Shown piece by piece: positions 1 through 64,000 of a stretch of DNA of 64,000 nt. The stretch lies in NCBI GenBank assembly GCA_045578045.1, contig JAZNJM010000064.1, forward strand, positions 9,695-73,694, given 5' to 3'. The translations under genes and the position numbers were made by a program. Source of the stretch: Eubacteriales bacterium (GTDB taxonomy: Bacteria > Bacillota > Clostridia > Oscillospirales > CAG-382). The notes beneath the pieces are model-generated. The model was not told where the DNA came from, ran no database searches, and saw only the letters and a program-made list of their open reading frames with translations. Each line of letters begins with the position of its first letter. Position 1 is the first letter of the stretch.

Positions 1-75
1 CCAATTCCCGTTTTTTAAATCTTGTTAAATAAAAATATTATAAAATCATCGTAAAATCATTGGGAGGTAGTTATT

Positions 76-264
76 ATGGCAAAATGTCAATTTTGCGACA
101 AAGGCGTTACCTTTGGACACAACGTTTCTCACTCTAACAGAAAGACAAGCAGAACTTGGAAACCCAACATCAGAAAGGTTAAAGCTACTGTAAACGGCGG
201 AACAAAAACTGTTTATATTTGTGCTCGTTGCCTTCGTTCAGGTAAAGTTCAAAGAGCTGTTTAA
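76..264 (+). CDS. rpmB: 50S ribosomal protein L28
   Basis: 62 aa, MAKCQFCDKG...NRKTSRTWKPNIRKV...ARCLRSGKV matches the L28 pattern. GGGAGG RBS lies 7 nt upstream. Confidence 0.95.
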   Translation: MAKCQFCDKGVTFGHNVSHSNRKTSRTWKPNIRKVKATVNGGTKTVYICARCLRSGKVQRAV

Positions 265-289
265 TCTGTTCTTGAAAAATGAAATAAAA

Positions 290-327
290 AAATGCTTCGT
301 GGAATTTTCCGCAGAAGCATTTTTTTA
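290..327 (+). terminator. Rho-independent terminator after rpmB
   Basis: Stem aaatgcttc / gaagcattt followed by a T-run. Confidence 0.6.
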
Positions 328-493
328 TTTTTTAATATTTTATATTTTATATCTTTTTGGTGTCTCCATAATCATTTATACTATGTTTTTTATTACTACG
401 TGTTATTTCGTGTTATTTTATTATGAACTATTTATCATCATTACTATACGTTATTGACACTCAATTATTCAATTTTAGATTATTAATACTTAA

Positions 494-1015
494 TTATTCA
501 ATTTTAGAAAACCAAGTCTCATTTCTTGAACATAACGGACAACGTGAAGGAGGTGCTTCCCCTTTAGAAACGAATCCGCAATTATAACATCTCCATTTTG
601 AGTTTTCATTTTCTGATATAAACATTTCATCTGATACCAAACGTGAATTAAGATTTGAAAACACGTTCATTTGGTTTTCTATCGCAACTGACGTATCAAG
701 AAACTTGTTTTTTAATTGGTCAAAGCCTTCATTTTCTGCATCAACTGCATACATTGTAAATCTTTCATTTTTTTCTCTTTCTTCATTTACAGAGTTTTGG
801 AGATTTTCATTAAGGCTTCCGTTTAACCCAAGCTCATCCATCCAAATTCTTGCACGGGATAACTCGTTTCTCGCGGCAACTCTATAGCATTCTGAAATTT
901 CAGGATACCCTTCCGCTTCCGCTTTTTCTCCCCACAACGTATATTTAACAAGGCTTAAAGCCTCACCACTTAAGGCTTGATTGAGATTATTATTGGTATA
1001 CGTATGTTTTTTCAT
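494..1015 (-). CDS. Rubrerythrin-family protein (ferritin-like domain plus C-terminal CxxC...CxxC rubredoxin-like knuckle), His ligands apparently substituted
   Basis: C-terminal WRCYNCGF...SRCPLCSR. N-terminal helices align by eye to rubrerythrin ExxH motifs, but read NELSR and IENQM. AAGGAG RBS. Confidence 0.75.
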   Translation of the reverse strand: MKKHTYTNNNLNQALSGEALSLVKYTLWGEKAEAEGYPEISECYRVAARNELSRARIWMDELGLNGSLNENLQNSVNEEREKNERFTMYAVDAENEGFDQLKNKFLDTSVAIENQMNVFSNLNSRLVSDEMFISENENSKWRCYNCGFVSKGEAPPSRCPLCSRNETWFSKIE

Positions 1016-1160
1016 AAATATAATTCTCCTTTTTAACTATACCTGCATTTTACATATAATTCTTATGCAGGAAAAGGGATATCCCCTTCAATATTATATT
1101 TTATGCCGTTTACCAATTTATGTTTATTTGTTATATATAATCAATATAAATATTTTAATA

Positions 1161-1745
1161 CTAAAAAGATATAAATTTCTCATATTCATTTTCAAGAATT
1201 GAAAACGAATGAATCGTTTTATATTCACCTTTTATAAACATTGAATCTCTTAAAGCACCTTCATAAACAAAGCCTAAAGACTGTGCAAGTTTCATTGAAG
1301 CAATATTTCCGTCCATAATACGAACCGTCAGACGATGAAAACCAATTTCTCTGAAGGATATTCTCATAACAGCTGATACAGCTTCTTTCATTAAACCCTG
1401 ACGCCAATATTCAGGTGATAAAACGTATCCAATCTCTGCACTTGAATTGTATTCATCAACGGAAGTAAATCCACAAGTTCCTATGAACAGACCGTCTTTT
1501 TTATGGTTTATTCCCCAATCGGGAGCTTTTCCTCTTTTATATTGTTGCATATGAAATTCTATAGTACCCCTCGTTTCAGCAATATTAAAATGAGGTGTCC
1601 ACGCCAGATATTCAGACGTTTTTTCAAGAGATGCATATCTGTTCATATCATATAGATTGTCCATAGATATTTCTTTTAAAATCAATCTTGGAGTTTCCAA
1701 AACGGGAAGTTTCGCAAAAACTTTCTGCGTATTGCAATTATTCAT
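1161..1745 (-). CDS. GNAT family N-acetyltransferase (RimJ/RimL-like)
   Basis: LETPRLILKE start and WRQGLMKEAVSAV acetyl-CoA-binding region, typical of RimJ/RimL-type GNATs. Confidence 0.8.
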   Translation of the reverse strand: MNNCNTQKVFAKLPVLETPRLILKEISMDNLYDMNRYASLEKTSEYLAWTPHFNIAETRGTIEFHMQQYKRGKAPDWGINHKKDGLFIGTCGFTSVDEYNSSAEIGYVLSPEYWRQGLMKEAVSAVMRISFREIGFHRLTVRIMDGNIASMKLAQSLGFVYEGALRDSMFIKGEYKTIHSFSILENEYEKFISF

Positions 1746-1956
1746 AGTATATTATAACTCCCTTGAGATTACTATTTTGATTAATTATACTTCATTTATT
1801 TGATATTATCAAGTTATTTTTTTAAATAAACTAAAATAATAATAATTTTCTTATTAAAAAAACAGTAGAATATATAAATAAAAAAGATAAAAGGCAAAAT
1901 CAAAAAAATCAGACAATAAAAAATAAGTTATTTTTGTTAAAAAGCATAAATTTCTC

Positions 1957-1985
1957 TTGACATATCGCAAAGAATGTTGTATTAT
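1957..1985 (+). promoter_or_regulatory. Sigma-A-type promoter for the lipoprotein gene
   Basis: TTGACA (1957..1962), 17-nt spacer, TATTAT (1980..1985), about 75 nt upstream of the TTG start. Confidence 0.45.
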
Positions 1986-2058
1986 ATTATATGTGTTCAT
2001 ACGTATTATTGTTTGCGGCTTGAACTAAAATTCCTATTCGAAACGGGAGGACAAAATC

Positions 2059-4353
2059 TTGAAAAGATCCAGCTTAAAAACATTTTTAACTAAGGCGCTT
2101 GCTTCTTTGCTTATTGCTTTGACGCTTGTACCTTCCCTTGCATCTTGCAGCGACACAGAAGAAATTAATGATACTATTATTCCTGTTTATACTTTCTACG
2201 GAATAAAAGGCGAAGGAACAACTGACGAAGCTATCAGAGCAGTTGAGCTTTCTATCAACCGTATTCTTATGTCAAGATACACCTTTGCCGTTGACTTCCG
2301 TCTTTTCTTTGAAGACGAATATGAAGAAGCTCTCAACGCTGCAATTAAAGAAGTTGAAGAGTATGAAGAGCCCGAAGATGCTGCCGAAGAATCTTTTGCA
2401 TCTGGTGAACTTCCTCCATACACATACACAGAAGATAAAGTTATTGAATTACTCGAAAGCGGAAAAGATTTCGAATTTAAAGCTCCAAGAGTTGATATCG
2501 TTCTCTGCAAAGACTCAGAACAATATTTCGAACTTGCAAACTCCAAAAAGCTTGTCGCAATAGATACAACCCTTGAAAACGAAGGAAAAATTCTTTCCGA
2601 ATATATCCATCCAACACTTTTGTCTCTTGCAAAAATCGGAAGAAAAACTTTTGGTGTTCCCAACAACACAGCTATGGGTGAATATGAATATATCGTTTTT
2701 GACAAACAATATCTTGATGAACACAAGTATGATTACAAAACGATGAAATCTCTTGAAGACCTTGAAGATTATCTTTCACTTATCAAAGAGAAAAATGAAA
2801 ACGTTATCCCTCTTAAAAAAGCAGGTACTCCCGTTGGTTATGAATATCTTTTCGGAGATAAATCTCCATTCTACATAAGTCCTACAACTACAACATCAGG
2901 CGAAGCAACTGGAAGAATTTACGGTACGATGGATACAGATCTTAATGCATTTATCATTGAAGATTATGCTACTCTTATTGGTAAATACCGTTCTTTAGGT
3001 TATCTTGCAGATCCTTCTGATAATAATAAAGATTTTGCAGTAACCTTCGTTAAAGGAACACCGTCTGATATTGATGCTCTTGAAAAAGAAACGGGCAAAG
3101 AATACGAATATATTGTATATAAAACTCCCGTTGCAACAACAAAATCAATTGACACAGTATATTCTATTTCATCAACTGTTTCAACAACAGAAGTTACAAC
3201 TCTTATTGATATTATCGTTGCTCTTTTCACTGATGAACAAATAAAGAACTATTTCTATTATGGAATTCAAGGCGAACATTATATTCTCGATGACAACGAT
3301 CTTGTTGAACCAATCAAAGACGGTGATACAAATAAATTCGTTTACGTAATGGAAAACAAATACACAGGAAACGTTTATCTTGCAAAACAAAAGAAGGGTG
3401 AAAATGGCAAAATTTATGACGATATAAAACAAATTAATCTTGCAACATCTCTTTCTCTCACATCAGGCTTTGCATATATTCCAAAAACATACACAGTTGG
3501 AGATAAGACTTTAACAGAACCTAACTATGTTGAAATTATGACAAACGTTCTTGGAGATAGCATTTTGAAGCTCAATGACGGTTCATTTGGAATTGTTAAT
3601 TACGATGAATTCAAAGAATCCATTAAAGATAGCCTCAAAGAATCCGCAGAAAAATCGATTCAAACTTCATATTCTGATAAAATTCTCACAAATTATGTTG
3701 CAAAAAATTCTGCTCATCTTTCTTCAGAAGAATTTCTTTCTAACGTTGAAATTTTAGCCAAAGATGCAGTTAATGCCTCTCTTAGAAATAATGCAGTGAA
3801 TGCTCTCACAACAGAATATACAAAACAGCTCAAAACAGAGAATCCCGATATAACAGAGGAAGAAATCGCTGCTGCTCTTGATACGAAAATTACAGAGGAA
3901 GCAATAAAGAATTATATTGACACGAAATTCACGGCAGATTATATTGAAACTCTTATTAATGTCAACAAAAAAGACATTATAAGCCAAGAAAAAAAGAAGA
4001 TCAGTGAAGATTATAAACTAACTGATGAATATAAGAATTTAATAGCTTCATATATCGTTTCTGAAGAGTATAATGCTCTTGTTGAAGAATATATTATAGC
4101 ACAAGTTAATAAGAAATTTGTATCTCAAATAGAAGATCAAATTACAGCAGAAGCAGAGAAACTCCAATCTCAAGCTGTTGATGCTGTTGAAGAAGCAATA
4201 AAGAAATTTAATGAAACAGCTAAATCAACGTTTAAATGGTCTGACGCTGATGTAGAAAGTAATCTTGACGTTAATTCATATTCAGATTTCTTTGAAAAGA
4301 GACTTGTATCTCAGTATTATAGCGTTTATACCAATCCTGACGAAACAACATAA
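2059..4353 (+). CDS. Large lipoprotein, solute-binding-protein-like N-terminal part with a helical Glu/Lys-rich C-terminal third
   Basis: TTG start behind GGGAGG. Signal peptide with lipobox LASC. The central segment (GEYEYIVFDKQYLDEH...KTMKSLEDLEDYL) resembles family-1 ABC substrate-binding proteins. No adjacent permeases. Confidence 0.65.
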   Translation: MKRSSLKTFLTKALASLLIALTLVPSLASCSDTEEINDTIIPVYTFYGIKGEGTTDEAIRAVELSINRILMSRYTFAVDFRLFFEDEYEEALNAAIKEVEEYEEPEDAAEESFASGELPPYTYTEDKVIELLESGKDFEFKAPRVDIVLCKDSEQYFELANSKKLVAIDTTLENEGKILSEYIHPTLLSLAKIGRKTFGVPNNTAMGEYEYIVFDKQYLDEHKYDYKTMKSLEDLEDYLSLIKEKNENVIPLKKAGTPVGYEYLFGDKSPFYISPTTTTSGEATGRIYGTMDTDLNAFIIEDYATLIGKYRSLGYLADPSDNNKDFAVTFVKGTPSDIDALEKETGKEYEYIVYKTPVATTKSIDTVYSISSTVSTTEVTTLIDIIVALFTDEQIKNYFYYGIQGEHYILDDNDLVEPIKDGDTNKFVYVMENKYTGNVYLAKQKKGENGKIYDDIKQINLATSLSLTSGFAYIPKTYTVGDKTLTEPNYVEIMTNVLGDSILKLNDGSFGIVNYDEFKESIKDSLKESAEKSIQTSYSDKILTNYVAKNSAHLSSEEFLSNVEILAKDAVNASLRNNAVNALTTEYTKQLKTENPDITEEEIAAALDTKITEEAIKNYIDTKFTADYIETLINVNKKDIISQEKKKISEDYKLTDEYKNLIASYIVSEEYNALVEEYIIAQVNKKFVSQIEDQITAEAEKLQSQAVDAVEEAIKKFNETAKSTFKWSDADVESNLDVNSYSDFFEKRLVSQYYSVYTNPDETT

Positions 4354-4371
4354 TAGTTTTAACAACTTAAT

Positions 4372-4403
4372 ACGGGACAACTTAAAGTTGTCCCGTTTGT
4401 TTT
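4372..4403 (+). terminator. Rho-independent terminator
   Basis: Stem cgggacaac / gttgtcccg followed by tttgtttt. Confidence 0.7.
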
Positions 4404-4510
4404 AAATTTGTTGATTAGGTTATAAATATTATTATTAGATTTTAATTGAATACTTGTTTTAAATGCTTTTTATGTAATTAAAAAGTATCGTCTTAATTGG
4501 AGAATTTTGA

Positions 4511-7354
4511 ATGAACAACATTTCAACCCTCACCTCTTGCTTTAAAAAGATTTACAAAAAGTTATACTATATTGCAAAGGATTATATATTTTCATTTTTT
4601 TCATTTATAATAACTTTTTTTGTTTTTGCTATTATTTTTAAAGCAAACGGTTTATATCCCTTTGGAGAAACGTCAATTGCTTGGTGTGACCTTAAACAAC
4701 AAGGTATTCCCCTGCTTATGAATTTAAAAGACGTATTAAGCGGAAACGGAAGTATACTTTATAGCTTTAATAACGCTTCGGGAATGAATTTTTGGGGAGT
4801 ATTTTTATTTTTTCTTTCAAATCCATTTTCTTTTCTTTGTGTTTTTTTCGAAAAAGCAGAGCTTTATAAATTAGTTAGTACATTCGTTATAATTAAGCTT
4901 TGCATTGCTTCTTTTACTTCAACATTATTTTTTGTAAAAGTATGTAAAAATACATCTAAAGGAATCTCCGTTGCCCTTGGCGTTTCATACTCTCTTTGTG
5001 CATATGGACTTATGTATTATCAAAACATAATGTGGCTTGATATTATGTATCTATATCCGTTGCTTATTTTGGGAATAAAAAAAGCTATGGAGAAAAAAGG
5101 ATATGCCTTATATACGGTCATTTTGAGCCTATGCGTTTTATTTAACTTTTACCTTAGCTTTATGGTTATCCTTTCGATTTTACTCTACATTGGACTATAT
5201 TTGCTCATTTCAAAAGATGATTTAAAATTAAAGAAATCAGTTTCTTTCGATTTATTAAAAGGTTCTATAATTGCTGCATTAATTTCTTCAATTTCTTGGA
5301 TACCTGCTTTTATTCAATATAGTTCTTCAGGACGCGGTGAAAGCATATTCAAAACCCTTTCCTCTTCATCGTGGGTTCCAAGACTTGATACTATACTTTT
5401 ATTATTACTTTCGAGCTCTGTTATTATTATAATTTTGCTATCATTTATAAAACCGACAATAGAAAAGCTACGCATTTTTTTATCATTCCTTTTATTTTTT
5501 ATCCCCATATTTATAGAGCCTATAAATAAAATGTGGCATACAGGCAGTTATATGTCATTTCCTGGAAGATATGCTTTTATTACTATTTTTATGGGATTAT
5601 ATTTAGTTTGTCTTTCGTTGGAAAGAAAAGACAACGCTGAAATAAAAGAAACTATTTTAAATTCATATAACGATAAAAATGTATTAAACGAAAACAAACT
5701 TCTGTTTAGAAGCATAATTAAACAAGTTTTGCCATATATTGTGTTCTCAGTTGCTTGTGCTATAACGGTTTATATCCTATATAAAAACGTGTCGATGGGA
5801 GTTTTTATTAATGAAAAAGATAAATTATCAAACTTTATCGATACGCTTTGGGGAAACAACAAACAGCTTAAAACAACTTTTAAAGTATCTTTAATTTTTG
5901 CCTTAGTATATTTCATATATTCTCTTTTATATAAACTGAAATTGATACCAAAAAAAATCTTTTCCATTTTTCTACTTTGCGTTGTTATTTGCGAAGGAAT
6001 TTTTGCTATTAACGTTTACATTGTTCCTTGCTCTGAAAAAACAATATTTAATTCATATGATTCATTTCTTGATTTAGAAGGAAAAATCAATGATGACGAG
6101 TTTTACAGAATTAATACTGAAAAAAAATATGAAGATTCAAACCTTTTAGGTGCTTTAGGATATAACTCAATAGGTCATTACACTTCTTTGACAAATAAAG
6201 AGTATATGAACGTTTCAAAAGCACTTGGATATTCTTCTTCTTGGATGGAGCTTTCAACATACGGCGGAACAGAGCTTTCTGATGCAATTATGAGTGTTAA
6301 ATATAAAGTTATTCGCTCAAAAATAGAAAACAGCGTTTATTCAAATGAAACTTATAGTATTGTTGAAACATTTGCTTCTTTAGGATTAGGAGTTAAATAT
6401 AACGGGAATAATGACGTTTTCTCCTATGATGAAATATCAAGAACAGATTTTCAAGAAAAAATATTTTCTTCTCTTTTTAATAGTGATGAAGCTCTTTTTG
6501 AAAAATACACTCCAACACTTTATAAAAACTGTTCCATATCAACAGAGGGAAACAAAAAAATAATTAATGGTGAAGGAGAACTAATTTATTATATAAACGT
6601 TTCAGGTGAACAAACATTATATTTTGATGCCTTTGGAGAATTCAGTAATGGTTTAATACAAACAATAAACAGAGGATTCGACATATACGTTAACGGCATT
6701 AGAATTTCAACGTATCCCGATGGAATGTATACGGGATTTGTTAATCTTGGAACGTTTAAAAATGAAAAAGTTACAATTAAGGTTATAACCAACAGACCTC
6801 AAATGTCTTTAATTTCATTTGGTGTTTCGGGATTGAAAAAAGAAGTTTTGAAAAAAGCAGTTGAAAACACAGAATCGGGTTTTCTTAATGTTAAAAATAA
6901 TAAAGCATATGGAACGGTTGATGGAAAAGACGGAGAGTATTTATTCGTTTCTATTCCATATGACGAAGGCTTTAAAGTTAAGGTAAACGGAAAGAAAATA
7001 AAACCTGAAAAAGTATTTGGAGATTTTTATTCTATTCCTTTATCAAATGGTATAAACAACATTGAAATGAGCTATACACCAACTGGCTTTATTTCGGGAA
7101 TTATTTTCACATCAATTGGAATAGTTTTATTTATTCTGTTTTTGATTTTTGATAAAAAGAATAGCAAACTAATTCAGAAAGAAAGCTCTCAAAACTTTCA
7201 AAACAAAAGAAAAGAAAACGAAGAAAAAGTTTTTAATTCTTCTATTTTATTAAGTAATATAAAAACAGCTTCCTTATATTTATTTATTATATTATTTATT
7301 ATTCTCACTTTTGTTATATATATTTTCCCCATATTTGTTAGGTTATTTAAATGA
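4511..7354 (+). CDS. YfhO-family polytopic membrane protein (putative envelope glycosyltransferase)
   Basis: 947 aa with many TM segments. N-terminal GLYPFGETSIAWCDLKQQGIPLL...SNPFSFL matches the YfhO signature. Large extracytoplasmic C-terminal domain plus a terminal TM. Confidence 0.75.
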   Translation: MNNISTLTSCFKKIYKKLYYIAKDYIFSFFSFIITFFVFAIIFKANGLYPFGETSIAWCDLKQQGIPLLMNLKDVLSGNGSILYSFNNASGMNFWGVFLFFLSNPFSFLCVFFEKAELYKLVSTFVIIKLCIASFTSTLFFVKVCKNTSKGISVALGVSYSLCAYGLMYYQNIMWLDIMYLYPLLILGIKKAMEKKGYALYTVILSLCVLFNFYLSFMVILSILLYIGLYLLISKDDLKLKKSVSFDLLKGSIIAALISSISWIPAFIQYSSSGRGESIFKTLSSSSWVPRLDTILLLLLSSSVIIIILLSFIKPTIEKLRIFLSFLLFFIPIFIEPINKMWHTGSYMSFPGRYAFITIFMGLYLVCLSLERKDNAEIKETILNSYNDKNVLNENKLLFRSIIKQVLPYIVFSVACAITVYILYKNVSMGVFINEKDKLSNFIDTLWGNNKQLKTTFKVSLIFALVYFIYSLLYKLKLIPKKIFSIFLLCVVICEGIFAINVYIVPCSEKTIFNSYDSFLDLEGKINDDEFYRINTEKKYEDSNLLGALGYNSIGHYTSLTNKEYMNVSKALGYSSSWMELSTYGGTELSDAIMSVKYKVIRSKIENSVYSNETYSIVETFASLGLGVKYNGNNDVFSYDEISRTDFQEKIFSSLFNSDEALFEKYTPTLYKNCSISTEGNKKIINGEGELIYYINVSGEQTLYFDAFGEFSNGLIQTINRGFDIYVNGIRISTYPDGMYTGFVNLGTFKNEKVTIKVITNRPQMSLISFGVSGLKKEVLKKAVENTESGFLNVKNNKAYGTVDGKDGEYLFVSIPYDEGFKVKVNGKKIKPEKVFGDFYSIPLSNGINNIEMSYTPTGFISGIIFTSIGIVLFILFLIFDKKNSKLIQKESSQNFQNKRKENEEKVFNSSILLSNIKTASLYLFIILFIILTFVIYIFPIFVRLFK

Positions 7355-7406
7355 TAACGTTACTAATAAATTCAAAATATAAAAGGCAATTTGAAAGAAG
7401 GCATAT

Positions 7407-8102
7407 ATGATATATTCAATTGGTGGTATGAAAATTGAAATTGATTTCAAGTATGCATACGGTACTAAAAAATGCAATAATTTTTTATCAAACGGCATAC
7501 CTGATTTTTCAGTTTCAATTTCTGAGGAGGAAATAAAGAAAGAAGCAGCCCTTACCCCTTGGAACAACTTAGAACTATCTGAATTTGACTGTGTTTTTAA
7601 AAAAATATATAATGAAGCTCCAAACTATGGAAGAATCGTTATGCACGGAGCTTCTATTATGATGAATAGCAAAGGATTTTTATTTTCAGCTCCATCAGGA
7701 ACAGGAAAAAGCACTCATATTCGTTTATGGGGAAAAAGATACGGAAAAAACGTTACTGTTATTGATGGAGATAAGCCATTTTTGAGCTTTATAAACGGAA
7801 AGGCTGAAGTTTGGGGTTCTCCAAGAAGCGGAAAAGAAGGTTGGAATAATCCCGTTTCTGCCCCTCTTGAAGGCATTGCCTTTTTGGAACAAGCTGATTA
7901 CAATAAAATCATAAGAGTTTCTCCATCAGACATAATTGATAGAGCATTTATGCAGTTTTATATCCCTAAAAATAAAGAAACAGCTGAAAAAACAATAAAG
8001 ATTATCAGTCAGATTTTAGAAAGCGTTCCTCTTTATATCCTCAAATGCAATATGGATATTGAAGCAGCAGAGGTTGCATATAATGGAATGATGTTTTCCT
8101 AA
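7407..8102 (+). CDS. HPr-kinase-C-terminal-like P-loop protein of unknown function
   Basis: MHGASIMMNSKGFLFSAPSGTGKST resembles the HprK/PEPCK-like P-loop core. Starts 52 nt after yfhO-like. Confidence 0.5.
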   Translation: MIYSIGGMKIEIDFKYAYGTKKCNNFLSNGIPDFSVSISEEEIKKEAALTPWNNLELSEFDCVFKKIYNEAPNYGRIVMHGASIMMNSKGFLFSAPSGTGKSTHIRLWGKRYGKNVTVIDGDKPFLSFINGKAEVWGSPRSGKEGWNNPVSAPLEGIAFLEQADYNKIIRVSPSDIIDRAFMQFYIPKNKETAEKTIKIISQILESVPLYILKCNMDIEAAEVAYNGMMFS

Positions 8103-8124
8103 AATTTTATAGTATTCGTTAAAA

Positions 8125-8163
8125 AAGACTTGCAGTTTACAACGATTGTAAATTGCAAGTCTT
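8125..8163. terminator. Bidirectional terminator between convergent genes
   Basis: 17-bp arms aagacttgcagtttaca / tgtaaattgcaagtctt, flanked by A-run and T-run. Confidence 0.7.
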
Positions 8164-8228
8164 TATATTATGATAAAACAATTCAAAAAGAAATATTATA
8201 TATTACTAAAAATAAATACTTCTTATTC

Positions 8229-9296
8229 TTAATCACCCGATTTTAGTTTTTCAGCACGGTCAGCAGTTATAAGAGCATCTATCATTTCGTCAAGTTTTCC
8301 ATTAAGGAAGTTTTCAAGATAGTATAAGGTAAGTCCGATTCTATGGTCTGAAACACGTCCCTGAGGATAGTTATAGGTTCTTATTCTTTCACTTCTATCT
8401 CCTGTTCCTACTTGACTTTTACGTTGTGAAGCAACCTCATCAGCCTTTTTGGAACATTCAAGGTCATACAAACGGGATTTCATTACCTTGAGAGCTTTTT
8501 CTTTATTTTTTAACTGGCTTCGCTCATCCTGACAATCTACAACTATTCCCGTTGGGATATGAATAATTCTTATTGCAGACTCTGTTTTATTAACGTGTTG
8601 GCCGCCAGCTCCTGAGCTATGATGCCTTGTTATTTCAAGCTCATCCATATTAAGCTCAAATTCAACGTCCTCAGCCTCTGGAAGAACAGCAACAGTTACA
8701 GTTGAAGTGTGGATTCTTCCCTGCGTTTCAGTTTCGGGAACACGTTGAACACGATGAACGCCGCTTTCAAATTTAAAACGAGAATATGCTCCCTCTCCAA
8801 CAACCATAAACGAAACTTCTTTAAATCCTCCAAGCTCTGTATCGTTAGCATAAAGAAGCTCTGTTTTAAATCCTGCGGACTCTGCATACATATTATACAT
8901 TCTATATAAAACAGCCGCAAAGAGCGAGGCTTCTTCCCCCCCCGCACCGCCTCTTATTTCTATTATAACGTTTTTGTCATCATTAGGATCTTTAGGAAGT
9001 AAAAGCTCTTTGAGCTTTTGTTCTGCATCTGAACAAAAATCTATAGACTCTTGAATTTCAGCCTTAGCAAGTTCACGCATTTCAGCGTCTTGCTCAGAAG
9101 CAAGAATCTCCTCTGCGTCAGAAATATTCTTTTTCGCTTGTTTATACGCACGAAAAACTTCAACAATTTCTGTTAAAGACTTATATTCCTTTGAATACTT
9201 TTTATAAAGCTCCATATCACTCATAACCTCTGAGGATGAGAGCTTTTCTTCGATTTCCATATATCTTACTTCTATACCTTGAAGTTTTTCTATCAT
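8229..9296 (-). CDS. prfA: Peptide chain release factor 1
   Basis: [11 protein letters not shown] motif and the RF1-type tripeptide region [13 protein letters not shown]. The likely start is [12 protein letters not shown] (codon 19 of the tracked ORF). Confidence 0.93.
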
Positions 9297-9423
9297 GGAT
9301 TTTTCCTCCAATAGTAATATTTTTCTTATCTCCTGAATAGGATAGTACAAAGCACTAAAGTTTATTAAAATTCGTAAAATTTCTGTCCGAAAGGAGAATA
9401 CGCCATAAGGCGAAAAAAACCAA

Positions 9424-10398
9424 ATGAAAACAACAAAAGCGCTTCAAACAAACGAAACAACTCAACAATTCTTTATGCCCGAAGGCAAAGGATTGTATAC
9501 ACCGCAAAACTTTTCAAAAATCAAGAACATAGATTCTCTTATAAAGGCTATGGATGAACAAACCATATTGGAAGGAAGAGCTGTTCTTTGCGATAATCAT
9601 CATAATCTTCACGTTGAATTAGGTTCTTTCAAAGGTATTATACCCGCAGATGAATGTGTTTTTTCTCATTTTCCAATTAAAGACGTTGCTATTATCAGCC
9701 GTGTTGGAAAGAGCGTTTCTTTCGTTATAACAGATATAACAATCGGAGAAAGAGGAGAACCCTTTATTTTGCTTTCAAGAGCAAAGGCACAAAAAATCTG
9801 TATTGATGAATATATATCAAAACTCAAAGCGGGAGACATAATAAACGCCAAAGTAACTCATCTGGAAAACTTCGGATGCTTTGTTGATATTGGATGTGGG
9901 GTTATTTCTTTGTTAAGCATCGATACAATGTCAATATCAAGAATATCCCACCCAAGAGACAGATTTTATCCAGGAGAAACAATTAAGGTTATTATCAAAA
10001 CACCTGCTGATGAATCGGGAAGAGTTACTTTAAGCCACAAAGAGCTTCTTGGAACTTGGGAAGAAAACGCATCTATGTTTTCTGTTGGTGAAACTGTTTC
10101 GGGCCCTGTCAGAAGTATAGAAAGCTATGGCGTTTTCGTTGAACTTGCTCCCAACCTTGCTGGTCTTGCGGAGTATAAAGAAGGAATCTCCGCAGGACAG
10201 ACAGCAACAGTTTACATAAAAAGCATTATAAAAGAAAAGATGAAAATCAAACTCGTTATCGTTGATTGCGTTAATGCTGAACCAATACGCCCAAAACATA
10301 ATTATTTTATATCAGAAGGGCATATTGACAGATGGGTATATTCTCCCGATGCTTCTGAAAGAATTATCGAAAGTGTTTTCAGTGACGATAATTGTTAA
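9424..10398 (+). CDS. S1 RNA-binding domain protein (about three S1 repeats)
   Basis: Repeated G(D/E)xxxxxVxxxxxxGxFV(D/E)(I/L) S1 signatures. Start codon is uncertain because the RBS is weak. Confidence 0.75.
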
Positions 10399-12637
10399 TA
10401 AGACAGCCATCAAGAATTATCTGTCTATCTGTTTTTGAAAGAGGAGCAAAGCCAAGAGATATATTTTCTAACGAACCATCTTTTCGAATAATCACAGCAG
10501 AAACGTTTTCTTTCTCTGATTCAATAGCATTTTTAATTCCCTTAACGTATATATAGTCTCCCTCGGAACATTTAAGCTCTTCTTTAAAAATAAAAGGAAC
10601 AACACCCCAATTTATAAGGTTAGACAGATAACGCTTTGTTGCATATTCTTTAGCAATATTTGCCCACGTTCCCAATATTTTTTGGCAAGATACAGCTTGT
10701 TCTCGTGCTGAACCGTCTCCTGGTTTATAAGCATATACGAGAGTACCATAACCAACGTTTCCACGTTCTGAAATATCAAGCAATGAAAATACATTGTCAA
10801 TCTCAGAAGTATCAACATTACTTAAAGTTTCGTCTCTGCGGGCTTTTTCAAAGGTTCTGAAAGCCTTTGCTGTTGGAACATATGAAGGAACTTTTCTTGA
10901 AAGAGCAAATTCTGCAAGACGTTCGGGATTAGAACGGAAAGAAGATGTTTCTCCAGAAGGTATAAGCTCATCCGTTGTTGTTACAGGATCGGTTATGTAT
11001 GCTGCAACTTTAAGAAGAAGATCCTCCGTAAGAGGAGCCATCTCTGGCCAATCTGTTATATTTGGACCAAATTTAAGGTCAGCAGAGCTGTTGGGATTTC
11101 CGAAACCATTATATACTCTTGCTTTATATATTTCTTCATTATAAACGTATTCTGGGATAGAATCGTTATAATCAATTTCATCAGCACCAATTAAAACGCC
11201 TTTATTTCTTGCGGTTGCGGCGATTGAACGAGCATCCATTAATGCAACGGCAGCAAGTTGACCTTCACCAGGCTTCGAACCTTCTCTGTTAGGAAAGTTT
11301 CTTGTTGAATGTCTTATGGAAAGTCCTCCATTAAGCGGAACATCCCCAGCTCCGAAGCAAGGACCGCAAAACGCAGTTCTCAAGGTCGCTCCGCTAAGCA
11401 TAAGGCTTTCCATAGCTCCCGCTCGCATTGCTGCATAATGAACAGGCTGACTTGAAGGATACACTGAAAGGGAGAACACACCGTTACCCGTGGTTTGACC
11501 TTTAAGAATTTCCGATGCTGCAATAAGGTTTTCATATCCTCCACCTGCGCATCCAGCAATAACACCTTGATCAACGCAGAATTTTCCGTTTATTAACTTA
11601 TCACGCAAAGAGAAATTACACGTTTTGCCGCCGAATACTTCGGCGGCGTTTTGTTCAACGCCATAAAGAATTTCATCTGCATTTGCAAGAAATTCCTTTA
11701 TTGTATATCCGTTTGAAGGATGGAAAGGCAAAGCTATCATTGGCTCTACTTTTGAAAGATCAATTTCAACAACACCACTGTAATATGCAGGTGAAGAAAG
11801 CTTCATTTCTTTATACGCTTCTCCCCTTCCGTGATTTTGAAGGTATTTCTTTGTTTTTTCGTCTGTTTCCCAAACGGATGAAAGGCAAGTTGTTTCCGTT
11901 GTCATAACGTCTATACCGATTCTATAGTCCATAGAAATATTTGAAACGCCTTCACCAATAAATTCAAGAACAGTATTTTTAACAAATCCGTTTGCGAAAA
12001 CTGCTTTAATAAGTGCAATTGCTACGTCCTGAGGTCCAACACCGTGGGAGGGTTTTCCCGTCAGATGCACTGCAACGATTCGGGGCATATCAATGTCATA
12101 GGTTTTTCCTAAAATCTGTTTTACGAGTTCAGGTCCACCCTCGCCTATTGCAAGACAACCTAAAGCCCCATAACGAGTATGACTGTCTGAACCTAATATC
12201 ATTTTACCTGGAGCTGCAAAACATTCTCTCATATACTGATGAATAACAGCAATATGGGGAGGGACGTAAATTCCACCATATTTAACTGCCGCAGAAAGTC
12301 CAAACGCGTGGTCATCTTCGTTTATTGTTCCACCAACTGCGCAAAGACTGTTATGACAGTTTGTTAGCACATATGGAACGGGGAATTTTTCAAGCCCTGT
12401 TGCACGAGCTGTTTGGATTATACCAACGTACGTTATATCGTGCGATGCCAAAGCATCAAATTTTATGTTAAGTCGTGTTTCGCTGTTTCCAACGTTATGA
12501 TTCTTTAAAATTGAATATGCTAACGTATTTTTTGAACATTCTTCCACAGTTATGTTTTTAACGATTTCGGGAAGCTCAGAGGCGGAATTGTAGAATTTAC
12601 CGCCATAATATATACATCCGTTTTTAAGTTCTACCAC
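10379..12637 (-). CDS. Aconitase-family hydratase (putative aconitate hydratase)
   Basis: GSDSHTRYGALGCLAIGEGG and FCGPCFGAGD cluster-ligand motifs. GTG start behind AGGAGA. Starts 20 nt after the obg stop. Confidence 0.85.
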   Translation of the reverse strand: MVELKNGCIYYGGKFYNSASELPEIVKNITVEECSKNTLAYSILKNHNVGNSETRLNIKFDALASHDITYVGIIQTARATGLEKFPVPYVLTNCHNSLCAVGGTINEDDHAFGLSAAVKYGGIYVPPHIAVIHQYMRECFAAPGKMILGSDSHTRYGALGCLAIGEGGPELVKQILGKTYDIDMPRIVAVHLTGKPSHGVGPQDVAIALIKAVFANGFVKNTVLEFIGEGVSNISMDYRIGIDVMTTETTCLSSVWETDEKTKKYLQNHGRGEAYKEMKLSSPAYYSGVVEIDLSKVEPMIALPFHPSNGYTIKEFLANADEILYGVEQNAAEVFGGKTCNFSLRDKLINGKFCVDQGVIAGCAGGGYENLIAASEILKGQTTGNGVFSLSVYPSSQPVHYAAMRAGAMESLMLSGATLRTAFCGPCFGAGDVPLNGGLSIRHSTRNFPNREGSKPGEGQLAAVALMDARSIAATARNKGVLIGADEIDYNDSIPEYVYNEEIYKARVYNGFGNPNSSADLKFGPNITDWPEMAPLTEDLLLKVAAYITDPVTTTDELIPSGETSSFRSNPERLAEFALSRKVPSYVPTAKAFRTFEKARRDETLSNVDTSEIDNVFSLLDISERGNVGYGTLVYAYKPGDGSAREQAVSCQKILGTWANIAKEYATKRYLSNLINWGVVPFIFKEELKCSEGDYIYVKGIKNAIESEKENVSAVIIRKDGSLENISLGFAPLSKTDRQIILDGCLINNYRH

Positions 12638-12657
12638 TTTTATATTTCTCCTATTTT

Positions 12658-13926
12658 TTATTCAACATAGTTAAATTCGAGACCGTATATTTCAACTGTA
12701 TCTCCTTCTTTTATACCTTTTTCAACAAGAGCATCGAAAACTCCGCCTTTTTTAAGAATCTTCTGGAAATAGTTGAAAGATTCATAATCGTCAAAATAAA
12801 CGCCTCCCGCAGCTCTTTTAATCCATTCTCCTGTAACGTGATATACACCGTCTTTATAATCGATGAAGGTCTCTCTAATACGTTCCGGTGTTACGTCAAA
12901 GGAAATTTCGCTATCATACGAAACAACAGGAGGAAGCTCTTTTAACATATTTGCAACACATTCAAGAAGCGGTTTAATTCCTTCACCCGTTACTGCCGAA
13001 ATATAAAACAAAGGCATATTTTTCTCTTTTGAAAACTGTTCAACGCCTTCAAGAAGGCTTTCTTCATAAATGCTGTCTTTTTTATTTCCAACAAGAATCA
13101 TAGGGCGTTTTGCGAGTTCTTCACTCCATTTTTCAAGCTCTGAATTGATTTTAATAATTTTGTCAAGAGCCTTTTCACCGTCTTCACATGAAGCATCAAA
13201 AAGATGAAGCATAAGGCGACATCTATCTATATGCCTTAAAAAATCGTGTCCAAGACCAAGTCCGTCCGATGCCCCCTCTATTAATCCAGGAATATCAGCA
13301 ACAACAAAGGTTTCTTCATAAACAGAAGCAACGCCAAGATTAGGTGTTAAGGTTGTAAAAGGATAATTTCCTATTTTAGGATTTGCTGCTGTCATCTTTG
13401 ATAAAAGAGTTGACTTTCCAACATTTGGAAAACCAACAAGTCCAACGTCTGCAATCATTTTAAGCTCAAGAATAATATCTCTTTCTTCGCCTTCTGTTCC
13501 ATTCTTTGCAAAACGTGGTGCTTGTCTTGTTGGGGTTGCAAAATGACTGTTTCCCCATCCGCCTTTTCCTCCTCTTGCCGCAATATACGGTTTACCGTCA
13601 GACATATCGTGGATAACCTTACCTGTTTCAGCATCCTTAATGACAGTTCCTTTGGGAACGGGAAGAATCAGGTCAACACCGCTTTTCCCCGCAAAACGCT
13701 TTCCGCCACCGTTTTCACCATTTTGCGCAACGTGTTTTCTTCGATTTTTATAATCAAGTAAAGTGTTTTTTCCTTCATCAACAATGAATATAACGTTTCC
13801 GCCTCTTCCACCGTCTCCACCATCAGGGCCGCCATTAGGAACGTATTTTTCTCTGCGAAATGAAACGCTTCCATTACCGCCATTTCCTGCTTTAATATAC
13901 ATTTTGACTTTATCAATAAAAATCAA
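12658..13926 (-). CDS. obg: GTPase Obg
   Basis: Gly-rich Obg fold (GNGGNGSVSFRREK...GGDGGRGG), G1 GFPNVGKST, and a C-terminal OCT-like domain. TTG start behind GAGGTG. Confidence 0.95.
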   Translation of the reverse strand: MIFIDKVKMYIKAGNGGNGSVSFRREKYVPNGGPDGGDGGRGGNVIFIVDEGKNTLLDYKNRRKHVAQNGENGGGKRFAGKSGVDLILPVPKGTVIKDAETGKVIHDMSDGKPYIAARGGKGGWGNSHFATPTRQAPRFAKNGTEGEERDIILELKMIADVGLVGFPNVGKSTLLSKMTAANPKIGNYPFTTLTPNLGVASVYEETFVVADIPGLIEGASDGLGLGHDFLRHIDRCRLMLHLFDASCEDGEKALDKIIKINSELEKWSEELAKRPMILVGNKKDSIYEESLLEGVEQFSKEKNMPLFYISAVTGEGIKPLLECVANMLKELPPVVSYDSEISFDVTPERIRETFIDYKDGVYHVTGEWIKRAAGGVYFDDYESFNYFQKILKKGGVFDALVEKGIKEGDTVEIYGLEFNYVE

Positions 13927-14100
13927 TTTTCAACACCTCACTTTTAACTTTGCTTATATTAAGAAATTAGGAAGTATGCCAACCACACTTCCTAATCTTA
14001 CAATTCAAACAACGATTCAATTTGCTGTAATTATAAAAAACGTTGATTTACGAAATAATAATTATAAATCTAAAATCTATAAATATAAATTTTTTCTGAA

Positions 14101-14379
14101 TTATGCTTCGTAAACGCTAACCTTTTTTCTGCCGCCTGCCATAGGTTCAAATTTAACAACGCCGTTTGCAAGAGCAAACAATGTATCATCAGAACCACGA
14201 CCTACGTTTTTACCTGGGTGAATACTTGTTCCACGTTGACGAACAATAATATTTCCAGCAAGAACTGCCTGACCGTCAGCACGTTTTACGCCAAGTCTTT
14301 TGGATTCAGAATCTCTGCCGTTCTTTGTTGAACCAACACCCTTTTTATGAGCAAAAAACTGAATTGATAATCTGATCAT
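14101..14379 (-). CDS. rpmA: 50S ribosomal protein L27 with cleavable N-terminal extension
   Basis: [24 protein letters not shown], the Firmicute pro-L27 form with a Prp cleavage site. Confidence 0.95.
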
Positions 14380-14439
14380 TTCTTTTCTCTCCTATTCTAT
14401 AGAATTCAAGCTTTTGTAGAATTTTTAATCTACTTAATT

Positions 14440-14787
14440 TTACGATTTTTTAACCGTTTCTGTCACTTTCACAAAATCTGGATAATCCTCCGAAACAGAT
14501 TTAATACAAAGGTATAAAGTTTTAATTCCCTTTATTGCACATTCGCTTTCAGCATCAAACGGCTTTGTTAATTCAAAGTCAACAGATGCTTTTTTCTCGT
14601 TAGATTTAAAATCAAACTCACATTGAAAAACATCGTTTACCATATTAACAAAAAGCATAACCATAGAGCTGACAGAAGCACAAACTATGTCGCTTCCCGC
14701 TTCAGCATAGCCCGAATGTCCTTTTATATTAAAACCAACGAAAAAATCTTCCGTTTTATTAATCTTGTAAAAATCAGCCTTAATCAT
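14440..14787 (-). CDS. prp: Ribosomal-processing cysteine protease Prp
   Basis: GHSGYAEAGSDIVCASVS motif, and its position between rplU and rpmA. Confidence 0.85.
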   Translation of the reverse strand: MIKADFYKINKTEDFFVGFNIKGHSGYAEAGSDIVCASVSSMVMLFVNMVNDVFQCEFDFKSNEKKASVDFELTKPFDAESECAIKGIKTLYLCIKSVSEDYPDFVKVTETVKKS

Positions 14788-14814
14788 ATGATAACCTTTT
14801 AGGATTATATATAA

Positions 14815-15123
14815 TTATGCTTCGATTGTTGTGATCTGAACCTTTGTATAAGGTTGTCTGTGACCAATGTGTCTTCTTTCGTTCTTCTTGGATTTGTAAC
14901 GGTAAATGTCGATTTTTTTGCCTTTACCATTTTTGATAACGGTAGCATTTACTTTGCAATCCAATAAGGGAGCGCCAACTTTGAAACCGTCAGCAGCGGA
15001 AACGGCAAGAACCTTATCAAAAACGATAGCCTGTCCGTCCTCTACATTAAGCTTTTCTACGAAGAGAATGTCTCCTTCGGAAACTTTGTACTGCTTTCCG
15101 CCTGTTTCGATTACTGCAAACAC
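14815..15123 (-). CDS. rplU: 50S ribosomal protein L21
   Basis: [21 protein letters not shown] start behind GAGGTG. The tracked ORF (to 15252) over-extends the N-terminus. Confidence 0.92.
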
Positions 15124-15240
15124 GAAAAGCACCTCACTTTCTTTTATGTCTCGCTGTATTTTAGGGCGGCACTTACTGCACTTCAAAATGCCCCATACAA
15201 GCGGCTTTTTAATTATAACATCAAAAAAGGCAGTTGTCAA
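15124..15240 (-). promoter_or_regulatory. Consensus promoter plus about 85-nt leader of the rplU-prp-rpmA operon (possible L21-leader-type element)
   Basis: On the minus strand: TTGACA (15235..15240), 17-nt spacer, TATAAT (15212..15217), then a GC-richer structured-looking leader. The leader-family assignment is unverified. Confidence 0.5.
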
Positions 15241-15384
15241 GAAGTTTTTCAAAACAAGCTGCCTTTTTATTGTAAAAAAATTATGAACTATAATTTTTTA
15301 TATGAATCATACCTACTTATATCTTTCTTAACATATCAATTCTATTGAAATTTGATAATATATATGAAAAATACTACTTTAATA

Positions 15385-16149
15385 TCATTTTGACAATTCC
15401 TTGTCTTTTTCAACAAGAATTCTAACAGCCTCTATTGCTGTTTTAATTGCAGCCTCAGTATCGTGAACTTCTGGATTACTCAAGCCAGCATCTGCTCTTT
15501 CTTGATTCCAAACAACCTGAAAAACTGAACCTGCTCTGACCTTAAGTGTTGCCGCTACTGTATAAAGAGCCGCTGCCTCCATTTCACTGCAAAGAACTCC
15601 AAGCCTTTTCCACGCTTCCCATTTTTCAAGAAGTGCAGTAGCCGTAGCCATTCTTTTTGGGGAATGTTGACCATAAAATGAATCTTTACTTTGACATACA
15701 CCCATATGACATTTTTGTCCTAATTTTCGTGCGGCTTCTCTAAGTGCATATGCAACATCAAAGTCTCCTACCGCTGGAAATTCAACGGGAGCATATTCGT
15801 TGCTCGTTCCATCCTGACGAACAGCACCCGTTGCAACCACAATATCTCCGCCAATAACGTCAAGCTGTATTCCTCCGCAAGTTCCAACACGAATAAACGT
15901 ATCTGCTCCGCCCATAACAAGTTCTTCCATAGCTATTGCAGATGAAGGACCTCCTATACCGGTTGAACAAACTGAAACTTTCGCTCCGTTTATTGTTCCA
16001 GTATAAATCGTATATTCTCTGTTTGATGAAACAAACTCTGCGGTATCAAAAAAGGATGCTATCTTTTCGCATCTTCCTGGATCACCTGGCAAAAAACAAT
16101 ATTTACCAATACTTCCCTCGGGACATCTGAGATGATAAAATTCCTGCAT
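15385..16149 (-). CDS. udp: Uridine phosphorylase-like nucleoside phosphorylase
   Basis: [29 protein letters not shown] and SEMEAAALY align by eye to Udp. Start MQEFYHL sits behind GGAGG. Confidence 0.8.
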
Positions 16150-16315
16150 ATTTTCCTCCAAATTTATTATTCCATATGAAATCATATATTTAATTCTTTA
16201 CTGAAATATTTTAACACATTGAACAGAAAAAATCAATATGCTTTTTTGGTATTTTACATTTTTCCTATTGAAGATATCAAATTTATATGTTAAAATTACT
16301 TATAAAAATATATTT

Positions 16316-16948
16316 TTAGTTTCCAGAACAGTTTATTGTTTCGTTGCAACAATTACAGCCTTTGTTATAATATCCACCAACCCAAAAGGGAAGACCAACA
16401 GGATCAAACAAAGGTTGACTTTCACACAATACTGAATTATTGCCTCCGCAAGAACTACAGGAGCAATTATTGTTACAACTTGAACCGCAAGAGCAATTAT
16501 TATTTCCAAAAGAACAGCCATTGTTACCACACGTACCGCGAGAACAATTATTATTTACACGGGAACAACTACTGTTACCACACGCATCGCAAGAACAGCT
16601 ATTATTACCACACGCACCGCAAGAACAATTATTATTTCCGCAAGAGCAGCTACTTTTTTCGCAAGAACTACAAGAGCTTCCCACTCCAGACGAAAGACAA
16701 TAAATTTGTCCTGAACCACAAAATACTCTTGTTGGAACGTTGTCATACTCAACCTCTCTTCTTTCAGTGTTTCTAACATACTGAGACAAAGAAGAACAAG
16801 AACAAGAAGAAGAACAACAACTATTATTTGCTCTGTTTCTTCGAGAGTCCCCGAATAAGTTTTGAGAACTTAATTCAGAATTTCTATAGGATAACGAATT
16901 ATAATTTGATATATTCGTATTATTTGATTTATTACAATTACAACTCAT
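16316..16948 (-). CDS. Cys/Asn/Ser-rich repeat protein of unknown function
   Basis: 210 aa with 33 Cys by my count. No signal peptide or TM segment. AGAGG RBS. Central CGNNxCSC-type repeats. Confidence 0.7.
   Translation of the reverse strand: MSCNCNKSNNTNISNYNSLSYRNSELSSQNLFGDSRRNRANNSCCSSSCSCSSLSQYVRNTERREVEYDNVPTRVFCGSGQIYCLSSGVGSSCSSCEKSSCSCGNNNCSCGACGNNSCSCDACGNSSCSRVNNNCSRGTCGNNGCSFGNNNCSCGSSCNNNCSCSSCGGNNSVLCESQPLFDPVGLPFWVGGYYNKGCNCCNETINCSGN
16436..16675 (-). repeat. Imperfect 27-nt (9-aa) coding tandem repeats, CGNN(N/S)CSC(G/D)A type
   Basis: SCSCGNNNCSCGACGNNSCSCDACGNSSCSRVNNNCSRGTCGNNGCSFGNNNCSCGSSCNNNCSCSSCGGNN. The repeat keeps several frames open on both strands. Confidence 0.8.
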
Positions 16949-17028
16949 AATAATATACCTCTTTTTATATTTTAATACAGTATTCTTTTATAATATTTAA
17001 TGCATATATACGCAAAGGAGCTACAAAA

Positions 17029-18987
17029 ATGTTTTTACCTCTCACCAGAAAAGAATTTGATGACCTTGGAATTATACAGGCTGACTTTATTTTTGTTACG
17101 GGCGATGCATACGTTGATCACCCATCTTTTGGCACTGCTATACTTTCAAGAGTTCTTGAAGCAGAGGGATATTCTGTTGCTATTATTGCTCAACCCGACT
17201 ATAAAAGTGTTACAGACTTTAAAAGATTCGGAAAACCAAGACTTGGATTTTTAGTTAATAGTGGAAATATTGACTCTATGGTCGCTCATTACACAGCATC
17301 AGGAAAACCGAGAAGTGATGATTATTATTCTCCCGGCGGAGTTAAAGGAAAACGTCCTGACAGAGCTGTTATCGTTTATTGCAACAGAATTAGAGAGGCA
17401 TACGGAGATGTCCCTATTATAATTGGTGGAATTGAAGCCTCAACAAGAAGATTTGCACATTATGATTATTGGACAAACAAAGTCAGAAGAAGTATACTTA
17501 TTGACTCAACAGCAGATATACTTGCTTTTGGAATGGGAGAAAATATTTTAAAGAGAATTGCTTTTCTTCTCGACAAAGGTGTTCCCGTTAAAAAAATAAG
17601 AGATGTAAGAGGAACTTGCATAACAGCGGAAAAAGATTATATTCCAAAATTTGATTACGTTAAAACGTATCATTACGACACTCTTAAGACTGATAAGAAA
17701 GCATATGCAAACGCATTTAAAATTCAATATGAAAATCAAGACCATATAACAGGAAAAGCAATAGTAGAAGAATATGATAAATGTATTTTAGTCCAAAATC
17801 CTCCTATGCCTCCCCTATCACGAAAAGAGCTTGATGACGTTTATTCTCTTCCATTTATGAGAGATTACCATCCATCATATGAAGCAGAAGGCGGAGTTCC
17901 TGCAATTAAAGAAGTTAAATTTTCACTTGCTCATAATAGGGGTTGTTTTGGTGGTTGTAATTTTTGTGCAATAACGTTTAATCAAGGTAGAAGCGTTACT
18001 TCAAGAAGCATAGACTCGGTTGTTAAAGAAGCAGAAATTATTGCGTCTATGCCTGATTTCAAGGGCTATATACATGATGTTGGAGGTCCAACAGCAAATT
18101 TCAGAAACGCATCATGCGAGAAGCAAAAGAAAAATGGTATGTGTATAAAAAAACGCTGTCTTTTTCCTACGCCTTGCAAAAATCTTAATGCAGACCATAG
18201 CGAATACATTGAGCTTCTCAATAGAATAAAAGAAATTAAGGGAGTTAAAAAAGTTTTTGTTCGTTCCGGAGTAAGATATGATTTTGCTCTTTGCTCTTCT
18301 AATGACAAATTTTTAAAACAACTCATTTCTGAACACACAAGCGGACAGTTAAAGGTTGCGCCTGAACATTGTTCTAATAACGTTTTAAAATATATGGGAA
18401 AACCTTCTTTTGAAGTTTATAAAAAGTTTTCTGAAAAGTTTTATAAAATAACGAAAAATTACGGAAAAGAGCAATATCTCGTTCCTTATCTTATGTCTTC
18501 CCATCCGGGAAGTAGATTGGAAGATGCAATAGAACTTGCATTATATTTAAAGAAAAATAAAATAAATCCCGAACAAGTTCAGGATTTTTATCCAACCCCT
18601 GGAACAGCTTCAACTTGTATGTTTTATACCGAAATTGATCCATTCACGGGTGAAAACGTTTACGTTCCCAAAAGCTATGAAGAAAAAAAGATGCAACGTG
18701 CTCTTCTTCAATTTTCAAGAAAAGAAAACTATGAAACAGTTAAAAAAGCACTTATAAAAGCTGGACGAGAAGACCTTATTGGAAATGGAGAAGATTGTCT
18801 TATTTGGTTCAGACCATTATCAAAAACAAAAAAAGACGAAAAAAAATATAATAATGTTCAATTATCTAAATCAAAAGATAGAAGAAACGTTACACTTAAA
18901 GATAAAAAAACTAATAGTAAAAAAAGTAAATTAAATAAAACAAATAAAAATAATTCATCTCGAAAAAATTTTAAAAAACAAATATGA
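17029..18987 (+). CDS. ygiQ: YgiQ-family (UPF0313) radical SAM protein with Lys-rich C-terminal tail
   Basis: N-terminal [20 protein letters not shown] and radical-SAM cluster motif [17 protein letters not shown]. Confidence 0.9.
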
Positions 18988-18996
18988 AAAAAAAGC

Positions 18997-19032
18997 GCTT
19001 TCTCATTTTCAAAGATGAGAAAGCTATTTTTA
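18997..19032 (+). terminator. Rho-independent terminator after ygiQ
   Basis: Stem gctttctcat / atgagaaagc followed by a T-rich tract. Confidence 0.7.
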
Positions 19033-19061
19033 TAAAAAAACATATTTAATTATTATATTTA

Positions 19062-19108
19062 AATCCCCTTAGTGTTTCATCTACTTTAAGATAAACACTA
19101 AGGGGATT
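19062..19108 (-). terminator. Hairpin terminator at the end of the seven-gene locus
   Basis: 16-bp arms aatccccttagtgttt / aaacactaaggggatt, 74 nt after the last permease stop. Confidence 0.6.
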
Positions 19109-19181
19109 ATTACATCAAGATTATATACTTGAAAGAGTGTTAAACTTAAATCTAATAAAGAGAATTAATACGCGTTTAAGA

Positions 19182-20213
19182 TTAACCAGTGATACCTGAT
19201 CTTTCAATACCTTGAACAAGTGATTTCTGACCGAAGAGATAAACAACAACGAGAGGAGCAAGAATAAGCAAACCACAAGTGTTATTAATAGCTGTTGTAT
19301 AAGCCATTTCTCCCGCATACTGAGTATCAAGACTTGAAGGCACTTTAACTATTCTCGACAAGAACACAAAGTCATCTTTTGATGGGAAAAATACATTTGT
19401 ATAAAAAGTATCTGACCACTGCCAAGAGAACGAGAACATAAAGATGGTTACCATCATAGGAACTGACATTGGAAGAATAATTCTTACGAAAGTCTTGAAT
19501 ACACCAGCTCCGTCAACGTATGCCGCTTCCTCCAATTCATCGGGAACGCCTTGGTAATACTGTCTCATAATGAAGATATAAAGACCGTTTTTAAAACCAA
19601 GTCCTGTCATTGAAAGAATAACAAAAGGCCATACCGAGTTTGTTAAATCGGCAATGCAAGGTGTTAACTGATTGGACCACTTAAATGCTTTTGCAAGTTT
19701 TCCATATATTCCCCAAATATCAAAATATCTGAAAAGATAAAACATTGATGAACGCAAAGTCTTATGAGGAATAACCATCGTCATTATAACACAAGCAAAA
19801 AGAATTGTACGACCTTTAAACTTGAATTTTGTAAAACCATAACCAATGATTGAACAAATGAGTGTCTGCATAACAGCAACCATAACTGAAAGCAAGGTTG
19901 TATTAAACAATGCTTTAAAATATTCATTTTCTTTGATTATAGCTTTATATGTATCAAGAGTAGGATTCTTTGGAATGAGCTTAACACCAACGTCAACAAA
20001 GTCATCTCTGCCCATAAATGAGCTGGAAATCTTTGATATATACGGTTGAAGTATAACGTATGATATCCCAACAAGAAGAAGAAAACGGAAAATAGACAAT
20101 ACAACTTTTCCAGCAAAATACGAATTGAAATATTTATATTTCATTCTTGTCCAGAAAGGTGTATTTTCATCAACTTTCTTTTGTTTGAAGTTAGGAGTAT
20201 TTAATTTATCCAT
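19182..20213 (-). CDS. ABC transporter permease, MalG-like (pair 2)
   Basis: Six TM segments and EAA loop EAAYVDGAGVFKTFVRIILP. Confidence 0.85.
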   Translation of the reverse strand: MDKLNTPNFKQKKVDENTPFWTRMKYKYFNSYFAGKVVLSIFRFLLLVGISYVILQPYISKISSSFMGRDDFVDVGVKLIPKNPTLDTYKAIIKENEYFKALFNTTLLSVMVAVMQTLICSIIGYGFTKFKFKGRTILFACVIMTMVIPHKTLRSSMFYLFRYFDIWGIYGKLAKAFKWSNQLTPCIADLTNSVWPFVILSMTGLGFKNGLYIFIMRQYYQGVPDELEEAAYVDGAGVFKTFVRIILPMSVPMMVTIFMFSFSWQWSDTFYTNVFFPSKDDFVFLSRIVKVPSSLDTQYAGEMAYTTAINNTCGLLILAPLVVVYLFGQKSLVQGIERSGITG

Positions 20214-20227
20214 TTTTCCTATCCTCC

Positions 20228-21217
20228 TTATGCATCTTTACGCTGATAGAATACGTATGCAGAAAGTATAGCCGAAACAATACCAAGGATCAACAATACT
20301 ATAACAAAGTAAATCCAAGACATTGCAGTTGATCTTACGGTAGCATGCTGAATACTACTATCATATACATCAGAAATATAACTCATAACAGTATTCGTTT
20401 CTGAAACAAATGCATCTATAATCGTATAAATTGAGTTTACGAAAATCATTGGGCTTATCATTGGGAAAGTAATTTTCCAGAAAGTTTCCCAAGAAGATGC
20501 ACCTTCAATAAAGCAAGATTCATAAATTGCAGGTGAAATAGATTGGAGACCTGCAAGGAAAACGAGCATTTGAACACCGGAACGGTTAATGATATCGTAC
20601 ACGTTGTTAACTATGCCTGTTACGTAGTTAACAAGGTCCTTACCTACCTGCATATTTGCAAAGAATCTCTGAACGTCAAGAGAAGAAATAATCTGGGTAC
20701 CAGCGGAGGTTGTTTGTCCTCCACCGGTATCAATTGTATTTCCACTTGAAAGTCCTGCTGCAAGACTGTTTTGAAGGTCAATTGCTTCAATAATACCAGT
20801 TGATACAATAACAGGAATAAAGAATATTGCTCTGAAAGCTGCACGTCCTGCCATTTTACCATTAAGAATAATAGCTATAAATAATGAAAAAATAACAATT
20901 GCAGGAACGTCAAAAAGCAATTCTTTAAGGCTTCCTATGAGTGTTGGAACGAAAGAAGTATCTTCAAAAAGAGCATACTCGTAGTTTTCAAATCCAGCAT
21001 TCTTAAGAACAATACCGCCCAACTTACCATTTACTGTTATTGTACTAAAGCTATACTGAATAGATTCAACTATCAAGGGTAGATAAATGAGGAAAAATCC
21101 AAGTATAAAAGGAAGGACAAAGAAATAACCCTTTTTTGCCTTACTCTTTTCAAGAGATTTCCCTTTTCTTTTCTTGGGAGCGGGTTTAGCAGCTGCTTTT
21201 GTATTAGTTTGATTCAT
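20228..21217 (-). CDS. ABC transporter permease, MalF-like (pair 2)
   Basis: Basic N-terminus, TM segments, EAA loop ESCFIEGASSWETFWKITFP. Confidence 0.85.
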   Translation of the reverse strand: MNQTNTKAAAKPAPKKRKGKSLEKSKAKKGYFFVLPFILGFFLIYLPLIVESIQYSFSTITVNGKLGGIVLKNAGFENYEYALFEDTSFVPTLIGSLKELLFDVPAIVIFSLFIAIILNGKMAGRAAFRAIFFIPVIVSTGIIEAIDLQNSLAAGLSSGNTIDTGGGQTTSAGTQIISSLDVQRFFANMQVGKDLVNYVTGIVNNVYDIINRSGVQMLVFLAGLQSISPAIYESCFIEGASSWETFWKITFPMISPMIFVNSIYTIIDAFVSETNTVMSYISDVYDSSIQHATVRSTAMSWIYFVIVLLILGIVSAILSAYVFYQRKDA

Positions 21218-21231
21218 TTTCTGCCTCCTCC

Positions 21232-24200
21232 TTATTCCACAATTTTTCCATTAGCGTCTACAAGAATGTAGCCTTGAGGTTTAATTTGATATTCTTTACC
21301 ATTATCAACTACAGTTTGCTCTTCGAGACTATGGTTGATATAGTAAATAAATTCATTTTCATTTGAATTTCCATTAATCTCTTTAGAATATCCAACCTTA
21401 ACAAGTTTATAATTATCGTCAAGGAATTCGTGAGAGTTCATATAGAGATTCTTAGTTGCTTTAAGAGCGCTATTCAATTTTCCATAAGTATTAACAATTG
21501 TCTGTTTAAGAATACTATATCTTACAGAATAATACTCAGAAAGAACATTATTAGCTTTAAGCTCTGAAGCGTTTTCATATGCTATGACGAAATATGGATT
21601 TGCTCCGTTTTCAATTGTTTTAAGAAGGAAAGTATCATAGTCTCCTGCAAGGTTAATAGGAGTACTTGTATAGCTCACGCTTCCATGAAGAACGAATGAA
21701 AGGAAAGGAATACTTGCTGAGGCATATATATGCATCGTATTTTCTATTGGAAGACCAAGAATATGATCAGCATATTCCCAAGCAAATGAGTTTCCTCCAG
21801 AAATCATAATTTCGTCATTCTGTTCTGCCATTTTTTCAAGAAGCTGTTTCATCAACATTTTAGAGTCTTCTCTATTAAGAGGATCTTCTTTGTTAAAGTC
21901 AGATGAAAGGTCGCTTCCTAAAGAAGCAACAGACATATTTTTGATTCCGTATTTTTGCAAATCTTTATAAAGAGAATCATAGAAAGACATCATTGAATTT
22001 GTAGAAATAATACCTTTATGAGAATAGCCATATGCTTGCATAAGAGCATTATATTCTTTTTTGAATGCATTTCTGTTATCGATAGTTTTTGAAAGGTGAT
22101 CCTTAGCGTTGAAATCATCAAATAATTCGTTTTCAATCATATATGTGAATTCGAATTCTGGGAAAAGACCGAATCCATTATCTTCACAATATTTAACGAG
22201 TTTTTTGAATTCTTCGTCTCCGCCAAGCTCTTTCAAAAGCTCAACCTTCGAAGGAACAATAGAGCTTACGCCACCGTTTGCCCAACCAGACATCTTTATA
22301 TTGATGTTATCAATCTTTGCTTCTCCTAAAAGCTCTTCGAAAATCTTTACAGTGTTTGCATATGTTGTCAATTTTTCCTTAATCTCATAAGGAATACCCA
22401 TAAATCTATCTGTAGAGTTAATTGCACCAATGGTTTCAAGATAAAGAGGAATATTTTCTTTTTTATCTTCGAGTGCCTTTAAAACGCCTTTTTCTGTTAG
22501 ATAGTTTCTATATTTCTTTGCCATTCCAACATATGAACATTCTTCATCTTCAAGAATAAAAATCTTAAGAGTGAAGTCGCCCGTATATTTTCTATCAGCC
22601 TCAACTGTCCATAGAGCATTTGCTCCAGCAGAAATACCGCCTGTTAAAGCATATGTATCTTTAGGACGAGGATTAAAAGAAGTATATGTCTGAACGTATG
22701 AATGGTATGAACCTTGTCTTTCTATTACAATATTTGCAAGAGATTCACCCTTTTCAATTATTGCAAAGAAACCACGCTTTCTATAAACAAATTCTTCTGT
22801 TACTGTATCGTCTGTAGTATCATCAGAAGGAACTTCTTCAACAGTTCCGTCTTCAGCAGGAGCATCGCCTGTCGGAGCATCTTCTGCTGGAGTATCCTCA
22901 GCTGGAGTATCCTCGGCGGGAGTATCCTCGGCGGGAGCATCATCGGGAACGACTGTGTTATTAGTTGTAAGCGTTACTTTTTCGTTTTCACAAATGCCAA
23001 AAACAGGAACTCTAACAACTTCTTTATTAGCTCCGCCAATGGTTGAAAACGCATAATCCTGACCAAATACAGTCTCACTTGTTGCTACACCCTTTGAATA
23101 TACGTCTTTAAAATCGTATATTGTTCCACAACCATCAGGAGAGAAAACATAACCGTCATTTGTTACGTTTCCGCATCCAGCAAAAGGAAGCATCAAAATA
23201 TTTGAAAGACTGTATTTTTCTGAATCAAAACGAACATTTGAAGAATTACATCTTACAGATACGCCATCCTTATTAAGAGTATATTCGAGAGCAAGTCTGA
23301 ATACGGGAGTTTCAACGTCTGAAGAAACGAATCCAGTTTCAGCGTGGTCTGCATCAAGCTCTTCAAAGCTATAGAATACTCTTAAATCAGATTCAATATT
23401 TTTACGTTCTTGTTCTTTTATGTTTATATCACAAACTGCAAGACCGCCTGTTACAGCAACAGGATATTCTTTTCTCATATCTGCATTAAGATTACTAAAC
23501 GTAGCTAATGAACATTCATTCTTAATTTCTTCAACTCTTGAATCTTTAGTTACATCTGCTACATACAACTTATAAAATGCAGCGAAACGTTTTGCGGCAA
23601 AATCTCCATACTGTTCTTTGAATCTCATATAGATATCAAACCAACGATCAAGAGTTACAACCTCAGGAACAAGGTATTTTACAGACAAACGGCCAATAAC
23701 ATATTCAACACGAAGACCGCCTTTAATATCTTTTGTTGTTATCTGACCATACTGAACAGAATCCTTATAGCTATAAAAGATCTTTTCAGCTGTACCTTCT
23801 GTAAACTTAATAATCAACTGTGAAAAAAGGTTTTGCTTAATTGTATTACTCGTTGCAGAACCGTCAATACCTGTACTTTGGCTTACGTTATATGGGTTTG
23901 AAGTCCAATATCCAACGTAATCATAAACACCATTATCCTGGAGCTTATATCCGTTTTCATCTTGTTTCTCACCTTTTTCAGCCTTTTTAAGCTTAAGCAC
24001 GATAATTTCACCAGTGTATGAATCGCAATATAATGCATTACCTTCTCTCACAAGAACCAGCTTCATACTACCAACGGTTTCATTACCGAGAATTCTTGTT
24101 TCAATTGAGTTAAATCCAGCAATCATATAAGCGGGATCGCGAACTGCCCATATTTCATCTGCTGTCATTTCTCCATCATCATCTTTTGCAAAAGCAGAAA

Positions 24201-24267
24201 ACGTTGTTGGAAGGAAAAGTGTCAGCGCAAGAAGCATTACTAAAACTTTTTTCAAAATGTTTTTCAT
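21232..24267 (-). CDS. Secreted 1011-aa protein, DUF5696-like (function unknown)
   Basis: Signal peptide MKNILKKVLVMLLALTLFLPTTFSAFA. Acidic Pro-rich linker. The C-terminal half resembles the DUF5696 proteins I recall from similar Clostridia loci (unverified). Confidence 0.6.
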   Translation of the reverse strand: MKNILKKVLVMLLALTLFLPTTFSAFAKDDDGEMTADEIWAVRDPAYMIAGFNSIETRILGNETVGSMKLVLVREGNALYCDSYTGEIIVLKLKKAEKGEKQDENGYKLQDNGVYDYVGYWTSNPYNVSQSTGIDGSATSNTIKQNLFSQLIIKFTEGTAEKIFYSYKDSVQYGQITTKDIKGGLRVEYVIGRLSVKYLVPEVVTLDRWFDIYMRFKEQYGDFAAKRFAAFYKLYVADVTKDSRVEEIKNECSLATFSNLNADMRKEYPVAVTGGLAVCDINIKEQERKNIESDLRVFYSFEELDADHAETGFVSSDVETPVFRLALEYTLNKDGVSVRCNSSNVRFDSEKYSLSNILMLPFAGCGNVTNDGYVFSPDGCGTIYDFKDVYSKGVATSETVFGQDYAFSTIGGANKEVVRVPVFGICENEKVTLTTNNTVVPDDAPAEDTPAEDTPAEDTPAEDAPTGDAPAEDGTVEEVPSDDTTDDTVTEEFVYRKRGFFAIIEKGESLANIVIERQGSYHSYVQTYTSFNPRPKDTYALTGGISAGANALWTVEADRKYTGDFTLKIFILEDEECSYVGMAKKYRNYLTEKGVLKALEDKKENIPLYLETIGAINSTDRFMGIPYEIKEKLTTYANTVKIFEELLGEAKIDNINIKMSGWANGGVSSIVPSKVELLKELGGDEEFKKLVKYCEDNGFGLFPEFEFTYMIENELFDDFNAKDHLSKTIDNRNAFKKEYNALMQAYGYSHKGIISTNSMMSFYDSLYKDLQKYGIKNMSVASLGSDLSSDFNKEDPLNREDSKMLMKQLLEKMAEQNDEIMISGGNSFAWEYADHILGLPIENTMHIYASASIPFLSFVLHGSVSYTSTPINLAGDYDTFLLKTIENGANPYFVIAYENASELKANNVLSEYYSVRYSILKQTIVNTYGKLNSALKATKNLYMNSHEFLDDNYKLVKVGYSKEINGNSNENEFIYYINHSLEEQTVVDNGKEYQIKPQGYILVDANGKIVE
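22849..22944 (-). repeat. 15-nt coding tandem repeat, (PAEDT)n acidic linker
   Basis: DDAPAEDTPAEDTPAEDTPAEDAPTGDAPAED read directly from the reverse strand. Confidence 0.85.
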
Positions 24268-24285
24268 TTAATCTTTTCCTCCCCT

Positions 24286-26481
24286 CTACATTCGGTATGA
24301 AAGTTCAACGTAGATACCATATCCTAAATAGAATACCTTTTGAATCAACGTTGTAAAGAGTATACCAATAAACATAATCAATGCCATACCAACGATTGTT
24401 CCAACGGATGTTATTATATTCTTTCCAATTGAATAATCGTGAATAACCATCATTCCAAAGAATATTAATGCACCTGTCCAGATAAGTCCGAGACTTGAAA
24501 CAAAATTCATTATGGTATATTCGTCAAGAGTTAAAACGTTAGAAAGTATCGTAGAAATAACAACACAAATAAATGCAGGCATCAATGCATAACATGTCGT
24601 TATATAAACGTCTTTTAAGCTTCCTTCTCCATCGAACAAGGTTGTTAAACACCAGTTAGCAACAACCCAAAGAACAACAGGAAGTATAACTGAAAAGATT
24701 TGAATCGTAAAACTGATTCCTACGAAATGAGGATTATATAAATATCCCTGTCCAACTGCTTTATAAAGATATCCTAAAATTGTAAGAATGAAAATAAACG
24801 TTGCGCCCTTAACAGAACCTCTCTTTTCATGTTTAAGATCCCAGAATCCATCGAATGGATGATACATAACGTGATAAACATAAAGGAATTCTTCCATTAA
24901 GGTACGTTTTTCCTTCATTTTTTGTCCACGAAGGTTTACTTTCTTTCTATATTTACTAAATAAACTAAATATAACGCAAACAACAACTATAAATACAGGA
25001 ACAATCCAAACACGATCTTCAATCCATTCTTTGCGATATTTTGTATATGCAAGAGAATAGTTTTCCGTATCATAAGCGTATTTATAAAGTTTCATTGCTT
25101 CTTCATATTCAGCATCCTGATAATAGCTTTGAGCAATACCAACGTATGCACTGTCAAAGTTATTGTTACTACGGAGAATCTCAGTATAATAATCAACTAC
25201 CTTATCATATTCACGGTCGAGCTTACTTTGAAGAGCTTCTACGATAAGATCACCGTATTCAGTGCGTTTGTATACTGTTATTGTTGAGTTTGTAAAGTCT
25301 AAAAGGAGAATTTTTGTTCCCTGATAGGCTATTGCTGTTAAACCATTAACATTTATCTGACCAAGCTGAGTACCAACATCACCAAAAATATGGAGAAGAT
25401 TTCCCTGCTCGTCATACGTATATACCTTTGAACGTTTTTTATCAATGATACTCCAAGTACCTGATGGTCCAAGGGCAACGTCTACTATCTGAGATGGACC
25501 CGAAATAGAGTTTTCAACGTGTGATGCTCCATTAATTGTTATTTCACCCGAAGGAGGATAGAAACCGCCTCTGACAAGAACGTCTGTTCCGCTTGGGTTA
25601 AGCTTTTTAATAGGAGCATAATTAGAATCTCTTGAACGAGAAGAAATTGCGTTTTGTTGTTGACCTTCATCAATGGAGTCTGTTGTAACATAAATGAATC
25701 CATCGCTGTCAATTACACAGTTATTATATTCCGTTGGAACAAACTTTTCAGATTTTGCACGTTGTTCGTCCGTTTGGAACATTCTCCAAATGTATTGAAA
25801 AACATTATAAGTAACTTTTTGAGCCCCAACGAAACCATTGAAAGAGCCATCTCTGTTCATTGAGATAACACCATAGTTTGTAGTTGAAGAAACAACGTAT
25901 ATACGACCGGCTTTGTCAACAGAAACAGCGATAGGAGTATAAACGCTTTTATCTGGAATAACTTCACTTGCAGGTTCTGAAACTATACATTGAAAATTAC
26001 CCATTTTATCAAAAATAACAATTCTTGATTTTCCTGTATCTGCAACGTAAATTTCACTTTCTGTTACGAAAACACCCTGAGGTTTGCTTAAAGCATCAGG
26101 AACACCATTTTCATTAATAAAAGAGCTTAACATTAATCTGAGATTATAATTCTCATCAAGAGCTACAATTCTGTTGTTAGTTGTATCGGCAAGATAGACG
26201 TGATTAAGATTATCAACGAAAACGTCTCCAATACTACCGAGTGTACCAAAAGAATCAACAGTATATTTGCCGTTATGAACGTTAGCTTCTGTTATTGACT
26301 GAGAAATTGTCGTGCTATTAATATAACTAAGAGGAACGTATGCGTGTGGGCTTTGAGTCATAGCTCCGAATACGTCATATGTATATGACGTATAAGGAAC
26401 AAGAGCTTCAGCGGCAACGCTTCCAATTGTAACTGTAAGCAAGACAGTGAGGAGTAGTACTTTTAATATTTTTTTCTTCAT
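24286..26481 (-). CDS. Signal peptide / NHL-repeat propeller / TPR-like / TM / Yip1-domain fusion protein
   Basis: NHL-like repeats (YLADTTNNRIVALD, YVADTGKSRIVIFD). TPR-like AQSYYQDAEYEEAMKLYKYAY. C-terminal five-TM region starting HPFDGFWDLK, typical of bacterial Yip1 proteins. Confidence 0.65.
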   Translation of the reverse strand: MKKKILKVLLLTVLLTVTIGSVAAEALVPYTSYTYDVFGAMTQSPHAYVPLSYINSTTISQSITEANVHNGKYTVDSFGTLGSIGDVFVDNLNHVYLADTTNNRIVALDENYNLRLMLSSFINENGVPDALSKPQGVFVTESEIYVADTGKSRIVIFDKMGNFQCIVSEPASEVIPDKSVYTPIAVSVDKAGRIYVVSSTTNYGVISMNRDGSFNGFVGAQKVTYNVFQYIWRMFQTDEQRAKSEKFVPTEYNNCVIDSDGFIYVTTDSIDEGQQQNAISSRSRDSNYAPIKKLNPSGTDVLVRGGFYPPSGEITINGASHVENSISGPSQIVDVALGPSGTWSIIDKKRSKVYTYDEQGNLLHIFGDVGTQLGQINVNGLTAIAYQGTKILLLDFTNSTITVYKRTEYGDLIVEALQSKLDREYDKVVDYYTEILRSNNNFDSAYVGIAQSYYQDAEYEEAMKLYKYAYDTENYSLAYTKYRKEWIEDRVWIVPVFIVVVCVIFSLFSKYRKKVNLRGQKMKEKRTLMEEFLYVYHVMYHPFDGFWDLKHEKRGSVKGATFIFILTILGYLYKAVGQGYLYNPHFVGISFTIQIFSVILPVVLWVVANWCLTTLFDGEGSLKDVYITTCYALMPAFICVVISTILSNVLTLDEYTIMNFVSSLGLIWTGALIFFGMMVIHDYSIGKNIITSVGTIVGMALIMFIGILFTTLIQKVFYLGYGIYVELSYRM

Positions 26482-26496
26482 ATTATTCTTTCCTCC

Positions 26497-27405
26497 TTAG
26501 TCTTTCATACCTGAAGTTGACATTGTTTCGATAACGTTACTCTGAGAAATAACAAAAACAATTATTGGAACCGCCATCATAACAACAGCAGATGCAGAAC
26601 CCGCACCAGCACGGGAAATACCAGCGGATACAACCTGACCGATTGCATAGTTAAACGTTTTGAGCTGTTCACTTTGAATATAGATTGTTGCGCCAGAATT
26701 CCAAAGGTCTTTAAAGCAGAAGATTATAAGGGTTACCCAAGCAGGTTTAACCATTGGCATTGCTATCTTCCAGAAAATCAAGTTTTCGGAAGCACCTTCA
26801 AGACGAGCAGATTCAAGAACTGCATCTGTTACGGATGTTTCCATAAACTGTTTCATAAGGTAAAGACCGTATGTTGTACAGAAAGCGGGAACAATTACAG
26901 CAAAATATGTATCAACCCAATGTAACCAGTTCATTATAATAAAGTTTGTTATACCTGTAACTGTTGAGTTAAACATAAGGGAGTAAACAATAAGTTTAAA
27001 CATCCATTTTCTTCCGGGAAACTTAATTTTTGCCAATGCATATGCTGCATATGAAGAGCAAAGAACGTTACCTATTGTACCAACAAGTGAAATGAAAACA
27101 GTATTAAAAATGTATCTTGAAAAAGGTACCCAAGAGGTTCCCATCAAGCGGAAAAGGTCTTTAAAGTTTTTAAACGTTGGGTTTTTAACAAAAAATTTAG
27201 GAGGATACATCCACAACTCATCCAAGGGTTTGAGAGAGGATGAAATCGCATATACCATAGGAAGAACCATAACCGCACCGAAGATAGCAAGAATAAGATT
27301 TATTCCAAAATCTCCGCCTGATGAACGGTTAAGACGCTTTGGTTTATCACCTTTTTCTTTTTTATTAAAAAGTTTGATACCAAACTTCTTATTAGAACTC
27401 GTCAT
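26497..27405 (-). CDS. ABC transporter permease, MalG-like (pair 1)
   Basis: EAA loop ESARLEGASENLIFWKIAMP. Starts 1 nt after the upstream permease. Confidence 0.85.
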   Translation of the reverse strand: MTSSNKKFGIKLFNKKEKGDKPKRLNRSSGGDFGINLILAIFGAVMVLPMVYAISSSLKPLDELWMYPPKFFVKNPTFKNFKDLFRLMGTSWVPFSRYIFNTVFISLVGTIGNVLCSSYAAYALAKIKFPGRKWMFKLIVYSLMFNSTVTGITNFIIMNWLHWVDTYFAVIVPAFCTTYGLYLMKQFMETSVTDAVLESARLEGASENLIFWKIAMPMVKPAWVTLIIFCFKDLWNSGATIYIQSEQLKTFNYAIGQVVSAGISRAGAGSASAVVMMAVPIIVFVISQSNVIETMSTSGMKD

Positions 27406-27406
27406 C

Positions 27407-28408
27407 TTATTCTCCCACCTTTCTTAGTAATTTATTTACCAAAAGGTTAGCACCAAACATCATTAAGAACAACAATGTCGCTATTGCAGATGCATAACCA
27501 AGTTCAAAACGTTGTCCGCCGTAGTCGTCCAAATGGTGAGTAATTGTATGAGCACAATAGTTTGGGCTTGGGAATCCAACAAGAGCTGTTATAATTCCAC
27601 CGAATCCAAATGAGCCAGTAATTGAGAGAATAGCACCAAGCATCATCTGAGGACGCATTGTGGGCAACGTGATATACCAAAGCTCTTGCCAACGGTTTTT
27701 AATTCCGTCAACTGCACCAGCTTCGTAGAGAGATTTATCAACAACCTGAAAACCTGCAATGAACGTAAGGAAGGATGTGCCCAAGCTGGTCCAGAGCGCG
27801 ATAGCAATAATAAGTGGGAATATGTATTCTTCATCCTGAAACCAAAGAATTGGATTTGTTATCAGGTTAAGTCTCATAAGCCAAGAGTTAACAAGTCCGT
27901 ATTGGTCAGATGCGAAGAAATATGTCCAGATAAGATATATATTACCTGATATTGAAGGTGCATAGAAAAGCAACGTTACAACAGCACGAATCTTTGGTCT
28001 GAGCTCGTTAATAAACCAAGCGAAGAAAAGTGAAAGTAAGTAAGATGCCGGCCCCGTTACACCTGCAAAAACAAAAGTGTTTTTAATCGCAGTAAGGAAT
28101 ATATCATCTTCAAGGAACAATCTGATATAGTTCTGTGCATAAACTATTTCAGGCCATTCAAGCATATTAAACGTTGTGAAACTAAGGAAAAATGAGAAAA
28201 CAACAGGTATTACAGTAAAGAGGAAAAACAAGAAGAAGAAGGGCAAAATCATTACATATGCAACCCAATTGTTTTTAATTTCGCTTAAAGTCCAAGCGAA
28301 CTTAGATATGTCTTTTCTTGCTACAACTTTTTCAGTATTTGATTCTGTCTCTTTTGTCGTTTTGGGTTTTACTTCATTTTTCGTTTTTGTCTTTTGTTCT
28401 TTAGACAT
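27407..28408 (-). CDS. ABC transporter permease, MalF-like (pair 1)
   Basis: Lys/Thr-rich N-terminal tail, TM segments, EAA loop EAGAVDGIKNRWQELWYITLP. Confidence 0.85.
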   Translation of the reverse strand: MSKEQKTKTKNEVKPKTTKETESNTEKVVARKDISKFAWTLSEIKNNWVAYVMILPFFFLFFLFTVIPVVFSFFLSFTTFNMLEWPEIVYAQNYIRLFLEDDIFLTAIKNTFVFAGVTGPASYLLSLFFAWFINELRPKIRAVVTLLFYAPSISGNIYLIWTYFFASDQYGLVNSWLMRLNLITNPILWFQDEEYIFPLIIAIALWTSLGTSFLTFIAGFQVVDKSLYEAGAVDGIKNRWQELWYITLPTMRPQMMLGAILSITGSFGFGGIITALVGFPSPNYCAHTITHHLDDYGGQRFELGYASAIATLLFLMMFGANLLVNKLLRKVGE

Positions 28409-28467
28409 TTGATACCCTCCCTGTTATTTTTAAGATTAGGGAAGTGCTATATGTTTTTTTGTTTATA

Positions 28468-31400
28468 CTAATCAAGGAATGTTGCATCTTCAAAATCCCC
28501 CGATGTACAAAGTCCAAATTCTTTACGTTTTCTGTCAAACTCGTTATTAATATCTTCAACATAATTTCTAAGAGTATCAACAGGATCTGCCGAATCGTTA
28601 TAAACGGAAAGGAATGCAAATCCGCAGTAACGAGCAATAATGTATCCACCTGGATAGTCAGGCATAAGTGTTACATCCTGGAACTGAGCAAACAAGTTGT
28701 CATATTCAGATTTTGACCATGGCATATTGTAGAGAGCTTCAAGGTTTGCTGTTCCGTATTTTGCGGAAGGACCAAGAAGAGCTTCAAGTTCATTACCATA
28801 ATCACTTTGTATTTGAGCTGATGTCCACCACTGGATAAACGTCCAAGCACTAAATGCGTTTTCATCAGTACAACCTTTAAGAATAACAACGCCCGATACA
28901 CCTGCAAGAGCAGTATTGGTTATGGTTCCATCTTGATTGAGATAACCTGGCATTGGTGTAAATTCCCAAAGTCCGTTGATTTCAGGAGCGAATACTATGA
29001 GTTGGTTGTAAGCACTGTAATCGCACCAAGCAAGAGGCATTTCACCTGTACGGAAACGGTTTGCAAAATCGTATGATACAGGGAATCCATACATTGTTGA
29101 AAGCTGACAAGCTTCTTTAAATGAAGCAAGTGAAATATCACAATCAAGGTTAATAGACATACCGTCTGTTTTGGGGAATGTATAAGTATACGTTCCGTCT
29201 CCGTTGTCTTTTACATACTTATATTCAAAATCAGGACGATTATTTTCATTATACGTTACTTGATAGGTGTTTCTCGTTTCTTCAAGTTTATCACCAAACT
29301 CATCCATATAATGTTCATAATATGTTTTGCCATCGTCAGCAAGTTTTCCGCCATAGTTATAAAGTGTCTCACCCTGCTGATACATCCATGTGAATGAAAC
29401 GCCTGTTCCCGTTGGGAATCCTATATCCATTTTATTTGCATCAAGGGTGTAGATAATATCATAAAGCTCATCCCAAGTTTTTGGAACTTCAACGCCAAGC
29501 TCTGCAAAAATATCTTTTCTATAGAAAAGCATAGGGAAGCTCATTCCTTCTGGAATTGCGTACGTTACACCGTAAAGCGTAAGAGGAATTGTTGCGGGTT
29601 CAGCAAAACGCTTTTTAACTTCTTCAAAGGAATCAACATCGTCAAAGAATTTGCTATATACGGGATCGTCTTTGTATTTCTGCATTCCCGCTTCTGTAAA
29701 GTTAAATCCGATTTTCTGAAGCTCAGGGTCGTCAGAATCTGCATCAGGATTATTTACAGCTTTAATTGCATAACGAATAGAATAGTTAATAACTGTTCCA
29801 GAGTCAAGACCGAAAGTAACGTCTGGGCCTGTTCCAGCAAGAATAGAAGGAAGAAGCGAACCGCCTACAACAATCTTCATTTCAACGTTTATTCCAGGAT
29901 ACTTTTTAGCAAAGTCATTATCTATAAGATCACGAATAATCTGAGCAGTATCTCTTGAAGCAGAGGTCCAAACAAGAATGGATTTGCTTTCGTCAACCGG
30001 CTCGTCGTTGTCTGTGAAACTTCCAATTGTTGTATAGTCAGAGAAGAATGACATTATAAATCTCTTAACTTCGCCCCAGAGAGTTTCAAAGAATCCGCCT
30101 TCAGCATCAGGAAGTTTTGCATCAGTTGATTGGAAGAGAATATAGTCAACATCAAGAGGCTGTGCCTGAGTTGACGTTACCCAAGTACCAAGAGAACCTA
30201 TCTGTGCTTTAAGGTCAGCAAGCATACCTGCAACCTTTGTTGGTCTTGTTCCCATTTGTTCAAGAATATATGCTGTTTTATCAAGAACAACAGAGTGGTC
30301 TCCCTTATAACCGATAATTTTTTCAAGCTCATCGGAAATGTTTGTAAGGAGTTCGGCTTGTGCCTTAAAACCTTTAAGTACTTCTGGCATTGAGGTTTCG
30401 AATCCATAATCACGGAATTCATCAGGTTCAGAACCTGTTACCATCAATATTTTTCTATAATATCCGTTTATTATATTAAGAGAGTTTTCAACGTTACTGA
30501 GAATATATGCCATATCACCAAGGACAGCTTCCATACGTATGCTATGAACACCCTTTTCAAGATAGAACTTAAAGGTTGTTTCTCCATCTGTTAAACCCTT
30601 GGCTATAAATTCTTGTGAGTAATTAAACTGAAGATTTTTAGCTTCTTCAAATGGAACAACTCCGTCAATGGAAATGCTTCTTGAAACATACATACCAGCG
30701 TATATATCCTGTTTTGCTCTAAGAACAATATTATAAAATCCAGTTTCAGGAATATCAACTCTCCACTCTATCCATTGACCGAGATACTGCCATTTATCTC
30801 CACCGATTTCATTGAATCTGATTCTGGAAGCATCCCAAGGCTCAGTTATAACGGAAGATGTGTTAGAAATCTGATATATAGTTTTACTTGATGTGTATGT
30901 TGAATGTTCAGCCTGGATCTTAAAAGAAGTTCCATCTTTAACATTATTTTCCTTGCCTTCATTTGCATTGAGATACTCTTCGTAAGTTGGAGCACTTTCA
31001 GCAGTTTTTAAAGTTATTGATTTAACAACTAATGGCTCACGCAAGGTTTTAAGAGTTATCTGATGTTCACCTTTTGACAAATAAAATTTGAGAGGAGTAG
31101 AACTATATCCCGTGGAATCGTAAAAATAGTCTGTCATCCACTCACCAATAAGTTGCTTTTGAGGTTTCTTTTCATTTCCCAACGTATCCTGCGGGAAAAC
31201 ACGATCAGGAGTAATTCCAGCCGTCTTATCAAAGAAGTCCTTAGAGTCAGAATATGTATGATTACCTTTCGTATCTGTGTATACATCAATCCATTTTCTT
31301 GTAAATTCAATAGAACGTGCTTCTTTATATGGAACTACAGAATCGATAAGAATAGCTCTTTCGATGTCTGAGTTTTTTGAAGAAGAAACAAGAGTTACAG

Positions 31401-31944
31401 AAGAATTGCAACCAGACTCCTTAGCTTCGCACTCAGGGCAATGAGATTTCTCGCATTTAGTGCAAACAGAGTATCCCTGATTGTCAAGAAAAGCTGTAAT
31501 ACCACATTTTTCGCACTCGTACAAATAAATAGAGCCTGTGTAGTATTCCATCTCAATTGAATAAAATGCATCGCCTGGAGAGGTGATATTAAAAGAAATA
31601 TCCCCGTCATCACCAATAACAAGAGCGTTAGCAACAGCTTTTCCCTCAGAATCTTTGAAAAGATTGCTTTCAAAGAGATAGGAAGCGTCAGTATGCTCTT
31701 TATCGATTTTGTTAAAATCGACAGAAATTACATCATCGGCGTCTTTGATGTAGTTATACTTTTCCAGATAGTCAGGGTAAGTAACTTCTGTCAAAAGTTC
31801 TTTCATTTCTTCCAAGGAAGTACGATACATAGAATCCTCGGAAGCCTTGGCTGTTAAACCCATATCAGTAGGTTGCGCTATTAATACAATAAATAGCATC
31901 AATAACGTAAAAATTCTGACGGGCATAGAACGTTTTTTTGTCAT
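28468..31944 (-). CDS. Giant extracellular solute-binding-like protein: two CBM-like modules plus a C-terminal family-1 SBP domain
   Basis: Start MTKKRSMPVRIF behind GGAGG (the tracked ORF start at 32061 is an over-extension). Signal peptide. Two sandwich-like modules (FYSIEMEYY..., GFYNIVLRAKQD...). C-terminal SBP-like half (FPMLFYRKDIFAELGVEVPKTWDEL). Confidence 0.7.
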   Translation of the reverse strand: MTKKRSMPVRIFTLLMLFIVLIAQPTDMGLTAKASEDSMYRTSLEEMKELLTEVTYPDYLEKYNYIKDADDVISVDFNKIDKEHTDASYLFESNLFKDSEGKAVANALVIGDDGDISFNITSPGDAFYSIEMEYYTGSIYLYECEKCGITAFLDNQGYSVCTKCEKSHCPECEAKESGCNSSVTLVSSSKNSDIERAILIDSVVPYKEARSIEFTRKWIDVYTDTKGNHTYSDSKDFFDKTAGITPDRVFPQDTLGNEKKPQKQLIGEWMTDYFYDSTGYSSTPLKFYLSKGEHQITLKTLREPLVVKSITLKTAESAPTYEEYLNANEGKENNVKDGTSFKIQAEHSTYTSSKTIYQISNTSSVITEPWDASRIRFNEIGGDKWQYLGQWIEWRVDIPETGFYNIVLRAKQDIYAGMYVSRSISIDGVVPFEEAKNLQFNYSQEFIAKGLTDGETTFKFYLEKGVHSIRMEAVLGDMAYILSNVENSLNIINGYYRKILMVTGSEPDEFRDYGFETSMPEVLKGFKAQAELLTNISDELEKIIGYKGDHSVVLDKTAYILEQMGTRPTKVAGMLADLKAQIGSLGTWVTSTQAQPLDVDYILFQSTDAKLPDAEGGFFETLWGEVKRFIMSFFSDYTTIGSFTDNDEPVDESKSILVWTSASRDTAQIIRDLIDNDFAKKYPGINVEMKIVVGGSLLPSILAGTGPDVTFGLDSGTVINYSIRYAIKAVNNPDADSDDPELQKIGFNFTEAGMQKYKDDPVYSKFFDDVDSFEEVKKRFAEPATIPLTLYGVTYAIPEGMSFPMLFYRKDIFAELGVEVPKTWDELYDIIYTLDANKMDIGFPTGTGVSFTWMYQQGETLYNYGGKLADDGKTYYEHYMDEFGDKLEETRNTYQVTYNENNRPDFEYKYVKDNGDGTYTYTFPKTDGMSINLDCDISLASFKEACQLSTMYGFPVSYDFANRFRTGEMPLAWCDYSAYNQLIVFAPEINGLWEFTPMPGYLNQDGTITNTALAGVSGVVILKGCTDENAFSAWTFIQWWTSAQIQSDYGNELEALLGPSAKYGTANLEALYNMPWSKSEYDNLFAQFQDVTLMPDYPGGYIIARYCGFAFLSVYNDSADPVDTLRNYVEDINNEFDRKRKEFGLCTSGDFEDATFLD

Positions 31945-32464
31945 TCGCTTTTCCTCCTGGTAGCGTTTAAATGGGAATTGACCTGTATAAAAGTGTGGAT
32001 GAAGAATAAATTGAAATTTGTACTCTTTGCCACATTTTTTAACGATAGTATAATACCACAACGATAACTTTTTGTCAAGAGTGCATATAAATAAGAGAGT
32101 TTTAAGAATAATAATTTCGTATTTTGATAAACGTTATTTTTCAAATCGATTTTTAAACAAAAAAAGCATTGGGCATCTTAGGTAAATTTTAATAAATATA
32201 AATTTATTTACCAAATTTCAATTAATATATAAATTAACTTTATCATACCGTTTTAGCCTTTTAAAACGCATTTTAAAGACTTTATGCCAACTTTTTATAA
32301 TCATAAATTCTTAATATGTAAATTTTATATTCTTTTATTGTTTTATCAAAATTAATACATCAACGAAAAATCAATTGTTAAATGATAATTTTTCAAGGAT
32401 GTTTTTAAAGAACAAACCGATTATTTTGTATATATTGCACAATTTTGTGTTTCAAAATTCTACA

Positions 32465-32482
32465 TTGTGAAAAAAATCACAA
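32465..32482. promoter_or_regulatory. Rex/CRP-FNR-like palindrome
   Basis: TTGTGAAAAAAATCACAA differs from the Rex consensus TTGTGAAnnnnTTCACAA at one position. It lies about 520 nt upstream of the SBP start, so the target gene is unclear. Confidence 0.3.
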
Positions 32483-32561
32483 AACATTTGTTCGAGTGCT
32501 CTTTTCAATAATTTAAGTCATCTTTCTTTCATTTTATATTATTTTGTGATTATTTCTTGTT

Positions 32562-32597
32562 TTTTTATTTTTATTTTTATTTTTATTTTTATTTTTA
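32562..32597. repeat. (TTTTTA)6 microsatellite
   Basis: Six perfect hexamer units ending 3 nt before the stop codon (32601..32603) of the VanY-like gene. Confidence 0.9.
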
Positions 32598-32600
32598 TTA

Positions 32601-33644
32601 TTATGAATTAAATGCAGTTATAATAAACCCATTTGAATTATCTCCCGAAATATTATAAGACATTCCTTTAGGTACTTTTATTTCTGTTTTAGAAACGGTT
32701 TTATCAGCAGGAGAATAATATACTAAATATTCTTCATTCCCCGATATTATTTTCAAAGGCGAAGAATAAGATGTTTTTTCCAATAATTCTATATATTCTT
32801 CTAACGTAAGTTTATTAGAATACATATATTCAGCGTGAGGAATTCCAACATATCTGAAATGATTATCGTCCTTCACTTGTGTTATTTCACTTTTATCAGC
32901 GGGATATCTTAAAACAAAACCGTATCTATGTGCGTTTTCGATTAACCACGAATATTCGCCTTCTCCAATTTTTCCTCCAGAGGGATATAACATCAAATTG
33001 AAAGAAAGTCCAGTATGATGATCACTTTCACCCGCTTTAACCCCCCATTTTTGTGCTTCTTCGGCAGAAACACTTTTTATATATTTCTCATACTTCTGCT
33101 GTTGTTCTTCCTTGGTTATAAAACCATTTATCATAGTTACGTTTGTTTTTCCCGATAAATCATAAAAATCGCCTAAAAAATCGTTTGCCGAAAGGATTGT
33201 TTTCTCAAAAAGTTTTTCTTCTCCCGTTCCTAACTTATACTTTATTGTTTTCAGATCGTATACGTCAATAGCTTGTTCTTCTTCTGCAAACATATAATGA
33301 TTTTTTTTATTTACGAGAATAAGATCACCTTTATATACGGAAGAAGAATCAATTTCTATAATATCAAAATTTTCTTTTTCTTCTGAACTTTCTTCCGAGG
33401 TATCATTGCTTAATAAAACTTCTTCTGATTCAGATGACAGAAGGTCTATTATTTCATATCCTTCTTTCGAATTTTCTATGCTTCCGTTTGAAGATTCATT
33501 TTTGTTTTTTTTGCTTGAATTATCCGTAAAAAGCATAATGGCAACAGAAAACATTCCAACGATCAAGCAAACAATGAGTGCAGAATATTCTCTTATACCA
33601 AACTTTGTTTTGTCCATATATTCGCCATTCCGTTTTTTACTCAT
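32601..33644 (-). CDS. VanY / peptidase M15B-like D-alanyl-D-alanine carboxypeptidase, membrane-anchored
   Basis: N-terminal TM segment. SDHHTGLSFNL and GFVLRYPADK...HFRYVG motifs of M15B. Confidence 0.8.
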   Translation of the reverse strand: MSKKRNGEYMDKTKFGIREYSALIVCLIVGMFSVAIMLFTDNSSKKNKNESSNGSIENSKEGYEIIDLLSSESEEVLLSNDTSEESSEEKENFDIIEIDSSSVYKGDLILVNKKNHYMFAEEEQAIDVYDLKTIKYKLGTGEEKLFEKTILSANDFLGDFYDLSGKTNVTMINGFITKEEQQQKYEKYIKSVSAEEAQKWGVKAGESDHHTGLSFNLMLYPSGGKIGEGEYSWLIENAHRYGFVLRYPADKSEITQVKDDNHFRYVGIPHAEYMYSNKLTLEEYIELLEKTSYSSPLKIISGNEEYLVYYSPADKTVSKTEIKVPKGMSYNISGDNSNGFIITAFNS

Positions 33645-33694
33645 AATTCCCCCGTATAAAATACATAATAAATTAAATATAATTCGTCAATAGG

Positions 33695-33727
33695 CTGAAA
33701 GCCGGAGTTAAAAACTCCGACTTTCAG
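33695..33727 (-). terminator. Strong hairpin downstream of PFOR (terminator or RNA-stabilising stem)
   Basis: 15-bp arms ctgaaagccggagtt / aactccgactttcag with one mismatch. No clear U-tract on either strand. Confidence 0.45.
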
Positions 33728-33778
33728 AATCATAAATACTTAATTAAATCGTATTGTAATTTTGCTGTTAAACAATAA

Positions 33779-36700
33779 TTAGTTTAATTCAGCTTTTTTA
33801 ACAAGTTTTGCACGTTTTACTTTAGCTGCTTCTTCAGCCTTTGCAAAGAGTACAGTTGCTCTTTCTGGGAAGGACTGAGTAAGTCTTGCATAACGTGTTT
33901 CGGACTTAATAAAGTCAATATAGTTTGCAGTTGGTTCTTTGGAGTCGATAACGAGCTTCTGTTCTGCTTCTGGATTATATCTGAACATATTCCAGTATCC
34001 ACATTCAACAGCACGTTTCATTTCCTGCTGACAGTTCTGCATTCCGCCCTTAACACCATGCATTTCACAAGGTGCATAACCAATGATAAGAGAAGGTCCG
34101 TTGTATGCTTCTGCTTCGGAGAGAGCTTTGAGTGTCTGATTCATATCAGCACCCATAGCGATCTGAGCAACGTAAACGTAACCATAAGACATTGCAATTT
34201 CAGCAAGGTTCTTTTTGCCGATTGCTTTGCCAGCAGCAGCAAACTGTGCAACCTGACCGATGTTGGAAGCCTTGGAAGCCTGTCCGCCTGTGTTGGAGTA
34301 AACTTCAGTATCAAATACCATAACGTTTACGTTTTCACCACTTGCGAGAACGTGGTCAAGACCACCGAAACCGATATCGTATGCCCAACCATCGCCGCCG
34401 AAGATCCAAATGGATTTCTTGGAGAGGTAGTCTTTTTCTTCGAGGATAGCTTTGCAAAGTTCACAATCGCATCCGCTTATTGCTTTAACAAGAGCATCTG
34501 TTGCAACGCTGTTTGCTTTGCCATCGTCATATGTTTCAAGATATGCTTTTGCAGCTTCTTTAATTGCTTCAGGAGCATCTCCGTTTGCGAGCTGTTCTAC
34601 ATAACCTTTGAGTTTTTCTCTGAGAGCTTTCTGACCGAGAGCCATACCAAGACCGTGTTCAGCATTATCTTCAAAGAGGGAGTTTGCCCAAGCAGGACCT
34701 CTTCCTGATTCTCTGTTAACAGTGTATGGAGTTGCAGGTGCGGAGCCACCCCAAATTGATGAACAGCCAGTAGCGTTGGAAATATACATTCTTTCGCCGA
34801 AGAGCTGAGTTATAAGTCTTGCATAAGATGTTTCTGCACATCCAGCACAAGAGCCTGAGAACTCAAGGAGAGGCTGTTTAAACTGACTTCCTTTAACGGA
34901 AGTGTCAATGAATGGAAGGTCCTTAGAGGAAACGTTAGCAACTGCATAATCGAATGCTGCTTGTTGATCAAGCTGACTTTCCTGACTTGTCATTTCGAGA
35001 GCGCGTTTTCCTTCTTTTGTTGGACACGCTTTTACGCAAAGAGTACATCCCATACAGTCAAGAGGAGAAATTGCCATAGTAAATTTAAGAGTTTCACAGC
35101 CTTTGCCGAGCATCTTTGCAGTGAATTTTGTTGATGCGGGAGCAGCAGCAGCTTCTTCTTCGTTCATTGCGAAAGGACGAATTGCTGCGTGTGGGCAAAC
35201 GAATGCACACTGGTTACATTGGATACAGTTTTCTGCATGCCATACTGGAACATCAACTGCAACACCGCGTTTTTCGTATGCAGCAGAGCCTTGTGGGAAT
35301 GTACCGTCTACGCTATCCATAAATGCGGAAACAGGAAGGCTGTCTCCGTCCATTTTTCCAACGGGAACAACGATGTCTTTAACAAATTTAACGAGTTCGG
35401 GACGTGTTCCTTCAACTTTAGCAACGGGAGTTGTTTCTGTTATGTTCTTCCATCCCTCAGGAACGTCAACTTTAACAATAGCATCGATACCAGCATCGAT
35501 AGCGTTGTAGTTAAGCTGAACAACTTCTTCGCCCTTCTTGAGATATGACTTTTTAGCCATATATTTCATCTGTTCAACAGCTTTTTCAATTGGAAGAATA
35601 TCAGCAAGTTTGAAGAAAGCAGATTGGAGAATTGTATTTGTACGTTTGCCCATTCCGATTTCTTTTGCCTTATCGATAGCGTTGATGATGTAGAAGTTAA
35701 TATTATTATTTGCAATATATGCTTTTGTTTCAGGAGTCAAGTGTTTGTCAAGTTCTTCTGCTGTCCATTGGCAGTTAAGAAGGAACGTTCCGCCGGGTTT
35801 AACGTCCTGAACAATTTTATACCCCTTAACGATATAAGAAGGATTATGACAAGCTACAAAGTTTGCCTTGTTGATGTAGTATGGTGATTTAATAGCTTTA
35901 TCGCCGAAACGCAAGTGGGAAATTGTAATACCACCTGTTTTCTTTGAGTCATACTGGAAATATGCCTGAATGTATTTATCAGTATTGTCGCCGATGATTT
36001 TGATGGAGTTTTTGTTTGCACCAACAGTTCCGTCTCCGCCAAGTCCCCAGAATTTACAAGAAATTGTTCCTTCAGCAGCTGTATCAGGAGCTGGTTTTTC
36101 TTCAAGAGAAAGTCCTGTTACGTCATCAACGATACCAATGGTGAAATTATTCTTTGGAGCATCTTTTGCGAGATTATCATAAACAGCAAAGATGCTTGAA
36201 GGAGGTGTATCTTTAGATCCGAGACCGTAACGACCGCCAACTATAGTTGCTTTAACACCCATCTGTGCAAGAGCAGTAACAACGTCAAGGTAAAGAGGTT
36301 CGCCAAGAGAACCTGGTTCTTTTGTTCTGTCAAGAACAGCTATTTTCTTACAAGTTGCAGGAATTGCTTCTGCAAGTTTTGCAGCAACGAAAGGTCTGTA
36401 AAGACGAACTTTAATAAGACCAACTTTTTCGCCCGCAGCGTTCATATAGTCGATAACTTCTTCTGCCACATCGCAGATAGAGCCCATAGCTATAATAACT
36501 CTTTCTGCATCAGCAGCACCATAATAGTTAAAGAGCTTATAATCTGTTCCGCATTTTGCGTTTACTTTGTCCATATATTCTTCAACAATTGCTGGAAGTG
36601 CATCGTAATAACCGTTACATGCTTCTCTGTGCTGGAAGAATATATCACCGTTTTCAGCTGAACCACGAAGAACGGGATGTTCAGGATTAATTGCTCTTGC

Positions 36701-37312
36701 TCTGAATGCTTTAACTGCATCCATATCAACCATTTCTTTAAGATCATCATAATCCCATACTTCAATTTTCTGAATTTCGTGGGATGTTCTGAATCCATCG
36801 AAGAAGTTTACAAAAGGAACTCTACCTTTGATTGTTGCAAGGTGTGCAACTGCACCAAGGTCCATAACTTCCTGTGGGTTTGTATTTGCGAGCATAGCAA
36901 AGCCTGTCTGACGGCAAGCGTATACGTCGGAATGATCTCCGAAAATATTAAGTGCATGAGATGCTACGCAACGAGCTGAAACGTGAAATACTGATGGGAG
37001 CAATTCACCTGCAATCTTATACATATTAGGGATCATAAGAAGAAGTCCCTGAGATGCTGTATAAGTTGTGGTGAGAGCACCTGCTGCCAAAGAACCGTGA
37101 ACCGTACCTGCGGCACCAGCTTCTGATTGCATTTCAACAACGTTTACTGTTGTTCCGAAAATGTTTTTTCTACCTTGAGCAGACCAAATGTCTGTATAGT
37201 CTGCCATAGGGCTTGAAGGTGTGATGGGATAGATACCAGCTACTTCTGTGAACGCATATGATACGTGTGCAGCAGCGGTATTACCATCCATGGATAACTT
37301 TTGTCTTGCCAT
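33779..37312 (-). CDS. nifJ: Pyruvate:ferredoxin (flavodoxin) oxidoreductase
   Basis: 1177 aa. MDGNTAAAHVSYAF start, two ferredoxin-type CxxCxxCxxxCP motifs, and a GGDGWAYDIGFGG TPP-binding motif. Confidence 0.95.
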   Translation of the reverse strand: MARQKLSMDGNTAAAHVSYAFTEVAGIYPITPSSPMADYTDIWSAQGRKNIFGTTVNVVEMQSEAGAAGTVHGSLAAGALTTTYTASQGLLLMIPNMYKIAGELLPSVFHVSARCVASHALNIFGDHSDVYACRQTGFAMLANTNPQEVMDLGAVAHLATIKGRVPFVNFFDGFRTSHEIQKIEVWDYDDLKEMVDMDAVKAFRARAINPEHPVLRGSAENGDIFFQHREACNGYYDALPAIVEEYMDKVNAKCGTDYKLFNYYGAADAERVIIAMGSICDVAEEVIDYMNAAGEKVGLIKVRLYRPFVAAKLAEAIPATCKKIAVLDRTKEPGSLGEPLYLDVVTALAQMGVKATIVGGRYGLGSKDTPPSSIFAVYDNLAKDAPKNNFTIGIVDDVTGLSLEEKPAPDTAAEGTISCKFWGLGGDGTVGANKNSIKIIGDNTDKYIQAYFQYDSKKTGGITISHLRFGDKAIKSPYYINKANFVACHNPSYIVKGYKIVQDVKPGGTFLLNCQWTAEELDKHLTPETKAYIANNNINFYIINAIDKAKEIGMGKRTNTILQSAFFKLADILPIEKAVEQMKYMAKKSYLKKGEEVVQLNYNAIDAGIDAIVKVDVPEGWKNITETTPVAKVEGTRPELVKFVKDIVVPVGKMDGDSLPVSAFMDSVDGTFPQGSAAYEKRGVAVDVPVWHAENCIQCNQCAFVCPHAAIRPFAMNEEEAAAAPASTKFTAKMLGKGCETLKFTMAISPLDCMGCTLCVKACPTKEGKRALEMTSQESQLDQQAAFDYAVANVSSKDLPFIDTSVKGSQFKQPLLEFSGSCAGCAETSYARLITQLFGERMYISNATGCSSIWGGSAPATPYTVNRESGRGPAWANSLFEDNAEHGLGMALGQKALREKLKGYVEQLANGDAPEAIKEAAKAYLETYDDGKANSVATDALVKAISGCDCELCKAILEEKDYLSKKSIWIFGGDGWAYDIGFGGLDHVLASGENVNVMVFDTEVYSNTGGQASKASNIGQVAQFAAAGKAIGKKNLAEIAMSYGYVYVAQIAMGADMNQTLKALSEAEAYNGPSLIIGYAPCEMHGVKGGMQNCQQEMKRAVECGYWNMFRYNPEAEQKLVIDSKEPTANYIDFIKSETRYARLTQSFPERATVLFAKAEEAAKVKRAKLVKKAELN

Positions 37313-37518
37313 GTTTAGAATTTCCTCCTAAAAATTTATTTATACATTTCTGTTATTTTATAATATTCACTTTTGATTATATAGTTTTGATAAGCTATAT
37401 TAAAGCATTACCGTTTAAGTATAATTTAACCTCATTATAATTTGTGAATACTTATATCTACATAAATTACATATTAATTCAATGTATGAAACTAAAAAAT
37501 TAATTAAATTCTATAAAA

Positions 37519-38448
37519 TTATGCATTCTTTTTTCTCAATTCAAAATAAGGTTCGGGACTTTCATCCTCTTCTCCTTGTGGACCTGGTTTAATAAATTTT
37601 TCCATTGGAAAAACATATTTGGGAAGTTTTGCTTCTTCTGCACGCTTTGCCTCTTCTGCACGCTTTGCTTCTTCTGCAAGTTTTGCTTGTTCAGCAAGTC
37701 TTGCCTCTTCTGCACGTTTTGCCTGTTCTGCAAGTCTTACTTCTTCTGCAAGTTTTGCCTCTTTAGCATCTTTATCAGTCTTTTCTGCATTTATTACTTT
37801 TTGAGGTTCGTCTTCCGTTTCAATTATATAACTCGCTGTACTTGAAAATTCTCTTGTTTTAACTTTTTGTCCTTTACCCGATTTGCTGGAAACATCAACT
37901 GACACGGGTGTAGAATTTAACTTATCATAAATTTGTTGAGCAGCTGCTTTGACAGAATATGATAAATCCTTCTGATAAATAACGATAGCAGGCATATTCA
38001 TATCAAGATTATAAAGCACCGCATCCTGAACACTTTTTTTAGACGTTCTGATAAGGTGTTTTGGATTATCAACCTGAATACCTAAAATAGGTTTTTTGGA
38101 TGTACCAAAAATACGTATAGACGTAATTTTTCCTTTTTCAATAAATCCAACGCCTTTATCGGCAGTAACAAAATCGTATACACCATCCTCGGTAATAACG
38201 AGAGCAATTGATTTTGCAGCAATATAATATGTTTGATATGCTAAAGCCAAAAGAGAACAAAAAGCTCCCGTACCTCCTATTGCATAGCAAAGTACGTCAA
38301 ATCTGTTGTCAAGCTGTATAATTTTATGAAAAGGCATAAACAAAACAAAAAGGAACAAGCCGCAAAGTATAAGAAACAAAAACAAAAGTATCCACCTTTC
38401 AGCCGTCCTCTTTTTAATTATTGTAGATTTATTTTTTGAGAATTTCAT
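37519..38448 (-). CDS. Membrane protein with PH-like domain and Ala/Glu/Lys heptad-repeat tail
   Basis: Two N-terminal TM segments, a central beta-rich domain, and C-terminal AEEAKRA-type repeats. Confidence 0.6.
   Translation of the reverse strand: MKFSKNKSTIIKKRTAERWILLFLFLILCGLFLFVLFMPFHKIIQLDNRFDVLCYAIGGTGAFCSLLALAYQTYYIAAKSIALVITEDGVYDFVTADKGVGFIEKGKITSIRIFGTSKKPILGIQVDNPKHLIRTSKKSVQDAVLYNLDMNMPAIVIYQKDLSYSVKAAAQQIYDKLNSTPVSVDVSSKSGKGQKVKTREFSSTASYIIETEDEPQKVINAEKTDKDAKEAKLAEEVRLAEQAKRAEEARLAEQAKLAEEAKRAEEAKRAEEAKLPKYVFPMEKFIKPGPQGEEDESPEPYFELRKKNA
37624..37770 (-). repeat. 21-nt (7-aa) coding tandem repeats (A-E-E/Q-A-K/R-L/R-A)
   Basis: AKEAKLAEEVRLAEQAKRAEEARLAEQAKLAEEAKRAEEAKRAEEAKL. 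Spurious antisense ORFs arise here. Confidence 0.85.
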
Positions 38449-38515
38449 ATAACCCCTCCATCAGAATTTTAAAGAAATACAATCAATATTAAATTTGCAT
38501 CAATATCATATGGTT

Positions 38516-39220
38516 TTAGTTGGGAACATATTTAATTTCCTTGTATGAAGTATTATTATCATAAATAACAAACTTGTCGCTTTTTCCTAAAATAGGATTT
38601 ATAATTTCAAGAGTATATTTTTGACCTTTGGAAGTTTCGTCCGTTTCAAAATAAACATCCTCACCCGAAACAATAGCTTCGCTGACATTAAGATAATTTT
38701 CAGTAAGATCAATTTCAACTCCCGAAAAACAAACTCTCTCAAACTTATACGAACCTTTTGAAGTATTTATTCTATTGCAAACAAAAAATTCATTTCCTTT
38801 CTGGTCATACAAACGATATATCAAAGGAAAATCTTCAAATTCTCCGCTTACATGATTTTTTTCTAAATCAGTTATTTTTTTATTGTATTTAATTCCAAGT
38901 TCAATTTCTCCTGCAGTTTCAGCGTATACCACTTCTGAAATTGTTATAGTTCCGTAATACTCCATAAAATCTTTTGTGTTGATTTTATAGGTTTTAAAAT
39001 TATCGGGATCTTTTTTATATAGCTCAACCGCTTTTTCAGAAAAGGTTACATCATCAAGCAAAGATGCATCACAGCTTGAAAAAATTCTCGCAAAGCAAAT
39101 TATATACACTGCTAAAGAACAGAAAACCAAAAATCTGAAAAAAATCTTCTTTATTAATTTACTTTTACCCGAACCTTGTTCTTCCTCTTCATCGGGGAAA
39201 TGTTTTCCTTCAAAATCCAT
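38516..39220 (-). CDS. Hypothetical membrane-anchored protein
   Basis: Acidic N-terminus, one TM (FFRFLVFCSLAVYIICFARIF), extracytoplasmic domain. No recognised family. Confidence 0.55.
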   Translation of the reverse strand: MDFEGKHFPDEEEEQGSGKSKLIKKIFFRFLVFCSLAVYIICFARIFSSCDASLLDDVTFSEKAVELYKKDPDNFKTYKINTKDFMEYYGTITISEVVYAETAGEIELGIKYNKKITDLEKNHVSGEFEDFPLIYRLYDQKGNEFFVCNRINTSKGSYKFERVCFSGVEIDLTENYLNVSEAIVSGEDVYFETDETSKGQKYTLEIINPILGKSDKFVIYDNNTSYKEIKYVPN

Positions 39221-39288
39221 TTATATCCACCCAAAACACCGCAAAAAATTAAAAAGCATAAAAACAAGTTGCTATTAACAAACAGAAA

Positions 39289-40836
39289 TCATTCCCAATA
39301 ATTTCTATCAAGAGTCCTTAGCTGTATTGCCATTGCAACGTGATTAGAGGTTATAACCTCAGACTCATCAAAATCGGCAACCGTTCTTGCAATTTTCAAT
39401 ATTCTGTCATAACCTCTTGCGGACAATCCAAGGGTTTCATACGCACGTTTAAGAACAACGCTCCCCTTATCATCAAGTATACAAAACTTTCGAACAAGCG
39501 TTCCATTCATCATACTGTTTGATGTAACGGGAGTACCGCTTATAAAAACGTTTTCAAATCGTTTGGCGGCAAAATTTCTTGCCCTCATAACTCTTTTAAA
39601 AATATCCGCACTTTTCTCTGATTCAGATGAATCTGTAAGAGTATCATACTCTAAGGGGCGAAGCTCAACTTGAATATCAATTCTATCCAAAAGAGGCCCT
39701 GAAACTCTTGAAACATACTGTCTGCGAGAATTTAGCGAACACGTACATTGTTTTGTTGGATGACCGAAAAATCCACATTTGCAAGGATTCATAGCGGCAA
39801 CAAGCATAAAAGCACTTGGAAACTCAATTTTCCCATTAACACGAGTTATAGAAACACGTTTTTCTTCAAGAGGCTGTCTGAGAATTTCCATTGCGTTTTT
39901 ATCAAACTCAGGTAATTCGTCTAAAAACAAAACTCCGTTATGTGCAAGAGAAATTTCACCAGGTATGGGATTTCTTCCTCCCCCTGCAAGTCCCGCCGCA
40001 GACACTGAATGATGTGGAGTTCTAAAAGGGCGTAACGTTATCAAAGACTGCGAAGGCTTTATTAACCCCGATATTGAATACACCTTCGTTGTTTCTATGG
40101 ATTCGTTCAACGTAAGCGGTGGCAATATCGTTGAAAGTCGTGAAGCAAGCATACTTTTTCCTGTTCCAGGAGGGCCTATCATCAAAATATTATGATTTCC
40201 AGCCGCGGCAATTTCCATTGCATACTTTGCAAAGCTTTGCCCTTTAACGTCAGACATATCAATCTCACACGACATTGAAGATATTCTAAACGCTTCTTCA
40301 TCAAATAAACATTCTTCAAGGTTTTTTGCTCCGTCAAGATGCATCAAAAGATCGGAAACGTTTTTTACGGGATAAACCTTAATGCCTCTTGCGGCGGCTG
40401 CCTCAGGAGCGTTTTCCTCAGGAACGTAGATTTCTTTGAATCCATTATCTCTTGCCGCAATAGCCATAGAAAGAACCCCTCTCACAGGACGCAAAGCACC
40501 AGTCAGAGAAAGTTCACCTAAAAAGCATTTTCCCGAAAGGTCAAATGATGCCGAACCCAACGCACAAATGCACGAAAGCAAAATCGGTAGATCATAAGCT
40601 GAACCCTCTTTACGAATATATGCTGGGGCAAGATTAACAGTCATAATATTGCTTCCAAAAGAGATGTAAGAGCTGTTAGCAGCAGAAAAAACTCTTTGAG
40701 CCGCTTCTTTTACGGCTGCATCGGGAAGACCAATAATCTCTAATTTCGGATCTTGAGACGAAGTTGATTTTGCTTCAACAGTAACAATAATACCATCAAC
40801 GCCACTAAGAGCGGCAGAATATACTATTCCAACCAT
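39289..40836 (-). CDS. YifB/ComM-family Mg-chelatase-like AAA+ ATPase
   Basis: N-terminal Lon-protease-like domain, Walker A GPPGTGKSM, and VLFLDELPEF Walker B. Confidence 0.9.
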   Translation of the reverse strand: MVGIVYSAALSGVDGIIVTVEAKSTSSQDPKLEIIGLPDAAVKEAAQRVFSAANSSYISFGSNIMTVNLAPAYIRKEGSAYDLPILLSCICALGSASFDLSGKCFLGELSLTGALRPVRGVLSMAIAARDNGFKEIYVPEENAPEAAAARGIKVYPVKNVSDLLMHLDGAKNLEECLFDEEAFRISSMSCEIDMSDVKGQSFAKYAMEIAAAGNHNILMIGPPGTGKSMLASRLSTILPPLTLNESIETTKVYSISGLIKPSQSLITLRPFRTPHHSVSAAGLAGGGRNPIPGEISLAHNGVLFLDELPEFDKNAMEILRQPLEEKRVSITRVNGKIEFPSAFMLVAAMNPCKCGFFGHPTKQCTCSLNSRRQYVSRVSGPLLDRIDIQVELRPLEYDTLTDSSESEKSADIFKRVMRARNFAAKRFENVFISGTPVTSNSMMNGTLVRKFCILDDKGSVVLKRAYETLGLSARGYDRILKIARTVADFDESEVITSNHVAMAIQLRTLDRNYWE

Positions 40837-40921
40837 ATATCATCTACGAGGTATCAACCTCATCTCTCCATAAACATATTTTTTGAACTCCGAAAAATTA
40901 TATATGTTTTCACACGAAACT

Positions 40922-40950
40922 ATTATACACCACCAAATCCATTTTGTCAA
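40922..40950 (-). promoter_or_regulatory. Consensus sigma-A promoter upstream of the ComM-like gene
   Basis: Minus strand: TTGACA (40945..40950), 17-nt spacer, TATAAT (40922..40927). Confidence 0.5.
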
Positions 40951-41132
40951 TACAAATTAGCTCACTTTTAATTAGTTTTTGTTGGATTTTTGTTGGAGTT
41001 TTTTTGCCTTTTTTTAGTGGATTTTTTTACCAACAATGAAACAATAAAATCATCTATATACTTGATTTTTAAAACGAGATAGTATATAATCGAATGGTAA
41101 ATACTCAAAAAAATATCGGGAGAAATACTCGA

Positions 41133-42491
41133 ATGAAAAAAAATGATTTATTCCAAGTTAAAATCACCTCAACGGGTAGCGGTGGAGAAGGCGTTTGCAG
41201 AGTTGAAAATATGGCTGTTTTCGTTCCATATTGCGTTGTGGGAGATACGGTTGAAATACGTATTGTTAAAATAAATAAAAGCTATGCTTTTGGCAAGGTT
41301 GAAAAAATAATAATCTCTTCCCCTTCAAGAACAGAAGCTAAGTGCAAGGTGTTTGGAAAATGCGGCGGCTGTGCTTTACAAACAACAGACTACAAAACAC
41401 AGCTTGAAATAAAAAGAACAAAAGTAAAAGATGCACTTGAAAGAATTGGTGGTTTTTCAAATGTTGAAGTTGAAGAATGTGTTGGAAGTGAGCCTATTTA
41501 TGAATACAGAAATAAAGCACAATATCCCGTTGCAAATATAAACGATAAAGCAGAAACGGGGTTTTATGCTCCAAGAAGTCATAGAATCGTTAAAACGGAC
41601 GATTGTCCTCTTACAGATTCTGATAGTAAAATTATCGCAAAAATAATAATTGACTTTTTAAATGAAAACAACATAAAAGCATATGACGAAGAAACTAAAA
41701 CAGGTTCTGTCAGACATATTTATACAAGACACGGAGAGAATGAAATTATTGCCGTTATCGTTTCAGCGACCAAAAACATTTCTCTTGAAAAAAAACTGGT
41801 TGAATTACTTCAAAAAGCTCCGCTTAAAAGAAAACTTATGGGTGTGGTTTATAACTACAATCCCATACCCGATAACGTTATTTTAGGCGATACACACAGA
41901 ATTTTATATGGAAAAAGCTATATTCACGACACACTTTGCGGAATTGATTTTAAAATTGATTATAAATCATTTTATCAGGTAAACAAAAACACAACAGAAA
42001 AGCTATATTCAAAAGCCATAGAACTTCTTTCTGCCGCTAAAAATGAAACGATTCTCGACCTATATTGCGGAATAGGAACTATAACTCTATGCGCCGCAAA
42101 ACATTGCGGAAAAATAATTGGCGTTGAAGTTGTGGAAGAAGCGATAAACGATGCTAAAGAGAACGCAAAAGCAAACGGAATAACAAACGCAGAATTTTAC
42201 GTTGGAACAGCAGAAGAAGTTTGTCCCCGTTTAGTAAGAAATGATCTGAAAGCATCCGGAGTTATTGTCGATCCTCCACGAAAAGGGTGTGATATGGAAT
42301 TACTCAAAACAATAGTTTCACTCTCCCCTTCTCGTGTTGTTTACGTTTCCTGCGATCCCGCAACACTTGCAAGAGACGCGAAATATCTTTGCGAAAACGG
42401 ATATTTTCTTGAAAAAGCATATCCTTTTGACCAATTTCCTCAAACAAGCCACGTTGAGACGATTGCTCTATTGATTAAGCAGAAAGGATAA
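41133..42491 (+). CDS. rlmD: 23S rRNA (uracil-5)-methyltransferase, RumA/RlmD family
   Basis: TRAM-like N-terminus, Cys cluster CKVFGKCGGC, SAM-binding LDLYCGIGT, catalytic VYVSCDPATLARD. Likely start MKKNDLFQVKI. Confidence 0.85.
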   Translation: MKKNDLFQVKITSTGSGGEGVCRVENMAVFVPYCVVGDTVEIRIVKINKSYAFGKVEKIIISSPSRTEAKCKVFGKCGGCALQTTDYKTQLEIKRTKVKDALERIGGFSNVEVEECVGSEPIYEYRNKAQYPVANINDKAETGFYAPRSHRIVKTDDCPLTDSDSKIIAKIIIDFLNENNIKAYDEETKTGSVRHIYTRHGENEIIAVIVSATKNISLEKKLVELLQKAPLKRKLMGVVYNYNPIPDNVILGDTHRILYGKSYIHDTLCGIDFKIDYKSFYQVNKNTTEKLYSKAIELLSAAKNETILDLYCGIGTITLCAAKHCGKIIGVEVVEEAINDAKENAKANGITNAEFYVGTAEEVCPRLVRNDLKASGVIVDPPRKGCDMELLKTIVSLSPSRVVYVSCDPATLARDAKYLCENGYFLEKAYPFDQFPQTSHVETIALLIKQKG

Positions 42492-42498
42492 AGTAAAC

Positions 42499-43116
42499 GT
42501 GAAAAAAACGATGTTTTCAAAACCACACAAAACTAAAATACGAAAAAATGAAAGAAAACTACCATCTGATATTTTATTAAATCAAAAGAGGGTGTTAAAA
42601 AAGTCATTCACTGAATATTTATTGATTTCAATTATGTTTTTAATTATGGCTATTATCGTATTTTCAGTTGGTATCTTTTCAGACGATTCCTCACACTCCA
42701 ATCAGATATTTTTTATAGCTTTGCCAATTCTTCTTTTTATAGCTATCACATATGCTTTTATTTCTATTAAGCGTTATTTTCTCCTTGTTAAAATAAAAAA
42801 AATCAGTTCTTTATCTGAAGAGCATATAGAAATAAATTGCAAAAAAGTATCATTTTTATATCATCCTATATCCAGACATTCATTTATAATTATTTGTATT
42901 ATTTTTCAAGACGAAAATGGCAAAAAATATTACAACATATTAAACGGTAACATAATGAATTCATTTTCAGACGTTGAAAGAAAGAATCTGAAAAAGCTAA
43001 AAGAAAATCTCTTAAACGCTAAAGTTTCTCTTTTATGTTATGAAAACACAAATTTTATTATATCGTATCAGTTAAACAAAACATTCGAAACATCGAACAA
43101 CATATCTGAAACATAA
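42499..43116 (+). CDS. Hypothetical two-TM membrane protein (gene X)
   Basis: GTG start, basic N-terminus, two TM helices, beta-rich C-terminal domain. Its 3' end is duplicated at 44848..45047. Confidence 0.55.
   Translation: MKKTMFSKPHKTKIRKNERKLPSDILLNQKRVLKKSFTEYLLISIMFLIMAIIVFSVGIFSDDSSHSNQIFFIALPILLFIAITYAFISIKRYFLLVKIKKISSLSEEHIEINCKKVSFLYHPISRHSFIIICIIFQDENGKKYYNILNGNIMNSFSDVERKNLKKLKENLLNAKVSLLCYENTNFIISYQLNKTFETSNNISET
42852..43042 (+). repeat. Repeat A copy 1 (3' coding end of gene X)
   Basis: Aligns by eye along its length to 44848..45047, with scattered substitutions and small indels. Confidence 0.85.
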
Positions 43117-43131
43117 AACAACATAAGAATA

Positions 43132-43185
43132 CCAATGGCTAATCAATAATATTAAATTAGAAAAACTAAGCTAATACAAACTAAA
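43132..43185 (+). repeat. Repeat B copy 1 (relic of a CPBP gene 3' end plus downstream sequence)
   Basis: ccaatggctaatcaataatattaaattagaaaaactaagctaatacaaactaaaa matches 46036..46090 with about 3 mismatches. Confidence 0.85.
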
Positions 43186-43457
43186 AGCGGTCATCAGGTT
43201 CTTGACCTGTTCAGGTGGTCCGCCATAAATTGCCCCCTTAAAGTTTTGGCAAAATATCGCTTGTTCAGTTTTTTAGATTTTACCATTATATTTATTCTCC
43301 TTTGATTATTTTATATTCCTTTTGTAAGGTCAATAAAAGTATGAGCGAATAAGGAGAAAAAAGAATTTTCCTCATAAGTTTTTTTGCTTGGTTGTTAATT
43401 TCGTATTTTTTAGTATAATACAATTAGATAAACTTGAATTTGACGAGGTGAAGTGAG

Positions 43458-44051
43458 TTGATAAAATTTGTGAAAACAATTGATAATATAAGTGAATATC
43501 AATGTGGTGAACTTCCTACAACTGCTGAGAAACTTGATGCACCTGTCACAACAGAAGATATGATGAAGAAATCAATACCTATTGCTATAGCATTATGTCT
43601 GATTATGTTTTTGACAATGTTCATTAAGATATTTATGAGTAAATCCATGGTTATTTTTCCGCCAATGGTATTAGGCGGCTGTTTTCTAGGTTTTTTACTA
43701 AATATAGTACATGAATGGTTACATGCGATAGTTTATCCTAAAGAAGCAAATGTAACGATTGGGAAATTGAAAGGTAAAATTGTATTTGTAGCGTTGGCAT
43801 CTTACCCGTTAAAAAGAATTCGTTTTATATTTATGTGTTTATTACCTTTTTTACTTGGGATTCTACCGTTGATGTTATTTATATTATCATCTCCTCAAGA
43901 AACAGTGTTTAATGGGTTGATGTTTGGAATGGCATGCATGGGAATGGTATCTCCATATCCAGATGTATATAATGTTATTTTAGTATTAAAACAAACAAAA
44001 AGCACTGATAAAATCATGTTCTATGGAGATGATGTTTATCGGATTTCTTGA
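43458..44051 (+). CDS. DUF3267-like membrane protein with HExxH motif (putative zincin)
   Basis: TTG start behind GAGGTG. Four or five TM segments. IVHEWLHAIVYP contains HExxH. Confidence 0.6.
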   Translation: MIKFVKTIDNISEYQCGELPTTAEKLDAPVTTEDMMKKSIPIAIALCLIMFLTMFIKIFMSKSMVIFPPMVLGGCFLGFLLNIVHEWLHAIVYPKEANVTIGKLKGKIVFVALASYPLKRIRFIFMCLLPFLLGILPLMLFILSSPQETVFNGLMFGMACMGMVSPYPDVYNVILVLKQTKSTDKIMFYGDDVYRIS

Positions 44052-44066
44052 TATAAAAGGTGACAG

Positions 44067-44105
44067 ACAAATTCCAATATGTCGAACAGGTTTCACGATC
44101 AGAAA
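44067..44105 (+). repeat. Repeat C copy 1
   Basis: 32 of 39 ungapped identities with 44764..44802. Starts 15 nt after the DUF3267-like stop. Confidence 0.6.
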
Positions 44106-44169
44106 GGGACAGGTTCTTGTGAACCCGCCCCTCAGACCGCTGACAAAAGGAATTTCGGGGAGAAAACAT

Positions 44170-44763
44170 ATGATACTTTCATTACAAGGGTGTATGGCTG
44201 TAGGAAAAACAACAGCGGTACGATATCTACAAGAAAATGCTCCATATGTGAATATTAGTTACGAAATCAATACGGATATTATTGACGAAGTGAAGCAACG
44301 TCAATTAAATAAAAACAAATACGAAGATTATTTGGAAATACAGAAATTGTGGCTAAAAAAAGAAATTGTTCGATATAACAAAGCAAACGGTTTTATTTGT
44401 AGTATTATGGATTTCGGAGCGGAAGAAATTGAATTTTATACATTAAATTATCCCAAAACTATTGGACAAGAATGGGAAATTGAAAATGCATTACACGAGG
44501 AACTTGAGCAAGTTTGAAAGTGTATGCCAACAAGAATATTATTTTTAGATGCCTCAAATGAAGTATTATTAAGACATAAGGAGAATGATAATACTCGTTC
44601 CAGAAACTTCTTCGAACATCATTTAAAATATTTATTGCCATTAAAAAGAAAATGGTTTATAGGAAAAGAAAATGTTGATGTTTTGAATGTGGATAATCTG
44701 AATGCAGATGAGGTTGGAAAAAAAGTAAAAGAATGGGTTGACTTCTGCATTGAACATTATTAA
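44170..44763 (+). pseudogene. Deoxynucleoside-kinase-like P-loop kinase interrupted by one in-frame TGA (44515..44517)
   Basis: MILSLQGCMAVGKTT P-loop at the N-terminus and ILFLDASNEVLLRHK after the stop. ORFs 44023..44517 and 44524..44763 are in the same frame, separated only by TGA-AAG-TGT. Confidence 0.6.
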
Positions 44764-44802
44764 ACAAATTCAAATATGTCAAACAGTTTGAACGAAAAGA
44801 AA
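44764..44802 (+). repeat. Repeat C copy 2
   Basis: Begins immediately after the kinase stop codon. See copy 1. Confidence 0.6.
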
Positions 44803-44847
44803 ATGTCGGTTAAAAGAACTCGTTCCTTTTATTATATACTCTGTCCA

Positions 44848-45047
44848 CATTTTTATATCACCCTATATCCAAACATTTATTTATAATTATTTGTATTATT
44901 TATCAAGACGAAAAAGGCAAAAAGTATTACAACATATTAAAAGTATTACAACATATTAAACGATAACATAATGAATTTATTTTCAGAAAATAAAAGAAAA
45001 AAGCTGAAAGAAAAGCTCTCAAAGGATAAAGTTTCTCTTTTATGTTA
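44848..45047 (+). pseudogene. 3' fragment of a gene-X paralogue (repeat A copy 2), frameshifted by a 19-nt tandem duplication
   Basis: Reads TFLYHPISKHLFIIICIIYQDEKGKKYYNIL, against VSFLYHPISRHSFIIICIIFQDENGKKYYNIL in gene X. aagtattacaacatattaa is duplicated at 44922..44940 and 44941..44959. There is no 5' part. Confidence 0.75.
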
Positions 45048-45198
45048 CGCCCCAAAAAAGTAAATAAAAATGATTTGCCAAAGGGGCAAAAATTAGTCCG
45101 CCTTGATTTTGTTCTATTAATTACAATTTAGAAATTAGGTGTAATATTATATTATCAATACAAAGGAAAGGATGAATAAAAAATATATTTGCGTGTAG

Positions 45199-46053
45199 AT
45201 GATGAAAATGAAAAAAGTAATATTTTCAAAGCCAATATTAAGCTGTGTGCTTATTTTTCTTATTTGCTGTTTCGCAAGAGTTGTAGAATACTTCTTTATA
45301 AGAACAGACGAAACAATTCTGGCTGAGAACTTTATACATAAGGTTTTTGGTATAATTGTTTTAGCTGCAATACTTATTTTAACAAAGCTTTCTTGGAACA
45401 GCATAGGATTTACTAAAACCAAGATTGCGCAGAATTTTGTAAAAGGTTTATTATTGGGAACTTCTTGTTTTTCTGTTGCTTATCTTGCAGAATGTATTCT
45501 TCTGTATTGCATTAACGGAAATGTTCGGCTCTCTGTTTATACAAGCGGTTTTTCTCTGAACGGCGAGACTATTGCACAAAACGGCATTGGATTTATTTTC
45601 CTTTGTATCACTTTCAACCTTATAAATGTCTGGATGGAAGAAGGTGTTTTCCGAGGACTTTTCTCTCGTCTGCTTGATAACAAAATGAGCTTCACAGGTA
45701 AAGCGGTTTTTATTGCCTTATTGTTTGGAGTCTGGCATTGGGTTATGCCTATTAGAGACTATATTGAAGGCAACTCATCCTTCGGTAATTTTCTTGTAAT
45801 GGGAATCGGATATATTATCTTGTCCGGTATTATGAGTATAAAATGGTCGATACTTTATAGAATAACAGGCTCACTTTGGATGGGGTTGGGAGACCATTTG
45901 TTTAACAACATTATTGTAACAAATTGTCTTCACGTAATATCTAATGGTGAAGCTGACAGTATGCAGATTATAAGGATTTTAATCGGACAGCTTATATCTT
46001 TTACTTTGGTTATTATTTACTACAACAAAAAAATGCCAATGGCTAATCAATAA
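45199..46053 (+). CDS. CPBP-family intramembrane glutamic endopeptidase (CAAX protease / bacteriocin-processing family)
   Basis: Motifs EEGVFRGLF, FGVWHW and HLFNN within a polytopic protein. Confidence 0.8.
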   Translation: MMKMKKVIFSKPILSCVLIFLICCFARVVEYFFIRTDETILAENFIHKVFGIIVLAAILILTKLSWNSIGFTKTKIAQNFVKGLLLGTSCFSVAYLAECILLYCINGNVRLSVYTSGFSLNGETIAQNGIGFIFLCITFNLINVWMEEGVFRGLFSRLLDNKMSFTGKAVFIALLFGVWHWVMPIRDYIEGNSSFGNFLVMGIGYIILSGIMSIKWSILYRITGSLWMGLGDHLFNNIIVTNCLHVISNGEADSMQIIRILIGQLISFTLVIIYYNKKMPMANQ

Positions 46054-46090
46054 TAGTAAATTAGAAAAATCAAGCTAATACAAACTAAAA
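46036..46090 (+). repeat. Repeat B copy 2 (authentic CPBP 3' end and downstream)
   Basis: See 43132..43185. Confidence 0.85.
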
Positions 46091-46170
46091 CAAAGCTATA
46101 AGCAAGAAAAAAGTTAAAACAGACAAATTCGACTAAAAACAAAGAAAGAAATATAAAAAGGAGGATAAAG

Positions 46171-47226
46171 GTGAAAGAAGAAAAAAACGTTTTGGAATAT
46201 ATATGTGAGACAATTAAAAATGCTGTTGATGACAAATTTGTTCTTCCTCTTTCCTCTTGGCAGACAAGCTCTCCTAAATCAGAAGAAATCAATAATCTAT
46301 TCGTTAAAGAAGTTAATGCATACAAGTCGGCTCCTCCCTCTCCCTGCAGCAAAGCAAACTCTATGAAGCTCTTGAAGCGTTTAGCCCGAAAGGATTTTAA
46401 CGAATTTTGGACAGCTCCTGCTTCAGAATATTTTCCCGCAGTGAGTGAAGGAACAATGAAGCTTTGCGAAAGCATTTATCCTCACGATGATGCAATTTCC
46501 CACGCTAAAGCACTAATTTCAACCCTATCGTCAAAAGAGTTGGCAAAGGATTTTCTATACGGAGTGTCTCATAATGCTCCTGAATATAGAACTGCTCTTC
46601 CCTGTTATTATTATATTAAAAATTTGCCAGAGCATAAATTCCAAAAGAAATTTGTTGGTTCTATCGTTGAAAAAAACGGACAATGGAAAGATGTCTACAA
46701 CGAAAACAAATGTGAAATATGTGGATATAGTCATTCCTTAAGTAAAGAGCCTAAATATCAGTTTTGGAGTATCAATATTGATATGAAGAATTTTTATTTT
46801 GATGCTCATATGACACGAAGCTCTCTTAATGAAGCAATTATTTTTTTAGAAGAATATAAAAAGTTACCACGCCCCGAACATTCGTCAAACGATTATTTTC
46901 ATTTTATGAAAATCATTGAAATAATTGAAAACACGCCTGAAAATATGACTTCTGGAAAATTACGTAAAGAATTAAAAAAATCAGGATTACTTAAAATGAC
47001 TTTTGACCAGATAGAGTTTTTTATTAACACTCTTGGATATCTTGACATTCTTCATTCCGAAGATTCATATGGTATGATTTATACTCACACTTCAGAAAAA
47101 GATATGCTTCTCCCCCTAAGTGATAGAGGCTTTGCAGAACATCCCGTTAATCGTTGGACAAGAAAATGCGGCATTGACTACAAAAGCATTTCAACGCTTT
47201 TTGACGGTATTTACGAACAATGCTGA
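46171..47226 (+). CDS. Hypothetical cytoplasmic protein ending in Cys
   Basis: GTG start behind AGGAGG. 351 aa, no recognised family. C-terminus ...LFDGIYEQC. Confidence 0.55.
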   Translation: MKEEKNVLEYICETIKNAVDDKFVLPLSSWQTSSPKSEEINNLFVKEVNAYKSAPPSPCSKANSMKLLKRLARKDFNEFWTAPASEYFPAVSEGTMKLCESIYPHDDAISHAKALISTLSSKELAKDFLYGVSHNAPEYRTALPCYYYIKNLPEHKFQKKFVGSIVEKNGQWKDVYNENKCEICGYSHSLSKEPKYQFWSINIDMKNFYFDAHMTRSSLNEAIIFLEEYKKLPRPEHSSNDYFHFMKIIEIIENTPENMTSGKLRKELKKSGLLKMTFDQIEFFINTLGYLDILHSEDSYGMIYTHTSEKDMLLPLSDRGFAEHPVNRWTRKCGIDYKSISTLFDGIYEQC

Positions 47227-47362
47227 AACAATAAAATACACTTTTTGACAGTATTTACAAATAATACTGAAACAATAAAATACGCTTTTTGAGGGTATTT
47301 ACGAATAATACTGAAACAATAAAATACGCTTTTTGACAGTATTTACGAATAATACTAAACCG
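47197..47362 (+). repeat. 44-bp tandem repeat, about 3.8 copies, first copy spanning the stop codon of CDS 46171..47226
   Basis: Units start at 47197, 47241, 47285 and 47329 (the last partial): ctttttga(c/g)(g/a)gtatttac(g/a)aa(c/t)aat(g/a)ctgaaacaataaaatac(a/g). Confidence 0.9.
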
Positions 47363-47397
47363 CTTTAAATACTCTTTTAAAGCTGAAAGGAGAAATA

Positions 47398-47970
47398 ATG
47401 CTTTTAGATAATACAAGCAAATATAAATCGTGGAATAATCTGAAAAAACAGATAAATGGTCTATTATGCGATTCTCTCAAAGGAAAAATTTCATATTTTT
47501 ATACAAGGTATCACGGAGTACATAATGCATACGGAAGAGCCACAATCAATTATTTTAATAAAGAGATTATTTCTTTCTCTTGGCTTGAAGAAATGTATCA
47601 AGGTGCTGACGTTGCAGAGCAATACGAAAAAATGAACGTTGTTTCTTCGCCTGATGAAAGTTTTGAGGAAAGCATAAAAAGATATAAAGAAGTCAGCGAT
47701 GAGGTTTCCAAAAAAATATGGATGCCTGAGGGGTTACTTTGCGAAGGAGACTTTATCAATTCCATAACAATTTATCTGAAAACAGATATTAAGACAGCAT
47801 TAAATTCAGAAAATTATCTTTTGAGAGTTTTTTCATATATGGACAGGAGAATTGGAAAGAGAACCCTTTTAAAAATCAAAGACGAGGTTGAAACGCTTCC
47901 CCAGTGGGTGAAACAATTTTATTATATTCGTTGCGAAGCAGAGATATTATCTTTTTCCGAAGCAAAATAA
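47398..47970 (+). CDS. Hypothetical protein
   Basis: AAAGGAG RBS. 190 aa soluble protein. No family recognised with confidence. Confidence 0.55.
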   Translation: MLLDNTSKYKSWNNLKKQINGLLCDSLKGKISYFYTRYHGVHNAYGRATINYFNKEIISFSWLEEMYQGADVAEQYEKMNVVSSPDESFEESIKRYKEVSDEVSKKIWMPEGLLCEGDFINSITIYLKTDIKTALNSENYLLRVFSYMDRRIGKRTLLKIKDEVETLPQWVKQFYYIRCEAEILSFSEAK

Positions 47971-48090
47971 ACGTAATAATGACAGCTTTAATAAACGGTA
48001 GTTTTTCTTTTCAAAATTGATAATATAGATTTGTCATTTTAAACTTGGAGTATAAAATTGTAATTTTTTATATAGAACGTAAATTGGTCG

Positions 48091-48139
48091 TTTTGGGGTT
48101 TGAAACTTAAATATGTCTTTTGGGGTTTGAAACTTAAAT
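48091..48139 (+). repeat. 22-bp direct repeat x2
   Basis: ttttggggtttgaaacttaaat at 48091..48112 and 48118..48139. Confidence 0.85.
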
Positions 48140-48198
48140 CGTTTTTCAAAAATTTAATTTATATCTCATTATTCTTTTCAGACGGAAAATCTTTTTAA

Positions 48199-48591
48199 GT
48201 GATAGAAATGTTATTTTACAAATTTAATTCTCAGGACGAAAGGCGTAGTTTGGGCGGTTCTTCATTTATAGAACTTCAATTCTGTAAATTCCCTTTAAAA
48301 ACAAAAATTGAATCATTGATTGAAAAGGTCAATTTTTGGGAAAACGATTCTTTGTATATATCTGATTATGAGACTTTTTACAATGAATACAAGTATATTT
48401 TTAATTGTGGTATTTACAACAATTTGGAAATCGGAGATATGGACTTACACGGAATTAATTATTATTCTCCATCTGAAACAGACCGAATTATAGATAAAAT
48501 TCTAAAATATAAGCCGTTAGATTATGAAACGTTAATCAAGTGGCTTGAAGACTCTAAAGCATATAACGGATTTTACATTTTGGGATTTTAA
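48199..48591 (+). CDS. Hypothetical small protein
   Basis: 130-aa ORF with no clear RBS. Start is either GTG 48199 or ATG 48208. Its composition resembles small immunity-type proteins (impression only). Confidence 0.4.
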   Translation: MIEMLFYKFNSQDERRSLGGSSFIELQFCKFPLKTKIESLIEKVNFWENDSLYISDYETFYNEYKYIFNCGIYNNLEIGDMDLHGINYYSPSETDRIIDKILKYKPLDYETLIKWLEDSKAYNGFYILGF

Positions 48592-48654
48592 GCATTATTT
48601 TTAAATATTTTATAGTTTAAAGATTGATATAGTTAAGTTTAATCAGGGGAATTT

Positions 48655-49248
48655 ATGCATTTTCAAATTTTAGCCATTATTATTTTGCTAACGTTTTACG
48701 GATTTTACTTTGGAAAAATGTTATTGCAAAAGAAAAAAGGAATTCAAACAGACCATCTTGGAAAAGTTAAAAAAGGGATTCAAAAAAGGATTGAAATATC
48801 AATGAAAATAGTTTCTATTATTGTTCCAATTTTAGAAGCTATCAGTATTATATTAAACCTTTCATCCTTGCCGTTGGAAATCAGATATATTGGAATTATT
48901 ATAGCAATAATTGGAACAGTTATTTTTGCTATTTCCATATTTACAATGAGAGATAGTTGGAGAGCAGGTGTTTCAAGAGAGGAAAAAACAAAGTTAATAA
49001 CGTCTGGGATTTATCAATTCAGCAGAAATCCTGCCTTTTTAGGATTTGACCTTGTTTATATTGGAATATCTTTAACGTTTTTCAACCCTATTTTATTGTT
49101 AATCTCTCTACTTTGCGTATTATTGTTTCATTTACAAATTGTATTAGTTGAAGAAAAATTTCTTATTCAGGTATTTGGAAATGAATATCTGAATTATCAA
49201 AATAAGGTCAACAGATACTTAGGGCGAAAATTACAAAGAAAAAAATAA
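48655..49248 (+). CDS. Isoprenylcysteine carboxyl methyltransferase (ICMT/Ste14)-family membrane methyltransferase
   Basis: Polytopic. GIYQFSRNPAFLGFDLVYIG matches the ICMT/PEMT C-terminal signature. Confidence 0.75.
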   Translation: MHFQILAIIILLTFYGFYFGKMLLQKKKGIQTDHLGKVKKGIQKRIEISMKIVSIIVPILEAISIILNLSSLPLEIRYIGIIIAIIGTVIFAISIFTMRDSWRAGVSREEKTKLITSGIYQFSRNPAFLGFDLVYIGISLTFFNPILLLISLLCVLLFHLQIVLVEEKFLIQVFGNEYLNYQNKVNRYLGRKLQRKK

Positions 49249-49317
49249 TTTTGCATATTTTAAAAATAAAAACACTATGACACCATTAAGGCAATAGAAA
49301 GAATTCAAGGAAAAGCT

Positions 49318-50100
49318 ATGGATATAGGAATAAATATTTTTTGTTGCGGAGCAGTTTCTGAAAGCAACGTTGAACAACAAACGAACCTTATGCTGAAAAA
49401 CGGCTTTAATCATACCTTTGGAGGCTCTGATGATTTATCAGACCATATTATCGAAAAAATACAGACAAAGGGAATTATATTTGATACTCTTCATTTACCA
49501 TTCAAGGGAATAAACGGATTATATTCAGAATATGAAGAATCAAAGCAAATTTTCAAACGAATAACAGACGGTATAGAAAAATGTGAAAGACACGGAATTT
49601 CTCTTGGAGTTCTTCATCTTTCATCAGGAAAAAATCCACCATTGAACGATAGAGGGATAGAACGCTTTTGCAGAATACTTGACCACGCAAGAGAGCTTGG
49701 GGTTAAAATCGCTTTTGAAAATCTTAGAACCTTGGGAAACATTTCGTATACTTTTGAAAAACACGAAGACGCTCTTTTTTGTTGGGATACGGGACACGAA
49801 AGCTGTTTTACTCCCAAAAGACAATATATGCCCCTATTTGGAAAAAGACTTGCAACTGTTCACCTGCACGATAATAATGGAATTTACGATAAAGATGAAC
49901 ATATGATTCCATATGACGGAAAAATAGATTTCGATAGAGTTGCGTATCAGCTTTTTGATGCAAATTACAACGGAACGCTTATGCTTGAAGTTCTCAAAGA
50001 AAGAAACGTTCTTTATGAGAATATGTCAGATGACGAATACTTGAAAAGAGCATCAGAAGCTGTTTTAAAATTGGAAAAACAAATAAAAAAACACAAATAA
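49318..50100 (+). CDS. Sugar phosphate isomerase/epimerase (xylose-isomerase-like TIM barrel)
   Basis: KIAFENL, WDTGHE and VHLHDNNG metal-ligand pattern. Confidence 0.75.
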   Translation: MDIGINIFCCGAVSESNVEQQTNLMLKNGFNHTFGGSDDLSDHIIEKIQTKGIIFDTLHLPFKGINGLYSEYEESKQIFKRITDGIEKCERHGISLGVLHLSSGKNPPLNDRGIERFCRILDHARELGVKIAFENLRTLGNISYTFEKHEDALFCWDTGHESCFTPKRQYMPLFGKRLATVHLHDNNGIYDKDEHMIPYDGKIDFDRVAYQLFDANYNGTLMLEVLKERNVLYENMSDDEYLKRASEAVLKLEKQIKKHK

Positions 50101-50104
50101 AATT

Positions 50105-50146
50105 TCCCTCAGACCAGAAATAAAACACTGTTCTGAGGGATTTTTT
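50105..50146. terminator. Bidirectional terminator
   Basis: Stem tccctcaga / tctgaggga followed by T6. Overlaps the stop of the convergent gene. Confidence 0.7.
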
Positions 50147-51363
50147 CAAACAAACATAACGCTTGATTCGTCTGTTGCGTTTCCAAGAATGATATCCATA
50201 AATTGAGAAAACGCAGTAACCGCCAAAGATGTACTTTGAGGGCAAGAATCTCCAAAAGACCATTCGTTTGGTATTGTATATTGAATAAACAATTTGAAAA
50301 CAAGTCTGTCTCCTTGCTTTTCAGCATCAACGCACCAAAAGTTTTTCAATGCAAGAGAACGAGCTGTTTTGAAATATAAAGTTCTTTCATCTAAAACCTC
50401 ATTGCTATGGAAAAACAGTCCAACGTCAGAATCTGTAATATCACTTTTAACAGAAAATGATACCATACAAGAATCTATATTTTCGTTTTTCTGGCAATCT
50501 AATTTTATAACCGTTCTCCCCGTTCTGCTCCGTTTAGAACATTGTAAACAAAGAAAAACAATAATCCCAATCAACGCCCCAATATCCTCTGAAAAACATT
50601 TAAACCAAAACTCAATACAACGTTTTCTTCTTTCACTTATTCCCGAATCAAACTTAAAAACAAAATTATTTTGAGTTTTATTTGTCATATTGACTAAGCG
50701 TTCAAGAATATTTACAATCTCGTGGTCTCTTATATCCTTATATCGAAAAGCAGAGCTGACAACGTCAACGCTGGATTTCATAGAAAAATAATATGCCTTT
50801 TCAAACCTTTTTGAAAAATCTTTCCATAAAGACTTTTGTTGTTCGTTCAAAGAACCTGTATTGTCAAGATTTCTATGCTTAAAAAAACTCTTTTCGGGAA
50901 TATTTATTAAATATTCATAAAGCAATTTTAGATGAGCACCATTCTTTTCAAGCTCTGTAAGAAATAAAATAAACAGATAATTATCTATTCTGAAAACAGC
51001 ACATCTGTTTTCATTTACAATGATAGAAATATAATCTCCAATATTTACGCAAAGTATTTCGAAAACAATTTCTTTATCAACGTATGTTTTTAAAGATGCT
51101 CCTCTACGCCAATTCCAAGCGGGAGACGCTTCTCTTTTATTTTTATAAACAATACGTCCGTCAAGACTAATTAAAACCGTTGGATAATGAAGAGAGTCAA
51201 CAATGGTCTGGCAAACCTTTTCGGGAGAAAGAGAATAAAAATCATAATCTTGAAGCTCTTTTGCTATTTGATTTTCCAAAGCTATATTTTTTTCAGTGTT
51301 TTTTTCAACGCCATTAACGGTTTTCTCATCAATCAAACTCATAACGTTTTTTGTATTCTCCAA
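50146..51363 (-). CDS. Hypothetical protein with PAS-like N-terminal region
   Basis: 405 aa. TTG start (alternative ATG at 51342). TVLISLDGRIVYKNKREASP looks PAS-like. The rest is unassigned. Confidence 0.5.
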   Translation of the reverse strand: MENTKNVMSLIDEKTVNGVEKNTEKNIALENQIAKELQDYDFYSLSPEKVCQTIVDSLHYPTVLISLDGRIVYKNKREASPAWNWRRGASLKTYVDKEIVFEILCVNIGDYISIIVNENRCAVFRIDNYLFILFLTELEKNGAHLKLLYEYLINIPEKSFFKHRNLDNTGSLNEQQKSLWKDFSKRFEKAYYFSMKSSVDVVSSAFRYKDIRDHEIVNILERLVNMTNKTQNNFVFKFDSGISERRKRCIEFWFKCFSEDIGALIGIIVFLCLQCSKRSRTGRTVIKLDCQKNENIDSCMVSFSVKSDITDSDVGLFFHSNEVLDERTLYFKTARSLALKNFWCVDAEKQGDRLVFKLFIQYTIPNEWSFGDSCPQSTSLAVTAFSQFMDIILGNATDESSVMFV

Positions 51364-51520
51364 TTATATATTTCTCACCCGAACTATTTATATTTTATCA
51401 TATCAAAAAATAATTTGCAATATATTTTTACTTTTATTATTTGTTTGGTTTTGTTTATTGGAATTATTTTTTTAAAATGGGAAACAATAATTTTGACAAA
51501 CAAAGGAAGGAACGAAAACA

Positions 51521-51955
51521 ATGATAGAACAAGATACAATAAAGCTCCTTAGAGAATGTGATGCGGGTGTAAGAATGGGTATAGACTCAATAGATGACGT
51601 TTTAGACAACGTTAAAGACGAGAGACTTAAAAACCGTCTTATACTTTGTAAAGACGAGCATACCCATATTAACGGATCCATACAAAAACTTTTAAACCGA
51701 TATGAAGATGACGGAAAAGCACCAAATCCCATTGCAAAAGGAATGTCGTGGATTAAAACAAACGCAATGTTGACGATGAACGATAGCGACAGCACTGTTG
51801 CAGACCTCATAACAGACGGTTGTAATATGGGTGTTAAATCGTTAAACAGATATCTTAACCAATATAAAGCAGCAGACGAAGAATCAAAAAATATTGCAAA
51901 AAGGCTTATTGATTCAGAAGAAAAACTTGCGGTTGATATAAGAAGTTTTTTATAG
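51521..51955 (+). CDS. Hypothetical all-helical protein
   Basis: AAGGAAGG RBS. 144 aa with four-helix-bundle-like periodicity. Confidence 0.5.
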   Translation: MIEQDTIKLLRECDAGVRMGIDSIDDVLDNVKDERLKNRLILCKDEHTHINGSIQKLLNRYEDDGKAPNPIAKGMSWIKTNAMLTMNDSDSTVADLITDGCNMGVKSLNRYLNQYKAADEESKNIAKRLIDSEEKLAVDIRSFL

Positions 51956-52080
51956 TAAAGCTAAACTGTATAGATGATTTTTTAATAAAACTAACGCAGT
52001 AAAAGTTGATTTTAGAATAAAGCTAAGGCTGTATAAGTTGATTTTAGAATAAAGCTAAAGCCGTTTGATTTTTATTTTTA
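51956..52080 (+). repeat. About 31-bp tandem repeat, 4 degenerate copies, directly after the stop codon
   Basis: Units start at 51956, 51986, 52018 and 52050: taaa(g/a)ctaa...gt(a/t)...gttgattttagaa. Confidence 0.75.
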
Positions 52081-52092
52081 AATTTCAAACGG
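52060..52092 (+). terminator. Rho-independent terminator within the last repeat unit
   Basis: Stem gccgtttga / tcaaacggc followed by a T-run. Confidence 0.6.
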
Positions 52093-52177
52093 CATATTTT
52101 TTTATATTGTGTTTATACGGAGTTAATTTATAAAGTATATAATTGCGTATAAATTATTATGTATCAAGGGTTGACAT

Positions 52178-52264
52178 ATGGCGATAAATACTGTTATATT
52201 TGATCTTGACGGAACGCTTACTGATTATATTGAATTTATAAAAAATTTACGGGAAAAGCAATAA
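52178..52264 (+). pseudogene. 28-codon N-terminal relic of a HAD-family hydrolase
   Basis: MAINTVIFDLDGTLTDYIEFIKNLREKQ* carries HAD motif I (DxDGT) and then stops. Its TAA overlaps the ATG of the next gene. Confidence 0.55.
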
Positions 52265-52737
52265 TGAACAGAAAAGAATTTGATAAATTTGTATTCGAAA
52301 CATACGGAATCACAGCAGATTATCCATTTAAAGACTCAAAAGAAGCTGTATATAGACATATATCAAACAGAAAATGGTTCGCCATTGTTTTAAGCGTTAA
52401 AAAATCAAAAATTATTCCAACAGAAAAAGAAGCCTCTTCCGAAAACAAAGAAGAAAGCCTCTTTAAAAATCAAATAAAAAATTTTGATAAAAATGAACGT
52501 GCCAAATCAGACGAAATAATAGATATTGTTAATCTGAAATGCCCTCTTGATGTTTTTCAAACAATCTGGTTAGAACCTAACGTATACCCTGCATATCATA
52601 TGAACAAACGCCATTGGATAAGCGTTCCCCTTGACGGAAGCGTTTCCGAAGAAACAATTTCTTTTCTCCTCGATAAAAGCTATGAAGCAACTTCGTTCAA
52701 GGCTAAAAAAAGAAAGAACACTAATTCTAAGTTTTAA
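52264..52737 (+). CDS. MmcQ/YjbR-family protein
   Basis: YPFKDSKEAVYRHISNRKWFAIV and PAYHMNKRHWISVPLDG motifs. Contains an internal Lys/Glu-rich insertion. Confidence 0.8.
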   Translation: MNRKEFDKFVFETYGITADYPFKDSKEAVYRHISNRKWFAIVLSVKKSKIIPTEKEASSENKEESLFKNQIKNFDKNERAKSDEIIDIVNLKCPLDVFQTIWLEPNVYPAYHMNKRHWISVPLDGSVSEETISFLLDKSYEATSFKAKKRKNTNSKF

Positions 52738-54320
52738 TTGTGTATTCTGAATTTTTTCGGAGCAAGGAAATACACAAGTATACTCGCAACCAAACAATAA
52801 ACCACACAGAAAATAATTGTCATTATTCCAAAGGTTAAAGTTTTCATTGTTAAATCCGTAAGATAATAACAAACCAAATAGGTCAACCTTGTAACTAAAT
52901 TATAAGTTCCGCTTTTAATTTCCGATGCGGTATTATACGGCTGTAAAAGATAATACAACGTAAGATAATGAACGGAAAAGAAAATACTCATCATTACAAC
53001 GGAAACAAATATAACAGCATAATTTAAAGCATTATCTGTTCCACCAGATATAAGAAGCAAAGCAGAAAGTGATACTCCAATAACAACAGCGGGAAGAAGA
53101 TTTATTTTTGTTATCTCCCTGAGACGAATCCAGAAAAGCTTCAATATGTTTTCAGGCTTTTTATAAAAAGAATACGTTAAAAAGCAATGGTCGCAATTTA
53201 CAAATAAAGCCTGTGTGAAATTAGTACCGCGGTTTATCATATACATAACAAACGCCATATAGGGAAGATACCCAAGCATCATTCCGTTTATTTCTCGTTT
53301 AAATTCCGGAAAGAAAAACAGAGCTATAACTATTATTAAAAAAATACAAGCCGAAATTATGGAAATTGTCCAAGATGATTTCCATAATATTTTTTTATGT
53401 CTTTTAACAAAAAGCTCGTTTAAATATTCAAACCCTTTTCTTTTACTTGTTTCACCATCAAAAGTACTTATTGCATTTCTTGTCGCCTCAACTTTAATCA
53501 TTTCAAAATCGCTATCTTGTTTTGAAACATATTCAGCAAGCATTTTTTTGCACAAAAACTGATAATTTGAAAAATTCAATATTTTTTTTGCTGATAATAT
53601 TCCAAGGATGATAAAAATAATCATCGCAATTACGTATGCACCCGTTGGAAGTACAACGTTTAAAAACGGAAGTCCGTATGCAACTAAAAGGAGAAGCAAC
53701 ATTGAAATAATAACAAATGCATTCTTTTCGCTCGTGTTGTTTTTCATTCGTTTCTCATATCTATATAGCATAATTGCCGAGAAAAAAAGTTTTGTTCCTG
53801 AAACAAAAAGAGGAATCAATAAACATTCTATACCGCTTAGTTCGTATATCGCTCCGAAAACAAAAGACCAAAGAGAAAAACCTACAATGGTTTTTATTAT
53901 GAAATAGAAATAATTAACCAAAGTATACTCTTTTGCATTAATTCGCATAAGATTGATAGCATAATATTTTTCTTCCGAAGGAGAGAAAATATAATTATTA
54001 TTAAATCCTCCGATTATTGTTAAGAAAAATAAAATATGCAGAATTATCTGTTGCTCTGAGGCGGTAATTAGTACAACGTCACGAAAAAAAGCTACAGGGA
54101 GAAAAATTAAACAAACAAAATACAACAGTTTTCCAAAAAAAGCAAAGAATATCTCCTTCAGGATAGACCATATAGTTCCAATGACCTTAAAAGCGGAAAC
54201 ACCGTATATATCCTGAGGGATTATTTTTTTCAAAATAGGAATTTGCTTTAATGAATACAAAAAACCGTTGACAGAATATGCGTTTTTTAAAGAGAAGGAA
54301 ATTTTCAGAGTTTTAAGCAT
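52734..54320 (-). CDS. Polytopic membrane protein, putative ABC-exporter permease partner
   Basis: 528 aa with about 12 TM segments. Start overlaps the ATPase stop by 8 nt. Confidence 0.6.
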   Translation of the reverse strand: MLKTLKISFSLKNAYSVNGFLYSLKQIPILKKIIPQDIYGVSAFKVIGTIWSILKEIFFAFFGKLLYFVCLIFLPVAFFRDVVLITASEQQIILHILFFLTIIGGFNNNYIFSPSEEKYYAINLMRINAKEYTLVNYFYFIIKTIVGFSLWSFVFGAIYELSGIECLLIPLFVSGTKLFFSAIMLYRYEKRMKNNTSEKNAFVIISMLLLLLVAYGLPFLNVVLPTGAYVIAMIIFIILGILSAKKILNFSNYQFLCKKMLAEYVSKQDSDFEMIKVEATRNAISTFDGETSKRKGFEYLNELFVKRHKKILWKSSWTISIISACIFLIIVIALFFFPEFKREINGMMLGYLPYMAFVMYMINRGTNFTQALFVNCDHCFLTYSFYKKPENILKLFWIRLREITKINLLPAVVIGVSLSALLLISGGTDNALNYAVIFVSVVMMSIFFSVHYLTLYYLLQPYNTASEIKSGTYNLVTRLTYLVCYYLTDLTMKTLTFGIMTIIFCVVYCLVASILVYFLAPKKFRIHN

Positions 54321-55020
54321 TGTCAGACTCCTTCAACGCATCAATAATTTTCTCTCTAAATTCATTATTACCAAGATTTGATTTATCAACAATATCAAGA
54401 GTTCCCCCACTAAGCAAAACAATTTCATCGCAAAGGTCGAGGGCGAGGTCAAGAATATGAGTTGAAAGAATTGTTATTCTGTTCCCTTTAAATGAACGAA
54501 GAAGGTGTTTCATCTCCTCAGAGGCAACAACGTCAAGAGAAGTTAAAGGCTCGTCAAGCAACAACAATTTTGGATTGGCAATTATGCTTATAAGCATCTG
54601 CATTTTGTTTTTCATTCCGTGAGAATAGGTTTTAAGGAGCTTATCCCGTGATTCTTTGTTTATTCCAATATAGTCAAAATATTCATCAAGAGGTCTTGGA
54701 TCGAATATTTCTTCCTGATGAATATCCATAAAAAACTTCAAAAACTCTCTACCCGTGAGAAATTCAGGGACAACGGGAGTTGAAAGAACGTATCCTATAT
54801 CATCAAACAAGAGCTTTCTTTTTTCTGAATCAAATTCCATTGTAAAAGTTCCTGAATCTCTGCTTATATCTTCGTTTATACAGTTAAAAAGAGTTGTTTT
54901 TCCAGAGCCGTTTCGTCCTAAAAGACCATATATTTTTCCTGATTCAAAGGTAAAATTCACATTTTTAAGCACAACTGTTTTGTCATAGCTTTTTGATAGA
55001 TTTTCAATTATAAATTTCAT
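54313..55020 (-). CDS. ABC transporter ATP-binding protein
   Basis: Walker A GRNGSGKTT, signature SHGMKNK, Walker B LLLLDEP. Confidence 0.9.
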   Translation of the reverse strand: MKFIIENLSKSYDKTVVLKNVNFTFESGKIYGLLGRNGSGKTTLFNCINEDISRDSGTFTMEFDSEKRKLLFDDIGYVLSTPVVPEFLTGREFLKFFMDIHQEEIFDPRPLDEYFDYIGINKESRDKLLKTYSHGMKNKMQMLISIIANPKLLLLDEPLTSLDVVASEEMKHLLRSFKGNRITILSTHILDLALDLCDEIVLLSGGTLDIVDKSNLGNNEFREKIIDALKESDNA

Positions 55021-55023
55021 ATT

Positions 55024-55626
55024 TTATCCTTTCTGCATATCAACTAAAACGGCACGGCAAGGAGACCCCTCTGCTCCACGAAAAGAAAGGGGCGAGGAAA
55101 ACAATAGATATATCCCCTCTCTAACTTCTGAAAGCCTTATTCCTTCAAGAAGAACAATTTCCTCAGAAAGTAAAACCTTATGAACATCTACGAGCGTTTT
55201 TCCACCTCCAACAGTCTGAGATTCGTTTCCAAAAAGATAGATTTTTTCTTTAGCAAGAAACTCTGCCCCCTCAAGAGAAAGAACAGCCTCCCCTTTTATT
55301 AAAATTCGTTTTGAGGCTTCTTCGCTTATGCTTTTTGCCTTTTCATATATTTCTTTTATATCTTTTAATGTTATTTCACCAAAAAACTCAGTAACAAAGG
55401 CATATCCAACCATTTTGTATAGAGGAATCTGTTCAACAGTTTTTCCGTTTTTAATAAAATGAGACGGTGCATCAATGTGTGTTCCGTTATGAGAACACAT
55501 AGAAAAAGAAGTCAAATTATACATATCTCCTTTTTCCATAGAAAATATAGATTTAATTTCCGGAGACGGATCGTTTGGAAACACCTCGCAAGATAAAACC
55601 TCTTGGGATATATCGTATATTTTCAT
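55024..55626 (-). CDS. Cyclase-family protein (kynurenine-formamidase-like)
   Basis: HNGTHIDAPSHF motif. Likely start MKIYDISQEV, 4 nt after the upstream stop. Confidence 0.8.
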   Translation of the reverse strand: MKIYDISQEVLSCEVFPNDPSPEIKSIFSMEKGDMYNLTSFSMCSHNGTHIDAPSHFIKNGKTVEQIPLYKMVGYAFVTEFFGEITLKDIKEIYEKAKSISEEASKRILIKGEAVLSLEGAEFLAKEKIYLFGNESQTVGGGKTLVDVHKVLLSEEIVLLEGIRLSEVREGIYLLFSSPLSFRGAEGSPCRAVLVDMQKG

Positions 55627-55630
55627 TTCT

Positions 55631-56209
55631 TTATCCTTTAGCAATTCTTGATTTACAATTGAAGCAAAGTCTTGTTTCAACCTCAACTTCGCCATTTTCC
55701 GTTTCTTCATCGTAATATGCAATTTCTTCGGAAAAAACAACAGCTTTTTTCATTCTCTCGTCAAAAACATATAAATCCAAAGGAAGAACAAGTTCTGCGT
55801 TTTCGTTTTCCTGATATAGCTTCCATTCTTTTTCAATTAAGAAAGCAAGATCTTTTGCATTTGTTTTAAAAATCTTTCCCCTATATTCAACGCCATCAAT
55901 TATTACTCCAACACATTCGGGAAAATCTTCATTTTCAGTCATAAAATAAACAGTGTCTTTATTTTTCAAAACGTTCAAAGCAGAATTAAAGTTTGTTTCT
56001 TTAGAAATTGCCATTCTTTCATACATATGAATCATATTTGACGAAAGAGAATAATCCTTTGACGTAATGAGCTTTATCCATTCGTTGTTTTCTGCTTTAT
56101 ATTCCTTCCAGCTTAGCAAAAATTTTTCTTTAAAAGATTTTTTTATCTCTTCCGCTTCTTTTTCAGATACAATTTCTATTTTAATTTCAGAATTCATATT
56201 ATCCCTCAC
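55631..56209 (-). CDS. Hypothetical protein
   Basis: 192 aa, acidic. Translationally coupled (ATGA overlap) to the upstream GNAT. No family recognised. Confidence 0.5.
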   Translation of the reverse strand: MRDNMNSEIKIEIVSEKEAEEIKKSFKEKFLLSWKEYKAENNEWIKLITSKDYSLSSNMIHMYERMAISKETNFNSALNVLKNKDTVYFMTENEDFPECVGVIIDGVEYRGKIFKTNAKDLAFLIEKEWKLYQENENAELVLPLDLYVFDERMKKAVVFSEEIAYYDEETENGEVEVETRLCFNCKSRIAKG

Positions 56210-56661
56210 TTTAATACTCTCTTATAAATTCTTGAGCTTTCTCCCCAAGGATGAAATCCTTCTGCCAAATATTCAAACCCGAAATGCTCATAATATCCAA
56301 TATGATCGGTAGCAAGATACAAGGCTTCAAAGCCCATTTTTTTCGTATCTTCAACACAACGTTCTATAAGAAGTTTTCCGTAATTATTACCTCTATATTT
56401 TTCTTCAACAAATAAGGCACAAAGCCAAGGATATAAATCCATTCTTGAAATAAAATCGTTTGTTATAAGACCAACGCAACCTATAATTTCATTATCATTT
56501 TTCAGAAGATACCAATTTGGTAATGGTGATTTGGACGCAATACAGTTTTTTATGCAATCCTCATAAACCGCCATACTCTCCTCAGAAGCCCATTTATTTT
56601 GAAAATATTTTATAAATTCAAAAACGTTTTCAGGTTTTTCGCGTACAGAAATAACTTTCAT
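56206..56661 (-). CDS. GNAT family N-acetyltransferase
   Basis: VEEKYRGNNYGKLLIERCVE acetyl-CoA motif. Start MKVISVREKPE behind AGAGGA. Confidence 0.8.
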   Translation of the reverse strand: MKVISVREKPENVFEFIKYFQNKWASEESMAVYEDCIKNCIASKSPLPNWYLLKNDNEIIGCVGLITNDFISRMDLYPWLCALFVEEKYRGNNYGKLLIERCVEDTKKMGFEALYLATDHIGYYEHFGFEYLAEGFHPWGESSRIYKRVLK

Positions 56662-56936
56662 TTTTTGTCCTCTTTTTTCATTCAATAAAGGATTATTTAA
56701 CTACCTTTTTCGTAATTTATAATACCATATAAATAAATAAAAGTCAACAAAATGACTGTATCATTATTTATAAAATCATTAAAACGCTTTTTCAGATTAA
56801 CCAGATATTACCCTATCTTATTATAAAATTCAATTGAAAATCAATATATAAGTAAATAGAAATGGAAAATTCAAACAAATACTATAAAAAAATATTTTGA
56901 CAAGCACCAAAAGCATCTTGATACACAAAAAGCATC

Positions 56937-56965
56937 TTGACAAACAAATTAATATGTGATACAAT
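56937..56965 (+). promoter_or_regulatory. Consensus sigma-A promoter upstream of the sdpR-like operon
   Basis: TTGACA (56937..56942), 17-nt spacer, TACAAT (56960..56965). Confidence 0.55.
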
Positions 56966-57007
56966 ACATTTAACAATTAGGTTAAATGTTAAATGTATAT
57001 TAAACTC

Positions 57008-57106
57008 TCAATTTATAAATCATAGCTTAATACTAATCATTCAATTTATAAATCAGCATTAAATATTATTATTTCAATTTATAAATCAACGTTAAAATCA
57101 TAAAAG
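57008..57106 (+). promoter_or_regulatory. Three 33-bp-spaced direct repeats with palindromic core (candidate operator array)
   Basis: Identical 15-mers TCAATTTATAAATCA at 57008, 57041 and 57074. The core ATTTATAAAT is a perfect palindrome. Located between the promoter and the ArsR-family gene. Confidence 0.5.
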
Positions 57107-57161
57107 CCTATTTATCTTATTGTATTAATTTTCAATATGTATAATAAAAAAGGGAGATATT

Positions 57162-57449
57162 ATGGGTATACAGCAAACTTTAAAGGCATTATCTGATCCT
57201 ATAAGACGAGAAATACTTAATATGCTAAAAAAAGAAAGACTTTCCGCAGGAGAAATTGCGGAAAGATTTGACATTACTTTTGCTTCAATTTCAAGGCATT
57301 TGTCTGTTTTAAAGGATGCAGACCTTATCAGAGATGAACGAGAGGGAAAATTTATATACTATACTCTTAACGCCTCAGTTCTCGAAGAAATTATGCTTTG
57401 GATTTCCGACTTAAAAGACGGAAACGATTCAAAAGACGATAAAATATAG
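57162..57449 (+). CDS. ArsR/SmtB-family transcriptional regulator, SdpR-like
   Basis: LSDPIRREILNML...SAGEIAERFDITFASISRHLSVLKDADLI winged-HTH pattern. Confidence 0.85.
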   Translation: MGIQQTLKALSDPIRREILNMLKKERLSAGEIAERFDITFASISRHLSVLKDADLIRDEREGKFIYYTLNASVLEEIMLWISDLKDGNDSKDDKI

Positions 57450-57483
57450 AATAATAGTATTATAAGTTTAAAAGGAGATTCAT

Positions 57484-58542
57484 ATGAAAGAAAATAAAAA
57501 TTTAAAGAAAAAAATTATACTTTCTTCGTTTTTTACGTTGCTCCCCTCTCTTTTGGCTCTTTTTGGATATATTTTTTTGAATGAAAGATTATCCTCCGTA
57601 ATTCCTATAAATGAGGCTTTACCTTTTATTGTTTTTATTCCGTTTTTTATTTTTACTTTAAACGCTGTTTGCATTTTTTTCACGTTAAAAGACAATAAAA
57701 ACAAACAAAGCGATAAAATATTGACCTTAGTTTTTTCAATTTGCCCATTTATATCAATTTTGACAAATGCTATATTCTGGTCTGTTATGATTAACAATAA
57801 ACTTAATATTTTTTCAATTATGATGATTATCTTAGGAGCAATGTTTATTTTTATCGGTAATTATCTTCCTAAATGCAAACAGAACAAAACTATAGGAATT
57901 AAAATAAAATGGACGTTGCTTAATGAAGAAAACTGGAATGTAACACATCGTTTTTGCGGAAAAATCTGGTTTTTGGGTGGTCTTGCATTTATAATTTCAG
58001 CCTTTTTTCCGCATACACTTCAGTTAATTTCTCTTTTAGTTCTTATAGTTGTGTTGTCTTTTATACCCGCCATTTATTCTTATATATACTACAAAAAGCA
58101 AATATCAGAAGGAACTTGGAATGAAGATAAAAAACTGACGTACAGCAAAAAAACAAAAACTGCTTTTATCTTCTTAACGTTGATTATATTGATATTTTGT
58201 GTAGTTATTGTATCAACGGGTGAAATTGAAATATACTGCAACGAAGCTATTGAAATTAAAGCTGACTATTGGTATGACCTTGAAATACAATTTTCAGATA
58301 TTGAAAATGTTGAATACAAAACGTCTGTTGACGGCGAAAGAATTTCAGGTTTCGGCACTCACCGTTTACTATTAGGATTATTTAAAAACGAAGAATTTGG
58401 AGCATATACAAGATATACCTACACGGAAAATAAAAGCTGTATAGTAATAAAGACAAAAAGCGGATTTAAGGTTATAAACCTCAAAACAGAAACGGAAACA
58501 AAAGAGCTTTATGAAAAAATAAAAGCTAATATTTCAAAATAA
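57484..58542 (+). CDS. SdpI-family membrane protein with C-terminal PH-like extension
   Basis: AAAGGAG RBS. IKIKWTLLNEENWNVTHRFCGKIW SdpI signature. An extra TM and a soluble domain of about 110 aa at the C-terminus. Confidence 0.75.
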   Translation: MKENKNLKKKIILSSFFTLLPSLLALFGYIFLNERLSSVIPINEALPFIVFIPFFIFTLNAVCIFFTLKDNKNKQSDKILTLVFSICPFISILTNAIFWSVMINNKLNIFSIMMIILGAMFIFIGNYLPKCKQNKTIGIKIKWTLLNEENWNVTHRFCGKIWFLGGLAFIISAFFPHTLQLISLLVLIVVLSFIPAIYSYIYYKKQISEGTWNEDKKLTYSKKTKTAFIFLTLIILIFCVVIVSTGEIEIYCNEAIEIKADYWYDLEIQFSDIENVEYKTSVDGERISGFGTHRLLLGLFKNEEFGAYTRYTYTENKSCIVIKTKSGFKVINLKTETETKELYEKIKANISK

Positions 58543-58563
58543 GGAAAGATAGTGGAGAATTTT

Positions 58564-59448
58564 ATGTACGCAATAGAAACAAAAAATCTGACGAAATATT
58601 ATGGAAAATCAAGAGGAATTATTGACGTTTCCCTTAAAGTTAAAGAAGGGGATTATTTCGGTTTTATTGGTCCTAACGGAGCAGGAAAGAGTACAACCAT
58701 AAGAATTCTTTCCGGTCTAATTTCTCAGACCTCTGGAGAAGGTTTCATTTTTGGAAATAACGTTTCTCAAAATAAACTTTTCGCCCTCTCAAACATTGGA
58801 TATTTACCCTCAGAAACTAACCTATACAGCGATATGAACGTTTGGGACACAATTATGTTTTCAGCCTCCCTCAGAAAAAAGAACTGTGAAAATGAAGCAA
58901 AAACACTTTGCGAAAGACTTAATATTGACGTTACAAAAAGAATAAAAGAGCTTTCTCTTGGAAACAGAAAAAAAGTTGCAATCGTTTGCGCTTTACAACA
59001 TTGTCCAAAGCTTTATATTCTTGACGAGCCAACAAGTGGGCTTGACCCCTTGATTCAAAAAGAGTTTTATTCAATTCTGAAAGAACGAAATGAAAACGGA
59101 GCAACGATTTTTCTTTCATCACACGCATTATGGGAAATTGAAAAATATTGCAAAACTGCCGCAGTTATCAAAGAGGGAAAAATTATTGTTTCAGACAGCG
59201 TTGAAAAATTGAGTTACACAGGAATCAAGAAAGTTACTCTAAAAGGAATTGACGAAAAAATAAAAATAGAAAACGCAACTAATATTTCTTATGAAAATGG
59301 CAACATACATTTTCTATATAACGGAAATGTAAAAAAATTGATTTCTGATATTTCAAAAGTCGAGTTTAATAATATAAATATTTCGGATCCAGAACTTGAC
59401 GAAGTGTTTTTGCATTATTACAAAGAGAAAGGAGATGACAACAAATGA
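58564..59448 (+). CDS. ABC transporter ATP-binding protein (ABC-2 type)
   Basis: Walker A GPNGAGKST, signature LSLGNRKK, Walker B LYILDEPTSGLD. Start is ATG 58564 or GTG 58552. Confidence 0.9.
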   Translation: MYAIETKNLTKYYGKSRGIIDVSLKVKEGDYFGFIGPNGAGKSTTIRILSGLISQTSGEGFIFGNNVSQNKLFALSNIGYLPSETNLYSDMNVWDTIMFSASLRKKNCENEAKTLCERLNIDVTKRIKELSLGNRKKVAIVCALQHCPKLYILDEPTSGLDPLIQKEFYSILKERNENGATIFLSSHALWEIEKYCKTAAVIKEGKIIVSDSVEKLSYTGIKKVTLKGIDEKIKIENATNISYENGNIHFLYNGNVKKLISDISKVEFNNINISDPELDEVFLHYYKEKGDDNK

Positions 59449-60227
59449 CAATATTATTTCATCAATTAAGAAGAAATAAAACATCACTTCTGATATGGTC
59501 TGCCGTTCTATCCTTTATGCTTTCGGTATGCATTATTATTTATCCAGAAATGTCTTCTCAGATGAACGAAATCAGTGATATGTTTGCAAATATGGGGGCA
59601 TTTTCAGATGCCTTTGGAATGGATTCTATTAATTTTGGAGAATTTATGGGATATTTTGGAATTGAATGTGGAAACACTTTAGGGCTTGGAGGTTCGCTGT
59701 TTGCCGCATTGTTTGGAATTTCAGCTATTTCCAACGAGGAAAAAGATAAAACCGCAGAATTCCTTTTAACACACCCTATAAAAAGGAGCAAAATTGTTTT
59801 CGAAAAGCTTATTGCTCTTATTGTTCAGAATATAATTTTGTTCTCTTTCGTTACGTTATTTTGCACTATTTCAACAATATTCATAAAAGAAAATCTAAGT
59901 ATGGATTTTTATCTCATTCTAATTTCTTTTCTCATTCTTCAACTTGAAATATCATTTATAACTTTTGGTATTTCTGCTTTCATTTCAAAAGGTGGATATG
60001 GTTTTGGAATCGGTATTTCCATCGGTTTATATTTTATAAATATCATATCAAATCTTTCAGACGAATTGAAGTTTTTAAAATATATAACCCCATTTTCGTA
60101 TACTGACAGTGGGTATATAACGGAAAATAGTATTCTTGACATAAAATATATTTTTGTTGGAATTGTTTTTTCAATAATATCATTGGCCCTTGCATTTTAT
60201 AAATACAATAAAAAAGATATTCAATAA
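59445..60227 (+). CDS. ABC-2 family transporter permease
   Basis: Six TM segments. ATGA overlap with the ATPase gene. Confidence 0.7.
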   Translation: MTILFHQLRRNKTSLLIWSAVLSFMLSVCIIIYPEMSSQMNEISDMFANMGAFSDAFGMDSINFGEFMGYFGIECGNTLGLGGSLFAALFGISAISNEEKDKTAEFLLTHPIKRSKIVFEKLIALIVQNIILFSFVTLFCTISTIFIKENLSMDFYLILISFLILQLEISFITFGISAFISKGGYGFGIGISIGLYFINIISNLSDELKFLKYITPFSYTDSGYITENSILDIKYIFVGIVFSIISLALAFYKYNKKDIQ

Positions 60228-60299
60228 AAAATACAGTTGACATATACTGCACGAAACTTTATTTAGAATAAACAATGCAATATTGTCAACTGTATTTTT
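60226..60299 (+). terminator. Long imperfect hairpin terminator
   Basis: Arms aaaaatacagttgaca / tgtcaactgtattttt with further pairing inside, followed by a T-run. Confidence 0.55.
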
Positions 60300-60319
60300 T
60301 TAAAATCTTATTCTACTTT

Positions 60320-60841
60320 TTATTTTTTCAAGACCTTTATAATCATAACCTTAGGAGGTTTATGGTCAAGAGCGTTGCATAAATGGCGATATGCCTTTAT
60401 ACAGCAAAGTTTCGCCCAGATTCTCTCTATCAGCTTACAAAGAATAACAGATACAGGAATTGCAACAAGTGGGTAAACAAAGGAAATATTCCCCGTTGCC
60501 GTCAAAGCAATAAGTCCACCTTCAATAGCAACCAACAAAAAAACAATAAAACAAGCAAACACCTTAAGAGGTGAAGAAGCATCAAGACGAACAAAAACTA
60601 AGGCTCCATCTGCTTTTTCTGTTACGGTCGCTTTCATAGTAGGAAAGAAAAATCTCTTTATAGAGTGTTGTTTTCCAAAATTAAACAAAAATCTCTGAGA
60701 TTCTCCATCTTGTTCTTTTGATACGATTTGAAAGCCTTTTCCGTTTTCCGTTGCATTCTCAACTATTTTTTTCGTTGAAGCCTTCATTGTATATTTACTT
60801 GTAAACGAAGAAACGTAATCGGGAAAAATTATCATTTTCAA
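60320..60841 (-). CDS. Hypothetical membrane protein
   Basis: 173 aa. Soluble N-terminal half and two C-terminal TM segments. Confidence 0.45.
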   Translation of the reverse strand: MKMIIFPDYVSSFTSKYTMKASTKKIVENATENGKGFQIVSKEQDGESQRFLFNFGKQHSIKRFFFPTMKATVTEKADGALVFVRLDASSPLKVFACFIVFLLVAIEGGLIALTATGNISFVYPLVAIPVSVILCKLIERIWAKLCCIKAYRHLCNALDHKPPKVMIIKVLKK

Positions 60842-61046
60842 AACCTCTTTTTTGATTATTTTGTCTGTCCTATGTTAAAAACAACATAATTATCATATAC
60901 TAAATAATGTTTTCTAACAAAAGAGCTGCAATTTTGCGGCTCTTTTGTTAAACAACATCTGAAAAACTTAAAAACATTTAATAGTATTAACAACTACGTT
61001 TATATGTTTCCAAATATACAAAAATATATATTAACACCAAATTAAT

Positions 61047-61691
61047 TTACGCAATTTCATTTATAACAACGAGAAGCATTCCGCTCTGAACCCGTATAAG
61101 AGCGAAAACTTCTTCGTTTATAAATTCATTACTCAATCCCAACGGAAAAGTGTTCGTAAGCTCGGCGTTATCAAGGGTATATTTCAGATTTTTCAAAGTT
61201 ACTCCTTCGCTTTTATCTGAAAGAGAAAAAACAGATACAAAACCTTTTCCTTTTATTTCAAGTTCGCTGTTTTTTATAACAGTAAGAGCAGTTTTTCCGC
61301 CAATAAGAACTCCTCGCCCACCCCGTTCTGAAATCATAGAAAGAAGCTGGATATTCCCAAACGTATGGTCAATTCTCCCGCCTACTCCGCCGTATATAAT
61401 GAAATTTTTATATCCATTTTCAAAGCCGTATTTTACAGCAATACACGAATCGGAATCATCTTTTTCCTTTGGAAACACAGATATATTATCCCCTTTTGGA
61501 ATATAACCTAAAGAGTCGAAATCTCCCATAATAATATCGGGTAAAATTCCGTTTTTCTCAAGGAGCAGCAAGCCGCCGTCAGCAGAAATAATAACGTCAT
61601 CTTCTCCTTTTTCAATATGAATCTCACCAAATTCATATGAGCCGACAATATAACATATTTTTTCATTCTTCGGAAAAAAGAAATTTTTCAT
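61047..61691 (-). CDS. thiN: Thiamine diphosphokinase
   Basis: MGDFDSLG and GGVGGRIDH motifs. Downstream of thiT. Confidence 0.85.
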   Translation of the reverse strand: MKNFFFPKNEKICYIVGSYEFGEIHIEKGEDDVIISADGGLLLLEKNGILPDIIMGDFDSLGYIPKGDNISVFPKEKDDSDSCIAVKYGFENGYKNFIIYGGVGGRIDHTFGNIQLLSMISERGGRGVLIGGKTALTVIKNSELEIKGKGFVSVFSLSDKSEGVTLKNLKYTLDNAELTNTFPLGLSNEFINEEVFALIRVQSGMLLVVINEIA

Positions 61692-61721
61692 ATAAACTCC
61701 AAATGGATATAGTAGTTAAAA

Positions 61722-62399
61722 TTATGTTTCAGTTTTATTATTTCTGAAAACAACTGCGCCAACGAAAAACGCAGCAACGGCTGTTAAAATAATTTCAGGT
61801 ATCATATACAGTCCATTATAGCAAATGGAATAAATTATAGATAAAGAATTACCGCTGAACACTTCAAGAATTTTTTTACCTATTATTTCGTAATATTCCT
61901 CCTGAGAGAAAAACCATTCTGCCCAAGTTCCAAAAAAAACAGCTCCCGAAACAATATGAACTATATATCTTAAAAACAAAGCAAAAATACTACTTACAGA
62001 AAGACCGACAGCTTTATTCTTAAATCGATTTTTGAAAACTCCCGAAAGACCAATAACCGAATATGCCAAAACGTAATCAAGAAAACAAACAAGAAGTGCT
62101 TTCCATAAAACCATTTGTTCATCGCCAGGCATAAAGAAAGCAGTAACGGTTTTCATTCCTAAAAGCATCTGGATAATTGAAAAACAAAATGCAGTGAAAA
62201 CTCCTTGAAAAGTGCCGTACATATACCCTATAATAACAATAGGCAACATACTAACAAAAGTAACTCTTCCGCCAAATGGAAGCTCAAGAGGAACAAAACT
62301 TGAAATCAACTCAAGAGTCGTTGCAACACCAAGCATAACCGCGCTCATAACAAGCCTTTTTATATCCCCTTTTCTTTTTTGATTTGTTGATTCTCTCAT
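61722..62399 (-). CDS. thiT: Thiamine ECF-transporter substrate-capture component ThiT
   Basis: Six-TM S-component-like protein directly behind a TPP riboswitch. Start MRESTNQKRK behind AAGGAGG (the tracked ORF start 62459 lies inside the leader). Confidence 0.8.
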   Translation of the reverse strand: MRESTNQKRKGDIKRLVMSAVMLGVATTLELISSFVPLELPFGGRVTFVSMLPIVIIGYMYGTFQGVFTAFCFSIIQMLLGMKTVTAFFMPGDEQMVLWKALLVCFLDYVLAYSVIGLSGVFKNRFKNKAVGLSVSSIFALFLRYIVHIVSGAVFFGTWAEWFFSQEEYYEIIGKKILEVFSGNSLSIIYSICYNGLYMIPEIILTAVAAFFVGAVVFRNNKTET

Positions 62400-62420
62400 T
62401 AAAACCAACCTCCTTAAAGA

Positions 62421-62450
62421 TAAAAATACGCCAACGGAAACCGTTGGCGT
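62421..62450 (-). terminator. Riboswitch expression-platform terminator
   Basis: Minus strand: acgccaacgg tttc ccgttggcgt followed by atttttatcttt, then RBS and ATG. Confidence 0.6.
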
Positions 62451-62484
62451 AATCAGCAATAAACTGCTTTATCTCATTACTGAA

Positions 62485-62580
62485 ATTCCCTACGACGGCA
62501 TTATCCGTATCAGGTTTAACGGGTTCAGAATCAAAAAATTCTATCTCAGCCGAATTGATCAGCACCCCTATTTCTGTTGG
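62485..62580 (-). promoter_or_regulatory. TPP (THI-box) riboswitch
   Basis: Minus strand reads ...AGGGGTGC...GGCTGAGA...AACCCGTTAAACCTGATACGGATAATGCCGTCGTAGGGAA, which matches the conserved TPP aptamer core. Confidence 0.88.
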
Positions 62581-62619
62581 CAAGAGTATGATATCACAAG
62601 TATTCCTTTTTGTCAAGGG

Positions 62620-63270
62620 TTATTTTATCAGCTTTTCCACAGCTTCTTCAACCATTTCATCACTTACTACCGAGTTACTCACATCAGACGGAGCGTACCT
62701 TGAAACAGTATAAAGCTCAAAAATTTTCGGATAAGGACAATTTCCAACAGCGTTTTCATTTTCAAGAGCCGTTGAAGAACTTTTAAACTTCATTCCTTTT
62801 TTAACACGTTTTACAATATATTTCGTATATACGTATCGTATTTTCCAAGGATTTGATGGATCTTCATTCCATTTTATTCTCGTTTTGCCGAAATCTATTT
62901 TCTTTCCCTTATTCTTGCCCCAAGAGGGAAAAACAAAATTCAAGCTGTCTGTTCCCTTCATTCGCCAAGTTTTTTCTGATATTCCAAGTTTTTTCTTTAT
63001 CTTTTTTACAGTTTCCTTAACAGACTTTTTGATTCTATCAAAAGCCTTCTTCAAGGCGGGTTTAACTATAACGTCCATTGAAAATTTCAAGGATTTATAA
63101 TAAAACCACACCCCAAGAAAACAAGCGACAAAACCAAGAATAACAACAAAATCTTTTGCGTTTTCATCGTTTATCTGATTTTTAACAGCAAGTAATATTA
63201 CACCAACAACAAAGGAAATTAAAGCACGGTATAAAAATTTTTTGGATTTTTTATCTCTGGCAATCAACAT
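62620..63270 (-). CDS. Hypothetical membrane protein downstream of DUF58
   Basis: Two N-terminal TM segments and a Lys-rich cytoplasmic part. Starts 3 nt after the DUF58 stop. Confidence 0.5.
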   Translation of the reverse strand: MLIARDKKSKKFLYRALISFVVGVILLAVKNQINDENAKDFVVILGFVACFLGVWFYYKSLKFSMDVIVKPALKKAFDRIKKSVKETVKKIKKKLGISEKTWRMKGTDSLNFVFPSWGKNKGKKIDFGKTRIKWNEDPSNPWKIRYVYTKYIVKRVKKGMKFKSSSTALENENAVGNCPYPKIFELYTVSRYAPSDVSNSVVSDEMVEEAVEKLIK

Positions 63271-63273
63271 ATC

Positions 63274-64000
63274 TCAACCTGCCGTATAATTATCATCAAT
63301 ATTTATAAAAGTTTCATTTAAGGTAATCGTATTTACACTGTTTCCCATAATAGAAAGACGTTCAAGATTAACCATAGCCGTTTCATCAACCTCATTTGCA
63401 AATAATACAACTTCTGTTTCCGAAAGAGAATCTGCAATATACATCTCTATAAGCCTATGCATAGCCATACCCGCGTTTGCTCTGAGCGTTGCCATACTTT
63501 TCAACATTTCAATATAATGAAGCACACCGCTATCCGCGGGAAAACGCAAAAACATATCTCCGCTTTGTTGTTTACAGTTTACCGCCAAGCCAACGCGATA
63601 CCCCGCTTCTGATGCTTCGCAAATAAGAGAGGTTGCAGCCCTCAAGGCGTTTTCCATTATTGCGTTATATTCTTCTCCGCTTATCTGAGCCTCATCTGAA
63701 TATTTATAATCAATCAAAACCAGAACGTTTCTATTTGAAACGTAATCGAATTTATTAACCTTTATTCCATAATCCGCCCCAACAACAGAACGTGCTGTTG
63801 CCTTATAGTTAATCATTCTCATAGAATCGCCCATAGCATAATCTCTTATTCCTGAAAAAGAAAATGGATCGTGTATCAAACGGCGATTAGTTGGATTATC
63901 CCCTTGAACACTGTTTGGATGCATAAGAACGTCAGATAAAGAAACAGGCTTTGGATAAACGTATATTGAGGCTTCTGATTTTATGGTATGTGGATTTTTT
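63274..64000 (-). CDS. DUF58 (vWA-like) protein, 5' end outside the window
   Basis: FSGIRDYAMGDSMRMINYKATAR motif. The frame stays open upstream of the tracked Met to the window edge (...ASIYVYPKPVSLSDVLMHPN). Confidence 0.8.
   Translation of the reverse strand, partial: KNPHTIKSEASIYVYPKPVSLSDVLMHPNSVQGDNPTNRRLIHDPFSFSGIRDYAMGDSMRMINYKATARSVVGADYGIKVNKFDYVSNRNVLVLIDYKYSDEAQISGEEYNAIMENALRAATSLICEASEAGYRVGLAVNCKQQSGDMFLRFPADSGVLHYIEMLKSMATLRANAGMAMHRLIEMYIADSLSETEVVLFANEVDETAMVNLERLSIMGNSVNTITLNETFINIDDNYTAG

Follow-up and report, generated by a model that had tools for sequence, protein, structure and literature searches.

The locus was analysed within a 64-kb window, which is the whole stretch of DNA under study. 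On the minus strand, an open reading frame with an ATG start (16316..16948) encodes a Cys-rich protein of 210 aa, which contains 33 Cys (15.7%), 44 Ser, 38 Asn, and 21 Gly and is rich in these four residues. The ribosome-binding site AAGAGG (16958..16963, minus strand), which was read from the sequence and includes the Shine-Dalgarno GAGG (16958..16961), is located 9 nt upstream of the ATG, and every locus has it in the form AGAGG or GGGGG. The protein has 13 aromatic residues (Phe, Trp, and Tyr) and no His, and 8 CxC, 5 CxxC, 2 CC, and 13 NxxC motifs were counted in it, while no ferredoxin-type CxxCxxCxxxC motif was found. As the 19-residue Kyte–Doolittle mean peaked at 0.87, the protein has neither a membrane segment nor a signal peptide, and it was predicted to be cytoplasmic. 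AlphaFold2 with a 7-sequence alignment returned a pLDDT of 34 and no secondary structure and thereby predicted a wholly disordered protein. These observations agree with the initial annotation of this DNA, which had described an intact frame with a good ribosome-binding site, a product of 210 aa with 33 Cys in which Cys, Ser, and Asn prevail, and the absence of a signal peptide or transmembrane segment. The C-terminal tail and the CGNNNCSCGA-type units quoted there were both found in the translation, and the repeat unit, given as 9 aa, was corrected to 10 residues on the basis of the best units.

The gene is flanked by two neighbours that encode enzymes. The divergent neighbour (17029..18987, plus strand) encodes a YgiQ-family radical SAM protein of 652 aa, which matched TIGR03904 with E = 9e-255 (846 bits for a cutoff of 462, over residues 2–561 of 652). 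Its Pfam domains are Radical_SAM_N, Radical_SAM, and DUF3362 only, and no SPASM/twitch or peptide-recognition domain was detected in it using Pfam and NCBIfam. The downstream neighbour (15385..16185, minus strand) encodes uridine phosphorylase (TIGR01718, E = 8e-91) and is preceded by a sigma-A-type promoter, TTGATT-17-TAAAAT with TG before it (16236..16208, minus strand), which was conserved in loci L001–L004. An Rfam search over positions 14000–19500 retrieved nothing relevant, and thus, the region corresponds to no known RNA element. A tblastn search against plasmids and phages gave zero matches, leaving no sign of a mobile-element origin.

The alignment of the family divided the Cys-rich protein into conserved motifs and a variable core. 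The N-terminal motif MSCNCN (16931..16948, minus strand) follows the family consensus M-[SG]-C-x-C-N, in which M1 is invariant and C3 is nearly so; the motif was absent from the variant at L011 alone. The mid-protein motif D-N-V-P-T-R-V-F (16721..16744, minus strand; family consensus d-x-V-P-T-R-V-[FY]) was present as VPTRV[FY] in every full-length member but the 96-aa P0003, and the L011 variant carries a TRVY remnant close to its C-terminus. The repeat core from C93 to C167 (16448..16672, minus strand) is built from imperfect units of 10 aa, CGNNNCSCGA being one, and holds 20 Cys in 75 residues (27%). In the DNA of the gene, Tandem Repeats Finder identified periods of 30, 51, 81, and 21 nt, of which the first three were assigned to the core. 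The C-terminal module CESQPLFDPVGLPFWVGGYYNKGCNCCNETINC (16328..16426, minus strand) has the family signature P-V-G-[LI]-P-F-W-[VY]-x-G-Y-Y-N-x-G-C-x-C-C, and its pattern was used to retrieve further loci. Ten residues (P183, G185, P187, F188, W189, G192, Y194, N195, C198, and C201) were invariant in the 10 aligned sequences, and this aromatic and hydrophobic module was better conserved than the Cys core. The repeat units of the orthologues vary in kind and copy number (CGSCGNNIGS, CGCGTRSSN, SSCGCN, and CGCGSNTCGNNS), with a complete turnover of units between orthologues. In P0003, both termini were kept and the Cys core was nearly gone. The Cys content was 12–19% in all members, and the Asn content (8–21%) and the number of NxxC motifs (1–21 per member) were more widely spread.

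The initial annotation had not recognised the family, and neither single-protein nor family-profile searches of Pfam, NCBIfam, and PDB provided a family match. With Pfam at E up to 10, nothing was obtained for 10 members except a chance match to DUF5505 (0.045). When 1.84 billion representative proteins were scanned in full with HMMER, four matches were obtained, all of which were clade orthologues, and the profile search likewise gave four matches, to clade proteins only. In all, only a dozen relatives were found across Pfam, NCBIfam, PDB, and the 1.84 billion representative proteins, and every one belongs to a clade whose YgiQ is 83–100% identical to that of the window. From the sequences searched, the gene appears to occur only in one narrow, genus-level clade of uncultured gut Oscillospiraceae; the MAGs that contain it include GCA_045593705.1, GCA_054277495.1, GCA_964509125.1, GCA_045593425.1, and the one from which L005 derives. 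Identity is 32–84% for the Cys-rich orthologues and 83–95% for the adjacent YgiQ proteins. The family is lineage-specific and fast-evolving, with conserved termini and variable repeats.

The start codons of the Cys-rich gene and ygiQ (17029) are exactly 80 nt apart, as had been reported initially together with the YgiQ assignment. The divergent arrangement was observed in every clade locus reaching ygiQ, with 56–83 nt between the start codons, and it was kept at L011 although the downstream neighbour was replaced there. The adjacency, which the initial annotation had proposed to check, is conserved, but within a narrow clade, in which YgiQ is 83% identical or more. The Cys-rich gene was missing from three outgroup loci with YgiQ 73–74% identical, and YgiQ itself is widespread: one search gave more than 8000 homologues with E below 1e-100. 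Because the outgroups do not have the gene, the adjacency represents a young lineage and not a demonstrated functional link; the link of the Cys-rich gene to YgiQ is weak.

The Cys-rich ORF is a real, conserved gene under purifying selection. The dN/dS ratio to the closest orthologue, P0001, was 0.13 overall (0.125 in the N-terminal part, 0.098 in the repeats, and 0.159 in the C-terminal part), and that of ygiQ for the same genome pair was 0.063. All indels between the orthologues were in frame. The initial annotation had named a lack of conservation of the ORF as evidence against its proposal; orthologues were found, and their divergence is that of a constrained protein. A non-functional frame that happens to be open within low-complexity tandem-repeat DNA separating ygiQ from udp is an explanation to which we give almost no weight. 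Several further frames are likewise open across the repeat, automatic gene callers chose a different frame in two MAGs, and the genome of the window apparently has no call for this gene, since the protein search gave no self-hit. However, a chance frame accounts neither for the low dN/dS and the in-frame indels nor for the retention of the start codon, the ribosome-binding site, and the non-repetitive termini at loci whose repeats differ wholly. Moreover, the Cys frame was the longest ORF in seven of the seven complete loci compared, which was true of no other frame.

In the region upstream of the gene, a candidate sigma-K-type promoter, GTAGC-17 nt-CATTAAATA, was identified as a conserved element (16994..17024, minus strand). 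Its −35 box overlaps, on the opposite strand, the spacer between the Shine-Dalgarno sequence and the start codon of ygiQ. The pattern GT[AG][AG]C-17-CAT[TA]nnnTA was present 21–48 nt upstream of the start codon in nine of the nine loci whose 5′ end is complete, and it occurred once in the 64-kb window for an expectation of 0.10; the pattern was picked after inspection of the sequences, and the loci are closely related. The mapped sigma-K promoters of C. difficile have GTAACA or TTAGCA followed, after 16–18 nt, by [CA]ATAnnnTA (PMC3789822). A position weight matrix was built from 19 mapped C. difficile sigma-K promoters, and the true sites scored 0.9–18.1 bits (median of 13.8) in leave-one-out scoring. 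The conserved site scored 10.4–11.1 bits in L003, L006, L011, and L012, corresponding to the top 1% of random 100-nt segments, and 7.3 bits in two loci. For three loci (the window's own, L001, and L002), another site than the conserved element scored best and reached at most 5.8 bits, which is the value in the window, and the best score of the region was no better than 12–36% of random segments. Position 4 of the −10 box is T in all loci but L003, and it is A in all the hand-aligned C. difficile −10 boxes. As the −35 box overlaps the translation-initiation region of ygiQ and the loci are closely related, the element may be conserved for another cause.

Other promoter types were compared for the same region. 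No sigma-A promoter common to the nine loci was found; the sigma-A candidates had a −10 box, TATAAA, without the final T and were absent from L006 and L011. The sigma-E, sigma-F, sigma-G, and ECF-type consensus sequences, compared by eye, did not fit in spacing or −10 box, and the intergenic regions of L004 and L006 (56–62 nt) are too short for them. An alternative −10 box, AATAnnnTA, located 5 nt downstream, fits the sigma-K/E −10 consensus well in seven of the nine loci; it was rejected because it lies 22 nt from the GTAAC element and no AC or ATA is placed at the proper distance. In a regulon search, TGCATTWAATA, a word conserved in the intergenic region, matched 8 times for 9.35 expected, and thus, it is not a repeated operator. 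The pattern AC-17-CATWWAATA gave a single unrelated match, and no palindromic operator was common to the intergenic regions of the loci.

Our tentative interpretation, which we hold at somewhat less than even confidence, is that the Cys-rich protein is a cross-linkable protein of the spore coat or exosporium made by the mother cell, similar in kind to CdeM and CdeC of C. difficile. The protein would be intrinsically unstructured and structural; its synthesis would take place in the cytoplasm, probably in a mother cell at a late stage of sporulation, and it would end up in a surface layer (the spore coat or the exosporium, for example). Thiols for intermolecular disulfides would come from the conserved CxC at the N-terminus, the Cys repeats of the core, and GCxCC at the C-terminus once oxidants are met. 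The aromatic module PVGLPFW(Y/V)GGYYN and the VPTRVY motif may serve in docking or self-assembly, and the repeat core may act as a length-variable, cross-linkable spacer. The kind of action would be that of C. difficile CdeM/CdeC, Bacillus CotY/CotZ/ExsY, and C. sporogenes CsxA, with homology to none of them. Sporulation-specific expression, spore-surface location, and disulfide cross-linking are what we infer for the protein from these features.

Several observations bear on this spore-surface interpretation. The lack of a signal peptide and membrane segment fits coat proteins, which are assembled from the mother-cell cytoplasm, and fast divergence with repeat turnover is typical of spore-surface proteins. 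The short member P0003, keeping the termini and losing the core, points to the docking or assembly modules, and not a metal-binding core, as the indispensable part. A related outgroup genome (YgiQ 73% identical) has spoIVB and spo0A beside ygiQ, which indicates that the wider lineage includes spore formers. Over about 85 kb of clade sequence, comprising the 64-kb window and the additional flanking DNA of L014 and L015, no sporulation gene was found. Oscillospiraceae include members that do not sporulate (PMC11536998), and the missing sporulation genes therefore count mildly against the interpretation. Homology to known coat or exosporium proteins was not found in Pfam, NCBIfam, or the 1.84 billion representative proteins. 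A coat or exosporium protein had been one of the three alternatives offered in the initial annotation; it is the best supported of them, in view of the CdeM-like composition and layout and the sigma-K-like element, whose position is fixed across the nine loci, but the promoter of the window itself is weak, and the clade sequence available has no sporulation gene.

The closest known likeness is to the exosporium proteins of C. difficile. CdeM has 161 aa, 8.7% Cys, NGNNGGNNNNC repeats, and C-terminal CNCCNCCRK repeats, and it has no conserved domain and is confined to one species (PMC6101409). CdeC has 405 aa, and its repeats are NPC and CCRQGKGK, with CNECC at the C-terminus (PMC6101409). CdeC is reported to form ordered aggregates that are sensitive to DTT (PMC7677010). 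Both proteins are like the window protein in being Cys-rich, with short Asn/Gly-rich repeats, no signal peptide, and no recognised domain, and in their size (161 and 405 aa) and very narrow taxonomic range. The window protein carries the Cys cluster GCNCCNETINC in its C-terminal part, where CdeM has CNCCNCCRK and CdeC has CNECC. Expression of cdeC (CD1067) and cdeM (CD1581) is sigma-K dependent (PMC3789822), and the candidate sigma-K-like element lies upstream of the window gene. In contrast, the Cys content is about 9% in the C. difficile proteins and 16% in the window protein, and no homology between them emerged in the scan of 1.84 billion proteins. The M[SG]CxCN, VPTRVY, and PVGLPFWYGGYYN motifs of the window family have no counterpart described for CdeM/CdeC. 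CdeM and CdeC are exosporium proteins, and for the window protein, a spore association is putative. Among the Cys-rich spore crust and exosporium lattice proteins, B. subtilis CotY/CotZ and B. anthracis ExsY are described as unrelated, lineage-specific proteins that self-assemble into a disulfide-locked outermost spore layer (PMC6101409). CotY/CotZ, ExsY, and CsxA are folded, with roughly 5–10% Cys and no low-complexity repeat core, whereas the window protein is predicted to be disordered, and Pfam gave no homology of the window family to CotY/CotZ/ExsY-type proteins. CsxA of C. sporogenes builds the exosporium lattice on the same Cys-rich principle.

A metallothionein-like protein that binds or buffers Cu(I), Zn(II), or Cd(II) in the cytoplasm, a type of protein that the initial annotation had also proposed, is the main alternative, although we consider it rather unlikely. 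The modular core rich in CxC and CxxC would enclose metal–thiolate clusters and would be folded in the metal-bound form only. Such a role suits the high Cys content of all members (12–19%, and 27% in the core), the dense CxC (8), CxxC (5), and CC (2) motifs between Gly, Ser, and Asn, the cytoplasmic location, and the pLDDT of 34 without secondary structure, which is expected of an apo-metallothionein. CSCGS, CGCGS, and CNCCN resemble segments of fungal and plant metallothioneins (Neurospora CuMT and plant MT1/MT2), and modular repeat expansion is known for ciliate and fungal metallothioneins. However, metallothioneins in the classical sense are of low molecular weight and have at most a few aromatic residues, and this definition does not describe a protein of 210 aa with 13 aromatics and a PFW..GYY module, which is invariant and conserved above the Cys core. 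P0003 retains the termini without most of the core that would bind the metal. No member matched a Pfam metallothionein at E up to 10, the adjacent genes include no metal-efflux, chaperone, or metal-sensor gene, and neither a metal-responsive regulator nor a palindromic operator shared by the intergenic regions was found. Unlike bacterial SmtA and BmtA, the window protein has no His, and we know of no metallothionein in Firmicutes. Another cytoplasmic role for a thiol-rich protein in a strict anaerobe, as a Cys or sulfur reserve, a redox or sulfide buffer, or an Fe–S or polysulfide scaffold, is improbable. The gene content, with pyruvate:ferredoxin oxidoreductase and rubrerythrin, is that of a strict anaerobe, and the protein is cytoplasmic, very thiol-rich, and predicted to be disordered, as this role would have it. 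However, the role leaves the strictly conserved aromatic C-terminal module and VPTRVY unexplained, CxxCxxCxxxC motifs and sulfur-metabolism neighbours are absent, and it is hard to see why just one genus-level clade would need it.

The initial annotation had also considered, as a less likely alternative, a substrate of radical SAM chemistry, and the present results disfavour it strongly. The Cys-rich protein would be modified by the adjacent YgiQ or act as its partner; as a substrate, it could receive, as a whole protein, Cys-directed thioether cross-links like those of ranthipeptides (NxxC, CxxxD, or SCIFF types) or a thiol modification. NxxcB makes Cys–Asn β-thioethers (PMC9389541), the window protein has 13 NxxC motifs, the papers found assign no function to YgiQ, and the divergent adjacency (56–83 nt) is retained at every clade locus reaching ygiQ, including L011. 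The repeated Cys motifs beside a radical SAM gene are also a likeness to NxxcA, PapA/freyrasin, and SCIFF/ranthipeptide loci. However, those precursors have 40–60 aa and a leader peptide and are co-transcribed with a SPASM maturase, usually with a protease or exporter, whereas the window gene is divergent and not co-transcribed with ygiQ, no protease or exporter is nearby, and its product of 210 aa has no leader and core layout. YgiQ is widespread and has no SPASM/twitch or peptide-recognition domain, and its closest outgroup relatives (73–74%) have no Cys-rich neighbour. No SCIFF or other RiPP-precursor NCBIfam model matched. Thioether formation at NxxC is unsupported because the NxxC number (1–21) and the Asn content (8–21%) vary among the members, while the Cys content is constant.

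If the protein belongs to the spore surface, the outer spore layer would have one more Cys-rich building block of independent origin, in uncultured gut Oscillospiraceae, and the protein could serve as a marker or antigen for the spores of this clade. If it binds metal, it would be the first metallothionein-like protein in Firmicutes known to us, and if it is a YgiQ substrate, it would open a first way into the function of the YgiQ/UPF0313 family, which is widespread and uncharacterised. With a spore-surface and a metal-binding role alike, a fast-evolving, low-complexity, clade-restricted gene of this kind escapes annotation. The wrong frame in two MAGs and the apparently missing call in the genome of the window suggest that protein databases under-represent such families. 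The predicted peptides of the Cys-rich protein include NTERREVEYDNVPTR and VFCGSGQIYCLSSGVGSSCSSCEK.

The cysteine-rich ORF was read as an intact frame of 210 codons from ATG to stop (16316..16948, reverse strand). Its product contained 33 Cys (15.7%), the number given in the initial annotation, with 44 Ser, 38 Asn, and 21 Gly and no His. The ATG is preceded, at a distance of 9 nt, by a GAGG Shine-Dalgarno sequence, which bears out the good ribosome-binding site reported earlier, and the start-to-start gap to the divergent ygiQ gene (17029..18987, forward strand) was exactly the 80 nt claimed. One neighbor encodes a radical SAM protein of the YgiQ family (TIGR03904, E = 9e-255), the other uridine phosphorylase (udp; 15385..16185, reverse strand). 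As the highest 19-residue Kyte-Doolittle mean was only 0.87, the protein is predicted to carry neither a signal peptide nor a membrane segment, in agreement with the first reading. CGNNNCSCGA-type units and the tail LCESQPLFDPVGLPFWVGGYYNKGCNCCNETINC were both present; the repeat unit, described as 9 residues, was revised, since the clearest units comprise 10 residues (DNA periods of 30, 51, and 81 nt).

Additional frames are open across the low-complexity repeat DNA, and the Cys frame was therefore tested explicitly. Against the closest orthologue (P0001), whose genome shares 86% DNA identity with the window over this locus, dN/dS was 0.13 overall (0.125, 0.098, and 0.159 for the N-terminal part, repeats, and C-terminal part, respectively), compared with 0.063 for the adjacent ygiQ. 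All length differences among orthologues were in frame, the Cys frame was the longest ORF in seven of seven complete loci compared, and the family alignment retained the non-repetitive N- and C-terminal parts even where the repeats differed wholly. The ORF is a real gene; that it is spurious is exceedingly improbable.

No match to the protein was found in Pfam, NCBIfam, or PDB, consistent with the initial failure to recognize a family, or among plasmids or phages. One homologue was retrieved when 5.8 billion proteins were searched by word index, and four when 1.84 billion representative proteins were scanned in full with HMMER; a profile search added two. Six loci (L005, L006, L007, L010, L011, and L012) were added by scanning for patterns at the DNA level and by inspecting ygiQ loci. 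The product of the window's own gene had no self-match among the 5.8 billion proteins, and automatic gene calls over the locus were in the wrong frame in two NCBI metagenome-assembled genomes (MAGs). These calls were a 178-aa product starting VETTPVVADATH at L007 3370..3906 (equivalent to L015 9370..9906; reverse strand), where the true gene is 3218..3937 (reverse strand), and a 152-aa product at L014 1877..2335 (reverse strand), where the true gene corresponds to L006 5659..6192. Low-complexity Cys-repeat genes of this kind are thus under-represented in protein databases.

The carriers are Eubacteriales/Oscillospiraceae MAGs. All family members occurred in genomes with a YgiQ 83–100% identical to that of the window; the next YgiQ homologues were at most 74% identical, and the ORF was absent from the three such outgroup ygiQ loci inspected. 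Two doubts raised at the outset, a lack of conservation and an adjacency peculiar to this genome, were settled by the presence of both the ORF and its ygiQ junction in clade relatives. The usual gene order was ygiQ, the divergent Cys-rich gene, udp, rplU, prp, rpmA, and obg; in L011, a dockerin/ricin-lectin protein replaces udp and the ygiQ junction is retained. Since the adjacency is confined to one genus-level lineage, common descent explains it. Surroundings differ outside the clade: in the outgroup L008/L009 (6006..8141, forward strand; YgiQ 73% identical), ygiQ is preceded by rubrerythrin and directly followed by spoIVB (Peptidase_S55) and spo0A. In two clade loci, a FUR-family regulator (L012 4674..5078, L014 7763..8161) follows an SBP_bac_5 gene about 2–3 kb past the 3' end of ygiQ; it is not present at the window's locus, is the sole metal-regulator gene seen near any member, and probably has no connection with the Cys-rich gene. 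By these searches the sequence family is new, as it matches no domain and has no homologue beyond the genus-level clade. Lineage-specific low-complexity Cys-rich proteins are a familiar kind, both on spore surfaces and among metallothioneins.

Family members share an N-terminal M-[SG]-C-x-C-N motif, a mid-protein d-x-V-P-T-R-V-[FY] motif followed by Cys, and a C-terminal module, P-V-G-[LI]-P-F-W-[VY]-x-G-Y-Y-N-x-G-C-x-C-C, in which ten positions are invariant among 10 aligned sequences. Repeat copy number and units (CGNNNCSCGS, CGSCGNNIGS, CGCGTRSSN, SSCGCN, and CGCGSNTCGNNS) vary among orthologues; P0003, with 96 aa, is nearly devoid of repeats and retains both termini. The L011 variant (2723..3445, reverse strand; 240 aa, TTG start, 19% Cys) lacks the N-terminal MSCNCN motif and the PFW module PVGLPFWYGGYYN, retains the promoter region, a TRVY remnant, and the C-terminal GCNCC, and ends in TRVYSFSRGQVRSINNACPCYGCNCCTSCLG. 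Cys accounts for 12–19% of every member and Asn for 8 to 21%, with Ser, Thr, or Gly appearing to replace Asn in less Asn-rich members; what is conserved is therefore not an NxxC motif but the close spacing of Cys within a small-polar matrix. Identity to the window's protein was 32–84%, while YgiQ stayed at 83–95%, so the gene evolves fast. Run on the family alignment, AlphaFold2 predicted no secondary structure (pLDDT 34).

The ygiQ/Cys-rich intergenic region is only 56–83 nt long among the loci, and its conservation exceeds that of synonymous sites (in the closest pair, identity at about 75 of 80 positions vs. dS of about 0.5–0.7). The sole element common to all nine loci whose 5' end is complete was GT[AG][AG]C-17 nt-CAT[TA]nnnTA, ending 21–48 nt before the start codon and found once in the 64-kb window (0.10 expected). 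It takes the same form as the experimentally mapped sigma-K promoters of C. difficile (GTAACA, GAAACA, or TTAGCA, 16–18 nt, [CA]ATAnnnTA; PMC3789822, Table S7); cdeC (CD1067) and cdeM (CD1581) both depend on sigma-K (PMC3789822). A position weight matrix built from 19 of these promoters, which scored true sites at 0.9–18.1 (median 13.8) in leave-one-out, gave the conserved site 10.4–11.1 bits in L003, L006, L011, and L012 (matched by about 1% of random 100-nt segments) and 7.3 bits in L004 and L007 (6%). The best scores were 5.8 bits in the window and L001 (12%), where a different site outscored the conserved one, and 2.4 bits, at a different site, in L002 (36%). At position 4, the -10 box carries T in eight loci, against A in all aligned C. 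difficile sites, and the candidate -35 element overlaps the stretch that separates the Shine-Dalgarno sequence of ygiQ from its start codon. The loci are closely related, and the pattern was picked after the sequences had been viewed. Overall, the evidence for this candidate sigma-K-type promoter is suggestive only. Among the loci compared, there was no conserved sigma-A promoter and no shared palindrome pointing to a metal-sensor operator, and the conserved word did not recur within the window. Downstream of the gene, no intrinsic terminator was predicted; a 29-nt block with a minimal ATG-TAA inside (ATATCTTCAAnAGGAAAAATGTAAAATAC; about 16249..16277, reverse strand), conserved in L001–L003, lies just upstream of a well-conserved extended -10 sigma-A promoter of udp (TTGATT-17-TGtTAAAAT; 16208..16236, reverse strand).

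Of the three functions first proposed, a spore-coat or exosporium role is the best supported, and we hold it tentatively: the product may be a lineage-specific disordered structural protein. It would be synthesized in the mother cell without a signal peptide and cross-linked into a coat or exosporium layer, acting like CdeM/CdeC, CotY/CotZ/ExsY, or CsxA. The aromatic module and termini survive core loss in P0003, which fits a role in docking or assembly on either side of a variable spacer open to cross-linking. By composition, the closest analogue is C. difficile CdeM (161 aa, 8.7% Cys, NGNNGGNNNNC repeats, C-terminal CNCCNCCRK), a protein confined to a single species and lacking any conserved domain (PMC6101409). 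The absence of sporulation genes among the window's larger ORFs (about 50) and its gap ORFs, and in 20 kb of additional sequence from L014 and L015, argues mildly against sporulation in the clade; the outgroup carries spoIVB and spo0A, and Oscillospiraceae include sporulating and non-sporulating members (PMC11536998).

The main rival, a metallothionein-like metal binder, is a doubtful but serious reading: it accords with the density of CxC/CxxC, with strings such as CSCGS and CGCGS, and with the predicted disorder, whereas the invariant aromatic module does not fit it, the Cys core is dispensable, no metallothionein family is matched, and the gene has no metal-homeostasis context. A generic thiol or sulfur reserve is improbable. 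A radical SAM link would matter a good deal if true; however, it is very unlikely that the protein is a YgiQ substrate, as YgiQ is widespread and kept by the nearest outgroups without this partner, lacks SPASM or peptide-recognition domains, and is divergently encoded, and the putative NxxC motif is not conserved across the family. The remaining probability falls to functions outside the five readings considered.

Pyruvate:ferredoxin oxidoreductase and rubrerythrin genes in the window indicate a strict anaerobe. A large carbohydrate-uptake cluster (19182..32061, reverse strand) comprises two ABC permease pairs, proteins of 1011 aa (DUF5696) and 731 aa (NHL-repeat/Yip1), and a solute-binding-domain protein of unusual length (1197 aa), in which SBP_bac_8 covers only residues 807–1089. 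Four sizeable ORFs matched nothing in the domain library used for each of them (Pfam and/or NCBIfam): 764 aa (2059..4353, forward), 351 aa (46171..47226, forward), 405 aa (50146..51363, reverse), and 528 aa (52734..54320, reverse). At 57162..58542 (forward strand), a small ArsR-type regulator precedes a membrane protein of the SdpI/YfhL family that carries a bacterial PH domain; this SdpR/SdpI-like immunity pair lies ahead of an ABC-2 transporter.
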